From Eledone cirrhosa (Eukaryota): DNA of 64,000 nucleotides. The translations under genes were made by a program, and so were the position numbers. Every line of letters begins with the position of its first letter. Positions within the stretch are counted from its first letter, which is position 1. Positions 1 to 64,000 of this stretch are shown one piece after another. Below the pieces are notes generated by a model. The model was given only the letters and a program-made list of their open reading frames with translations, had not been told where the DNA came from and ran no database searches. The DNA lies in the NCBI GenBank assembly GCA_964016885.1, contig OZ024743.1, positions 191,766,001-191,830,000 on the forward strand, written 5' to 3'.

Positions 1-41
<41 letters not shown>

Positions 42-929
42 TTATTTAAAGGAAATTTCATAACTGTGCAATTTTTTGAGACAGGCGCTATGACCCAGTG
101 TTTATATCCTCGGAGTTTGTAATGATTGTTTTTAACATTCTGTATGAGATTTAAGTCTTTTAATCATCACATTATTTACTATCTAAGCACATTTTCTATT
201 TGATTCAAAAAATATAAAATCGCCACTCAGAATAAAATTTCAAATATACAAGCAGTTGTTAAAAACCCCTTAAAATAATTATTGTATATATATATATATA
301 TATATGCGTATGTTTGTGAGGGAGATTGAGAAATAATCTAAATATACTATATAGACCTGGAAATAAATATATCTTGAATGGGTTATTTTAAAAGAATTTA
401 ATTTTTACAATAGCTGATACTTTGAAATACTGATAGCTTGAATATTAAGAACGAAATTGAACAAATATATAATCAAAACATGTTTAGACATACTCAACAT
501 ATTGAATATAGCAAACCCTGATACTAAACATATACAAATTACTCAAAATAGATTTTCTTTTTTGTAATGCACGTAATCAAGGCAGACAGATCCGTGGACG
601 GTTTGTAATGAAAGTGTGCAATAACAATAAAGATACAGAATCTAACATCGACAGAAGGCAATGATGACTGCGCATTGTTGTTTACATTTGTTGTGCCAAC
701 AGAGGAAACTAGGAGTTTTCTTCGTGAATTCCAAAGCTGCCATGGCAGGAGTTCTTTAAATCATATGTTTTATCAATCAAGTTTGATGTGTGATTACGCA
801 ACAACAATATTGGACAGAACAGGTAATATAACACTCTCAGAACGCTACATTGTCTCTGCATATCGAATGCACATCGTATTTCTGAATTTGTTGATTATAT
901 ACAGTCGCTCTCTCACCACCGTGTAGGTC

Positions 930-3830
930 AGCCCCCTTGAGATGTCACCTTAGACAACGTCACTTGAATAAGTCTTCTCGGTATAATTGGATCCTTCCAG
1001 CCTCAACCACAGTGACGGTAGGTACCTGAAGGAGGATAATCATTTTCCCGCACTATATATCCCCTTCATAAGGATTAGTTGTGGCTTGGCTATACAACTG
1101 CAATGAAAATAAGATAAGAAAGGAATTACAAACACCCACTTGATGGTTAAAGAATAGAAGAGTACCTTACTGAAAATATGCATAAACAATAGACCTGAGT
1201 CGAACGCATTATCCATTGCAACATATCTCTGAAAAAGAAAGTATCGCCAACATAGATATAGTAAACTAATTTACTTAGTCACAGTCAAGATATACAAAAT
1301 ATATAAACACACAGAAATACGTAACAGTAGTTGGATAAAAGACCAATCCAAATGAAGACAGGAAAAGAAAACTGCTAAGAATACTAAGATGAATAAATAA
1401 ATATATATCGAAATATTAAAATAATTAAGATACGAAACCAAATACAAAATCTTGAGGAAATAGAGCATCGAGAGAAAAGAGTAAGTTACAGAAATAGAAG
1501 AGAGATTAAGATAGCAATTATCAGCAAAGACGCAACGTATTAACCGATTTCACTAGCGTAAATGTTTCTTTAAACATAATGAACTATTTGAATAAAACCT
1601 CTATAGAAGATTGACTAAGTCAATCACAGAGATAACAGCATCACAAACAAAGCTAAAGCTAATGCAATATTGGATAGATATATGATGAAAATCTATCACC
1701 CATAACAGAAATAACTGCATGGCTTATAAAACAGGCCCAACAAAGTCAGAAATTAAAAAGTGGGTATTGCGAAATATATCGATTAAGGAAATGAATTTAG
1801 CATTAAAAACACCAGCAAGGAAAAATTCCCTATAATCGATAAGGTACCAACGCATTGGCTGAAATATCGTATGAGTACACACACAACCGATGCAAGAGCT
1901 TTCAACAGCCTGATATAATAATCACAAATAATACCAAGGTGGTTAATAGAAGATAAGAAAACAATTATCTCTAAAAGCTTCCACACCACTAACACTCAGG
2001 TGATGTCTATCAAAAACACAGAATATTGAACATAAACCTGGTAAAGTACAAAATCTTACCAATTTCCAGAGGAATAAAATAGCTATCAGGAAGAGAAGAC
2101 CAACACCTCTTTAACAAAATAATAGTAAAAGAAAGAAACATATACAAATATCTATAGCCACTGCATGAATTAACTTTGATAGCGTCCCACATTTCTCAAA
2201 TCTGGAAGCTCTCTAAATAAATGGAGTTGTATAAGTATCAACTATGTCATGGGAAAATTGATATTACAGAGTTGTATCAACTATGTCATGGGACAGTTAA
2301 AGGATAATAACTATTCCAATTCTTATATAAAGACGAATATTCCAGGAAAACCCATTGTCTCCTCCATTAACTTGAATATCAATGTCAAACTGAAATGATT
2401 GAGTTTTTCCGTAGTCGCTATACCTGCTTAAAATAGAATCCAAATCTCCCTACCATCTTAAAACAGTATTCGCTGAATAATGTGGTTTGAATTCCTTGCA
2501 CATAGGGAAAAAATGGTATGGTCATGGCTGATCATATAACTGCTCGGTCAGGACTGCCCTGAGAGTAAATAACAATAATATCAACAACTAAATTGCGATG
2601 GAGGGTATCTAAATTACTTTATGTAAGTAGAATAGAAGTTGTTTACAATGAATGAGAAAGAAAGAGAGAAGCGTAATTCCTAGTGGAGTTGTAAGGACAC
2701 TGTAGTGACATACAGCATTTCTTGCGCATTCTAAACCTTGCAAAGCCCATCCTTTTCAGGGTTTGAAGACAGTTGATTTCTTACAATTTACATTTTATAT
2801 TCCTTGTCATTGTAAATGAGATTTCCAGATATGGATTCCATTTCTTCTCTTCTGTAAATATGAAGATGTCAGAAAAAGATATAGAGGAAGTATGAACCCC
2901 AGTACCGGACTAGTAGTTTGTTTTTTTTGTATCTCAAAAGGATGAAAAGCAAAGCTGACCTCGGTGGGATTTAAATTCAGGGCGTACAGAGCCAGAGCAA
3001 ATACTGTATAGCATTCTCTCCGACGTTCTGATGACTCTACCAATTCACCGCCTAATAAAATGCGATACTCCAAAACTTCCAAGGATTTGAGAAATGTGTA
3101 AAAATCACTTTCCTTAAGAAAAAGCCAATTAACCAACCCACACAAAATAGATATCTAAAACCCAAAGAGGTAAAACAAGAAGAAAAATAAATAGGTATGT
3201 ATTATTGAAATAGGAAATATACGCCAGGCGCAAATGGAAAAAATAATAGCTTAACCACCAGAAACTATTTGGAAACTATAACCAATAAAACAGGAAACAG
3301 TAAATACAGATTATGCATTAATAACCAGGGAATTGATAACAATCTCTTAGGCTGGCAAATTTTAGTCTCAAGCTAGAATACAAATTTATATATGACATAT
3401 TGATAAGTTTAATTTATATTCATTGACGAATATGAAAAATAAAATCAAGTCAAACAACAATGAATCGTACAGATACTTACAAAACCACACCATTAAAATA
3501 ACTAAATTATAATAATCTACAATGTGAGTGGATAATGCTATAGGAAAGCAAACGACACTATTATTAACGATTTAATTAAAAAACAAGTTTGTTTATTGAG
3601 TTATCAATGTTTACTTACCAAACAATTGTTAGAAATGTAGTTGAGGAATGAAGAAAATGCTTAAAGTATGTTATAGGTAACAAGATACATATGAGGAATA
3701 AATGTAAACGTATCATTATATTTGAATCAATAAGCAGATATCAAGCAAACAGCCAAAAACAACAACTATAATTCCAGGTTCTACATATTCAAATAGTATT
3801 ACATGACGCATTATAAAACCTATGTAGAGC
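930..3830 (+). mobile_element. Degenerate R4/Dong-like non-LTR retrotransposon relic, interrupted by SINE-like inserts at about 2400-3060
   Basis: Decayed motifs read by eye: DKVPTHWLK (~1840), IPRWL (~1930), DQHLFNK (~2100), FDSVPH (~2176), IRRIFQENPLSP (~2327), and a CCHC/REL-like region at 3260-3610. Many stops and frameshifts. Confidence 0.6.
2640..3055 (-). mobile_element. tRNA-derived SINE with long 3' body (same family as 45620-45955)
   Basis: Reverse-strand GGCGGTGAATTGGTAGAGT head, a B-box-like segment and GCTTTTCATCCTTT central domain; the body aligns by eye with 45650-45955. Confidence 0.6.

Positions 3831-3833
<3 letters not shown>

Positions 3834-3906
<73 letters not shown>
3834..3906. 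repeat. (CT)n microsatellite
   Basis: Direct read. Confidence 0.95.
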
Positions 3907-3909
<3 letters not shown>

Positions 3910-4013
3910 GTCGGGGTCATACCTTTTCCTATCACCCACTCTACTACCCTAAGTATTAAGTACTCTGGTGCGTTATGGTCCACCTGGTTCCTTACCACAA
4001 TTCCCTCGTTATA

Positions 4014-4049
<36 letters not shown>

Positions 4050-4054
<5 letters not shown>

Positions 4055-7000
4055 AATTAAGTTAAAAATGTACATCTACATATGCATACTGAAATACTAG
4101 TGTGTATATGAATACACACACGTATACATATGTAGGTGTAACAAGTCTTTCACTGGTTGCTTTACTGTGAGCAGCCCAGCTATTCTGTATGTAAACACAC
4201 AGACAAACCGGTTTTTAGAGTCATACTGGTTTTCGGGGGAACACCTTCCCTCTATTCTCCAGAAAGCCAGACAAGGAATATTGAACTAGTTTCGTTGTTG
4301 TTACAACTCATCAGCAATATTTACCTATCTACCGGCCCTTCTGGTGAATTGTAAAAGCACATATCGTTATATGCTTTTTCTATGAAAATTGTTTAAGCGT
4401 CAGTCATACAAAAGTGAGTTACAAACGAAACGAAATTTAATTTCGTTTCGTTATTCGTTTTTATCGTCTCCGCTGAACCGGTGCGTACTCACACTCTATG
4501 CAAATTAGTCTGCCCACTACTACTTTTCATAGAAAAAGCATATAACGATATGTGCTTTTACAATTCTCCAGAAGGGCCGGTAGATAGGTAAATATTGCTG
4601 ATGAGTTGTAACAACAACGAAACTAGTTCAATATTCCTTGTCTGGCTTTCTGGAGAATAGAGGGAAGGTGTTCCCCCGAAAACCAGTATGACTCTAAAAA
4701 CCGGTTTGTCTGTGTGTTTACATACAGAATAGCTGGGCTGCTCACAGTGAAGCAACCAGTGAAAGACTTGTTACACCTACATATGTATACGTGTGTGTAT
4801 TCATATACACACTAGTATTTCAGTATGCATATGTAGATGTACATTTTTAACTTAATTGTTTAAGCGTCAGTCATACAAAAGTGAGTTACAAACGAAACGA
4901 AATTTAATTTCGTTTCGTTATTCGTTTTTATCGTCTCCGCTGAACCGGTGCGTACTCACACTCTATGCAAATTAGTCTGCCCACTACTAATTTTCATAGA
5001 AAAAGCATATAACGATATGTGCTTTTACAATTCTCCAGAAGGGCCGGTAGATAGGTAAATATTGCTGATGAGTTGTAACAACAACGAAACTAGTTCAATA
5101 TTCCTTGTCTGGCTTTCTAGAGAATAGAGGGAAGGTGTTCCCCCGAAAACCAGTATGACTCTAAAAACCGGTTTGTCTGTGTGTTTACATACAGAATAGC
5201 TGGGCTGCTCACAGTAAAGCAACCAGTGAAAGACTTGTTACACCTACATATGTATACGTGTGTGTATTCATATACACACTAGTATTTCAGTATGCATATG
5301 TAGATGTACATTTTTAACTTAATTGTTTAAGCGTCAGTCATACAAAAGTGAGTTACAAACGAAACGAAATTTAATTTCGTTTCGTTATTCGTTTTTATCG
5401 TCTCCGCTGAACCGGTGCGTACTCACACTCTATGCAAATTAGTCTGCCCACTACTAATTTTCATAGAAAAAGCATATAACGATATGTGCTTTTACAATTC
5501 TCCAGAAGGGCCGGTAGATAGGTAAATATTGCTGATGAGTTGTAACAACAACGAAACTAGTTCAATATTCCTTGTCTGGCTTTCTGGAGAATAGAGGCAA
5601 GGTGTTCCCCCGAAAACCAGTATGACTCTAAAAACCGGTTTGTCTGTGTGTTTACATACAGAATAGCTGGGCTGCTCACAGTAAAGCAACCAGTGAAAGA
5701 CTTGTTACACCTACATATGTATACGTGTGTGTATTCATATACACACTAGTATTTCAGTATGCATATGTAGATGTACATTTTTAACTTAATTGTTTAAGCG
5801 TCAGTCATACAAAAGTGAGTTACAAACTAAACGAAATTTAATTTCGTTTCGTTATTCGTTTTTATCGTCTCCGCTGAACCGGTGCGTACTCACACTCTAT
5901 GCAAATTAGTCTGCCCACTACTAATTTTCATAGAAAAAGCATATAACGATATGTGCTTTTACAATTCTCCAGAAGGGCCGGTAGATAGGTAAATATTGCT
6001 GATGAGTTGTAACAACAACGAAACTAGTTCAACATTCCTTGTCTGGCTTTCTAGAGAATAGAGGGAAGGTGTTCCCCCGAAAACCAGTATGACTCTAAAA
6101 ACCGGTTTGTCTGTGTGTTTACATACAGAATAGCTGGGCTGCTCACAGTAAAGCAACCAGTGAAAGACTTGTTACACCTACATATGTATACGTGTGTGTA
6201 TTCATATACACACTAGTATTTCAGTATGCATATGTAGATGTACATTTTTAACTTAATTGTTTAAGCGTCAGTCATACAAAAGTGAGTTACAAACGAAACG
6301 AAATTTAATTTCGTTTCGTTATTCGTTTTTATCGTCTCCGCTGAACCGGTGCGTACTCACACTCTATGCAAATTAGTCTGCCCACTACTAATTTTCATAG
6401 AAAAAGCATATAACGATATGTGCTTTTACAATTCTCCAGAAGGGCCGGTAGATAGGTAAATATTGCTGATGAGTTGTAACAACAACGAAACTAGTTCAAT
6501 ATTCCTTGTCTGGCTTTCTGGAGAATAGAGGGAAGGTGTTCCCCCGAAAACCAGTATGACTCTAAAAACCGGTTTGTCTGTGTGTTTACATACAGAATAG
6601 CTGGGCTGCTCACAGTAAAGCAACCAGTGAAAGACTTGTTACACCTACATATGTATACGTGTGTGTATTCATATACACACTAGTATTTCAGTATGCATAT
6701 TAAGATGTACATTTTTAACTTAATTGTTTAAGCGTCAGTCATACAAAAGTGAGTTACAAACGAAACGAAATTTAATTTCGTTTCGTTATTCGTTTTTATC
6801 GTCTCCGCTGAACCGGTGCGTACTCACACTCTATGCAAATTAGTCTGCCCACTACTAATTTTCATAGAAAAAGCATATAACGATATGTGCTTTTACAATT
6901 CTCCAGAAGGGCCGGTAGATAGGTAAATATTGCTGATGAGTTGTAACAACAACGAAACTAGTTCAATATTCCTTGTCTGGCTTTCTGGAGAATAGAGGGA

Positions 7001-7259
7001 AGGTGTTCCCCCGAAAACCAGTATGACTCTAAAAACCGGTTTGTCTGTGTGTTTACATACAGAATAGCTGGGCTGCTCACAGTAAAGCAACCAGTGAAAG
7101 ACTTGTTACACCTACATATGTATACGTGTGTGTATTCATATACACACTAGTATTTCAGTATGCATATGTAGATGTACATTTTTAACTTAATTGTTTAAGC
7201 GTCAGTCATACAAAAGTGAGTTACAAACGAAACGAAATTTAATTTCGTTTCGTTATTCG

Positions 7260-7266
<7 letters not shown>
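4050..7266 (+). mobile_element. Family A: HHR tandem array (retrozyme-like); 467-bp unit x about 6.2 direct (4387-7266) preceded by an inverted partial unit (4050-4390); flanked by (TA)n
   Basis: Exact 467-bp period, few substitutions between units, one HHR per unit, (TA)n at 4010-4050 and 7265-7324. Confidence 0.9.
4591..4635 (+). ncRNA. Type I minimal hammerhead ribozyme, family A (also at 5058, 5525, 5992, 6459, 6926; inverted copy 4277-4321)
   Basis: AATATTG-CTGATGA-GTTG(taacaa)CAAC-GAAAC-TA-GTT^CAATATT: stem I AATATTG/CAATATT, 4-bp stem II, palindromic AACTAGTT stem III. Confidence 0.88.
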
Positions 7267-7326
<60 letters not shown>

Positions 7327-7469
7327 CAGCCCACCCGTCCCTTCAATCTTTCTTATTTCTCATTCTTTCTTCAGAAACGTTAATACCCTCTTCCTGCTAT
7401 TTCAAGCGTTAACCTAATATATTCCTTCCATATACTGTACCAATTGTGTTGTTGTTTCTGTTTACCTTT

Positions 7470-8296
7470 TACACACACACACACACACACATACATACAT
7501 ACATACATACATACATACATACATACATACATACATACATACATACATACATACATACATACATACATACATACATACATGGTGGCTGCCAACTCGTTTT
7601 CGAGTACGGCCACTACTTTATATCCATGTAGGAGAACCCCTACTGATGCGTTGAACGAGTGTGACTTTTTAGTCCAGCCAGCGACTTGAAAACTCTGGTA
7701 CAAACACTACACTTGTGACAATTATTGACACATAGTGCTGGGCCCATGTTACCATGTGACGACAAGTGCAGAGAGATCTCCAGATATAAAGCAATGCCTG
7801 TGCCGTGAAGCTTTTATAGTGAGCAAAGGCACTGCACAAAGCCAGTCGCACTCTCTTAACCAAGATGATATTTACCAAAAAGAAGAACAAGTCAACATCA
7901 TTGGATACCATCAGGCTTGTAGGTGTTATATCAGAGTTTTCCTTCTCCTAGAATTCTGCCTTGACAAAGGCTAAGGGGTCATCTCTCCCGGTGACTTTGG
8001 ATGGCCATTGACTCTTAAGAGCTCCTTTGCCCTTTGACAGGTTTTGTTTTTAGTCCTGCAGGATGTCCAAAGTCACCCTCCTTACCAAGAAACCTTGGTG
8101 GGGTTGCCAGTTTAGTCGTCAACGACCCGACCATGAGACAGGTTGTACTGGGATACATGTTACCAGTAGCACCAACTGGTGACCTGACATACATACATAC
8201 ATACATACATGGTGGCTGCCAACTCGTTTTCGAGTACGGCCACTACATTATATCCATGTAGGAGAACATACATACATACATACATACATACATACA

Positions 8297-8384
<88 letters not shown>

Positions 8385-8390
8385 CACACT
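7470..8390 (-). mobile_element. Short non-autonomous retroelement with (TATG)n tail (RTE-like ends); 3' end duplicated at 8210-8266
   Basis: Shares its 5' block (GAGGGTGA..GGACA(T/C)CCTGC..AAAAACAAAACC) and 3' hairpin-plus-tail (CTCGA..CGAG..GCAGCCA(C/T)CATGTATG) with 24150-24660 and 55125-55740. Confidence 0.55.
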
Positions 8391-8659
8391 TTTTGCACAT
8401 ATGAGTGGGCTTGTTACTGTCCGTAAAATTTATTAAATATTTAACATAGGCATGACATCAGAAGTTTTAGGAGAGGGGTTAGTTGGATCAAATCAACTCG
8501 GGTACTTAATGTGGAATTTATTTTATCAATCCAGGAAGGATAGTAGGTAAATTTGATCTCGGTAGCATATGAACTCAGAAGAGAAATAGCCCTAATAAAT
8601 ACCGCAAGGCATTTCATCAGACATTCTAACGATTCTGCCAATTTACCGTACTTAAATAA

Positions 8660-9050
8660 TAATTGTTTCTACTTTTGGCACAAGGCCAGCAATTACCCAG
8701 TACATTACTGGTACTTTATTTTATCGACCCCGTAAGGATGAAAGGCAAAGTTAACCTCGACGGGATTTGAACTCAGACCGTAAAGGGACGTAACTGTGCT
8801 GGAAAACATGGCGTCCAGCCCTTAATAATGGTTTCTGATTTAGATACAAGCCAACAATTTTAGGGGAGTGAAAAGACGATTAAATCGACTCCAGTGCATT
8901 TCTAATGCTGTATTTTATCGGCCCCGTAAGGATGAAAGGCAAAGCTAACCACGATTGGATTTGAGCTCAGCACGTAAAGGGCCGTAACTCTAAGACGCTC
9001 TACCGATTATGCAATATTGGTTTCTGATTTAGGCAGGGAAGCCGATTAAA
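8660..9050 (-). mobile_element. Two adjacent partial tRNA-derived SINEs
   Basis: Reverse-strand B box GAGTTCAAATCC, central GCCTTTCATCCTTACGGGGTCGATAAAATAAAGTACCAG domain, AT-rich tail. Confidence 0.85.
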
Positions 9051-9486
9051 TCGTCTAAGGTTTCTTGCATTTGCTCTTTTGAGTGCATCATGAAAGCGCT
9101 TTCCCTTTTCCTTGGCTCTTCTCAGCTAAATTGCTCAGCCAAAGAGATGAACACTTTGTGGGAAACAACGCTGCCATGTCTCTTTCTTTAACGATTCAGG
9201 GCATGTTCAAAGCCTATCTGTTACAAATAAGGTTAGCAACAATTCTTTCATAAACAGCAGTAACAATGTTTTCAATATTTTTGTTTAACAAATTGTGTAT
9301 GAGCGTGAATTATTGTCGTTGTTGTTGTTAGCGAAAACCTCACCAGTGTTGTTCTTACTATTTAGATATCAACAGAAAAATTATTATTCTTTTCCTTTTA
9401 ATATGTATGTTTTTCCGCAAAATATTCTTTGTTTGTGTGGACGTCTTTATTCTCAATTCTGTTTTCTCTATGGAACCGTTTTCTCT

Positions 9487-9532
<46 letters not shown>

Positions 9533-9540
<8 letters not shown>

Positions 9541-9648
9541 CAACAGATTAAAGTTTAATAAATATTTGCTCTACGGTTCTTATATATTTGATATATATTT
9601 ATCCTTATCAAGTCCTCTTTGGATTTTAGTCTTCAAATTTATTATTAT

Positions 9649-9652
<4 letters not shown>
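9533..9652. mobile_element. Mini-insertion of the Naiad-type PLE (inverted 3'-end fragment plus 5' tail) in (TA)n
   Basis: 9533-9557 matches 38126-38150 directly; 9558-9652 is the reverse complement of 38035-38127. Confidence 0.85.
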
Positions 9653-9730
<78 letters not shown>

Positions 9731-9734
<4 letters not shown>

Positions 9735-11462
9735 ATAAATGCTCTGAAATAGCGATATATATGTGAATATAGACATAGAATATTCGAAAATATTCTGTAT
9801 GTTTATAATAAACATTTTGAAGACCTAATCGCTATAGAATAGAATACGTCACGTATTACAATTAGATTCTCGATAAAAGCAAGGGAAGTAATCTACGCGT
9901 TTCATTCTCGTTAGAAATCATCAGGACTACATATCCAGTGCTTTTATCGAGAATGACACAGCTAGAGACTTATAGAATACTTAGCTGTGTACAGGAACTG
10001 GTTTGAAAGAGCGGTTGCCGGTCCGGCAGAAATTAGAAATTGGAATAAATGCTCTGAAATAGCGATATATATGTGAATATAGACATAGAATATTCGAAAA
10101 TATTCTGTATGTTTATAATAAACATTTTGAAGACCTAATCGCTATAGAATAGAATACGTCACGTATTACAATTAGATTCTCGATAAAAGCAAGGGAAGTA
10201 ATCTACGCGTTTCATTCTCGTTAGAAATCATCAGGACTACATATCCAGTGCTTTTATCGAGAATGACACAGCTAGAGACTTATAGTTCCTGTACACAGTT
10301 CCTGTACACAGCTAAGTATTCTATAAGTCTCTAGCTGTGTCATTCTCGATAAAAGCACTGGATATGTAGTCCTGATGATTTCTAACGAGAATGAAACGCG
10401 TAGATTACTTCCCTTGCTTTTATCGAGAATCTAAATGTAATACGTGACGTATTCTATTCTATAGCGATTAGGTCTTCAAAATGTTTATTATAAACATACA
10501 GAATATTTTCGAATATTCTATGTCTATATTCACATATATATCGCTATTTCAGAGCATTTATTCCAATTTCTAATTTCTGCCGGACCGGCAACCGCTCTTT
10601 CAAACCAGTTCCTGTACACAGCTAAGTATTCTATAAGTCTCTAGCTGTGTCATTCTCGATAAAAGCACTGGATATGTAGTCCTGATGATTTCTAACGAGA
10701 ATGAAACGCGTAGATTACTTCCCTTGCTTTTATCGAGAATCTAATTGTAATACGTGACGTATTCTATTCTATAGCGATTAGGTCTTCAAAATGTTTATTA
10801 TAAACATACAGAATATTTTCGAATATTCTATGTCTATATTCACATATATATCGCTATTTCAGAGCATTTATTCCAATTTCTAATTTCTGCCGGACCGGCA
10901 ACCGCTCTTTCAAACCAGTTCCTGTACACAGCTAAGTATTCTATAAGTCTCTAGCTGTGTCATTCTCGATAAAAGCACTGGATATGTAGTCCTGATGATT
11001 TCTAACGAGAATGAAACGCGTAGATTACTTCCCTTGCTTTTATCGAGAATCTAATTGTAATACGTGACGTATTCTATTCTATAGCGATTAGGTCTTCAAA
11101 ATGTTTATTATAAACATACAGAATATTTTCGAATATTCTATGTCTATATTCACATATATATCGCTATTTCAGAGCATTTATTCCAATTTCTAATTTCTGC
11201 CGGACCGGCAACCGCTCTTTCAAACCAGTTCCTGTACACAGCTAAGTATTCTATAAGTCTCTAGCTGTGTCATTCTCGATAAAAGCACTGGATATGTAGT
11301 CCTGATGATTTCTAACGAGAATGAAACGCGTAGATTACTTCCCTTGCTTTTATCGAGAATCTAATTGTAATACGTGACGTATTCTATTCTATAGCGATTA
11401 GGTCTTCAAAATGTTTATTATAAACATACAGAATATTTTCGAATATTCTATGTCTATATTCA
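9731..11462 (+). mobile_element. Family B: HHR tandem array; 310-bp unit, inverted arm 9731-10284 (about 1.8 units) and direct arm 10285-11462 (about 3.8 units); flanked by (TA)n
   Basis: Units start at 10298, 10608, 10918, 11228; near-identical; one HHR each. Confidence 0.9.
10366..10408 (+). ncRNA. Type I minimal hammerhead ribozyme, family B (also 10676, 10986, 11296; inverted 9888-9930 and 10198-10240)
   Basis: GTAGTC-CTGATGA-tTTCT(aacg)AGAAt-GAAAC-GC-GTA^GATTAC; palindromic ACGCGT; outer 16-bp stem ATTCTCGATAAAAGCA/TGCTTTTATCGAGAAT. Confidence 0.9.
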
Positions 11463-12284
11463 TATATATATATATATTTGTGGTAATGTACAAATACTAT
11501 GGAACTTTAGCATACAGACCACTGGATAGCATATAATAAATCTGACATTATTCTTTATGATAAAAATTATGACAGCGTGTTAATTATCAATAAATCAACG
11601 CCACGTTACTATAATTTTGTGCAGAAGCGAGCTGGAAAGTAAAGAGATTACACGGCTCTAGCTGTTGAATGTAAATTATCTGTTGCGTTAAGGAATGTGT
11701 CTATCATTCCATTTATAATTGGTATAAACGGAGTGATAGACAACTGTTTCATGAAGGTCATTAACATTGACAAATTTTTGTATAAAATAAGAGAGATGCG
11801 TGCCAAAAATCACAATACTAGAATCTGTAAATGTTGTCAGGGCATTCTCATAGATTTGTTGTTAATCTTTGACGTTTGTGTTAACCTTGAGCAGTCTTGT
11901 TAAAATTGAATATTTCTATGCTTCTTCGCCAAGATGCACCTAATACTAGTCTTAAAAAGACTCATGATGTATTTCCCAAACCGTGGCGCATAAAAATAAA
12001 AATAAAAATAAACGGAAGTAGAAGGGAAACGGTGAAGGGCGCGACTTTCAGTAGTAAATAAAATATCTGTAAAACTAACATATGTATGAGCAGTGTTCAA
12101 TAGATCGATATCATAATAGCAAAATCTGATATTCATTATAAAACAACAATGTGATAGCCTTCCCTCTATGGATTCGACCTAAGAAGAGATGAGAACTAAA
12201 GTCAAAGGAAGACAAATGACAGAAATAGTTGTGCCAGTAGATATTTTAGTAAAACTAACTAGTTACTTAGCTTTAACTAATAAC

Positions 12285-27778: not shown

Positions 27779-30399
27779 TTCCAATCAGTTCCGCCTGTTT
27801 TGCAGGAGGGAATTAGAAAATGCATATTTCTGCATGCAATTTTAAAACCACACAACACGTATTTTGAATATTAGCAAAGCGATTTCTAGCAAATGGAATT
27901 CATTTTATGGCCATTTGGAAGAAATATTGCTGTGAGGTTTTTCCTTTTTGCTTGTTTATTTTGTTAGATTCTTTATTTTGTATTAGATCATTATTGCTTC
28001 AGTTAGTTTTGCTATAAAACTGTTTTAGTTGGCTAGATTTCCTTTTAGATTTATTGGACGGTTGTTCCCCTACCACCTTTGCTTTCATCTCTTTATGCCA
28101 TTGCATTTAGTTGGCCCAGTACACCAGCCTGATAAGAGCAGTAAAAATGTTAATCCCTCTACAGCTCTGAGGTACTTAACTGCAAATTTTGGACGTTAAT
28201 CTGATGGATATGTTTCTGTCTATCTAGGATAAAATTTCTAATTGAGCAGATGCCTATTCCCTATAGCTAAACTATGAAATGTAATTATTCGATGAACAAC
28301 GATATTCCACAATGGATTTGAACTCAATACCTTTGAGGTAGTAGTCAAATACCATAACATTTTCAACTACTTTGCATCTCTTATAATCGGTATATATACA
28401 CACCCTAAATTAGTCTCAATATACCGTAGTAGTCAATATGAATACTGTTTTGTTAAACAAGTCTTTCATCCAAATGCTTTTAACGTGTTCCGTATGAGCT
28501 GTTAGAAATGACAGAAATTGATTTTTGTGTAGACTATACCTGTATATTCAGTAAAGCTTTCATCAATAGGATCACCAAGAGAAAATTATGATTCAATGAT
28601 TGATCCATATCCCGTTTTTTATTTATTTTTGTTTGTTATTTACTCAATTCTCATTCGATTTGCTTGTAAATTTGTGATTAACAATCCCAAGATAATAAAA
28701 TAATAATTTTGTCCAAGCACAATGCTTCACATGTACAAAACAGAAGAAATGAGATTTATATCTGGAGAGCTCATTTACAATAATAAGGAAACATAAAATA
28801 TAAAATAGAAGAGATCGTCTGTGATCAGACCTGGAGAGGAATGGGCTCAGCCAGGTTTTAAATGACCAAGCATGACACTAAGGTGCGTTTACGACTCTAC
28901 TTGGTGTTACGTGAGTTATATAGCAATACATGCGCACAGTTTATTTGTCAGTCAAATAGCCAAAAAGCTATGTTTTTTTCTTGAATGTAATCTAGTGTCT
29001 GCTAGTACCGTTCCGTAACCTCTCTGCTATTCTGATCAAGTAGGACTGAATGAAATAGGCAATGGGTCAAACCAGTGAGTGTGATACACGTATGTTTCAC
29101 TCTAGATATATTATTCATCTGCCTTATCGAGTGTGATGCGGGAATCTGGGCAAGGTAGATAGCGCCAGCAACCACCTTTAAAATTCATAGGTAAAGGCTT
29201 TCAAATGTAAAAATATTGTATATCATTCGATATACAAACTTTACATACATGTATGCATACAGCTATGCCGTAGCGAACACCTTAATTCTGTTTCTTCTTC
29301 AGGCTGAACCAGCCTAAAAGCTACGTATGCAAATGAGGCTAATAAGCCTATATACATAGGCGTTAAGACTATGTTTGCGGCTTATTAAAATAAGCCGCAA
29401 ACATATAGTTTGAGGCGAGGTAAGAGTGCGTAAACTTCACAGCAGCCACACAGCCAGAAACAGCTGTCAGTTGCTTTCCCCTACTTGCTTCTGCTGGAAT
29501 AAGATAAGTGGACCCAGCCAACACCTTTAAAATAAATAGCTAAAGGCATATCAAATATTATTCAATATACAAACTTTACATGCATGTGTGTATGCAGCTG
29601 TGTTGGAGCGACACCTTAATTCTATTTCTTATATATATATATGTGTGTGGTTTTAGCGAGTGCGTGTTGTATAGTGTGCGGGTGTATATATAACAATACA
29701 CACATGTGGGGGGGGGGTCAGCCTGTCTGTCACAGGTCCCTTTGTGGTGGGAAATTAAAAAAAAAACAGAGCATCAGAGTATCAGTGATGGCTCTCAAAC
29801 AGGAACTTCTGGAAAATATGTGAATAAGTAATTTGTTCTCTCTTATTTTGTGGTGTGTGGGGGTGATTACATATTTAATTTGGCGTTAAATGTGTTAATA
29901 AATAGTTTTTCTTTATTTATTCTTTGCTGTTGAGTGAAGAAAAAAAAGAAAAACAGACCCTAAAATATATTTTCCGTGCTATTTCCAACTTCACCTTTTC
30001 CCTATATCCACTGTTTTGTATAGAACCTTACTTCCCTTTTCTAATATATATATATATATATACAGAGGTATCCACAGTAAGTTGTGGGGTCTATTCTGCA
30101 TGAAGAACTCGATGTAATCCATATGTTGAAAATTTTGTAGGTTAAGATAAATCCCGGAAAACAATTAAACATTAAAAGGAAAACAGAGTCATGATATAAG
30201 TTAAAACAATGAAATAAAATATCAAGTCATTAGAGATATACTTCACTGCTTTACGATCGTTCCTAGGTGATGATAATACATTGTAGCTATACTCAGTAAT
30301 TGATCTATGTAAGGTTAGTTACAAAATATCAGATAAAGAGAATATTTACTTACATGCATATCACCAGCTGTTTTCAAAACAGCTGGTGATATGCATGTG

Positions 30400-30462
30400 T
30401 GTGGATGGGATGAGAACGTGTCAAATCCGGAGGCGGTATAGGGTGAAGTGTGAGTGTTGTTG

Positions 30463-30548
<86 letters not shown>

Positions 30549-33161
30549 TGTCTGTGTGTGTGTGTCTGTGTCTGTGTGTGTGTGTGTGTATGGCATCGTG
30601 AGGTAAAGACCAGGACGGAGCGAGAAAAAATGGAATAGAGGAAGTGAAATGGCAGTGTAGCGCGCGCAGCCGGAAGGAGTGGTCAAGTCGAAAGAGTGGA
30701 AGAAGAGGGTGTTGACAGCAGGACATGTTTGTGAGAGGGAAGGGAGGAGGTAGTGCCCACAAAACAAAACAAGGAGGGAGAGAGCGATTGTGGCTACTAT
30801 GTGAGTGAGGGTTAGTTGGCTGTGTGTATACAGGCAGGTGTGTGTGGACAGAGGATGAGAGTAGCGTGTATATATGCATGTGTGTATGGAGGCATGTGTT
30901 TGTGTGTGTATAAAGCGTAGTGGTCATGCGAGGAGATATCGTCGGTGTGTGTGTGATAGACGCTGTGTATCGTTTTTTTTAATGGCTACATACACGTATG
31001 TAAGTGAATATACTGGTGTGTTTCAGGGTGTATGTGTGCGTGTGTGTGTTTCAGGGTGTGTGTGTGTGTGTGTTTCAGGGTGTAAGAGTGTGTGTCGTGT
31101 TTCAGGGTGCAAATGTGTGTCTGTGTGTGTGTGTTTCAGGGTGTGTGTGTGTGTGTGTTTCAGGGTGTAAATGTGTGTGTGAGGGCGTAAGTGTGTGTGT
31201 GTGTGTGTTTCAGGATGTAAGTGTGTGTGTGTGTGTGTGTTTCAGGGTGTAAGTGTGTGTGTGTGGTGTGTTTCAGGGTGTAAGTGTGTGTGTGTGTGGT
31301 GTGTGTTTCAGGGTGTAAGTGTGTGTGTGTGTTTCAGGGTGTAAGTGTGTGTGTGTGTGCTGTGTTTCAGGGTATAAGTGTGTGTGTGTGTGTGTGTGTG
31401 GTGTGTTTCAGGGTGTAAGTGCGTGATTGTTTTTGTAGTGTACGGAGGGAAATAACTAAACCAAGGTTGGGGTTCGAGACGTGCAGGGAGGAGTTAGTGA
31501 ATTAGAGGGGGACGGGTGGGAGAGAAAGAGGGGTGTTTGGATCTTTGAAATTAGTGCAGTTAGTGGTAGGTGGGGGTTATTAGTAGGTCAGTGTGGAGGT
31601 GAAGGAATACAGGAAGGTGCGAGTGGGTGGTGATGTGGGGCAGAGGGTAGTGTGTTAGTGAAGGGGTGGGTCAGTGGGTAGACGGTATGATGAGGGCAAA
31701 GGGTGTGTGTACGTTGTTGAGTGTGGATATGCGGAGTAGTGTAGTGGTGGTAGGTGTGGGTGGGAGGTTGAAGACAAGCGGAAGTGGAGTAGGTAGGTTT
31801 GTGAAGTTAGTGGTAGGTAGGGGTGGGCGTGGTCGGTGGTGGATTAGTGGTATCAGTCGTGAGGGGGCTAAAGGAAGAAAGTGTGGGGTTCAAACAGTTG
31901 GTGGTCCATGTCTGAATTCAGAAAATCGTCTGTTGCTCGGCGCTCAGTCGAGCATCTCGGGTTCCGGAGCACGCAATCAGGCTGCTGACGGTCATGTTGC
32001 GAGCGGAATGACCGGCTGAGCAGAAGTGTAGGGCGATGGGGGAACGCGTGCCGAGGCGGATGTCGTGGAGGTGCTCAGCGAACCGATCGGCCAAACGGCG
32101 GCCCGTCTGTCCGACATCAGTCGCACTGCACTGGGTGCAGCGGAGTCCGTAGATGAGGCTGGAGGAGGTGCAGCGAAAGGAGTGCCGGACAAGGAGGGAG
32201 TGGCCGTTGGGCCCCTGGAAGGTAGTGGTGTAAGTGATATGGGGGCATGTGTGGCAGCGGAATTGGGAGCAGGGGAGGGACACGGGGGAGGAAGAGTGGC
32301 TAAGAGGTAGGGAGCTACGGACGAGGAGGTTCCAGTGGTTGCGTGCGTGCTTGAAGGGGGGGGAGGGTTCGAGTCGGAAGACGAGGGATGTGGAGGAGTC
32401 TGACTGGAGGCGACGGAAGGGGCGTAGGAGAGTCCGTTGGGGGTAGGGTGGCAGGGTTGTAGGTGAGAAGGAAAGGCAGATGCTGGGTGTGGGGGCGAGG
32501 GTGTGGGGTGACGGTAGTGGTGCCGTGGACGGCGCAGGCGCGAGTGTAACAGCGTGGATAAGGGAGGAGGGGTAACCTCTCCGGGCGAAATGACGGACCA
32601 GAGAAAGGGTCTGGGTTTCAAAGAAGTTGGTAGTAGAGAATGGAGTGTTTGGTGGAAGTGGGATGGAGGGAGGTAAAATCGAGGTAGGAGTACGAGCAAG
32701 TACGTTTGAAGAAGGCGGAGGTGATGAGTGAGCGGTGGGAGAGGTCAATGGTGACGAAGATGTCCAAGAAGTGGTGGAGATGGAGGTGGTGAGTGAAGTT
32801 GAGGGAGGGATGGAAGGAGCAAAGGAATGAGAGAAAAGAGTCGAGATGCTCCTGGGTGAGAGTCGTGGCACCGATGCAGTCATCAATATAATGCCCGTAT
32901 AGTTCGGGAGTGGGGCTAGTGTATTGGGCAAAAATCTAGGCCTCAATGTGGCCAACGAATAGGTTGGTGTAGTGGGGCCCATTATTGTACCCATGGCTAC
33001 CCCGGTGACTTGCTGATAAAATTTACCCTAGAAGGAGAAGCAGTTGAGGGTGTGAACTAGCTCGGCGAGACGAAGGGGAGTGGAGGTGGAGGGGACGGGG
33101 AGGGACGATGGTCAATGTAGTGTTGGAGGGCGCGTAGGCCGTCAGTGTAGTGGATGGACGG
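30400..33161 (-). mobile_element. Degenerate GC-rich Penelope-like element (RT motifs at about 32850-33060, GIY-YIG to about 31900) with microsatellite-rich 3' region
   Basis: QVTGVAMGTIMGP, HYIDDC, ARRGYP, CSQFRCHTC, LIYGLRCTQC..VGQTGRRLADRFAEH; frameshifts; 5' end abuts TA at 33162. Left boundary uncertain. Confidence 0.85.
31015..31422. repeat. Minisatellite GTTTCAGGGTGT(AA)(GT)n, about 13 units
   Basis: Direct read. Confidence 0.9.
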
Positions 33162-33180
33162 TATATATTTATATATATAC

Positions 33181-33604
33181 AAATGAAAGTACAGCATAAT
33201 CGAAGCTCTGGCTGCAGCTAAGCTAACGAATGCAATCGGAATGTGCAGCTAAGCACTCAATAAGGTATTTTACCTTAGAGTGATGACATTACGTTTAGAC
33301 AGCTTTGCAAATTGAAGACAGCGACCAATAAGCCAGCCGCAGTGAGCAAAGCAACGAGAAAACTGACTCAGGAAAATATGACAAACGCGATCGTCCAGGT
33401 TTGTCATATTTTCCTGAGTCAGTTTTCTCGTTGCTTTGGTCACTGCGGCTGGCTTATTGGTCGCTGTCTTCAATTTGCAAAGCTGTCTAAACGTAATGTC
33501 ATCACTCTAAGGTAAAATACCTTATTGAGTGCTTAGCTGCACATTCCGATTGCATTCGTTAGCTTAGCTGCAGCCAGAGCTTCGATTATGCTGTACTTCC
33601 ATTT
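33181..33604. repeat. Fold-back element: 206-bp inverted arms, 12-nt spacer, in (TA)n
   Basis: 33181-33386 is the reverse complement of 33399-33604, with 2 mismatches seen. Confidence 0.95.
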
Positions 33605-34733
33605 ATATATATATATATATACAAATGGAATTTGTATATATATATATATATATATTTCCTCTTGTGACTTACGCATGTGCGTTTACTAACTTCTGCGTCA
33701 CTCACAAAATTGGTTACAGAGCAAAATTACCTGTTGATAACGTGATATTCCTTATTCGATCTTTATGCTGAAAGCTTATAGTTTTAAGCAGACAGTATTA
33801 TTGATTTAGGTGTCATAGAAACCCTACATTTGGATTTTACCACCAATTCCATTTGGCTCCAGGTCGGTTTTTATCATTTATTTTGTTTGACCTGTTTAGC
33901 TTGATTTGTTTTTTGGCTTAGGTGGTTAATGCCTTCTTAATTTAATATGGATTACCTTCGTGAAGATGAAAATATTAAGTCTTACTTCTCATGTTTGCAA
34001 ATATGATTTTATATATTAAATATACTTTAATATTAATCTAGATATCTATAAACCTTTATAGCCTGAAATATTATACATTTTGATTAATTCATTATTCTGA
34101 ACTAACATAAATAAATGATTTGAAATTTAGCGTTCAGCCGGATACGTTTGGATATATATAGTGTATATAATTAATTGTTAGTATATTTCTAATTAACTAA
34201 GAACTCGAAATTTACACCCAGATATATTTAATATTTAGATTGATGGATACCTCTAGATAATTCAATAATTCAAAAATTCGAGTTTACTCCTTCACAAAGC
34301 TATGCCTAAATGAATATTCATGTGTTTGTATAGATATATATAATTTTTGCATTATCTAATCACACCCTATTCATCCACGACAATACAAACCTCCCTCCCT
34401 GTGCTTTATACTATAAAAACTATTACTCCTTGTCTCTCTATCCTTGATCAATTCTCTTTTGCTTTCTATACTTCTAGTAACTATATTTTCTCCTCATCTG
34501 TTTCTCTCTGTCTTTCTTCTTTCTTCAATAATTTAAATTATTTGAATCTCTAACAGTTATGTAAATTGCTATTATGTATTTTTAAGCTTTCTCACACGCA
34601 CCCTCTGTATTATATGTAAATTTTTTCATGTCTCAATCTTAAGGTATATAAATATTGAGTGTTGTCATATCTTATTCACTACCGTGACTGAATCTTAACC
34701 ATCTACTATGTCAGCGTATGTCATGCATCATCT

Positions 34734-34800
34734 TATTTTATCTGAGGACGACGTACTGTTGAAGTTAGCTCAGTACCTCTGAAATATGTATAATAAAATA
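34734..34800 (+). ncRNA. Probable minimal hammerhead ribozyme at the 3' end of an AT-rich insert (33657-34823) bounded by (TA)n
   Basis: TATTTTAT-CTGAGGA-cgacGTACTG(ttgaagttagct)CAGTACctct-GAAATATGTATA^ATAAAATA. Confidence 0.65.
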
Positions 34801-34820
34801 TACTTGATCACACGATCATA

Positions 34821-34868
<48 letters not shown>

Positions 34869-35864
34869 TAAAATAACGGATTAAAGTTTAAGCAAAGAAT
34901 CGCTGCTTTCACACTTAACGGGATCTTCTGAAACTAACAAAGTCAATCTGTAAACGCAGACCTGGATATTTCAAAAAACGTTGCAACCGGAGGAAGACAG
35001 AAAGACGATACTTTGGTTCGTGGTAACGTTCGCTGGCAAAGAACGGGAAAAAACGAATAATACGTCATTAATAGGAGCGGTGAAAAACAATTACGCGCAA
35101 AGACAGAACCACGTTTATGGTATAAAAGAGGTCGTAGACTAATGTTCTCTTAGGTGGTGCATAGAGACGTTCTCTGGCAATGAACGAAAAAACGAAGATA
35201 ATAAGTCATATGTGGAGCGTAGAGAACAATAGTACGCAAAGACAAAACCACGTAAATGGTATAGCAGAAGTCGTAGACTAAATTCTAACTAGGAGACCAA
35301 ATGAATCTCCGCTACAGAGTTAAGAACAAAGTAAATAAATACAATACAGAAGTAATAGAAACAAATAAATACATACACGCAAACAGATACGTACATACAC
35401 AAGCATACGCAAAACTTTACCATAGGTATACAAAACCACGCACATATAAATATGTGTGTGTGTGTATGCTTGTGTACAAATAAATAAATAATTATATAAA
35501 CGTATATAAGTAAATAAATACGTATATAACAAGCGCACACGCATACCTACATATAAATACACGAATGCTCGGAGACGTAAGTCAACTAAAACAAGAAGTA
35601 CACATATACACACACCCACCATACGTACGAACCTGCATACTCACGCAGACGCAAAACTCCCGTATACACATAGCCAAACCCTAAATACCAGAATATGTAA
35701 AAATTATACGCCATAACAGTCAAATATACGTACGAGAAGGTATACATACCTTCACAAAACATACGGGTTATATATACTTACCTATGCAAATAAGTAAAGG
35801 AATAAACAAACAAATACTTAGCTCCCACATCAAGACGTAAAATATCCACGTATAGATCGTGCTA

Positions 35865-37991
35865 TCAGTTAGGGTATAACGTGGGGCTGTAATACAGGAA
35901 AGTTTTGTGCAATTTATGTTTACAAGCCGAAATTGCCTCAGATTTTTTGTTTAAGATGTGGTCTGTGGCGTAGAGTATTTCCAGGGCCTCAGCGGCGCAG
36001 AGGTCACATGGTCTTTTATTTCCGTTATACGATCTAGCCCTAGCTAGGATCTCCCAGTGTAACTTATATTTGGTGTGGTTGTCTTTTAGACTCCAGATAT
36101 AAGCTGAAAGTGACGTCATATTCCTTCTTAGAGGGTAACGAAAAGAATGGGTATGCATGTAAAGACGCTGCTTGAAACTATTGGCGGTTAACCCTATGTA
36201 GGCCCTACGGGACGTGGGTGTTACAACCTTACATTTGTAGACAATGTTACTAGAGAGGCATTTCCCGGATAGGGGGAAATCAGCCCGATTCCTACAATTA
36301 CAGTTAGTACTAACTACAGGGTTGCACGTGTTCCTACGGCTAGGTAGTTTAGCTAAATTTGAAGCTGTGATGTTATGTGCAAGGTTAGGAGTCGTAGAGT
36401 AAGAGATTTTAATAGTATTTCTATTAAAAATGTTACTATCTTTATGTGTAGGGGGAAAATGTTTCGTAATAAGGGAAAGAAAGATCTTAGCTAATGGTGT
36501 GGCCACCTCCATATTATATGGTGGGTTAAACCAACAAATGCGACGGGATCTATTTCTTCTAGGTCTATTTTCGTACTCTGTATATACTACCTTATCGACA
36601 AATCCACTTCGAGCAAGAGCTTCATTGAAATAAGTGGAATGGTCGTTGAAAATGCGCTCGTTGGTGGAAAGACGGGAAAGCCTCAACGAAACGTTTCTTA
36701 CCAGGTTCTTGGTTATGCTGGCAGGATGGTTGGAATGCTTACTTATGTAATTAAGCGTATCATTCGGCTTTCTATACGGGTAATACAACCCATTCAATAA
36801 ATTGAGGGTAACGTCGAGGTAATTAACGACCGAGAGATTGGCCTCAACCTGTATAGAGAGGTTGAAGCCTTTAAAGAAGGCTGTGAGTTCTTTTCTGAAC
36901 CTGTCGCAAGCACGAGGTCCGCACTTAGTCATGGTCAAAAGACCATCGTCACGGTACAAACCACCGCCTGCGTTGGGGAGTTCGTCCTTGATAGAGAAAA
37001 GAAGGAAAAGGCCAATAAGATCAGTAACCTCCGCAGAGTCACTGGCGCCCATACTCACGTCGAATGGGGTACTATTGGATTTTTTAATCCAAATAGAGTC
37101 GTCGAAATTAATCACCAACTTTCGGGCATTAAGAATGACATCAACTTCAAAATCCTTAACCACTGTGAGTGTTTTAGCGAAATTGATAGCTCTAAGGAGA
37201 AGTGGTAAAGTGATGGAGGAGTAGTAATTGTTGATGTCGAATTGGATAAAACGGCAATGTTCCTTGTTACATATGCCGTTGAACCAATCAATCACCGCGA
37301 AAGAATTGTTCCACAGTGCGAGAGGGGCCAAACTTCTAATTTCAGGTATAATTCTATCAAGAATCGTTTTACTAAGTCTACCTAAATCGGACTTCGTAGG
37401 GTTAATAAGCCGAATAGAGGGGTTGTTCGGAAAATTGGATTTGTGATCCTTCAGGGTAAAGTGGGGAGAGATAGGGTCCAGAGGTTCGGTCCGGTCCAGG
37501 ATGTTGAGATCGGATGTGATTTTAAACCCAGCATCGTTGATTTCATTGATGACGCACCGATTAGTTTTACGGTAATCCTTAGTTACAGCATTATGTAGTA
37601 GTTGATGGTAAGTACTGCGCTCCACTTGATATAGGTTGCCAGTTTTGTCGGAATGGACGTGCACGGCGTTAGAATCCTTAATAGAACGAGTTCTATTCTT
37701 CAGGTCTTGCTGGAAGGAATTGCTCCTATTCCGAAATTTGATATTCCGAATGAGTTCCAAAACATCATTTTCGAAGGGTAGCAATGCTGGGTTCCACGGA
37801 GGGTTATTATAAGTTTTAAATCCAAATTTATCCTGTTTGTTGTCTGCTTTTCGCGGATTATCGAAATAAAAGGCACGCCAACGCAACCTTTTAATGAACG
37901 CGTCTGTTTTCTGTATCAGGAGTTTTAGGTATGTTTTCCTGCTTGGTACGGGTATGTTCTTTGTAGAAATATTCAGATGTTGTTTCTGCAT
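35865..37991 (-). CDS. PLE reverse transcriptase plus C-terminal GIY-YIG endonuclease, 708 aa
   Basis: STKNIPVPS..KRLRWRA N-terminus, DKTGN, RLINP, QFDINNYY, MGASDSAE, LYRDDGL, NYLDV, CNC..PLSGKC, IVYKC..YIGLT, CDLC, NKKSE. Confidence 0.93.
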   Translation of the reverse strand: MQKQHLNISTKNIPVPSRKTYLKLLIQKTDAFIKRLRWRAFYFDNPRKADNKQDKFGFKTYNNPPWNPALLPFENDVLELIRNIKFRNRSNSFQQDLKNRTRSIKDSNAVHVHSDKTGNLYQVERSTYHQLLHNAVTKDYRKTNRCVINEINDAGFKITSDLNILDRTEPLDPISPHFTLKDHKSNFPNNPSIRLINPTKSDLGRLSKTILDRIIPEIRSLAPLALWNNSFAVIDWFNGICNKEHCRFIQFDINNYYSSITLPLLLRAINFAKTLTVVKDFEVDVILNARKLVINFDDSIWIKKSNSTPFDVSMGASDSAEVTDLIGLFLLFSIKDELPNAGGGLYRDDGLLTMTKCGPRACDRFRKELTAFFKGFNLSIQVEANLSVVNYLDVTLNLLNGLYYPYRKPNDTLNYISKHSNHPASITKNLVRNVSLRLSRLSTNERIFNDHSTYFNEALARSGFVDKVVYTEYENRPRRNRSRRICWFNPPYNMEVATPLAKIFLSLITKHFPPTHKDSNIFNRNTIKISYSTTPNLAHNITASNLAKLPSRRNTCNPVVSTNCNCRNRADFPLSGKCLSSNIVYKCKVVTPTSRRAYIGLTANSFKQRLYMHTHSFRYPLRRNMTSLSAYIWSLKDNHTKYKLHWEILARARSYNGNKRPCDLCAAEALEILYATDHILNKKSEAISACKHKLHKTFLYYSPTLYPN

Positions 37992-38144
37992 GATGAATAT
38001 AAGTCAGTAGAGTGCTCAACCGAAGGAGCCAAATAGTAATAATAATAAAATTGAAGACTAAAATCCAAAGAGGGCTCGATAAGGAAAATATATATCAAAT
38101 ATATAAGAACCGTAGAGCAAATATTTATTAAAATAACAGATTAA

Positions 38145-38195
38145 AGTTTAAGCAAAGAATCGCTGCTTTCACCCTTAACGGGATCTTCTGAAACT
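38145..38195 (-). ncRNA. Hammerhead-like motif with variant core in the pLTR (second copy 34885-34935)
   Basis: Minus strand: AGTTT-CAGAAGA-tCCC(gttaa)GGGt-GAAAGCAG(cgattct)TTGCTT^AAACT, with distal CAGATT/AATCTG pairing. Confidence 0.6.
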
Positions 38196-38334
38196 AACAA
38201 AGTCAATCTGTAAACGCAGAACTGGATATTTCAAAAAACGTTGCAACCGGAGGAAGACAGGAAGACGATACTTTGGTTCGTGGTAACGTTCGCTGGCAAA
38301 GAACGGGAAAAAAAAAAATATATATATATATATA

Positions 38335-41300
38335 CTAGCAGAAGTACCCGGCGTTGCCCGGGTGTAAGTGGACCTTTACTCTGTTGTTAAAATGTGTGAA
38401 AGTTACTTCCCGCGCATCAGAGGTGCAAAAACTTTCGAACCTCAAGGAAAAAAACAGAGGTTAGTAGACGCAGGTGTGTAATTGAGCATAAATAATGGAT
38501 CAATTGTAGGTTCACAGTGTATCGTTGAAATTGTTCTTTGCACGACTGATGGAAGTCAAATTCACTTGAAATTGAATTTTCAGTTGATTTTTAAAGCAGG
38601 GTGAAAAAGTCGATTTTTTCAAAGTTTTTTTTTTTTTACAATTTTCGCGCTCACATGTGCAGAAGAAGAAATAAAGGGGACTTTATCTGAACCGCGGCAT
38701 AATGACGAGTCTTTTGCGACAGTTTTCAAAGAAATCGGACGTTCCTGTAAAAGGTTTTCCCATGTGCCTTGTTTTTTGCGCAAAGTCGAACTCCCGCTTC
38801 AGTTTTATTGATTTTTTACATGAATACGTGACCTCTGAAGTAGATTTGAGTAGCTTAAAACTAGCTAAATGCTATAAGTGAAAAAAAGTTGATCAAAATT
38901 GTGTCTAGGGTTATTGCACTTTGCAACAGCCTCAACGTGTCTTCAAGTATGGTTTGTTAATTTGTTGTGGAACTAAATCGACTTACGTCAAATCGGACCG
39001 AAGAAACAATGTTTCCATTTGTCTTTCTAGCTGGTGTACCCGGTTACACTCGGAGTTTATAAGGCGCTGGATGTAAACGGGTCTGCGCTAAATTCCAGCA
39101 GGATGCTTTAACCGAAATAAATGAAGAACAAACGTTTCTTTTTGTGCTCCAATCTGTGATATTGGTATTTAGAAAAAATAGTCCACAAACATCCATGGAG
39201 CATGTGTAACGCATGTATCAGGTTATGAGAAAAAGGCTTTTCGATTCTCCATTCATAGGATACCAAAAAAATGCACGCAAATAAACCGGGATTTTAAGGC
39301 ACTGCCCAATTCATAGCTGAAAGATAAGAATCAAGTGGAATAATGTTTTGCGACATTGTCAAATGTACAACCGTACAAAAGCAAAGGATATAGCCATTGA
39401 AATCTAGGTAGACCAAAGAATTTGGTGGGGTTGTATATCAGAGGATTGTTTTCCTTGTGATTCGCGTCTAGCCTACAAAGTGAAGTTAGATGATTGTAGT
39501 CGGTGTTGTATCAATAAAAAATAAAAGCACACGGAAGACTGAACACTTACGAATTAAGTGAAAATCACGTTGATATTCCTATCGGAGCAACATATGCCGA
39601 AAAACCTGACGGGCTGTTGTGTCAATATTGAAATCGTAGAAATTGCGAATCCCGACCTCTAAGCTGTAATGGATAGGCCTTGGAGGTGAAGAGGAAGATT
39701 TGGTACAATTGTTTTGCTGAACATGTTGACCATTAATTTAAATAGACTTACGCAGCATCATCGTACGGTTTTGTTGTTTATGGCCTAGAATGAGGGCCGG
39801 TTAAAGGCGGCAGAAAAATAAGCCATACTGATGATGTTTAGGGGCGTCACAGGGAATAAATGCGGCGTTGTGAGTCAACTGTGAGGACAGTGGAAGGCAG
39901 GCTGATCGCTTGAGAAGACGCGATGCTACACAGGATGCTTCTCGGCCATAATTGACAGAAAGGCATGTCAGGAGAAATGAAAGAGTTGCTATTCATCCTT
40001 TGCTTAGCATGATGAACATGTAATTAAAAAGATTTACCATGGACTATTGTACACGTTGGTATTGTGTTTAGCCTGCGAAAATCGGTGGTCAAATGGGGCA
40101 ACAATAAGCCATGCTGATGACGTTTAAGCGGGTGGCAATGAATTGATGCGGCATAGATAGCCATGGGAGTCTTGAAGGAGCACGGCGGTCAGGCAAAAGA
40201 AAGGGCCGAGAAGGGTATGGTGGCTGACAGAGCATGGATGCGGCATGGTGAGGCATGACGATGCAGTGGGACGACGGCGTGCAGAGAAGGGAGAGGGCAG
40301 GACTTGATGGTGGCAGGGATGTGGCTTGGTTAGGCATGGCAGTCTTGAAGGAACACGGCGGGCAGGCAAAAGAAAGGGCTGAGGAGGGGATGGTGGCCGA
40401 CAGGGCAGTAATGCGGCATGGTGAAGCATGACGATGCAGTGGGACGACGGCGTGCAGGGAAGGGAGAAGGCAGGGGTTGATGGTGGCAGGGATGCGGCTT
40501 GGTCAGGGATAGAAGTCTTGAGCTCTCCCGGAGTGTAGGCAATGGAAATGGGCAGGGGTGAACGGTGGCAGGGATTCGGCATGTTGAGCCGTGGCAGTCC
40601 TTAGGGACTACGGAGGGCAGGAAATGGAAAGGGCCGGGGAATGAATTGCGGCTGACAGGGCAGAGATGCGCATGGTGATGCACAACGATGCAGTGGGTCG
40701 ACGGCGTGCAGGGAATGGAGAGGGCAGGGGTTGACGGATGCCTCATTATGCTACGGTAGAGCGACCACGGCGGGAATGAAGAGATCATGGAGGCTCGATG
40801 ATCACTTGAGAAGACTGGGCGCAATACAGGATGATGCGCGGCGGTATAGTCTTGATAGTCCTTATATAAGAAATGGAAGAATCGGCATTTTGCTGAATAT
40901 AGTGAGCCTTAATTTAAAGAGACTTACGGTGGATAATCCTGATAGATTGAACGTTTTTTGCATGGAAGCAAGAAGAATGGCGTTTTTCGGTGACCGGATT
41001 TTTGCCTCTGGGAGTACGATTATCGATTTTTTGAAAATTTCAAGTAGTACCCCACGTTGATCCCCGCATCAAAATACATACCTACGTCAAATTTCATTGG
41101 AATCGGACAAATTTCGTAAATATCGATTTTTGCCTCTGGTGATCCAATTATCGATATTTCGAAATTTAATGTAGCTCACGTTCATCCGCGGATCAAAATA
41201 CATACTTGCGTCGAGTTTCACCGAAATCGGACGATTTTTGAAAATATCGATTTTTGGCTTCTGAGGGCCCGATTATCGAAGATTTTAAGTAGCCTATTCC

Positions 41301-41405
41301 AATCTACTACGAGTCGAGTTTTATGAAAATCTGATGAACGGTGTAGCCTGCAAGTTCGGGACACCAACAAACAAACAAACAACGCCCAACTTCACTTTAT
41401 ATATA
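38335..41405 (-). mobile_element. Non-autonomous Helitron with internal tandem repeats
   Basis: Minus-strand 3' end CCCGGGCAACGCCGGG hairpin plus TACTTCTGCTAG|T; 5' end TATATATAAAGTGAAG..(GTTT)n. Confidence 0.75.
40130..40740. repeat. GC-rich diverged tandem repeat (about 175-250 bp x3) inside the Helitron
   Basis: ATGCAGTGGG(A/T)CGACGGCGTGCAG recurs at about 40261, 40434, 40689. Confidence 0.85.
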
Positions 41406-41754
41406 AAATATATATATATATATTATATATAATCTCTCTATTTTCATTTACATTTATATATATATATTATATATATATAATCTCTCTATTTACATTTATA
41501 TATATATATATATATATAAGCTGAGAATATATATATATGAAAATAATCAGGATCCCGACAACTGAGCTCCGGCCTTTTCGACGGGGGTCCTGACTCTTTT
41601 CCTATTACCCACTCTACTACCCTAAGTATCTTGTATCTTTCCACACCTTTTTTGTTATATATATATATATATATTTTTTTTTTTTTACTCTTTTACTCTT
41701 TTACCTGTTCCAGCCATCCAGCTGAGGCCATGCTGGGGCATATATATATATAGT

Positions 41755-41946
41755 AACAATTGTTTCTACTTTAGGCACAAGGCCAGCAATTACCCAGTGC
41801 ATTACTGGTACTTTATTTTATCGACCCCGTAAGGATGAAAAGCAAAGTCAACCTCGGCAGGATTTGAACTCAGATCGTAAAGGGACGTAACTATGCTGGA
41901 AAGCATGGCGTCCGACCCTCTACCGATACTGCCAATCCACCGCCCT
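41755..41946 (-). mobile_element. Full-length tRNA-derived SINE (about 190 bp)
   Basis: A box TGGCAGTATCGG, B box GAGTTCAAATCC, central domain, end GTAGAAACAAT. Confidence 0.9.
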
Positions 41947-41957
41947 TATATATATAT

Positions 41958-42110
41958 AGTAATAATAATAAATGTGAAGACTAAAATCCAAAGAGGGCTC
42001 GATAAGGATAAATATATATCAAATATATAAGAACCCTAGAGCAAATACAGAAGATCTCGTTAAGGGTGAAAGCAGCGATTCTTTACTTAAACTTTAATAT
42101 GTTATAAATA
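41958..42110. mobile_element. Second mini-insertion of the Naiad-type PLE (tail plus inverted 3' end) in (TA)n
   Basis: 41958-42047 matches 38035-38123; 42048-42110 is the reverse complement of about 38123-38190. Confidence 0.85.
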
Positions 42111-42156
42111 TATATATATATATTTAAAGGAATAGAGGTGTAACACACAAGTTATG

Positions 42157-42369
42157 ATATATTGGTAAACGGAAAAGAAAATGCTGACAAATTGTTCACA
42201 GTGAAAAATAGTTTAATTAGGAATAAGTGAGAATTAGTAATAGTATTGGTTAGTATTCAGTTTTGGTTTTAAAACTGAATACTAACCAATACTATTACTA
42301 ATTCTCACTTATTCCTAATTAAACTATTTTTCACTGTGAACAATTTGTCAGCATTTTCTTTTCCGTTTA

Positions 42370-42378
<9 letters not shown>
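42157..42378. repeat. Perfect fold-back: 108-bp arms, 6-nt spacer, next to (TA)n
   Basis: 42157-42264 is the reverse complement of 42271-42378. Confidence 0.95.
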
Positions 42379-42432
<54 letters not shown>

Positions 42433-43059
42433 TTAAATTGTTTAAGAGTATTGAAGGTATTTTAATTTCAAAGATGTAGTATTTCTGCTAAAAACTAAAA
42501 ACATGATATTTGCCTCTGAAATTTCAAATCAGCAAGATAAGTTACAAAAGATTGGGAAAATATTTATTTTTTATGATCAGACAATAACTAGTAAAATGTC
42601 TTCAAACATATTGGGTTATTTACGACATATTGGTGATTTAGATAATCATTCAAACATCTCTGTTTTTACAGTCTATCAGTAAATCATTGTGCCAGAATGT
42701 TATGATAAATTGCAGTATCTCCAAAGATGTAATGTTAGACCAACTGTCTTATATATACTATACAAGAAGAAAGTATCTCAATTTCCTTTGTTTTCAGCTA
42801 TAATTTATTTTATTTTTTTGGTATTCACTAAAGCGTGCTGTTTATTAGATTCTTATTAATTCTATGATATACTAGCTTCGAATTCTATAATATTGTTACA
42901 ATTACCTATATTTAAATGACAATCGCTATGTATAAACATATTTTATCACCAATATTTATAATATATTTACTTTTATGGTATTGCCTTATATCAATGGTTT
43001 TGGTAAGAGTTTTTGCTTAATGTGTTATTTTCTTGTCACCGGAAAAAGCCTAGCTACAA

Positions 43060-43260
43060 AGGTCGACAGAAAAGTTCATATGCTGAAAGGTTTATAGGCT
43101 GACCAAGATACTCTGATAGAATGTCCAAATGGGGTTTATTTTTCAACATAGCACCCCTGTAAAGAAAAATTGCAGTTATTAATAAGAAGAGTTGAAATTA
43201 ATGCATGCAAGATTTCATTCCTTCATTGTCAGCCATGAACTTTTCAGCTGACCCTTGCGG
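43060..43260. mobile_element. Mariner-like MITE remnant
   Basis: GCTGAAAGGTTTATAGGCTGAC ... GTCAGCCATGAACTTTTCAGC inverted ends. Confidence 0.5.
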
Positions 43261-43324
43261 GTTGCACAAATCCTTTAAACACAAACATCTCAAGCACTAT
43301 GAATATTTCCAACGTAGACTTATA

Positions 43325-43526
43325 CAGGGTGGGCAAAAAGTCACTTCCTATTTTTAAAAAATTCATAGTTTTATTATTATTAATTTTTTTTTCTTCCAGA
43401 TTAAAGTTGAATAAAAACAAGATCCAATTATGAAAAAAAGACACGCTCCAGAAAAATTAGTTTTGAGTTAATTTGTGATGTTTTATGAATAAAAATAGGT
43501 AAAAAGTGACGTTTGGCCCACACCTG
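43325..43526. mobile_element. Tc1/mariner-type MITE
   Basis: TA|CAGGGTGGGCAAAAAGTCAC ... GTGACGTTTGGCCCACACCTG|TA terminal inverted repeats with TA duplication. Confidence 0.75.
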
Positions 43527-43929
43527 TATATTCAAGTTACGGTCGAATTAGTTTACCAGAGCAGCAAGTTTGCTATTTCATAAAGATATTATTCACTAAA
43601 AATATATAATATAGAGACTAATATAACGATATCAGCCTGCTGACAGCCATCACCCGGATACCAGTAATTGGAGCAGGTTGATTGTTGTTTGGGTGAGATA
43701 GCTGGGGTATGGTTTTGAAGGATATGTCTTAATTTAATTTATGGCTGATGCTGTACGGTTTTATGGGTAGAATTAGTTGTAGGATTGTGGCTTGAGCTTG
43801 CTTGCGTTCGTGGATAACATAGGTTTGATTTAGATTTGTTTACGTTCTAGTTGAGGCACGTAGTTATGAATATATTATATATTCATATATTTATTTTCTA
43901 ATTTAATAGAAATACAGACAATAAATAAA

Positions 43930-44900
43930 TTCACAGTTGTATAAATAGCATTGCAAATATTGATGGAAATATTAAAGAAAAAGAAAACAAATAAAAGGAT
44001 TAAAACGAAACCTAGCAACGAACAGAGGTGGGAAGGTATAAAGAAGGGTGGATCTGGCTGTATGGGTAAGTAGAAGAAAGGGCTATAAATGTCATAAATG
44101 AAAGGAAAGGGAGAGAAAAAACCAGGACTATGAAGCCTCGGAAGAAAGGGAGGACAAAACTGCAAAGGTATTTCGGCGGACAATACGCTGCAACAGCCAC
44201 CCCACCTCGCAGGGTTCCTTCCTTAAACAGACGAGCTGCTGGTGATCCGATTTTATGAAGGAGCTTGGTACGAGGTCCGAAGACGCCTGATGTCTCGTCG
44301 GCGACCGGTGCGAACAGGGAGCGGCCAGAAAAGCCCCGGTATTTGCTGTCTTCCTGTCTTCTGCATTGTGGGCTGCAGTATCGGGGTTTGTAGCCTAAGC
44401 GACTAAGTTGGATGCGCAGAACGTACCACAAAATGCGGCGTCCCAGATGAAGCATTAACCTCCTTCGAATGGAAAGAGGTTAAATCCATTGGGGCGCTTG
44501 CCGTCTCCGCGGTCGAGGCCTGCTGGTTCCAGTTGTAATGGGGAGCCAGCTGCACCCAGACTCTTTCTCAATATGTCATTGAGAGCGGCATGTCGGTGGA
44601 ACCAGCCGGCGCTCTGGTGGCATGGTAGTGGGTGCAGGCCAGAGTCATCAACGACGGCCCAACAACTGCATTTGTGTGGCTCACACACGCGGAGGTGGAG
44701 TCGTTGTGATATTCCGATGCGAGTGCACTCGCCGTCAAGAAGGTTATTGGTTAATGATGAGGGCACCGAATAATCCACGCACCGCTGTTTGGTTGCGAAG
44801 CGGATCGGAGGCAGGCACAGTGGTGTTGGTCTAAGCCAGACTCCACCTACGAGAGCGAAGACCTGCACTTATCGTCCCAGTTACGTTGCACAGTGGAATT
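43930..44900 (-). pseudogene. CRE-like non-LTR element 3' part (zinc knuckle plus restriction-like endonuclease)
   Basis: CSC..GLHPLPC..HRHAALNDIL..EPAGLDRGDGKRPNG, WD, KY..FAPVADETSGVFGP. Confidence 0.8.
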
Positions 44901-45319
44901 CATAACAGTGTTTGCTCAATCAAGAATTGGGGCTAAACAACAACAACACATACAATTGAAGAAATAACGAGAAACGATGAGTCAGTAAAACGTGTTAATC
45001 TGTACAATTATATATTTTATATTATTCAACGTGAGGCTAAAAGCTTTATGTTCGTGTTCTTTTGAAACTGGTGGTTTTTCTTGGGTACTTTGTTTTAAAA
45101 AGAAAAGATTTTCATCCAGTACTGCTTATTAAAACACAGCCGTCATTCATAATCGAGTATGACTTGGTAGTATGTACCATGCTTTCACTAAAGATTTTAG
45201 ATGTCAATGCAGCCGTGAGCAGACACGGACAGCCTCTTGACAGTCAGTCGACTGATCCAGCAGAACAACCAGGATGTGACAGCTGGAAGAAGAAAGTGTT
45301 GCACCTGATAGTACAACTG

Positions 45320-45955
45320 GGTTAGTACTTTCTTTATCGACCTCGAAAGGATGAAAAGCAAAGTGGACTGCGGTGGGATTTGAACTCGGAACGCAGAGAC
45401 CTCGAATAAATATTCAACGTTCTAAGGATACTGCCAAATTGCTCCCACCCCCACCCCTGTTAATGAAACAGTTATTCATTACGCAGTAATCCCGCTACTT
45501 CCTGGTGGTGAGTGTGTCTACACATGGTACCTATCTATATTACAGCACTAAAGATTGCTTAAGAACTGTTGGATCTTCATCGAAGAGTCCAGTACTGTAT
45601 AAAATTAGCCATGTATGTATTGTATGGACCCATTCTTGAGGGAGGGAGTCGAAGGGGTGACGTACTGAGAAATGTTGCTTCTAGGGCAATTTCAAATCTG
45701 GCGGAGCCCATCTCCTCTCCAGGTCTGAATATAGCAGATTTCTTCCAGAAGAGGATAGAGAGTGAGAGAAAGGAAGTGAGAAAGAGGTATTGAGGAAGAA
45801 TTGACCCCGGTAATAGACTAGCATTTTTTTTATCAACCTTAAATGGATGAAAAGCAAAGTTGACCTCAACGGGATTTGAACTCTGAGAGCAGAGGGTCGG
45901 AACAAGTACTGCAAAGCATTCTATCCGACGTTCTAACGACTCTGCCAATTTGCCC
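45320..45955 (-). mobile_element. Two SINE copies (45320-45450 partial; 45620-45955 long-body type)
   Basis: B box and central domain on the minus strand. Confidence 0.65.
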
Positions 45956-46519
45956 ATGTAAATGACACTAAATCATGATGTTATTCGCGTATACAACATA
46001 CCCACGCTCACAGACACAATTATGCACCCATGCTTAATGTCTAAACACATATGTTCTATACACAGATTAATTTATGTCACTGATGTTTTAGAAATCGGTG
46101 GGAGACAGAAGACGTATATCTACGTCACCCAGAACAGGTTAAAGACTACATACGCAATTCAAACACGCTTTTAAAATTCATCTGGATCCTTGAGTAATCT
46201 GGAAAAAGTTGTTCTACTAATAAAGTATTGCCGCAAAAGCAAAAAACAAAACAATACTGTGGATGAGAGAGTTAGTGCAAGTCAAGCACGATGGACAACT
46301 CTACAATATTTACTATAACGAAACATTCTACACAAAAGAGAAGAGACGATATCTTTTTGTCTAACAAAAAGAATAATAGAATAAATATTTTCATTAAAAA
46401 ATGTGTATAATAGATTGATTTGAAAGTTAGGTCCCTCCTCGAACCTTTTATCATTCAGTGAAACCTGGCCGTTGCAGTAGGGGAGCGTTCTCTGATGAGT
46501 GGGAGCCCATCTGTAGGCC

Positions 46520-46890
46520 GCTTCATGGTCCCAGTAGGCAGAATGGAGAAAACGTTGCCGTGGGGTGGCAATGGAGACGCAGTCTTGCTTCTGTGAGTAG
46601 CCAACCCTTCCCTAATAGTAGTGAGTAGGAAGTCTCAGCTGCTACAGGTTCGACCACAAACCTATCAGAGAGCGACTGATATTTTCGACGGTTTACCTTC
46701 TTCACTCGGACGAGCAACAAAGCCTGGGTTAGACGCCTAATGCACCAGAGTGCTGTTGGAGAAGGTGTCACAGTATGTATTGTCCCAGATGAGGGGCCTA
46801 CCATCACAGAACAAGAAGACTGTTATGCCATCTAGTTTATTGCCGCCCCCTCGGTCTTGTCCCGCTGTCTCGAGCTTGGAAGAAAAGCAT
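46520..46890 (-). pseudogene. Second, more decayed CRE-like endonuclease fragment
   Basis: WDNTYCDTFS and RRKYQSLSDRFVVEPVAAETS. Confidence 0.6.
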
Positions 46891-47849
46891 GCAGCGTGCA
46901 AACGTGTATATATAACTAAATAATACTGTTTAACTACATGCAGTTATACATAGATGTGTGTTGAATTTGTGTATGTGTGAATGTGTGTGTGTGTGTTATA
47001 TACGTGAGTATATCTATATGTATATATGCTTGTATGTATACGTCCAATAATGTTGTTTATTATCATGCAGTTATCGATATGTGTGTTAATGCAAAATGCG
47101 AGTGCTGTGTGTTTTTCTGTATGTGTATGCGTCCAATGTATGTATACGTCCAATGAATATACATCATCTCTTATAAAGAAATAATGCTGTTTACCAGCAT
47201 ACAGTTATAGATGCGTGGGTTAATGCAAAATGCGAATGCTGTGTGTTTTTGTATACATATGTATATGTTTTGTATACGCATATACATATATGCGTATGTA
47301 TATATTCGTGTATATATGGATATATGTATGTATACGTTCGTTGAGCCTGCATCATTTTGTGAACATTAAGCTTTAAGCTACGACTATTAATTTAGCTACA
47401 AACACCATTATGCCACTTCCATGTGATGGCGCCATTGTAGTCTCTTGCCAACGGTGTCCTGTCCGTGTGCTTAACTTCACACGCTACCGAACCGGACAGA
47501 CAGAAATCCAAGTTATTATTGAAAATATCGATATAATCGAATACGTGGCATGCATCCTTGATGCGTAAACTAACACACACTAAAACCTCTCCATACACCA
47601 CACAAAATTGTATTATGCTGTGTGTTAGATTGCATTTATACAGTACATTGCACATATACACTTTACGATTCTAATTTATACTACTACTGCTGCTGCTACT
47701 ACTACTGCTACTACTACTACCTCAACCACTACAACTATTAATACTACCACCATCACCACACCATCGCCACCACCCTCACCACCACCACAAACACCATCGA
47801 CGCCACCAACACCACTGCCGACACTACTACTACTGCTACTAATAATAAT

Positions 47850-48038
47850 AATTGTTTCTACTTTTGGCACAAGGCCAGCAATTATCCCAGTACATTACTG
47901 GTACTTTATTTTATCGACCCCGTAAGGATGAAAGGCAAAGTAAACCTCGGCGGGATTTGAACTCAGATCGTAAAGGGACGTAACTATGCTGGAAAGCATG
48001 GCGTCCGACCTTCTACCGATACTGCCAATCCACCGCCC
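47850..48038 (-). mobile_element. Full-length tRNA-derived SINE; tail runs into trinucleotide repeats at 47679-47850
   Basis: Near-identical to 41755-41946. Confidence 0.9.
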
Positions 48039-48449
48039 TAATAATAATAATAGTAATAGTAATAATACTTTTAAAAACACACTCTACTGCATTTCACGCT
48101 GATCAGAAAGCATTACATTTCTCTGGGAAATCACAAACTGAAAATGTCATCTAAATTTATATCATAGAACATTTACGCATAGAAAAACAAAATTGACTTA
48201 AGCATAGAGAAGGAGGTCAGTATGATAATGTTGAATAGCATCCTGACGGTCACTCCTATTATACTTTGGAGATCAGGATGCAAGAGCTTTTTTTGTTGTT
48301 GTTTTTTACATATTAACACATATGTAGTCTTCAGGAGAAATCTGTTTAGAGTTTCATTATTTTCTTACAGTGAACTTACAGTGTTCCTTGCTACTTATGT
48401 ATATATTATGTGTTGATGTCTTTCATATAACATCAACAACAGCTGCAGT

Positions 48450-48481
<32 letters not shown>

Positions 48482-49099
48482 CGAGGAGGGGAGGAGGGGA
48501 GAGGATGTGATGGTGGAGGAGGTGGAGGAGAATAAATTTATAACATTTATTCTGAACCACGACTATTCCAAATGCTATATCTCCGAAGATTCAGTCGTAT
48601 AATGATATCGGTTAAGTTGATAAGATTGCTATAAGCCCGCTAGATAGTTTCGGTATTAGCATGTAGTTAAATTATAGCTAGGATATATCGTTCACCGTTG
48701 GTGAGAACGAAGCAAAGAAAATGTCTTTATACAATAGCAATCTGTTCAGTTTCAAACATATGATTTATTGGATCTAAGTAAAAGTGAGAAATGATTATTA
48801 TACGTGGAGCAAGGAATATCGAATTATTTAGGATGTAAAAGGGTATATTCATCTCGCATCGGAATGTGATATCAACTTGGTTGATATCATTGCAGATATA
48901 TTGGGTTTATATTATCGACAAAGATGGATACTTCCTATCAAAACTATATTGTTTTTGTTGTCATTGTTTTATAACAAACACGTGGAAACATTCTGTTCAA
49001 TATAGTAGATATATAGTTATGGATTTACCGATATATTTGCTTGTGTATATGCCTGAGAGTGTATTTTCTTCACCTATCTAGTTATTTTGTTTATTTTAG

Positions 49100-50600
49100 A
49101 GATCACGACAAAGACCATGATGGAGCAAACCTTTCAGGGATTTGAGCAGAAGTCGCACCTGCGCAAAGCAAGGAATTATCCAGAGTGCTAATATCAATGC
49201 CGGGTCTCTCGCAGTAAATGTTCTTAGTACCCAGTCACTGATATATCGATATGTTGTTGACTACCAGTGAAATTGTTTTGTTTTTTTTTTAAATCTGTTT
49301 GAAGATGAAGCTATGCACAAGTCACGAATGTTTACACACTTTTTAGTTGTTACATTCTTTGGAACAAAGTAGAACATTTCGTTGGCATCCTCTTTCCGTT
49401 ACAGAGAGCTCGAATTTTTATGGTATTGAATGACATTCCATTATCATTCACCCATTTCTATATGATGTCTACGTCTTGTTAATCCATACAGATATCATCA
49501 TTTGTCTTAATCTCTCACGTGACTTTAATGTAGTCTACATGAGCAGTTGAATGTGGCAACCAGCATATTTTACTCTATGCTTGACAACATTCTGATAAAG
49601 AAAATTTATACTAAATGTTACCTTGTGGTTCTCAATGTATTACTCTAAATTCTTCTAATTGGGTTCTGTTAATAGTTACCATTTAACTTAGGTCATTCAA
49701 AAAAAGCAGGGATCTATATATCCAAACCTCCTGATATGCCAACGTATTTCAGCTTATGACGTAGGATTCTATGACCGACCTTATTAAAATCGTTGGTGAA
49801 ATTAATCTATACAGAAATAAGCCAGCAAATTGTTCAGAATTTGATTGTTTTACAAACAATGTTTTGGCTAGTTTTTTCTGGGGTGAAAATCATGTTGAGT
49901 ACCATCAAAAATATTCTGTTTAGTTTCCTTCTGGATATGACTAAGTAACACTAGCATGTAATAGTTTTGTCTGTGCTCTACAGTTACCTTTATGGATCGA
50001 TATTTAAGTGTTTCTTTCAATGTTTCTTGTAGTTGTCCAGCGTTGAAATAACTGCAATAGAGAATTTTTATAGGCCTATCAAGTCTGGAATTCCAGAATA
50101 CTAAGAGTAGAGCAATATATGTGTGCGTTTAAATCTATGGCAGCAAACATAAAGAAGGCTGAAATATTCTCATAAATCTACGAAGAGTTTTCTAATTATT
50201 TCGGACATATTTAATTAACGTATTCACTAGATTTGCAACATAGACCAGGATTTTGTGGTATATAGGGTATACTTAGAGGCAAGTTTTAGACATAAGCATA
50301 ATCACCAGAAGTGGGATGTGATGTTCTTAATATGGAAGGCTTACAATGGTCAAATTATAATTAGTTACGAAGAAATTGGCGGTAAAAGCAATCGATAAAT
50401 TTGAAAACCTCTCTCTAAAATGTTCTGATGCTAAGATTGTTGGAGCTAATCTGGGAGCACTAAGATTTAAAAAGTCGCTCAACTAGCCTGAATAAAAAAT
50501 ATAGGAATGCCATGGGATAGGAATGTCATAAAATTATCTTTGATAAAATGGAACGGGACAAAATAGCGTTTAACCCGGAGTGAAATTTTGTTAAAATGGT
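49100..50600 (-). mobile_element. Possible very old RTE-like RT relic
   Basis: Weak traces only (IDL, SGIP, EPQG, DD). Confidence 0.3.
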
Positions 50601-52294
50601 AGAGTGATATATAGTGGATTTTAAATTTTAACTTGACGATTTACCAAGAACAATCCAAGAGGTTGACTAGTTGAGTGAAAAACAAATAACACAACAGATT
50701 TGTAGTTTCCTACGTTGGTTGACATGCATTTACAACTTCCAGGCAAGAAACGATCATACCACTAAAGCATTACATAAGCTAACAAGACTCAGTAAACACT
50801 TTAGGAACAATAACACTGCTTTAAGCTTCGTTTCCAATCGAGCAGACAATGAGAATCTGGTTAGATTGAAACAATCGAATGTGCTCAATAGGATTAGTTA
50901 TCTGTTCCTGACAGTTGTCATAGACAGAAGTTCTGATTGCATCTACCGTAGATATAATTACTGTATTTTAAAGCGAGATCATATTACGCCACCTGCACCT
51001 TCGATCCAGCTGGAAAGAGCATTTGTTGATAAACTCCATTTACTGCTTACACATATTCCACCGATAAGTATCTAAATGCTATGATGGACATATTCTTAAA
51101 CAGAGCTTCTGACGCGGTAAACCGGCAGGCATTTTATCCATATTTATGCTGTATAAACTTGTCTTTATCATCCCAGAAATATTACTTGAATATTCCTACT
51201 GATATTTATTTACAATAGATTAATATGAGGAATATAACGAAATTTGAAACAATCTTTCTTATTTTAACAAGAGACCATAAGCTAATCTAATTATTATGAA
51301 AAGTGTGTCTTATTCAATCGTTATTCAATCGTAAACAGTGTCTTGTACAATGGGATATGAATATTTACACTATCTCTGTGTTTGTCTTAATAACATTTAT
51401 GTTTGAGAAGCCAGTCTCCCAGAGATATGTTGAAGGCATTGACAGTAAAGCTTTTTTCACAGCAATTTCATTAACGTAGAAATATTTTGTTTAAACTTGT
51501 ATCTAAAAGGAAATAAATTATTTAGAAACGTAGAAACATCTTTACTCCTCTGTATGTGTCCAGTGCCAAACATATATCTCTATAGTGATATTTAAGTCAT
51601 CTGTCAACGACATAAACTTATTTCAGATTCATGCATTTCTTTTCTGAAGATCTTCTCCTGAGACGTAATGTTGAAAACTAACAGATAAATTCTTTAAGTG
51701 TTCTGTAACAGTGTAACACAAATTTCTCACTCTGCACCAGCGATAAATATTAATTGTTGGAATGTGCATTAACCACTTAATACTCGATTTTCCCATCATT
51801 TTGGATTCCCTTTTATCCCTTAATCTTGAATGCTATTGTAAGGTATGAAGCACCCTTCACTGCGTAGAGGTATTGAGTTCATTAAAGTTGCTCAATTTAT
51901 CACTTGAATAAGCTAGTCTGGCTAGCCAATTCACGCCTCGTAACTATTGTGACTAATTTGGATGTCTGCCTTGTAGAGATTTGGAGAGCTTGATTCATAG
52001 CTAAAATAGCCTTAACTTTTCTCTAGCGTATATTGACAGGCAGTAGGAGCTGTTTGAGATCTACACTCATATCACATAATGCCTTTACAAGGTTTACAAA
52101 TCATACAGCCTAACTAAGTAAACTCGCGCACCACACCTTGAGTAGTTCTGTTCTAGACTGATCTATTTCTTTGAAATCAGAGGTGTTCCATTTTAAAACG
52201 ATGGGGTGCAATTTGGAGAAGATTTGGCTGAAACCTTTAACAGCTCAAACAATCATAAAATGCCTCATTGTCTATTATTAATGCTACAATTACT

Positions 52295-52702
52295 ATAATG
52301 GTTTCTGATTTAAGCAGAAAGTCAACACTCTTTGGGGAGGGGAAAGTTGATTAAATCGACCCCAGTACGTTACTGGTACTTTATTCTATCAACCCCGTAA
52401 GGAAGAAAGGCAAAGCTAACTTCGAAATGTAAAGGGCCGTATCTGTATGCCGCAAAGCATAATGTCCAATGCTCTAACGATACTGCCAATCCACCGCCCT
52501 TTCGCTGCTATTACTATAATTGTTTCTACTTCTTGGCACGAGGCCAGCAATTACCCAGTGCATTACTGGTACTTTATTTTATCGACCCCGTTAGGATGAA
52601 AGGCAAAGTTAACCTCGGCGGGATTTGAACTCAGACCGTAAAGCTGCGTAACTCTATGCTGCAAAGCATGGCGTCCCTCTACCGATACTGCCAATTCACC
52701 GA
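52295..52702 (-). mobile_element. Two tandem tRNA-derived SINEs
   Basis: Same family motifs as 41755-41946. Confidence 0.85.
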
Positions 52703-53393
52703 ATAATTGTTATTATGTTTTGGTAATATTTTGTTGTTATTTCTGCGGGCGTTTTTCAATGAAAGCATTTTCTCAATGCTAGATACATCTTGAAATATTC
52801 AAGAAGGCTCTGATCAGCTAATGAGGTGTATAACATCTTATGCACCTATCACCCCATAATAACAATCGTAACAATGTTACAACTATAAAAAAAAAAGTAG
52901 TAGCACTCGTAACCCAATTAACTGGTTGTAAAATACTTTAACAATTCACTCAACAATGGTCATTGATTTATTCAAAGTAAATGTAGTTGATAATGCTGAG
53001 AAGTAATGCAATTTCTTTACCGAGATAAGAGTGAAAATATGAACAATTTTTAATATTTCGAAGATTGATAAATGGTAACACAAGTAATACATATATTGCA
53101 AATCTAAAATGCAGGTTATAATTGAATATTGGCATTGTCATAAAAGGTCATTATACTAAACGAAATATCACTGGAGGTATTGTTGAATACCAGCTGTTTT
53201 GAGTGAGAATACTCTATATAAATGTTAGCATGGTTCAAGAATATCTGTGTTTCAATCAAGCAAGTGGGCGTGGTTAACTTATATTGTATTTAACAGATAA
53301 GATATTGGTTTAATAGCAAACGTCACCTTGCATGTCTCTTATACAGACTCTCTCTCTCTCTCTCCCCTGATTAGTTATCAGATTTCCATGTTT

Positions 53394-53457
<64 letters not shown>

Positions 53458-53570
53458 GAATGATTTATTTCGGTTTATTTTATTTTATTTTCTATTTTTT
53501 TCTTTTCGGGTCATTTTATTAGGAGCATCAAGCGTCGGCTTCATTAAAGCCAAATTTGGTAACGTCTAAA

Positions 53571-54696
53571 CTTATATATAAATGAAAGTTCTTGATTCTG
53601 TGTATCCACCTAAAACTCAAAAATTATCGATCGGTCTCCCACAAATTTACATATATATATTCACTACATCACGAGACAAATAGTCGTAATAGTTGGTTTA
53701 CTTTACAGAGCTTTGAGCAATAAGGAATCGGACAATACTTGCATAACAGAAGGAGTGGCAATGGCTCTTGGTTGGGGTTTCAGACAAACTCTGGCAGTAA
53801 TTTCTCGGGGGGACCCGAGCAGATCAGGTTAATGCCTGCATGTGTTGGTGAGTTTGCTATCCAGCTACTCAAATTGCAAAATGGACTTCTTGAAAAGGAT
53901 TCCAAAGACCGGATTCCGTTGTTATTTGCTCATATAATTAAACTGGAATAGGAACTGATTAACAGAATATTTCCAAACATTCAGATCAGACAATGTGATC
54001 CCAAATGACTGTGAACGAGTAATCTTAACACTGAAAATTGTTGCTGTGAAAGAAACCAACAGAAAGTTACTGGATATGTTATCAGGAGAGGAAAAATGCT
54101 ACAAATCAGTTGACACAGTCATTTCCCAGGACCAGGTTGTAAACTATCCAACTGAAGATTTGAACAGCCACAAACTGGCAGGAATTCCTACACACACACT
54201 GAAGCTTGAAGCATCGGTTATGCTATTTCGTAATCTAGATCTTCCAACACTTTGCAATGGTACAAGACTCATCATCAAAAATATGATAGCCAATGTCCTA
54301 GAAGACGCAATCATGTCAGGAAAATTTGCTGGTGACAATTATTTCATTCCCAGAATACCTCTGAGGTCAACTGATTTGCCATTTGAATTTCAAAGGCTTC
54401 AATATCCTATCAAATTCAGTTTTGAGAGCAATCATTGAAAGTCTTTGGGTTGAACCTGACAGATCCTCTCTTTTCACGTGGTCAGCTTTATGTTGGTAGA
54501 ACAATGTTGTTTATCCAGAGGATTTAGAATATAAAAGTATCTGAACAAGATAATATCGTAATTCCTACTGCAATGATAATAGACATAGATACTAATTCCT
54601 TAGTCATATAGTTTGTAAGGAATTCTGAAGTCCTAACTTTACTGCATAATGTTACTTTGGGAGGATACGCAGACATCCCCAGGTACCTCTGCTATA
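53571..54696 (+). mobile_element. Internally deleted Helitron carrying a PIF1-like helicase C-terminal fragment (about 53950-54500)
   Basis: MLFRNLDLPTLCNGTRL, FIPRIPL..DLPFEFQRLQYPIK, FSRGQLYV; 5' TATATATAAATGAAAG; 3' CAGGTACCTCTGCTA resembling the other Helitron's end. Confidence 0.8.
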
Positions 54697-54865
54697 TAGA
54701 TAGATTGCCTACAATCTCAGGAAACACTTTCAATCTCTGAAGCAATATCAGAGATAGGGTAAAGGAGTTCCAGCTGGAACTGGTCGAGGAAGAGCAAAAA
54801 CATTCTCCATGCCATTTGAAAGTATCGTGTTTGTATTTTAACGTACGCTAAGAAAAGTAACTCTA

Positions 54866-54940
<75 letters not shown>

Positions 54941-55124
54941 GCGTGTGCGTGTGCGCGTGTGTGTTTGTATCTCTGTCTCTGCATGTATGTGTGTCTGGGT
55001 ATGTATGTACGTATTGTCCCAAACTAAATATGAACCACCGATGAGAAAATATGAAATGTATACATATGTGTATACATGTGTGTATACATGTGTGTTTACA
55101 TGTGTGTTTACATGTGTGTATACC

Positions 55125-55745
55125 AAGTTTACTTGGTGAGGAGGGTGATTTTGGACACCCTGCAAGACAAAAAACAAAACCTGACAAAGGGCGGAAGAAC
55201 TCATAAGAGTCAACGGCCATCCAAAAGTGTGTAGATATGTATATACACATGTACCGCACGGTTAAACCACTGGGGGTGAAGGACCCCTAGGCTTTGTCAG
55301 GGCGTTCTTCTAGGAGAAGGCAACTCAGGAAACTGGGATAACTCCGATATAAAACCTGCGGCTCAGTGGTTACCGATAATGTTGATCTTTTCTTCTTTTC
55401 GGGTTATAGCCACTGTCGCTCAGAGAGTGGGATTGGTTCAGTGCACAGTCTTTCCTCACTTTAAAAAATATTTTCATGCACAGGCATTGCACGATAGAAT
55501 TAATTAATAACTATTAATTGTTTCTACTTTAGGCACAAGGCCAGCAATTACCCAGTGCATTACTGGTACTTTATTTTATCGACCCCGTAAGGATGAAAGG
55601 TAAAGTCAACCTCGGCGGGATTTGAACTCAGATCGTAAAGGGACGTAACTATGCTGTAATTAATAATTATTAATAATGGTATATCATGCAATGGCCATAC
55701 TCGATAACGAGGGGGCAGCCATCATACATGTGTGTATGTTTCTAT
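55125..55745 (+). mobile_element. Short non-autonomous (TATG)-tailed element interrupted by a minus-strand SINE (55515-55660)
   Basis: Ends shared with 24150-24660; SINE motifs inside. Confidence 0.55.
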
Positions 55746-56321
55746 GTATGTATATACGCTTTAACAGTTCTTTAAGTACAGGAGGTAAATTTGGAACGGG
55801 TGATAATAACCCCTGTCCATTAGTGATCAAAAACACTTCAGCTATATATACATAAACATGTTTGGAGTTCCTTTATTCAGCGTCATTCCGGCCATGACTG
55901 CCCTACTTTTAATGGCATATCTAGGGTTACAATATTCAGTGACTCTTTAAGACGATAGAGTGTAATTTAGCTGCTCTTTCTAAGAGTTCCAGTGATTATG
56001 TAGAAGCGTCACCTTCGTATGTATGTTCTTGTTCTTCTGGTTTTATAATTTCACAATGTTTTGCCAATAGACAGAGAGGGCTGGTTTCTAACATAGTTAC
56101 AAGACTCTCTGATTGAAATTTACACAACATCAACTAGGTAGATATGTCTGCATGTTTGCATGCATGTGCAGGTATGTATGTACGTATGTATTTACGTATG
56201 TATGTTTGTATGTATGTATGTACGTATGTATGTACAACTCTGTGCAAGACATTTGGCCGGGCTAAAAACCCACATTCGATCGCAGCACCGTGAATTGTTA
56301 TTGTGTGTATGTGTATGTATA

Positions 56322-56355
<34 letters not shown>

Positions 56356-59300
56356 GGTGACCTTCGTAGGAAATCGTATCATCGTGAGCTCCGCAAAGGT
56401 TTGTTGTTTTCGTTTGTTTAAAATTGCCATTTATGGAAAATTTTTGTTGTTAACTGTTTATAAAGTCACAAAATTTGCTTTCGAAAAAGGACACTCAAAA
56501 AGATTGGGGCCTTGAGCCCAAAATTTAAACTTTTATAATTATAAAACAAAAATTTTCTTTGAAAAAATCATGGACGATCACAGCTACACTAAGCGGCTGA
56601 GAGCCTTCCTGACAAAATAACACCTCACACCAACACCACCATTGTAAATATTGCTACGTTTGCCAACACTAAAAATATAAGCAGTAGCAATAATTTAAAT
56701 TTGTCTCATGCAGACATTGATTTCCCGCCATTACCAATGACTGCAGATGTTGAAGCCGCCACCCACCACCACCACCACAGCGACAACAAAAACAAAAGAA
56801 AAAATAAATTGTCTCGTGACATCGAAATGGATTCACCCAGAATGGATTCTTCCAAACCGAAAACCACTGACGCCACCACCACCACAACTGAAACTAAAAA
56901 TAACAATAAAAAAATAACAATAACAACAACAGCAACAACAACAATGAGAATAACAACAACACCGTGTCGTTTGCCAAAGAAGCCAAAAAATGCGAAACAA
57001 TCCAGGTAACTTAGGAGGAATTAGATAAAGCCAAGAGAATGGTAAAGAAAGATGGGTTCAGGGTCAGCCTCACCAACACCACAAAAGTCACCAAAAAGCG
57101 AAACAGAAACAGACCCACAACAAACGCAAACGAAACAAAACAACCAAAACGATACACACTACACAGCATTAAATTTGAACAACAACCAACTCTTACACTA
57201 CATCCAACACAACACCAGCATCACAGAAAAAGACTACACAACACCCCAAAAGTTCACACCACCTCCACACATATAAATCACTCGCATCACACAGAAAACG
57301 TACATGACACTGAAACAGAAATTCCCCAAAGACATCGGAGGCTTCCGACAAGCACTCTCCAGGAGGATTTATAAGGACATTCTTCCGGAGGAGGCCACAA
57401 GCAGGGAAAAGGATGGAGAAACCATCCTTCCTCTACGAGAAGTACTGGTAAGTGGTCTTTCCCATCTTTTCCACTCCTTTTCAACATGTCCTCACTCAGA
57501 ATATGCAGCATAAATGCGCGTGGCTTGGGGTCGTCATGGAAGCAGGGCCACTTGCTCAACGACCTCAGGTCACTAAACATGGATGTAGTGGCCATCAGCG
57601 AGACCAGAATCTCCGAAGCACGGGCCTTCGCACCGATCTTCGGCGGCTACGATGTGTACGCATCTCCCAGCCGTCCTGGAATTGGGGGGAGAAGTTGCTG
57701 TGCCTTTTCGGTGAGGTTTGGATCTCGCCATACGGGCCATCATGCTGGACCCAGAAGGTAAATTGGTGGTGCTGGACGTGACCAGCGGAGACGGGCAAGC
57801 TTTCAGGCTAGTGGCCGTCTATGCCCCGACAGGAGCAGGGCGGCCTGATTTCTTCCGGCGTCTGGAGACCTTTCTTGGAATGTCCAGATCTTTAGTGTTA
57901 GTGGGCGACTGGAACGGGATCTTAGATACACGCTGGGACTGTGTGGGATCAGCGGATAAGGGAGGAGAGCCTCACCAACCTGCTCAGGCGTTTTGAACTG
58001 TCTGACAGGTACCGATTGGATTTCCCGAATGTGCCAATGTGGACTTGGACAAACCGCATCGGGTCATCCAGATCATATCTAGATAAAGTATTTTGTAGAG
58101 AAATAGATAGGTCTAGCATAGGCTGTCCACAATTCAAGATAGTCAGCTAGATCTGTGTGCTTGACTTAGATAGGCTTCATAGACGAGGACCCGGCTACTG
58201 GAAGCTAAACGCGTCCTTACCAGCGCGCAAAGCCTACAGAGACCGGATTAGAGAACTAGTTAAGCGGGCGTTGAAGGGGGCCATCGTCAACAACAAGTGG
58301 TGGTTTGCTCTGAAAAGAGCAATTAGAATAGAGTCCATCAGGTTTAGTAAGGCTTTAGCAATAGAGAAAAATAGAGCAGAGGGAGAATTAGTTAGAAAAT
58401 TAGACGAGGCGCTTAGCAAAGGCATCGCGACCGACGTACTTGCGGCGAAATTGGCCCTTGACCAATTCTTCAATGCAAAGCACGAAGGCTGCGTTGTCAT
58501 AGCTAGGGTGCGTGCTCTCAGACACGAGATGACGAAAGCCGTTCAATGGGCCCGAGTGTCGGAGGCGCGTCGTGGCAACAAAGCCACGATCCGGTCTTTC
58601 GTGGACCACAGGGCGCATGCTACTCGATCCCGGGCAAATGTGTGAAGCTTTTCAGGGACACTTCGCACAGCTGTTCGGGAGCAGCGGCGGGCCGGATCGA
58701 GGGATGGACTTTAGTGTCTACCTCGACGGACTGCCGCGGCTCTCGGCCACTGAGGCGGAGTGTTGCGAAAAGCCGATACCAGCCGCTGAAGTAAGGGAGG
58801 CAATGACTGGCTGCACAAGGGGTTAATCGCCTGATTTAGATTTTATGCCCTATGAACTTTACGTACAGATGCCAGACTTGTTCGGAGGCCTCTTGGCGGA
58901 CGGCTACTGCAACTGGCAACAGAACGGGAGAATTCCCAGCTCTGTGAGCAGAGGAGCTGTGGCGCTGCTGAGAAAGGATCCGAACAAGGGTGATAACATA
59001 GATAATTTCAGGCCCATAACTCTGCTAAACACAGAGTTCAAGATTTTGGCCAAGGTGCTAGCAAAGAGGTTAGCGCATGTCGTTTGTGGTCTGGTGGGAG
59101 AGGCGCAGACGTGCGCCATTCCTGACAGATCCATCCACGACAACTTCCACCTCATGCGATACATCGTAGAGAGGATAGCTAGGGAACCTGGCACGGGTGG
59201 GACCTTGACCAATTTAGATCAGTCGAAAGCATTCGATAGAGTCGACCATCGTTACCTAGCAGCAGTCCTGAGGGCCGCTGTCTTTGGGCCCGTCTTCAGA

Positions 59301-60742
59301 GGCTGGATCGCTGCCATGCACAGCGACATCTGCTCTGTGGTGAGAGTGAACGGTCACCTTTTGGAACCGTTCAACATCATGCGTTCGGTCCGCGAGGGAT
59401 ATCCCCTCTCGTCCCTCTTGTACGTATTGACTCTCGAGCCATTACTGCACAAACTGGAGACGTTGAGGGATGCAGAAGATCCGTGTCAGCATATGCGGAC
59501 GATGTCACCGTACTGGTGTCGAACGCCAAACACATCGAGGCGATGGGCACTACACTAAGAGAATACGAAGCGGTGACAGGAGCAATGATCAACCAGGAAA
59601 AGTCACATGGGCCTGCAACGCGGCACCTGGAGAGGCATGTCCATGCGGTCCAACAGCGTCGTCGGGCGCTGAACAGACGGACCGGTTAATTTGCTAGGGG
59701 TCTGGTTCGGTCCGGACCTCCAGACGGACAAAAACTGGGACGAGGTGACGAGCAGGGTGGCTTCTCTCACCCAGAAATGGGCGGAGAGGAAGCTATCCCT
59801 GAAAGGTCGAGCGGAGGTGGCTAACGTGTACATCGCGTCTGTCATCTACTACCGCCTGACGTCGTACCTTGTCCTAAGCCTCGCCTGACTGCGCTGGAGC
59901 GTTTGCTCTTTCGCTTTTTGTGGAAGGGACGCGCTCCGATGGTCAGGCGGTCCATCTGCTGTCAACATCCGCTACGTGGAGGGCTGGGCATGCCGTGGCA
60001 TCCCTGGCCTGGCAGTGCTACCGAGGAGCTTTGCCAGTTCCGGATAAACTCTACAGGCATGGAGGTGCCGTCAGCCGGGCATGTCCGAGATGCGCGCAGG
60101 GCGACGAAACCGTCCTGCACGCACTCGTCCAGTGTCCGAGCATTGCTGACTTGTGGGTTTATGTCGAACACCTGCTGTCGCGAGTGGGACGGATCCAGCT
60201 ATCAGCTGAGTCCATCGTGAGGATTGCCCCGCCCTCTTCCTTTAGCCGGGAAGGGCAGGCAGTTTTTATCTGTCTGGTGGCCATGGCGAAGGAGATAGTA
60301 TGGTGGACACGTTTGAAAGGGCTGAAGACGCGCACTTACCTCTTCGGTGATGCCCTGATTAACTTTTTCAAATTTCATTTGAAAAGGAAAATCAGGGTAG
60401 AGAGGGAAGTGCTCTCTTCCCAGCATTTTGTTGAAAGATGGGTGAGAGAAGCAAGTATGGCCCGAGTGAATGGGCCTACTCTGTGTATGTGTCTGTAAAT
60501 TTAAGGTGGAAAACTGGGAGAGGGCACTTGCCCTGGTTGTCAAGATCACTGTGGCCTTTTAATGGGCTTTCTCCACAAATGTCCCTCGGAAGTCTCCCCC
60601 CTATTGGGGAATTTTTCATTGTTTTTTTTATTACATCCTGTTTTTTTTTACACGCAGAAATGCCCATTTGTACCGTCCTGTATTGTCCTGTACTGTCCTT
60701 AATGTCTACTTTATGTAAACCCTTGTGGTTAATAAAGAAAGC
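56356..60742 (+). mobile_element. Tx1/L1-like LINE copy 1 (ORF1 internally deleted; ORF2 APE-RT-CCHC 57486-60498 frameshifted)
   Basis: SINARGL, LVGDWN, RPITLLNTEFKILAK, DQSKAFDRVDH, AYADD, CPRC..ETVLHALVQC; AATAAA then (TTA)n. Confidence 0.92.
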
Positions 60743-60787
60743 ATTATTGTTATTATTAATATTATTATTATTATTATTATTATTATT

Positions 60788-63700
60788 GGCGACCTACGTA
60801 GTAAATCGTATCATCGTGAGCTCCGCAAAGGTTTGTTATTTTCAGTTATTTAAAATTGCCATTCATGGAAATTTTTTATTGTTAACTGTATATAAGTGCA
60901 CATACATTGTTATCTGAAAAGGACACCCAAAAAGATTGGGGCATTGAGCCCAAAATTTAAACTTTTATAATTATCAAAAAAAATTTTCTTTGAAAAATTA
61001 TGGCTGACTCAGAGTCACTCCTTTTTTACAAACTGACACCTCACACCGACACCACCATTGTAAATCTTACTACGTTTACCAACACTAAAAAAATATAAGC
61101 AGTAGCAATATTTTAAATTTGTCTCAGGCAGACATTCATTTCCCGCCATTACCAATGACTGCAGGTGTTAAAGCCGCCACCACCACCACCACCGCGACAA
61201 CCACCCCCACCACCACCACCGCGACAACAGAAACAAAAGAAAAAAATTAATTAACTCGTGATATCGAAATGAATTCAGCCAAAATGAACTCTTCCACACC
61301 GAACACCACTGACGCCACCACCACCACAACTGAAACTAAAATTAATAATAACAAAAATAACGATAACAACAACAGCAACAATGACATTAAGAAAACCATC
61401 CTGAGTTTTGCCAGAGTAGCAAAACAGTGCGAAGCATTTCAGGTAACTCAGGAGGAATTAGAAGAAGCCAAAAAAATGGTAAAGAAAGATGGGTACAGAG
61501 TCAGCCTCATCCCCACACACACACCTAATAAAATGGAGAATCGGCGCCTATGCACCGTGTCTTATCGAACAATTAATATAAAATCGCGCCGAGTGGAACG
61601 GGCATCCGAGTCCCAAATCCAAAAAGCTTTGGGACATGTGTGGGCAAAAAAACCCACATCAGACGTGGGCAGAAGTATGGAACCGTGGAAGTGTTCTTTG
61701 AAACACCACAGGAGGCTAGAGAACACTCCATGGCCCCATTAAGAAGTGACGACTTCACACTCCTCCCAAGCTATTGTGGCCAGAGACTCGTAAAGATCAG
61801 GGTCACCCACGTTCCACCGGCCATCGAAATTCCCTGGCTAATAGCTGCCGTCCTCGCCGGCATCGAAGCCAACACCAAGATAATAGAAATAGCGAAAGAA
61901 AAGCAGGAGAACTGGTCCGGATCTGGGATGGAGCTCCTGATCCAAGCGGACCAAAAAAGCATTAAGGAGATCCCAGAGGTAATAGACCTCACTGACGGCA
62001 ACCACCTCACCGTAATTGTCGAAGGCAGGAGGCCTAGGTGTGTCGTTTGTGGTGAAGGAACCCACCTAAGGGCTTTCTGCCCTCAGGCTAAAAGGATGAG
62101 GCCACCTCTCCTACCCATCCCAGTGACTCAACCATCAACACCACCAGCAGCAGAGATGGCAGCAACAACTGTAGCAGCAACAACAGAAGCAACTGTAACA
62201 GCAACAACCCCAGCAACAGTAGCAAAACCAACACCACCCAACGCGCCAGAACTAGCACCAGCGCCTACACCATCCACCACGCCACAACCAAAACTAACGC
62301 CTGTGGAGGATTTTCCACTCCCCGGCCTATTACAACTGGAGACAGATTGTGACGACGAAGAGTGGGAAACGGTATCAGGAAAAAAGAAAAAATGAAACCA
62401 AAAAAGAAAAATACTCTCTTCCTTCCCCCTCCAAAAACAAAATACAGAGGGAAACAAATAAACTATCAAACAAAAAAGTTAGGACAGACGTACCACCATC
62501 CACACCAGCATCACCAACCCCATCACCCCAAACACCAACACCATCTCCATCATTAACCCCAACACCACCATCAACTACACCACAAAAGTCACCAAAATGC
62601 GAAACAGAAACAAACCCACAACAAACGCAAACAAAACAAAACAACCAAAACGATACACACTACACAGCATTAAATTTGAACAACAAGCAATTATTACACT
62701 ACATCCAACACAACACCAGCATCACAGAAAAAGACTACACAACACCCCAAAATTTCACACCACCTCCACACATAAAAATCACTCGCATCACACAGAAAAC
62801 GTACATGACACTAAAACAAAAATTACCCAAAGACATCGGAGACTTCCGACAAGCACTCTCCAGGAGGATTTATAAGGACATCCTTCTTGAGGAGACCACA
62901 AGCAGTGAAAAGGATGGAGAAACCGTCCTTCCTCTACGAGAAGTAAGGTAAGTGGTCTTTCCCATCTTTTCCACTCCATTTCAACATGACCTCACTCAGA
63001 ATAGGCAGCATAAATGCGCGTGGCTTGGGGTCGTCATGGAAGCAGGGCCACCTGCTCAACGCCCTCAGGTCACTAAACATCGATGTAGTGGCCATCAGCG
63101 AGATCAGAATTTCCGAACCACGGGCCTTCGTACCAATCTTCGGCGGCTACGATGTGTACGCATCTCCCAGCCGTCCGGGATCGGGGGGAGAAGTTGCTGT
63201 GATTTTTCGGAGAGGTTTGGATCTTGCCATACGGGCCATCTTCCTGGACCCAGAAGGTAAGTTGGTGGTGCTGGACGTGACCAGCGGAGACGGGCAAACT
63301 TTCAGGTTAGTGGCCGTCTATGCCCCGACAGGTGCAGAGCGGCCTGATTTCTTCCGGCGTCTGGAGACCTTTCTTGGAACGTTCCGATCTTTAGTGTTAG
63401 TGGGCGACTAGAACGGGATCTTAGATGCACGCTGGGATTGTGTGGGATTAGTGGATAGGGAAGGAGGGTGCAAGAGTCTCACCAACCTGCTCAGGCGTTT
63501 TGAACTGTCTGACAGGTACCGATTGGATTTCCCGAATGTGCCAATGTGGACTTGGACAAATCGCATAGGATCATCCAGATCATATCTAGATAGAGTATTT
63601 TGTAGAGAAATAGATAAGTCTAGCATAGGCTGTCCACAATTCAAGATAGTCAGCTACACGGACCACAAATTCGTGATCTGTGTGCTTGACTTAAATAGGC

Positions 63701-64000
63701 TTCATAGACGAGGACCCGGCTACTGGAAGCTAAACGCGTCCTTACCAGCGCGCAAGGCCTACAGAGACTGGATTAGAGAACTAGATAAGCGGGCGTTGAC
63801 GGGGGCCATCGTCAACAAGTGGTGGTTTGCTCTGAAAAGAGCAATTAGAATAGAGTCCATTAGGTTTAGTAAGGCTTTAGCAATAGAGAAAAATAGAGCA
63901 GAGGGAGAATTAGTTGGCGGACGTCTAATGCAACTGGCAAAAGAACGGGAGAATTCCCAGTTCTGTGAGCCGAGGAGCTGTGGCGCTGCTGAGAAAGGAT
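60788..64000 (+). mobile_element. Tx1/L1-like LINE copy 2 (ORF1 with CCHC knuckle about 61155-62951; ORF2 from 62986; runs off the window)
   Basis: 5' end near-identical to copy 1; CVVCGEGTHLRAFC; APE motifs; frameshifts, a stop at 63409 and an approximately 500-bp deletion at about 63915. Confidence 0.92.

Follow-up and report, generated by a model that had tools for sequence, protein, structure and literature searches.

Three tandem arrays in the window (the whole 64,000-nt stretch of DNA analysed here) pair an inverted arm with direct repeats, and they raise the question of what makes the inverted arms stop where they do. The earlier note had read these stops as the 5' end of a transcript, with an octamer and an initiator-like motif (TCATA) forming a promoter inside the repeat.

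Structure and class of the three arrays

The arrays, named A, B and C, lie within TA runs and are built of units of 467, 310 and 466 bp, with GC contents of 0.373, 0.345 and 0.363, respectively. TA-rich runs adjoin all six outer array ends, and the inverted arm stands head-to-head with the direct repeats in 3/3 arrays. The inverted arm of A (4050..4390, minus strand) runs from unit 136-140, in the 3' arm of a hairpin, to reverse transcription (RT) start site 1 (unit 8-9) and adjoins (TA)n. Its direct arm (4387..7266, plus strand) begins at unit 1 (site 1), continues for 6.2 units of 467 bp and ends at site 2 (unit 78), followed by (TA)n; the two arms overlap by 4 nt, AATT. The inverted arm of B (9729..10285, minus strand) comprises 1.8 units from unit 24-26, in a hairpin loop, to site 2 (unit 270), and also adjoins (TA)n. 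The B direct arm (10284..11471, plus strand) opens with a 13-nt duplication, continues with 3.8 units of 310 bp and ends at site 1 (unit 235-244) and (TA)n; it has hammerhead cores at 10372, 10682, 10992 and 11302 and no octamer. In array C, the inverted arm (15934..16800, minus strand; 1.9 units of 466 bp) extends from unit 108 (TTTCATA) to site 2 (unit 42) beside a TA-rich run. The C direct arm (16802..17592, plus strand) covers unit 1-43, jumps to 168 and goes on to site 1 (unit 448) and (TA)n. The base reached by the jump, unit position 168, is the one that opens the hammerhead core; a core of this arm lies at 17312.

The 3' ends fall at two fixed sites per insertion, one per arm and 26-70 nt apart (A, 8-9 and 78; C, 448 and 42; B, 235-244 and 270). 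By alignment, the two sites of C are homologous to those of A and are used the other way round. Two fixed 3' sites per insertion correspond to the one-sided "tail" of Penelope-like elements (PLEs). As a side observation, direct copies 2 and 4 of A, and no others, carry an identical G to A change at unit position 266 (5119 and 6053). The change is uncommon across the family, and the pattern suggests a dimer template or later unequal exchange.

A type I hammerhead is present in all intact units. In copy 2 of A (5058..5102, plus strand) it has a 7-bp stem I, CUGAUGA at 5065, a palindromic stem III and a predicted cut before 5096. Our own descriptor of the type I hammerhead gave 15 matches in 64 kb, every one in A, B or C; five of the six direct A units passed it, and the sixth has a change in stem I. 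In an Rfam search of window bases 1-30000, Hammerhead_HH9 matched the A copies only (38.6 bits, E 1.4e-6, below the gathering score of 52). Rfam miRNA matches were rejected as TA-repeat artefacts. Stop-to-stop frames of at least 130 aa were not found in A or B, and frames touching C mostly run through TA repeats.

Tandem hammerhead repeats without an ORF are known as non-LTR retrozymes (PMC7229834, PMC4209133), for which an origin as non-autonomous derivatives of PLEs has been argued (Li et al., 2026, bioRxiv 10.64898/2026.07.22.740005); here and below, comparisons draw on those parts of the cited papers that were available to us. Like these retrozymes (Cervera and de la Pena, 2020, PMC7229834; Li et al., 2026), A, B and C have tandem units that are short and poor in GC (35-37%), with one type I hammerhead per unit and a short palindromic stem III, lack a coding frame and are highly self-paired; retrozymes have been proposed as non-autonomous partners of PLEs. 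The A and C units (466-467 bp) are slightly longer than the 150-450 bp given in one source (PMC7229834) and within the 51-972 bp of another (bioRxiv 10.64898/2026.07.22.740005). Self-cleavage and expression as linear and circular RNA, further marks of retrozymes, would be expected of A, B and C. The available parts of the retrozyme papers describe no inverted arms, two RT start sites or conserved octamer hairpin in the unit.

Inverted truncated arms and microsatellite targets are standard in PLEs (PMC8557442, PMC3846280). With the endonuclease-containing PLEs (PMC8557442, PMC3846280, PMC11167929), A, B and C share an inverted 5'-truncated arm beside direct repeats, overlap at the junction, a tail at one end, microsatellite targets and a hammerhead in the repeat. 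Unlike PLEs, they have no ORF, and the tail is 60-70 nt in A and C compared with the usual 30-40. We are confident that the three arrays represent non-autonomous elements of the Penelope type (non-LTR retrozymes), which a Penelope-like RT/GIY-YIG protein copied into (TA)n. The class is already described, and the units may already stand in published family lists. Pattern scans for relatives gave 117 loci in metagenomes, 0 of them with a downstream hammerhead core or likeness beyond the pattern, 0 and 0 loci in two scans of GTDB genomes, and 1 and 39 loci in scans of viral contigs, none related.

The window is animal DNA with many microsatellites and retroelements, and its short interspersed repeats look, we presume, like those of cephalopods. 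A near-complete PLE lies at 34861-38313 (minus strand). It has a 708-aa frame (35865-37991) with RWR, DKT, YRDD and AYIG motifs, flanked within (TA)n by 193-bp direct repeats (38121-38313 and 34861-35053, 98% alike); DKT and the shortness of the element suggest the Hydra clade. A hammerhead-like core, with CAGAAGA replacing CUGANGA, lies in the repeat. Two miniature head-to-head insertions of this element (9528-9654 and 41956-42115) consist of the repeat end and a tail of about 90 nt only; the first is one TA run away from array B. In these, the inverted arm ends at site 1 and the direct arm runs from site 1 to site 2, which is a minimal picture of two-site priming. Their arms stop at the first base of the hammerhead-like core and in a 5-nt window holding the cut site predicted by hand; RNAfold did not reproduce the hand fold of this ribozyme. 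Two unrelated cDNA stops, at 16844 and 42048, both coincide with C3, the base that opens a hammerhead core, and not with the cut site.

A 5'-truncated PLE fragment (19890-21264, minus strand) between TA runs has a GIY-YIG-like end (YIGET...R..EH) and, in its 3' region, a hammerhead core (CTGAAGA...GAAA). A decayed frame at 31918-33027 (minus strand), also with a GIY-YIG-like end, is probably another PLE. A Pfam search of the PLE-like frames, 31918-33027 included, matched 0/3. Two further regions (58151-63411 and 53959-54438, both plus strand) hold broken LINE pieces, with matches to RVT_1 at E 4.9e-18 and to an endonuclease at E 2.8e-4, below the cut-off, and a Pif1 helicase 2B fragment (E 4.3e-10), possibly derived from a Helitron. 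Between A, B or C and the ends of two PLE copies in the window we found matches of 16-28 nt, which is chance level. The autonomous PLE of the window was rejected as a shown partner of A, B or C, as these ends gave no significant match.

A conserved inverted repeat and the stops of the inverted arms

The octamer-containing module singled out in the earlier note is present at the positions given there. In family A, TATGCAAATTAG starts at 4964 and TAATTTTCATA at 4988 (to 4998), and in family C the two halves start at 17223 and 17248 (to 17258). The claimed spacing of 32-33 nt agrees with the distance from the T preceding the octamer to the A of TCATA (32 nt in A, 33 nt in C). What had been overlooked is the module's inverted-repeat structure: TATGCAAATTA is the reverse complement of TAATTTTCATA except for one base (a C-U mismatch), giving a hairpin, and the claimed initiator is the hairpin's 3' arm. 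In copy 2 of A (4964..4998, plus strand), the octamer lies in the 5' arm of the imperfect repeat and TAATTTTCATA forms the 3' arm; the predicted stem has 14 bp with the one mismatch, and the loop has 9 nt. The family C module (17223..17258, plus strand) has the same arms and mismatch with a spacer of 14 nt, and its stem is lengthened by bases differing from those of A (GGCT/AGCC). Another complete copy (16328..16363, minus strand) lies within the C inverted arm. Octamers in A occur at 4498, 4965, 5432, 5899, 6366 and 6833, one per 467-nt unit.

Homology between families A and C extends over the full unit (53% identity), and the two module halves (12 and 11 nt) are their longest exact matches; one further match of 11 nt lies at non-homologous positions. 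The units have four 11-mers in common, which 6/2000 shuffles achieved. Counted per 30 positions, identities reach 21-23 in the module and 22 in the hammerhead core, compared with 6-20 in other regions; the A/C conservation of the module thus equals that of the ribozyme core. The octamer as such is not enriched in the 64-kb window (11 matches vs. 6.0 expected), and eight of the matches are copies of families A and C. The other three (24361, 29327, 35784) lack the second arm. In family B, ATGCAAAT was not found within one mismatch on either strand. A literature search for the octamer in PLE or retrozyme units found none; one match uses the word for RNA multimers.

Compared with shuffles, the folding energy of the module stem gave a z of -6.1 in A and of -1.9 in C, where 8/200 shuffles were equally good. 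In the predicted fold of the whole circular unit, the module bases other than the mismatch pair with probabilities of 0.77-1.0. Hairpins abound throughout the A and C units, and the module is one among several in a common branched fold. This fold is predicted and unproven, because the A/C alignment of the module stem gives no compensatory change: 10/11 pairs are identical and one is G-C/G-U.

Arms had been said to begin near TTTCATA at 4390 and 16800, and the inverted arms do end there, at unit 136 (to 140) in A and at unit 108 in C. The A stop is ambiguous over 136-140 through the AATT common to both arms. The C stop corresponds by alignment to A position 139 and is the same place within this ambiguity, a coincidence with a chance of about 1-3% (uniform stops; post hoc; two events). 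We measured the stops from four anchors (sites 1 and 2, the core and the cut site). The distances are 58-64 (A), 66-68 (C) and 64-67 nt (B) from site 2; 127-132, 126 and 90-101 nt from site 1; and 72-76, 60 and 49-51 nt from the hammerhead core. Site 2 is the tightest anchor of the four. Array B is the sole independent test of this spacing, with a chance of about 3.5%, or about 14% over four anchors; the evidence consists of three insertions, and the anchors were picked after the fact.

Each of the three inverted arms ends in a hairpin, 58-68 nt 3' of the second RT start. The A and C stops are in the 3' arm of the module stem; array B has a hairpin of its own, with the stop in its loop. In B and C, the inverted arm had already crossed the same hairpin once when it stopped. 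At the C junction (TATGAAA followed by TGAGTGAG), the 8 nt equally fit the antisense strand of C 70-77, which lies upstream of the octamer. From its bases, the junction may hold one extra base, or it may be a skip over the hairpin to C 70-77; a skip would exclude a start within the module for that event.

Reads from 4 of 23 listed runs aligned to one A unit: 930 contigs (X1), 3432 and 2346 reads (two RAD runs) and 11 contigs (X7). Family A is abundant in one public run and also occurs, module included, under a second organism label. Among 40 of the 133 variants listed, two fall in 4961-5028, at 1.1% and 4.6% of X1 depth; A to G is the commonest change among read variants. None of the five joints listed for reads on the A unit is at the module (0/5). 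RAD read ends at 4854, 4904/4906, 4973 and 4989/4992 were rejected as evidence of stops because all are on AATT, and we take them to be restriction cuts. In a read subfamily, a short insertion at 4953-4955 creates TGACTCA by the octamer and, by hand folding, lengthens a long-range GTGAG/CTCAC stem.

What halts the inverted arms

An internal promoter is plausible for this class. The inference of one from the arm starts holds in so far as A and C share their stop and the class offers precedents; it does not hold for TCATA as the start or for B as an example. TCATA fits the initiator consensus YYANWYY at 5/7 positions in both A and C. The arms reach past its A in the upstream direction, by 3-7 nt in A and by 4 nt in C; this A therefore cannot be +1, as cDNA could not copy there. 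On these two grounds, the A of TCATA was rejected as the start. Nor does CCAGTTC at 10284 in B provide a parallel, since it belongs to a direct arm, not an inverted one. The first 13 nt of the B direct arm are the duplication; the bases before 10284 belong to the inverted arm, so that the "cc" had to be inferred from inner copies. The B inverted arm starts at unit 24-26, i.e., 24-26 nt past CCAGTTC. With the other kind of arm and no octamer in B, CCAGTTC was rejected as support for a promoter. The octamer is exact in A and C and, within one mismatch, missing from B, one of the families cited for a promoter of octamer plus initiator. The arms of the window's second PLE family, that of the miniature insertions, stop at ribozyme features, which argues that arm ends need not mark a transcription start.

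We favour, tentatively and at somewhat less than even confidence, a reading of the module as a hairpin in the RNA, or a roadblock bound by protein, at which the second reverse transcriptase would halt. A single tandem or circular RNA would serve both nicked target strands as template, with each strand priming at one of the two RT start sites. In this RNA, the module would be a conserved hairpin 33-72 nt 3' of site 2, in the RNA region gripped by the element protein, with the octamer as the 5' arm of its stem and TCATA in the 3' arm. The second reverse transcriptase would halt inside the hairpin or on meeting the bound protein, and the cDNAs would be joined through short microhomology, AATT for A and AG for B. 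Beyond the hairpin and the stop positions themselves, binding of the protein and stalling of the enzyme are what we infer. The purified Anolis PLE protein produces the tail from two RT start sites, and it starts reverse transcription at 111-118 and requires RNA to +172, about 54-61 nt further (PMC11167929). The stop distance is close to this RNA need, which argues for the roadblock.

Several observations on the module itself speak for a hairpin. It folds alike in A and C, the inward extension of the stem uses different bases in the two families, and both listed module variants are A to G changes opposite U, one of which breaks the octamer. The roadblock also gains from B, which stops at a like distance from site 2 with neither common sequence nor octamer. 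The stops of the second PLE family and the C jump fall on ribozyme features, so that RNA features besides a start site do end arms. Against the roadblock, the B and C arms crossed the hairpin once earlier, the C hairpin is weak alone (z -1.9), and there are only three events with post hoc anchors. Invariant module arms with a variable loop would suit a DNA-binding protein at least as well. In a minimal element that begins at the internal start site and extends no further than the binding region, a transcription start would lie at an equal distance.

A corrected promoter is the next candidate, which we consider rather unlikely. The start of transcription would be the A in YTAATTT (position 4989 for family A), which lies 24 nt past the first base of the octamer; the octamer on the top strand and ATGAAAAT on the bottom strand would form an inverted pair of POU-like sites, and the inverted arm would be reverse transcriptase run-off at the 5' end of a multimeric transcript. 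YTAATTT lies 7 nt upstream of TCATA and fits YYANWYY at 7/7 positions in A and C, but the motif is common (6, 10 and 7 per unit of A, 310-nt B and C; once per 100 nt in the window). The A arm reaches the A of YTAATTT exactly, and the C arm ends 3 nt short of it. The invariant module arms with their varying spacer and the few read variants in 4961-5028 (among the 40 of 133 listed) also suit a promoter, as does the B direct arm, which breaks off at (C)AGTTCC on two occasions, as though the template ended there. However, the octamer-less B stops at a like distance from site 2, and in one of the two parses of the C junction the template extends past the module. An octamer at -24 would overlap the usual TATA/TFIID position, which weighs against this start. 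A read subfamily with TGACTCA directly upstream of the octamer (173 and 134 reads) favours it; TGACTCA here is presumably an AP-1 site.

The octamer of snRNA-type promoters lies about 200 bp upstream of the start, unlike that of A and C, which is 25-30 bp from the proposed start. The promoter of newt satellite 2, we assume, contains an octamer. Newt satellite 2, which is reported to use an snRNA-type Pol II promoter of its own (cited in PMC2220036), resembles A, B and C as a hammerhead tandem repeat of about 330 bp. It is a precedent for the corrected promoter together with the Penelope pLTR (PMC2377424) and the rotifer pLTRs, which have TATA plus Inr-like motifs (PMC3846280). Internal promoters and terminal palindromes are already described for the Penelope class. 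Penelope of Drosophila virilis has an internal promoter in its pLTR, with promoter and start within the repeat and upstream of the hammerhead, as proposed for A and C (PMC2377424). That promoter is TATA-less, combines an Inr with a downstream element and was tested with reporters, and the available part of the paper describes no octamer (PMC2377424). The Inr first proposed for A and C, by contrast, fails the consensus, and their promoter is a proposal from sequence.

A reading that combines RNA and DNA roles seems unlikely to us. The inverted retrozyme insertions would be the footprint of a Penelope-like RNP, and the 35-bp palindrome would be both a DNA promoter and an RNA mobilisation signal. 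The second reverse transcriptase would stop at the conserved, protein-held hairpin, about 60-66 nt 3' of site 2, and in A and C the hairpin would double as an inverted pair of POU-type DNA sites.

We regard coincidence or repair bias as improbable. The stops would then be ordinary 5' truncations fixed by microhomology (AATT, AG), and the module would be conserved for other reasons. The A stop is at the 4-nt AATT overlap and the B stop at a 2-nt overlap, but the C stop has no microhomology to the sense arm. The stop position is common to two events only, 2/7 of the 5' stops in A-C are at the module, and the two short inverted arms of the second PLE family start 40 nt apart. The A/C match, at 1-3% by chance, and the place of B in the same distance class count against coincidence. 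Very doubtful is a DNA palindrome other than a promoter (a cruciform or dimer site for the element endonuclease or a host factor, or fold-back priming): the module arms are invariant, and rotifer Penelope elements have palindromes at pLTR 5' ends and inverted junctions, read as self-priming (PMC3846280), yet the junctions here are not palindromic fold-backs of the module, since the direct arm begins away from the mirror position (in A, at site 1).

Implications for retrozyme copying

Work on the mobilisation of retrozymes has been called for (bioRxiv 10.64898/2026.07.22.740005), and the sole purified PLE protein has been mapped only to a 172-nt binding region (PMC11167929). The arrays show the marks of PLE insertion (inversion, tail and TA target) directly on retrozymes. 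The 35-nt conserved element at the cDNA arm stops offers a concrete target, in a high-copy family, for the study of retrozyme transcription and PLE copying. The hairpin and its spacing rule are a testable lead, not a discovery, on how retrozymes are copied or transcribed.

Follow-up and report, generated by a model that had tools for sequence, protein, structure and literature searches.

A hammerhead retrozyme array in Eledone cirrhosa with insertion ends resembling those of Penelope-like elements

Introduction

Animal hammerhead retrozymes and Penelope-like elements (PLEs) are the described systems closest to the locus reported here. For animal retrozymes, rolling reverse transcription of a circular RNA is the published model (PMC7229834). 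The axolotl hammerhead HHR_Amex1 is described there with a single-pair helix III closed by a palindromic tetraloop, and it cleaves well only as a dimer (PMC7229834). Regarding the mobilising partner, Cervera and de la Pena (2020) only propose PLEs in their main text (PMC7229834), and Li et al. (2026) base the connection between retrozymes and PLEs on their co-occurrence and on the phylogeny of pLTRs, the main text leaving the mechanism of mobilisation open (10.64898/2026.07.22.740005). PLE insertions, as outlined in PMC8557442 and PMC3846280, are typically recognised by partial tandem copies, by a 5′ copy in inverted orientation, by a tail at one of the ends and by a preference for microsatellites such as (TA)n. 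Biochemical analysis of purified PAc protein revealed cleavage of AT-rich DNA and extension of both strands; on the RNA, synthesis begins at two internal sites, the tail being the interval between them (PMC11167929).

Here, a tandem array (array A) is described in a 64-kb stretch of Eledone cirrhosa DNA (the window). The element belongs to a known class, the animal non-LTR retrozymes. The fold of its unit alone adds nothing new, and the added value lies in the junctions.

The array and its ends

Array A occupies positions 4387-7266 of the plus strand and has a GC content of 37%. The earlier note, made from the letters alone, had placed about 6.2 head-to-tail units there, and Tandem Repeats Finder gave the same picture, with a period of 467 nt, 6.2 copies (6.17 × 467 nt) and 99% matches. 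The whole element spans 4052-7266, starting at 4052 rather than at 4387, and lies between a left (TA)n tract (4010-4051), the inferred target site, and a right (TA)n tract (7264-7324); these flanks hide any target duplication, which in animal non-LTR retrozymes exceeds 4 bp when present. Its first part, 4052-4390, is an inverted partial unit on the minus strand, 339 nt long or 341 nt with a TA microhomology, which is 99-100% complementary to the forward units and has one private substitution (4345). The inverted copy and the forward array overlap by a 4-nt microhomology. Array A is probably a young tandem repeat that arrived, together with the inverted copy, in one recent insertion covering 4052-7266.

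The spread among the units is 0.3%. The earlier note spoke of only scattered single substitutions, and the small number of events (nine in 3,220 nt) agrees with this; mapping of unit variants, however, showed one dinucleotide change (6701-6702) and one variant common to the non-adjacent units 2 and 4 (5119 and 6053), a sharing with a chance of about 0.02-0.03. No ATG-initiated open reading frame of at least 40 aa was found in 6255-7266. The longest stop-to-stop frame within the unit, on the antisense strand, comprises 70 codons and has no ATG; noted earlier as a 65-aa frame of incidental appearance, it is likewise regarded here as incidental.

The outer ends of the two blocks fall at two internal sites of the unit, whose coordinates are counted from the first base after the predicted hammerhead cut. 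The inverted block has its start at 232-234 (site P1) and its end at 361-365; for the forward block, the corresponding positions are 226-230 and 300-303 (site P2). The start of the forward block is thus 3-9 nt from that of the inverted block, a proximity with a chance of 0.036 (±8 nt). In the last unit, P1 lies after 7196 and P2 at 7266, and the 70 nt between these inferred reverse transcriptase (RT) start sites (7197-7266, plus strand) form a tail that exceeds the usual 30-40 nt.

The hammerhead of the unit

A type I hammerhead, which the earlier note had assigned to the unit, is indeed carried by 6/6 full units of array A and by the inverted copy. The cores in the array start at 4598, 5065, 5532, 5999, 6466 and 6933, with predicted cuts after 4628, 5095, 5562, 6029, 6496 and 6963. 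The core of the inverted copy, at about 4284-4314 (also given as 4290-4314), is the only minus-strand core of the element. In unit 6, core, Rfam match and circular fold place the hammerhead at 6915-6986 on the plus strand. Stem I has 7 bp plus a long extension, stem II has 5 bp with an AACA loop and pair probabilities of 0.89-0.99, and helix III consists of one pair only, capped by a palindromic CUAG loop. Cleavage would follow a GUU triplet, a weaker one than GUC or GUA.

Rfam at the gathering threshold gave no match across the 64-kb window. At the level of E-values, the best match of the unit 6 hammerhead was Hammerhead_HH9 (RF02275), over its full length, with 38.6 bits (E 2.6e-8), which does not reach the gathering score of 52. 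The likeness extends over the full length, including the internal loop in stem I; the helix III loop of family A is 5 nt shorter than that of Hammerhead_HH9, and the family A hammerhead sits in a tandem mobile unit. In the circular fold, a competing CUG/UAG helix has a probability of 0.91, so that 1.5 kcal/mol would have to be spent to reach the active form. Eight of nine Xenopus retrozyme dimers are listed as giving no cleavage in vitro (10.64898/2026.07.22.740005). Considering the sub-gathering score, the GUU triplet, the competing helix and the Xenopus dimers, activity of this hammerhead is not to be assumed; self-cleavage, for which covariation and core conservation speak, is plausible.

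Predicted fold of the unit

The unit is predicted to be highly self-paired in the comparison with dinucleotide shuffles that the earlier note had suggested. The circular minimum free energy (MFE) of the consensus unit is −152.2 kcal/mol against −96.7 ± 5.7 kcal/mol for shuffles (lowest of 50, −111.9; z −9.8), and that of a cut-to-cut monomer with a variant is −143.8 against −96.2 ± 6.3 kcal/mol (z −7.5), with 0/100 dinucleotide shuffles as low. In the predicted fold, 68% of the unit is paired. The antisense strand folds well too (z −6.7), so that energy alone does not name the strand. The six helices listed in the earlier note are all fully pairable (7/7, 11/11, 14/14, 7/7, 8/8 and 13/13), with mean pair probabilities in the circular ensemble of 0.66, 0.95, 0.88, 0.97, 0.59 and 0.99 in the same order.

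The "long rod" into which these helices had been arranged did not hold up: the fold is branched, with nine hairpin loops, a median pair span of 33 nt and only 9% of pairs spanning more than 100 nt. Its sole rod-like part is the long arm extending stem I (6898-6993, plus strand), in which 6898-6932 pairs with 6964-6993. A hairpin at about 6832-6866 (plus strand) holds ATGCAAAT and ATTTTCAT. Matches of a TA-rich hairpin to miRNA families were rejected, as they lie far below the family thresholds.

The shape of the fold bears on whether the element is an endogenised viroid-like or HDV-like rod RNA. A stable fold on both strands and the presence of a hammerhead would suit such an origin, which is nevertheless extremely unlikely and largely refuted: the fold is branched into nine hairpins, the ribozyme has one polarity only, the minus-strand core being confined to the inverted copy, no ATG frame is present, a sister family with 60% identity (family C) resides in the same window, and a search of viral contigs returned no match. 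Four metagenome loci from a pattern scan were rejected as chance matches without flanking stems.

Conservation and variants of the family A RNA

Family C has a 466-nt unit, and its array lies in (TA)n-like tracts with an inverted block at 15934-16800, a 42-nt piece and a forward block at 16844-17592 (1.86 inverted and 1.6 forward units). Units A and C are 60% identical over their whole length (score 235; best of 100 shuffles, 50). The hammerhead core, loop 2 and a GGTAAA internal loop are kept. In stem II, 3/5 pairs are changed on both sides in the two-sequence RNAalifold, and in stem I 3/7 pairs are changed on both sides as judged by eye; the RNAalifold alignment was out of register at stem I, and only stem II and the conserved hairpin were used from it. 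The best conserved block, with 78% identity over 59 nt, lies just 3′ of P2 and contains the hairpin at about 6832-6866. In both families, ATGCAAAT pairs with ATTTTCAT in this hairpin (A, 6833-6865; C, 17221-17258), and a C-T mismatch is kept within it, which suggests a constraint on the primary sequence.

From its sequence, the hairpin may be a candidate promoter or protein-binding signal. The octamer of newt satellite 2 is a promoter, and by that parallel the hairpin may serve as a promoter element. The inner end of the inverted copy of A lies in the 3′ arm of this hairpin.

Sequences of unit A occur in six public sequencing runs from three studies, none of them listed as RNA. Four of these runs, of a kind not recorded, were aligned to unit A for the variant analysis; read depths in such runs are not copy numbers. 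None of the 37 variant rows falls in the hammerhead core motifs, and one changes GUU to GUC. At paired sites of the plus-strand fold there are 17 of 29 transitions, of which 14 preserve pairing and 3 disrupt it (null 0.54, p 0.015). For the antisense fold, the figures are 9/19 preserved and 10 disrupted. A structure test with all substitutions gave 8 (6 breaks and 2 compensated) against 11.0 ± 2.0 expected, which is not significant (P 0.10). Taken together, selection for plus-strand RNA structure in family A has moderate support. Among the joints listed for short contigs of the four runs, strand changes were absent and only head-to-tail joints occurred. In run X1, the commonest form of the family differs from 6722-7188 at many sites, for example 6791 and 6909, so that this run may represent a relative or array A may be a minor subfamily.

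Neighbouring arrays and Penelope-like elements

The window contains a third hammerhead array. Family B, with a 310-nt unit, lies in (TA)n with an anatomy like that of A: an inverted block at 9729-10285 and a forward block at 10296-11462 (1.8 inverted and 3.8 forward units), with a 13-nt duplication at the junction, which also fits a fold-back. Within the unit, its outer ends are separated by about 35 nt, as is typical of tails. Families B and C have GUA triplets and a palindromic helix III. An inverted 5′-truncated copy beside a partial tandem is therefore present in 3/3 hammerhead arrays of the window.

The outer ends of family C map to the same two sites as those of A with their roles swapped, the inverted start corresponding to 300-303 of unit A (P2) and the forward end to 233 (P1). 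The chance that both ends match P1 and P2 within ±5 nt is 0.001 with uniform sites and 0.004 with AT-rich sites only, in a post hoc test that comprises two insertions and relies on one pairwise alignment. Family B was left out of this test of homologous sites, as its global score with A (10.5; shuffle maximum, −15.5) is too weak for placing breakpoints. The inverted inner ends of A (361-365) and C (mapping to 364) both lie at the ATTTTCAT motif, about 25 nt after ATGCAAAT, a coincidence that is not significant (chance 0.09-0.20). The offsets between inverted start and forward start, 39 nt in B and 42 nt in C, are not significant alone either (chance 0.25 and 0.18). At the inner junction of C, the sequence jumps from the end of the 42-nt piece, exactly at P2, to the first base of the hammerhead core.

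A Penelope-like element at 34861-38313 (minus strand) has a 712-codon open frame and two pLTR copies. A Pfam scan of this frame gave no family; in its Atlas neighbours (0.96-0.99), part of the members have HTH_animal, GIY-YIG and RVT_1. Two pLTR pieces of this element, at 9531-9655 and 41955-42115, lie in (TA)n and consist of inverted and forward parts. In both, the inverted part starts about where the Penelope-like element itself ends and the forward part ends about 88 nt beyond that start site, an anatomy that they have in common with array A. By BLAST, no pLTR within the 64-kb window matches unit A, B or C; the element at 34861-38313 therefore stands as a control and not as a shown driver.

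Several further features of the window were recorded. Each pLTR copy of the 34861-38313 element carries a hammerhead-like motif with the core CAGAAGA instead of CUGANGA. The pLTR piece at 9531-9655 directly adjoins array B, and the inverted part of that at 41955-42115 ends on base 1 of the hammerhead-like core, which parallels one cDNA of family C at its own core. A 3′ fragment of another Penelope-like element lies in (TA)n at 20100-21260 (minus strand), with a minimal hammerhead at 20130-20158. A third, decayed Penelope-like frame was judged by eye at 31918-33027 (minus strand), where Pfam gave no family. A fragment of a Pif1-type helicase lies at 53959-54438, and fragments of LINE RT and endonuclease lie at 58151-63411.

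Proposed insertion mechanism

As the ends, the tail and the (TA)n flanks match the PLE hallmarks and the internal starts of PAc in vitro, we infer a Penelope RT for element A. With good confidence, resting on sequence and analogy, the element would have been inserted as a non-LTR retrozyme by such an RT priming on both target strands. Transcription of the plus strand would run across successive units. Since a single type I hammerhead would work poorly with so short a helix III, cleavage would take place in a double hammerhead formed between neighbouring units, and the 467-nt branched monomers would be closed into circles by a host ligase, as in the retrozyme family. A Penelope-like RT-endonuclease would nick both strands of the (TA)n tract, and each of the two 3′ ends would prime reverse transcription at one of two preferred sites inside the RNA, P1 and P2, 70 nt apart, on a template that is presumably a circle or more than one unit long. 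The P2-primed cDNA would have run for 6.17 units and the P1-primed cDNA for 339 nt, and head-to-head joining of the two through the 4-nt microhomology would give an inverted copy followed by the tailed tandem array, with (TA)n on either side. Since PAc needs RNA 3′ of its start site, the conserved block 3′ of P2 may, by analogy, be a protein-binding signal.

The enzyme could alternatively be a LINE RT acting by L1-type twin priming. Inversions at the 5′ end are a feature of L1, so the inverted copy would fit its behaviour, and LINE fragments with RT and endonuclease are present in the window. At A, however, neither poly(A) nor 3′ homology to a LINE is seen, and the ends fall inside the unit, at two sites that recur, like those of the pLTR pieces in the window. 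A LINE origin is therefore quite improbable, and the Penelope RT is kept as the likely enzyme.

As to the template, the earlier note had proposed rolling reverse transcription of a circle, which is also the published model. The parts of this proposal that stand are a structured, non-coding unit entered by RT and the homogeneity of the units; the junctions fit a linear multimer about equally well. Likewise, the mapping of unit variants gave the low spread of 0.3%, but the variant shared by units 2 and 4 is unlike independent RT errors on one circle. That one 467-nt circle was copied about six times over by the RT is rated at just under even odds, only slightly ahead of a linear multimer. The units are almost uniform, in contrast to the many differences among related copies in the public runs; in B and C, each arm is longer than one unit, the GUA triplets and palindromic helix III of these families should cut multimers, and retrozyme circles of coral, mussel and axolotl are reported in PMC7229834. 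Not obviously explained by a circle is how a long cDNA stopped at P1 after six turns, and the shared variant also speaks against it.

An uncut linear multimer that starts at the conserved hairpin and is primed twice, in the first unit and seven units downstream, is another template, by twin priming, and is rated almost as likely as the circle. It accounts for a forward block that starts where the inverted block was primed and for inverted blocks of A and C that both end at the ATTTTCAT motif, although the latter coincidence is not significant and the inner end lies inside a stable hairpin, where the RT could simply stall. PAc uses mainly uncleaved RNA as its substrate, and insertion still occurs with HHR mutants (PMC11167929); moreover, the hammerhead of A looks weak in view of its predicted competing helix; on the other hand, seven uncut ribozymes in one RNA are needed. 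The variant shared by units 2 and 4 fits this template, and later conversion or an assembly error could also give it.

The same variant would suit a short insertion of one or two units with the inverted copy, lengthened later by unequal crossing-over or slippage, in which case the unit count would be uninformative on the RT. This route is proposed in the main text of 10.64898/2026.07.22.740005. Against it stand the inverted arms of 1.8 (B) and 1.86 (C) units and the inverted copy of A, which is as near the consensus as the forward units, and we regard such expansion at the DNA level as unlikely. Rolling on a circle and copying of a linear multimer are thus rated about equally likely, the circle slightly ahead.

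Beyond this locus, it is somewhat probable that animal retrozyme arrays carry the full insertion footprint of a Penelope RT, comprising a tail, an inverted head and double priming in (TA)n at two conserved start sites within the unit, conserved across families 40% apart, with the hairpin just 3′ of P2 as a cis signal. If true, the junctions themselves would testify directly to the partner enzyme, for which the case has so far been made from co-occurrence and the phylogeny of pLTRs. Statistics on junctions could then decide between a circular and a linear template, possibly against the circle. The window offers three very young arrays within 14 kb with PLE-specific ends, and its pLTR pieces are a built-in control. 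If the footprint holds genome-wide, it would name the enzyme class, fix the start sites on the RNA and provide a candidate for the cis signal, and the question of circle versus linear template would become testable from the genome sequence and an existing PAc-type assay.

Relationship to known systems

With 467 nt, a GC content below 50% (37%), no ATG frame and high self-pairing, unit A has the features of retrozymes, and co-occurrence with PLEs is seen in the window (the 712-codon frame and the pLTR copies). None of the defining features that were tested failed, hence the assignment to the animal non-LTR retrozymes, a class further defined by self-cleavage and by expression as linear and circular monomers. 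Element A resembles the retrozymes described in PMC7229834 and in the main text of 10.64898/2026.07.22.740005 in its tandem arrangement of GC-poor, non-coding units that each contain a single type I hammerhead, in a highly self-paired predicted circle and co-occurring PLEs, and in a helix III like that of axolotl HHR_Amex1. Its unit length is just above the range of 150-450 nt given in PMC7229834 and inside that of 51-972 nt given in 10.64898/2026.07.22.740005, and it differs from the described retrozymes in its GUU triplet. Newt satellite 2, described in passing in PMC7229834, is likewise a tandem hammerhead repeat. It works as a dimer, as would unit A, and an octamer motif lies in the unit of both.

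The main texts of PMC7229834 and 10.64898/2026.07.22.740005 do not mention an inverted copy, a tail or a (TA)n target, and the footprint may already be in print. A literature search by title and the start of the abstract, with subscription papers outside its scope, returned no paper on inverted copies or tails at retrozyme arrays.

The interpretation of A as a PLE itself was rejected, as it has no RT/GIY-YIG frame. Unlike PLEs, it has no ORF, its hammerhead is full-size with an extended stem I instead of minimal, and its tail is about 70 nt. With the endonuclease-bearing PLEs, as outlined in PMC8557442, PMC3846280 and PMC11167929, it shares a partial tandem with an inverted 5′ copy, an AT-rich or (TA)n target and the lack of a visible target duplication, and the putative tail between P1 and P2 would correspond to the PLE tail between two internal RT start sites.

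Follow-up and report, generated by a model that had tools for sequence, protein, structure and literature searches.

The insertions of PLEs have a standard form, an inverted arm with an optional tail of 30-40 bp (PMC8557442; PMC3846280), and a 34-bp repeat is reported in PMC2377424. Both strands are cut and extended by the PLE protein, for which a dimer is predicted, and in vitro RT begins at two internal sites that bound the tail, with no need of homology or of HHR cleavage (PMC11167929). Retrozymes have been proposed to be non-autonomous derivatives of PLEs (bioRxiv 10.64898/2026.07.22.740005), a tie that the earlier literature, as far as its available text goes, argued from co-occurrence and phylogeny. 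The locus described here would add to this a footprint at the level of the insertion itself, gene-less HHR arrays moved by PLE proteins. In the open-access literature I found nothing on the tails of retrozyme arrays (older subscription work on Penelope structure may overlap) and nothing that combines Penelope, twin priming and pLTR. A term search of the available text found 'tail' 0 times in bioRxiv 10.64898/2026.07.22.740005 and 'inverted' 0 times in PMC7229834.

Three head-to-head arrays and their neighbors

The window (the whole stretch of DNA analyzed, 64,000 nucleotides) is repeat-rich eukaryotic DNA with numerous microsatellites. In it lie three arrays, A, B, and C, of ORF-less tandem repeats that carry an HHR, each with its arms head to head and set in (TA)n. 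The units are 467 nt (A), 310 nt (B), and 466 nt (C) long and 63-66% A+T. Since the arms are head to head, both outer ends are 3' ends in the ribozyme sense. Unit positions are numbered from the HHR cut site; S is the upstream end site and T the downstream one.

The inverted arm of array A (4050..4390, minus strand, 341 nt) runs from unit 361 to S at unit 234 and has one HHR. Its long arm (4387..7266, plus strand, 6.17 units) runs from unit 226 to T at unit 303 and has six, with predicted cuts after 4628, 5095, 5562, 6029, 6496, and 6963; the two arms have 4 nt in common at the junction. The tail is the 69 nt between S (window 7197) and T, 7198..7266 on the plus strand. Array B consists of a T-ended arm (9729..10285, minus strand, 1.80 units; T at unit 165, 5' stop at unit 229) and an S-ended arm (10284..11462, plus strand, 3.76 units; S at unit 130, 5' stop at unit 204), the latter with a 13-nt duplication, or stutter, at the junction. 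Array C has a T-ended arm (15934..16800, minus strand, 1.86 units; T at unit 310, 5' stop at unit 376), a jumped piece of 43 nt (16802..16844, plus strand, unit 269-311) whose 3' end is T plus 1 nt, a base in common, and an S-ended arm (16844..17592, plus strand, 1.61 units; S at unit 250) whose 5' stop, unit 436, is the first base of the HHR core.

The target repeat joined by the outer ends, all six of them, is (TA)n around A (4010-4051, 7264-7324) and B (9652-9730, 11462-11477) and degenerate (TA/TG)n around C (15650-15936 and 17596-18719). The sequence-only reading had named an inverted pLTR and a short 3' extension as features that PLE insertions often have. Both are described in PMC8557442 and PMC3846280, and all three arrays have both, an inverted 5'-truncated arm and a tail on one end. 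Unit copies differ by 9 events in about 3.2 kb of A, by 1 in B, and at 3 sites in C, so the inserts are young. One variant is common to two non-adjacent A units and another to 3/4 C units. The only frames of at least 100 aa that overlap C are of low complexity, none overlaps A or B, and no ORF with RT and GIY-YIG lies within the three arrays.

A minimal type I HHR with full core, stem I, and palindromic stem III is present in 7 copies in A, 6 in B, and 4 in C, one C copy being an exception that lacks the 5' strand of stem I. Rfam at its gathering score gave no match in the window; below the HH9 cut-off of 52, A scored 38.6 bits and C 18.5, and B was absent among the matches listed. Rfam matches to miRNAs at the E-value level were set aside as hairpins of the TA repeat. 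Judged by their sequence, A, B, and C look like non-LTR retrozymes that insert in the manner of PLEs. No convincing match was found between them and the ends of the elements D, E, F, G, H, and I in the window, and the one high score, of the 3' region of D against C, was discarded as TA-rich low complexity.

All the ends claimed in the sequence-only reading are there, allowing for the 1-3 nt common to unit and (TA)n. Those of A, said to be about 70 nt apart, are offset by 69 nt, and those of B, said to be about 35 nt apart, by exactly that; 9731, given for one end of B, is the last base that can be assigned to the unit alone, and 9729 is the last that matches. The offset in C is 60 nt. Joint chance for three offsets of at most 70 nt is 0.04, and small offsets by themselves are weak evidence. 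The reading was also right that no end falls at the HHR cleavage site. The nearest of the six is 130 nt away, and the idea that the HHR cut sets the ends is rejected.

That the ends of C are homologous to those of A, a further claim, holds to within 2 nt if positions are anchored on predicted helices; by alignment it depends on the aligner. A pairwise aligner matches the short ends exactly and shifts the tail end by about 7 nt, and MAFFT matches the tail ends exactly and shifts the short end. The units themselves are homologous (identical in 302/435 aligned columns, with a local score of 167 where 200 shuffles reached at most 46), and the chance that both ends of C would fall on A/T positions homologous to those of A is 2e-4 to 1e-3, depending on the tolerance. 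B is not clearly a homolog of A or C by sequence: the whole unit scores within the range of shuffles, and the tail module gives P=0.04 and 0.08. The end of B at 11462 lies just before an (AT)4 run of its unit and, if one mismatch is allowed, reaches 11471; it may therefore have been primed by homology. The two-ended pattern of A, B, and C is real and more than chance.

How general is it? By eye I picked out 8 head-to-head inserts flanked by (TA)n, belonging to six families, a set that may be incomplete; not counted, for want of (TA)n flanks, are the short palindromes at 29370-29405 and 30352-30398. The ends are offset in 6/8 and flush in 2/8. The counter-examples, without tails, are E (33180-33603) and mini-E (33622-33634), whose four ends agree within 1 nt. 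Insert F (42124..42378) has a tail of 33-39 nt on its left arm only. Thus of the proposal that each array has two fixed, offset termini, the offset stands for A, B, and C and fails as a general rule. Since A, B, and C are each known from one locus, their ends are shown to be fixed across families and not within any of the three. A search of the masked 64-kb window for further copies returned only TA-rich low-complexity matches, and the A/C motif had 0 matches in contigs of bacterial and archaeal genomes.

Family D supplies what A, B, and C lack, more than one locus. Its main copy (34861..38313, minus strand) is a partial tandem, apparently of a full-length, autonomous PLE, with an open frame of 712 codons (35865-38003), RT motifs, and GIY-YIG at the C terminus; its 3' end is at the short site, 34861, in (TA)n. 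Two head-to-head fragments exist, D9 (9535..9654; left arm ending at the short site, right arm tail alone), whose adjoining (TA)n holds array B, and D42 (41956..42115; left arm tail alone, right arm at the short site). On a common reference the tail end is 308 in both fragments and the short end is 220, 215, and 208-220 at the three loci, i.e. within 12 nt, which makes a tail of 88-100 nt (about 90). The motifs of D are RWR at 38, DKT at 116, YRDD at 347, VY..YIG at 585-601, CxxC at 663, and CxH near 690, and its Atlas neighbors bear GIY-YIG and RVT_1. The Hydra clade is described as having a C-terminal GIY-YIG and RWK, DKT, CxxC, and CxH motifs (PMC8557442). D fits most of this and is probably a Hydra-type PLE by its sequence motifs; its linker has Phe for the last Cys of CxCX5C. 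Pfam scans of the PLE frames found nothing significant in 4/4 and 3/3 proteins, a PDB sequence search with D found 0, and a homolog search gave 509 relatives among 8000 scored, with no informative name among the 120 matches listed. Hydra elements are reported to carry an HHR (PMC8557442); a relaxed scan and Rfam found none in the ends of D.

An older, diverged partial tandem, J (29137..29630, plus strand, period about 355), came from a motif scan with 9 matches, 8 of them in A and C, where 0.87 are expected per window by chance. Only the 3' half of an HHR is recognizable in it, it has an internal 36-nt palindrome (29370-29405), and its link in sequence to A, B, and C is weak (P 0.03-0.12).

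Other elements share the window. PLE-type inserts lie in chains along common (TA)n (D9 with B, 9504-11477; D42 with F, 41947-42431; E with mini-E), suggesting that the same microsatellites are used repeatedly. A 5'-truncated PLE (19907-21263, minus strand) lies between (TA)n runs; it has the GIY-YIG part of an ORF at 20364-21263 and, some 217 nt from its 3' end, a minimal HHR (20158-20130). A broken PLE-like ORF with RT- and GIY-YIG-like motifs (31420-33160, minus strand) enters on its 3' side a GT-rich tandem repeat (31016-31406) and not (TA)n. The HHR at 34742-34822 (plus strand, stem I of 8 bp), about 30 nt before (TA)n and adjoining the 3' end of D, probably marks where another PLE, element I (33656-34822), ends. 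A dispersed repeat of 150-220 nt, 85-97% identical and SINE-like in size and copy number, occurs at 8625-8822, 26881-27074, 41750-41971, 47835-48065, 52504-52701, and 55502-55659. Two related non-LTR retrotransposon copies with endonuclease- and RT-like frames occupy 56322-64000, coming after (ATT)n runs at 56322 and 60743. By their motifs I take 24661-25660 to be a decayed LINE-type RT fragment and 53959-54438 to be a fragment resembling a PIF1/Helitron helicase. A unique segment of 150 nt (21689-21840) lies inside a long degenerate (TA)n tract.

A predicted RNA module, the junctions, and the template

A, B, and C, I infer, are ORF-less, non-autonomous repeats with an HHR, of the kind called non-LTR retrozymes, inserted by a PLE protein acting in trans. 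The two sites S and T appear to follow predicted RNA structure instead of microhomology. The predicted layout is common to the three: a helix P1 closes a junction that holds a hairpin P2, a U-rich linker, and a hairpin P3, and is followed by P4. P2 is optional, predicted in A and C; in the tail of A the 5' strand of P1 begins at 7216 and P2 occupies 7226-7254. S is 5' of P1 by 19 nt in A, 21 in C, and 19 in B, and T is 5' of P3 by 6, 6, and 12 nt, respectively. With P2 looped out, the tail of A shrinks from 69 to 39 nt and that of C from 60 to 38 nt, beside 35 nt for B. The end of J in (TA)n is 5 nt before a P3-like hairpin, a place similar to that of T in A and C, in a predicted module with counterparts of P1, P3, and P4.

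These structures come from energy models and 2-4 sequences, too few for covariation, and the helices were picked after the ends had been seen. In monomer folds the mean pair probability across A, B, and C is 0.80-0.96 for P1, 0.50-0.93 for P3, and 0.92-0.98 for P4. In dimer folds P1 and P3 of B are divided between pairing within and between units, and monomer folds were used for that reason. Against shuffles the module has z-scores of -5.95 (A), -2.47 (C), and -2.16 (J). The module of B alone folds no better than shuffles (z -0.80), nor does the tail of family D (z -0.97), in which no stable fold that would shorten it was found. RNAalifold on A and C only lost P1 through misalignment, and the 4/24 compensatory pairs that it gave are not counted as evidence.

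I propose the following course of events. A source array would be transcribed into a multimeric RNA that stays uncleaved. A PLE protein, RT joined to a GIY-YIG endonuclease, would nick both strands of (TA)n and start cDNA synthesis internally on the RNA, at S or T, with pairing of no more than 1-3 nt, as happens in vitro with another PLE. The folded module would fix the two sites, S 19-21 nt 5' of P1 and T in the U-rich linker 5-12 nt 5' of P3, and the optional P2 between them would lengthen the tail from about 35-39 to 60-69 nt. The cDNAs on opposite strands would then be joined head to head by 1-4 nt of microhomology, giving the outcome seen in the sequence, one end at S and one at T. The last step is the least sure: often both cDNAs would come off one RNA, the downstream cDNA stopping where the upstream cDNA had started and the upstream cDNA running on to a common 5' point. 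The HHR cut would play no role in setting the ends. I consider it probable that two structure-set start sites are used on opposite strands, and plausible, if a little short of probable, that the two cDNAs come from a single RNA by twin priming.

Twin priming makes a statement about junctions, and these the sequence-only reading had missed. By junction gap I mean how far one arm's 5' stop lies from the point where its partner arm starts, negative if the two overlap. It is -9 in A, where the T-ended arm stops at unit 226 and overlaps S by 9 nt (chance 0.045), -7 in D9, and -3 or +9 in D42; in the two D fragments the T-ended arm is the tail alone, stopping at S. LINE-1 twin priming leaves overlaps with a median of 12 bp (PMC12016303), and A, D9, and D42 have the layout of LINE-1 twin priming. 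The S-ended arm of B stops 38 nt short, outside that geometry. In C the S-ended arm has a gap of 125 nt and then jumps to T, with an overlap of 42 nt; that the internal jump should land on T+1 has a chance of 0.013, calculated post hoc. The arms of E, mini-E, and F overlap fully, which does not fit. Over the 8 inserts the fit is clean in 3, partial in 1, open in 1, and absent in 3.

The other point that had been missed is a third position common to the arrays, a 5' stop. One arm in each of the three stops 58-66 nt past T, within P4 (A 361-365, C 376, B 229), a coincidence with A that has a chance of about 0.07 each for B and C. One reading of the shared stop is a linear transcript's 5' end, another is a stall. 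The initiator consensus is YYANWYY. It is matched at A361, C373, and B205 and not at B229, in units that have 6, 7, and 10 matches, so that the matches at the 5' stops are suggestive only. About 25 nt before the common stop A and C have kept ATGCAAAT (4498-4512, 16348-16362, 17224-17238), which I take to be octamer-like. The sequence doubles as the 5' strand of hairpin P4, and a role as promoter and one in RNA structure are therefore indistinguishable here.

The template need not have been one linear RNA. The same start sites could have been used on self-cleaved circular monomers, by rolling-circle RT, or on one RNA per arm, possibly with growth by crossover, and everything said above of start sites, module, and head-to-head joining is compatible with this. 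Coral, mussel, and axolotl have abundant retrozyme circles (PMC7229834), rolling reverse transcription has been proposed for PLE tandems (PMC4209133), and local amplification has been proposed for arrays (bioRxiv 10.64898/2026.07.22.740005); the fully overlapping arms of E and F suit two templates. A common stopping point for one arm in 3/3 arrays speaks against a circle, which lacks a 5' end; a stall in P4 could account for this, though arms pass through P4 in every internal repeat. The variants common to non-adjacent A units and to 3/4 C units would moreover require later conversion if the template were a monomer circle. Had the long arms grown later by unequal crossover, as they may have, junction positions modulo the unit would be unchanged. 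Such templates are a possibility, one that I would not favor.

The proposal of linear uncleaved RNA has a stronger form, offered tentatively: inverted pLTR and tail would be the product of one event, in which a dimeric protein, working from both strands of (TA)n, would twin-prime one linear, uncleaved RNA at sites measured from P1 and P3. If this is true, animal retrozyme arrays are direct cDNA copies of linear multimers and not products of a rolling circle, which raises the question whether transposition passes through retrozyme circles at all, and the P1/P3 module is a portable, ORF-free signal for PLEs to insert several kb. The module would be a candidate for what sets RT start sites and would give a reason for the longer tails, and junction geometry makes the formation of PLE inverted repeats and tails testable.

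DNA cuts, microhomology, and artefact

Defined ends without homology would also be explained at the level of DNA, if the PLE endonuclease resolved an intermediate by two staggered cuts in the element. I think this unlikely. The offsets vary (35, 60, 69, and about 90 nt), and those of A, B, and C converge on 35-39 nt after subtraction of P2, which would suit a ruler of RNA. In PMC11167929 genomic ends coincide with measured RT start sites. Finally, the internal template jump of C to T is the kind of event expected of a polymerase.

The sequence-only reading had two priming points on opposite target strands, guided by T/A microhomology to (TA)n. The first half has held up, fitting PMC11167929 and recurring in family D at three loci in the window. 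The second is weaker. Microhomology with the flank at the six ends is 2, 3, 1, 2, 1, and 3 nt, adding up to 12 where chance would give 6.3 (P=0.10). In C, alternation of T and A over at least 8 bases is found at 8 positions, in tracts of up to 11 nt, and none was used. With a sum that is not significant and long TA tracts that C left alone, microhomology is rejected as the selector of sites.

One might go further and hold that the ends are not fixed at all, (TA)n primers annealing to any A/U-rich RNA and the concordance being due to chance or to bias in alignment. All six ends do have at least 1 nt in common with the flank (P=0.02), the B end at 11462 adjoins the longest AT run of its unit, the short ends of D vary by up to 12 nt and its tail end falls in ATT-rich sequence, and the aligners disagree on the ends of A and C. 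Against this, the concordance of A and C has a P of at most 1e-3, the alternating tracts of C were passed over, the tail ends of D are identical at two loci, the four ends of E and mini-E are within 1 nt, and T was used again inside C and is matched in J. Primers free to anneal anywhere are highly unlikely to have produced this.

It is barely credible that the inverted arms are artefacts of assembly or library (fold-back reads) or palindromes of the breakage-fusion kind: assembly is indeed difficult where inverted repeats lie next to long (TA)n (PMC8557442) and the arms are >99% identical, but the flanks beyond (TA)n differ between the two sides, the arm ends are unequal and defined, the junctions have microhomology, stutter, and a jump, arms next to a junction lack each other's variants, and the layout recurs in eight inserts of six families.

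Comparison with known systems

The tail is already known for PLEs; what is new is its presence on ORF-less retrozyme arrays. A, B, and C resemble Penelope/Poseidon, Naiad, Hydra, and Neptune in the inverted 5'-truncated arm, the optional tail at one end only, the (TA)n target, and the lack of a readable target duplication. They differ from these PLEs in having no ORF and in being arrays of many units. Compared with the 30-40 bp published for PLE tails, B (35) is inside the range, A (69) and C (60) are outside in linear length, coming to 39 and 38 if the predicted P2 is removed, and D has about 90 nt.

The nearest parallel in mechanism is Poseidon of Anolis (PAc), which, like A, B, and C, has two internal sites that bound the tail, uses both strands, needs no homology, and leaves the HHR cut unused. 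The sites of PAc are in an AC-rich stem-loop inside the start of the ORF (PMC11167929), whereas T of A, B, and C is in a U-rich linker, part of what is predicted to be a three-way junction in non-coding RNA. The available text of PMC11167929 does not tie the two PAc sites to the inversion junction.

Non-LTR retrozymes (PMC7229834; bioRxiv 10.64898/2026.07.22.740005) are like A, B, and C in size (310-467 nt), in G+C (<40%), in their tandem type I HHR, in the absence of an ORF, and in occurring together with PLEs. The retrozyme papers rest on HHR type, co-occurrence, and pLTR phylogeny and favor circular intermediates or local amplification, whereas the case made here rests on the ends of insertions, and the junctions of A, B, and C lean towards a linear multimer.

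With LINE-1 twin priming, in the account of PMC12016303, the likeness is in the two opposite cDNAs and in the small overlap or gap at the point of inversion. LINE-1 starts from its poly(A) tail and from scattered internal places. In A, B, and C poly(A) is absent, and each of the two starts is at a set internal site.

Follow-up and report, generated by a model that had tools for sequence, protein, structure and literature searches.

In EN+ Penelope-like elements (PLEs) the standard architecture is one of pLTRs, an inverted and 5′-truncated copy, and an optional tail of 30–40 bp (PMC8557442, PMC3846280). A 5′-inverted copy has been noted for Penelope-13_HM (PMC8557442), and truncated PLEs are described as giving rise to pairs of hammerheads on opposite strands (PMC4209133). 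For a Poseidon element, the PAc protein was seen in vitro to nick AT-rich DNA on both strands and to extend each of them (Frangieh et al. 2024, PMC11167929); reverse transcription starts at two internal sites of the RNA, the spacing of these sites equals the tail, and uncleaved RNA is used. PLE reverse transcriptases (RTs) are the closest relatives of telomerase, and in these sources the choice of the internal start and the making of the tail are open questions (PMC8557442, PMC11167929). Mobilisation of retrozymes by PLEs was proposed in PMC7229834 and is argued in a preprint (bioRxiv 10.64898/2026.07.22.740005), in both cases on the basis of shared ribozymes, co-occurrence and pLTR homology. 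The preprint favours local amplification, and its main text uses neither "tail" nor "junction".

The 64,000-nt stretch of DNA analysed here (the window) contains a full-length PLE, two stub inserts (M1 and M2) and three tandem arrays (A, B and C), as listed in Table 1. Both M1 and M2 come from a Hydra-clade Penelope-like retrotransposon and are dead insertions of very short length, ordinary debris. Both the stub architecture of an inverted arm plus tail and the link of retrozyme arrays to PLEs are mostly known already. The part that we did not find in the literature, and that is worth testing, is a duplicated hairpin that accompanies both end sites of the element across the clade.

Table 1. 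Positions of the parent element, its end sites, the stub inserts and the arrays in the window.
Feature	Position	Strand	Remarks
Array A	4050..7266	+	341-nt inverted arm from X; 6.2 direct 467-nt units ending at Y, 70 nt past X
M1 inverted arm	9528..9558	-	matches 38121-38151, 29/31; last ~31 nt of PLE 3′ end
M1 direct arm	9554..9654	+	matches 38132->38033, 101 nt, 96%, E 8e-40
(TA)n tract common to M1 and array B	9652..9730	.	leads straight into array B
Array B	9729..11461	+	557-nt inverted arm from Y; 3.8 direct 310-nt units ending at X, 35 nt before Y
Array C	15934..17592	+	867-nt inverted arm from Y; 43-nt piece; direct arm ending at X
Full-length Hydra-clade PLE	34861..38313	-	(TA)n flanks; ends at X (34861), 3′ end without tail
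PLE ORF, 708 aa	35865..37991	-	RWR, DKT, YRDD, Cys linker, C-terminal GIY-YIG, CxxC, CxH
End site Y (38033) with its bulged hairpin, the second, C-UUCG-G	38006..38039	-	GCTC 3 nt after Y; E 1.3e-6
End site X (38121) with its bulged hairpin, the first, long-looped	38066..38128	-	GCTC 2 nt after X; E 0.0033
Hammerhead-like motif	38145..38195	-	Hydra format of File S2 of PMC8557442; core CAGAAGA; predicted cut 38150/38149
M2 direct arm	41956..42047	-	matches 38123->38033, 92 nt, 95.7%, E 6e-35; has copy of first hairpin
M2 inverted arm	42048..42115	+	matches 38121-38190, 90%, E 3e-19; contains hammerhead-like motif

Judged from the features of its ORF, the parent element belongs to the Hydra clade and not, as originally predicted, to the Naiads. 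Naiads have an N-terminal endonuclease and a DKA motif, while Hydra elements are described with a C-terminal GIY-YIG lacking CCHH, the motifs RWK and DKT, a CxCX5C linker, CxxC/CxH, a (TA)n target and a 3′ hammerhead (PMC8557442). In the ORF the RT comes first and the endonuclease last (YRDD at residue 346, GIY-YIG at 584–600 of 708), so that GIY-YIG is C-terminal to the RT. DKT stands at 115 and is invariant in alignment A1, where a Naiad would have DKA, and a single Cys lies between the two motifs of the GIY-YIG core in place of a CCHH arrangement with two Cys; the C-terminal GIY-YIG without CCHH is that of Hydra. RWR at 37 takes the place of RWK, and CDLC (662) and CKH (690) represent the CxxC/CxH pair around the conserved E and N. 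The third Cys of the CxCX5C linker is Phe in the window copy, and nearly all reads and contigs have the base giving Cys at this position (36277). Among the best 120 of 510 homologues, RW[KR] is present in 114, DKT in 110 and CxCX5C in 109; by pattern, the order RT, linker, YIG is found in 85 of these 120, and another 24 have the linker and no YIG match after it. A Pfam search with the 708-aa ORF returned 0 families.

The pLTRs of this PLE are 193 nt long (38313–38121 and 35053–34861) and differ at 4 positions. The unit measures 3260 nt and exceeds the length of Hydra elements, which is generally below 3 kb, a soft limit in the source (PMC8557442). The place of the endonuclease, the motifs, the target and the hammerhead format are the same as in the Hydra-clade PLEs described there, and all three window copies, as well as the consensus of loose ends at 38033 and 38121, are inserted in (TA)n. 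Stems I–III of the hammerhead-like motif fit the Hydra format, with the difference that A replaces U at core position 4. This core occurs in all three window copies (38190, 34930, 42048), while most relatives have CTGA; Rfam gave no match for the motif in the window. This ribozyme may be weak or dead, although the family still spread widely. Since it differs from the hammerhead of Hydra-1_Obim, the element belongs to a separate family. The host is an animal and, by a guess from its repeats and from a Hydra family described in Octopus, a cephalopod. Words of the element 34861–38313 are present in 20 sequencing runs from 16 studies with many organism codes. In two of these runs, X5 and X7, which come from other organisms, the matches reach 90–99% or more, which may reflect close relatives of the host or horizontal transfer.

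Self-comparison of the window and local alignments confirmed that each insert joins a tail piece to part of the PLE 3′ end in inverted orientation. The left flank of M1 is the (TA)n tract 9504–9535. Its two arms overlap by 5 nt, and the direct arm comprises the junction and the 88-nt tail, stopping at site Y. Read on the minus strand, M2 runs from (TA)n 42108–42123 through the inverted arm and the direct arm to (TA)n 41947–41958. As anticipated, the tails of both inserts stop at one base, the direct arms both ending at 38033; TA tracts lie on both sides of M1 and of M2, and the tract behind M1 runs into array B. The tail piece had been thought to start just past the 3′/5′ junction, but the direct arms actually begin 3–12 nt before it. 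The inner junctions of M1 and M2 differ, and the two are thus independent insertions. The outer ends of the inverted arms lie near 38121 (site X) and are not base-exact, M1 being possibly 5 nt short and M2 having a short gap there. M1 and M2 therefore show the EN+ PLE architecture at minimal length, with a tail of 88 nt here versus 30–40 nt. They resemble Pen2a_Av, in which the inverted pLTR overlaps the direct one by 15 bp and the tail is likewise optional (PMC3846280, PMC8557442).

The junction geometry of other copies of 38030–38200 was seen in reads and contigs of four runs (X1, the RAD-seq run X22, X5 and X7) aligned to 35045–38320, four of the 24 runs listed and of the 20 with parts of the element. 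Among the loose ends listed, 84 contigs of X1, 525 reads of X22 and 1 contig of X5 end at 38033 (site Y) and pass into (TA)n; for 38121 (site X) these numbers were 109 contigs, 2270 reads and 3 contigs. A contig of X7 begins at 38033. Exact loose ends into TA at both positions, which are spaced 88 nt, were thus present in three of the four runs. The bin covering the tail (38015–38124) was 10- to 18-fold deeper than the neighbouring bin towards the ORF in X1 (1.26M versus 0.07M), X22 (3319 versus 332) and X5 (192 versus 14), and in X7 the values were 9.7 and 0; contig depth is not copy number. The ends at both X and Y together with the deep tail bin indicate that the tail, where present, has a fixed end, that it is optional, and that stubs are common. 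Accordingly, the fixed tail end of the original prediction stands insofar as 38033 recurs in other copies, but it is one of two alternative sites and the tail can be missing.

Read depth drops 2- to 6-fold past 38234. The strand changes in 8 of the 15 joints listed, several of which share one start, and 7 of these 8 have one side at 38187–38195. The commonest position is 38195, with 4 of the listed joints (partners 36446, 38085, 38106 and 38144), while the inner ends of the direct arms in the listed joints spread over 38080–38178 and are not tight at X. The A of an Inr-like TTAGTT falls on 38195; this word, noticed post hoc, has a frequency of 6.4 per kb in the element. In 3 of the 13 relatives inspected (L017, L036 and L049) the upstream pLTR begins 6–11 nt before the hammerhead core. 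We infer that the RNA 5′ end lies near 38195. What looked like a third end site, at 38085/38086, was discarded because a one-base insertion in most reads largely accounts for it. Arms stopping at the hammerhead cut were also rejected as the main rule, 7 of the 8 listed joints lying about 40 nt further 5′; M1 is compatible with such a stop (38146–38151). An exact 21-nt tail pattern had 0 matches in metagenome contigs.

It is extremely unlikely that the inverted structures are artefacts of long-read assembly. The read evidence is that from other copies of the element, in which these ends and the joints between opposite strands were seen again, both in Illumina reads and in contigs of other runs; the arms carry private substitutions, and the relative L036 has the same layout.

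The hairpins at the two end sites share the form GCUC-Y..R-UH-GAGC-ACU. A profile scan of metagenome contigs provided relatives of the element, of which the best 78 of 474 loci were used. In these 78 loci GAGCACT has 122 sense and 9 antisense matches (11.6 ± 3.2 expected), and the sense word was found in 59 of them. Downstream of the hammerheads that are followed by at least 250 nt (n = 54), a copy of the word was found in 43 cases, and two or more in 27. Counted by sequence clusters of the relatives, the motif is present in 45 of 66 and occurs twice or more in 33. The first inner pair is Watson-Crick in 78 of 82 instances (CG 52, TA 26), while shuffled sequences gave a mean of 43.1 and a maximum of 57; for the second and third inner pairs the counts were 50/76 and 34/47, with shuffle maxima of 32 and 23. 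This pairing signal is seen only with a 2-nt bulge, and other bulge sizes give none. In a 60-row alignment (60 of the 81 instances) 21 cells are changed on both sides, versus 7.9 in shuffles. The four GCUC/GAGC pairs are invariant because the instances were selected on them.

A covariance model built without the window gave its best three matches in the 64 kb, in this order, to the hairpin of Y (E 1.3e-6), that of X (0.0033) and the copy in M2 (0.068). Applied to 41 loci mostly outside the training set, it gave 40 matches, 38 of them sense. Folding of the 201-nt hairpin region shows no gain over shuffled sequences (z −0.12), and Rfam has no family for the window hairpin and returned nothing in the 6 of the 78 relative loci scanned. 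In the published consensus of Hydra-1_Ajap two hairpin copies are present, the first of them 2 nt after the start, and that of Hydra-2_Amil has one copy at its end. The duplicated end hairpin is thus present in the consensus sequences of PMC8557442, and we found no mention of it in the sections of that paper that were covered. A literature search, with subscription papers, Repbase notes, supplementary figures and preprint supplements outside its scope, found no description of the hairpin.

Repeat ends in the relatives also lie close to the hairpin: 13 of 20 (from 17 clusters) fall between −2 and 12 nt before GCTC, compared with 9% of random positions. The other 7 lie off the hairpin; several of them are not element ends and were kept in the count. 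Taken together, the duplicated bulged hairpin beside both end sites appears as a candidate signal for the start of reverse transcription. The PLE tail is one hairpin module, and its length of 88 nt, in place of 30–40 nt, is due to a long insert in the loop of the first hairpin. A covarying hairpin of 25–40 nt at both end sites throughout the clade permits a direct mutational test of how the start site is chosen. It also provides a marker for locating Hydra ends and true non-autonomous Hydra derivatives.

Only 1 of the 60 covarying pairs is U-G, and this near absence leaves room for a hairpin at the DNA level or an endonuclease site. In such a case the hairpin would act as DNA (endonuclease recognition or a cDNA signal), or alternatively as a promoter or translation element, and the ends would adjoin it for another reason. 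The scarcity of G-U pairs would agree with a function as DNA, as would the D. virilis tail, which is needed for endonuclease recognition of DNA according to PMC11167929, and the second hairpin copy lies shortly upstream of the start codon, as a translation element might. However, the ends follow whichever copy is used, in many families and within 0–8 nt. Moreover, the hairpin lies outside the tail-less 3′ ends and is therefore absent from the finished junction, which is expected of an anchor on the template side. We regard a role of this kind as unlikely, although it deserves to be taken seriously.

Some observations on the relatives concern their layout. L036:703–937 consists of a TA tract, an inverted arm from before the second hairpin, and a pLTR start 6 nt before the hammerhead. 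L057:790–974 has an inverted 3′ end on its 5′ side, and L020 and L039 are full tandem units.

The stubs are probably products of two-strand priming at (TA)n from two sites that are positioned by the hairpins, and the arrays probably entered in this manner with the help of another PLE. The RT-endonuclease would bind the hairpin and nick both strands of a (TA)n tract; priming of one cDNA at X and of a second at Y would follow, as seen in vitro for the Poseidon element (PMC11167929). Joining of the two cDNAs head to head would produce an inverted arm and a direct arm with a tail. If the hairpins at the RNA 5′ end are used, the template would be exhausted within 75–163 nt at the presumed RNA start (~38195), and run-off near this position would leave stubs such as M1 and M2. 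The system is like that of Poseidon PAc in having two start sites spaced by the tail, an AT-rich target and extension of both strands. It differs in that here a conserved bulged hairpin, in one copy per site, follows just 3′ of each of them in the 5′ UTR. The system described here is known from genomes alone. A Poseidon-type reaction would give M1 and M2 if X served as the start for one strand and Y for the other, close to the RNA 5′ end.

Twin priming of LINE-1 also pairs an inverted 5′ arm with a direct 3′ arm, and the two overlap slightly or leave a small gap where they join. The second priming site of LINE-1 depends on chance complementarity, whereas here it is fixed and marked by a motif.

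Inverted arms could also result from fold-back or self-priming of one cDNA, or from an antisense template, following a model in PMC3846280. The near-perfect palindromes 33164–33621 and 42126–42375, a joint at 38145/38146 and the overlaps of 4–5 nt at the inner junctions of M1 and A would suit such a model. In M1, M2 and A, however, the arms copy mostly adjacent segments and not mirror images, and each arm stops at its own recurrent site against TA. Poseidon, furthermore, nicked and extended both strands in vitro (PMC11167929). Fold-back is therefore quite an improbable source of the inverted arms.

Arrays A, B and C are non-LTR retrozyme-type repeats by their sequence, with self-cleavage and circular RNA only predicted. 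Like animal non-LTR retrozymes, they consist of tandem units (310–468 nt), each with a type I hammerhead core. In array A, Rfam HH9 matched in 7 of 7 places with 34.7–38.6 bits, which is under the gathering score of 52. In B and C an intact core per unit was read from the sequence and aligned to A; for these two arrays no Rfam hammerhead match was listed and a strict hammerhead pattern missed both. The units of C (466–468 nt) are homologous to those of A, and the two sites of C are 61 nt apart. The alignment of A with C scored 220 versus a shuffle maximum of 75, and in it the offset between the two arrays is at most 1 nt for X and 7 nt for Y. The inverted arms of A and C end at one aligned position, 60–75 nt before the ribozyme core and not at the cut site. 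The junctions of A and C fit two interchangeable start sites and run-off at the transcript start, and they come from two homologous events. The score of A with B is borderline (91 versus a shuffle maximum of 83), and common ancestry of B with A and C is therefore only suggested.

Arrays A and B have (TA)n on both sides, and each of the three arrays lies between TA-rich tracts. The stubs had been proposed to reproduce the array layout. This applies to array A, of which they are equivalents with zero full units, the inverted arm starting from X and the direct arm running to Y in both, but not to B and C, in which the roles of the two sites are swapped. The proposed tie of the arrays to a PLE mechanism likewise stands in part: two head-to-head arms, two recurrent end sites and a TA target speak for it, but the arrays show no similarity to this PLE. 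Neither the arrays nor the palindromes scored above shuffles against its non-coding ends, and neither pattern search nor the covariance model at E up to 10 found the end hairpin in A, B or C. The arrays are thus probably products of the PLE type, though not of the Hydra PLE in the window, and their junction geometry adds modest support to the PLE-retrozyme link. Inverted arms, two end sites and TA targeting, all present here, were not found in the parts of PMC7229834 and of bioRxiv 10.64898/2026.07.22.740005 that were covered.

It might be argued that the arrays are cargo of the window Hydra element itself. The stubs and array A are alike in layout, the TA target is common to both, M1 and B share a tract, and a non-autonomous element need not look like its helper. 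Yet the arrays have neither similarity to the non-coding ends of the PLE nor the hairpin found at the ends throughout the clade. Sharing of a tract is expected of any TA-targeting element, M2 sharing one with an unrelated palindrome, and two remnants with a Neptune/Nematis linker are present in the window. A Hydra cargo thus seems distinctly improbable, even more so than fold-back of a cDNA. On the main reading, A, B and C would instead be hammerhead-bearing non-LTR retrozymes whose insertion followed the two-site, two-strand PLE course proposed for the stubs. Since the arrays have their own end signals, the helper would most likely be another TA-targeting PLE clade (Neptune or Naiad). Remnants at 20364–21263 and 31918–33027 (minus strand) have a CX4CxxC linker and a Cys-bearing C-terminal GIY-YIG of the Neptune/Nematis type. 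The clade of these remnants is a candidate for the helper.

In B and in C each of the two arms is longer than one unit, and the arms of B taken together vary in 1 of 310 columns. In array A, units 2 and 4 share a variant at unit position 257. These data bear on the possibility that the arrays entered as short PLE-type insertions and became multimeric in place by unequal crossover (bioRxiv 10.64898/2026.07.22.740005). The variant of A units 2 and 4 would be unexpected from one homogeneous template, but a heterogeneous multimeric transcript also accounts for it. Growth in place would need two expansions per locus to explain the long arms of B and C, and it sits poorly with the near uniformity of B. 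We consider it rather unlikely. A more specific version of the two-site reaction, which we hold tentatively and at somewhat less than an even chance, is that the hairpin sets the RT just upstream of itself, that stubs come from the 5′ hairpin copies, and that the arrays arrived as ready-made multimers from uncleaved transcripts with the signals of another clade. As part of this tentative version, the templates of the arrays would be primary transcripts and not circles made by the ribozyme. The array junctions offer structural support for PLE-driven mobility of retrozymes and may separate arrival of multimers from local growth.

Further details of the arrays were noted. In array C (16801–16844) the 43-nt piece, which ends at Y, abuts the hammerhead core with 124 nt skipped, possibly owing to a template jump. 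Array B has a 13-nt duplication at its inner joint (10284–10311) that starts at an Inr-like CCAGTT. Units of A and C contain the octamer ATGCAAAT (4965 and 17224), and the inverted arms end about 20 nt beyond it; it occurs again at 29327, within the repeat 29150–29630, as a possible internal promoter. Newt satellite 2 has a promoter of the snRNA type.

The palindrome 42126–42375 lies in (TA)n, in the tract shared with M2, and has an extension of about 33 nt on one arm, like a classical PLE tail; alignment revealed no relation to the Hydra ends or the arrays. A second palindrome, of 458 nt (33164–33655), also lies in (TA)n beside a PLE remnant, with a 12-nt unpaired centre and no hammerhead core seen. 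The TA tract that comes next contains a 13-nt mini-palindrome with this same terminus. Elsewhere in the window, 56322–64000, 24761–25773 and 53959–54438 contain what we take to be two related LINE-like copies in partial tandem, an RT fragment and a helicase-like fragment.
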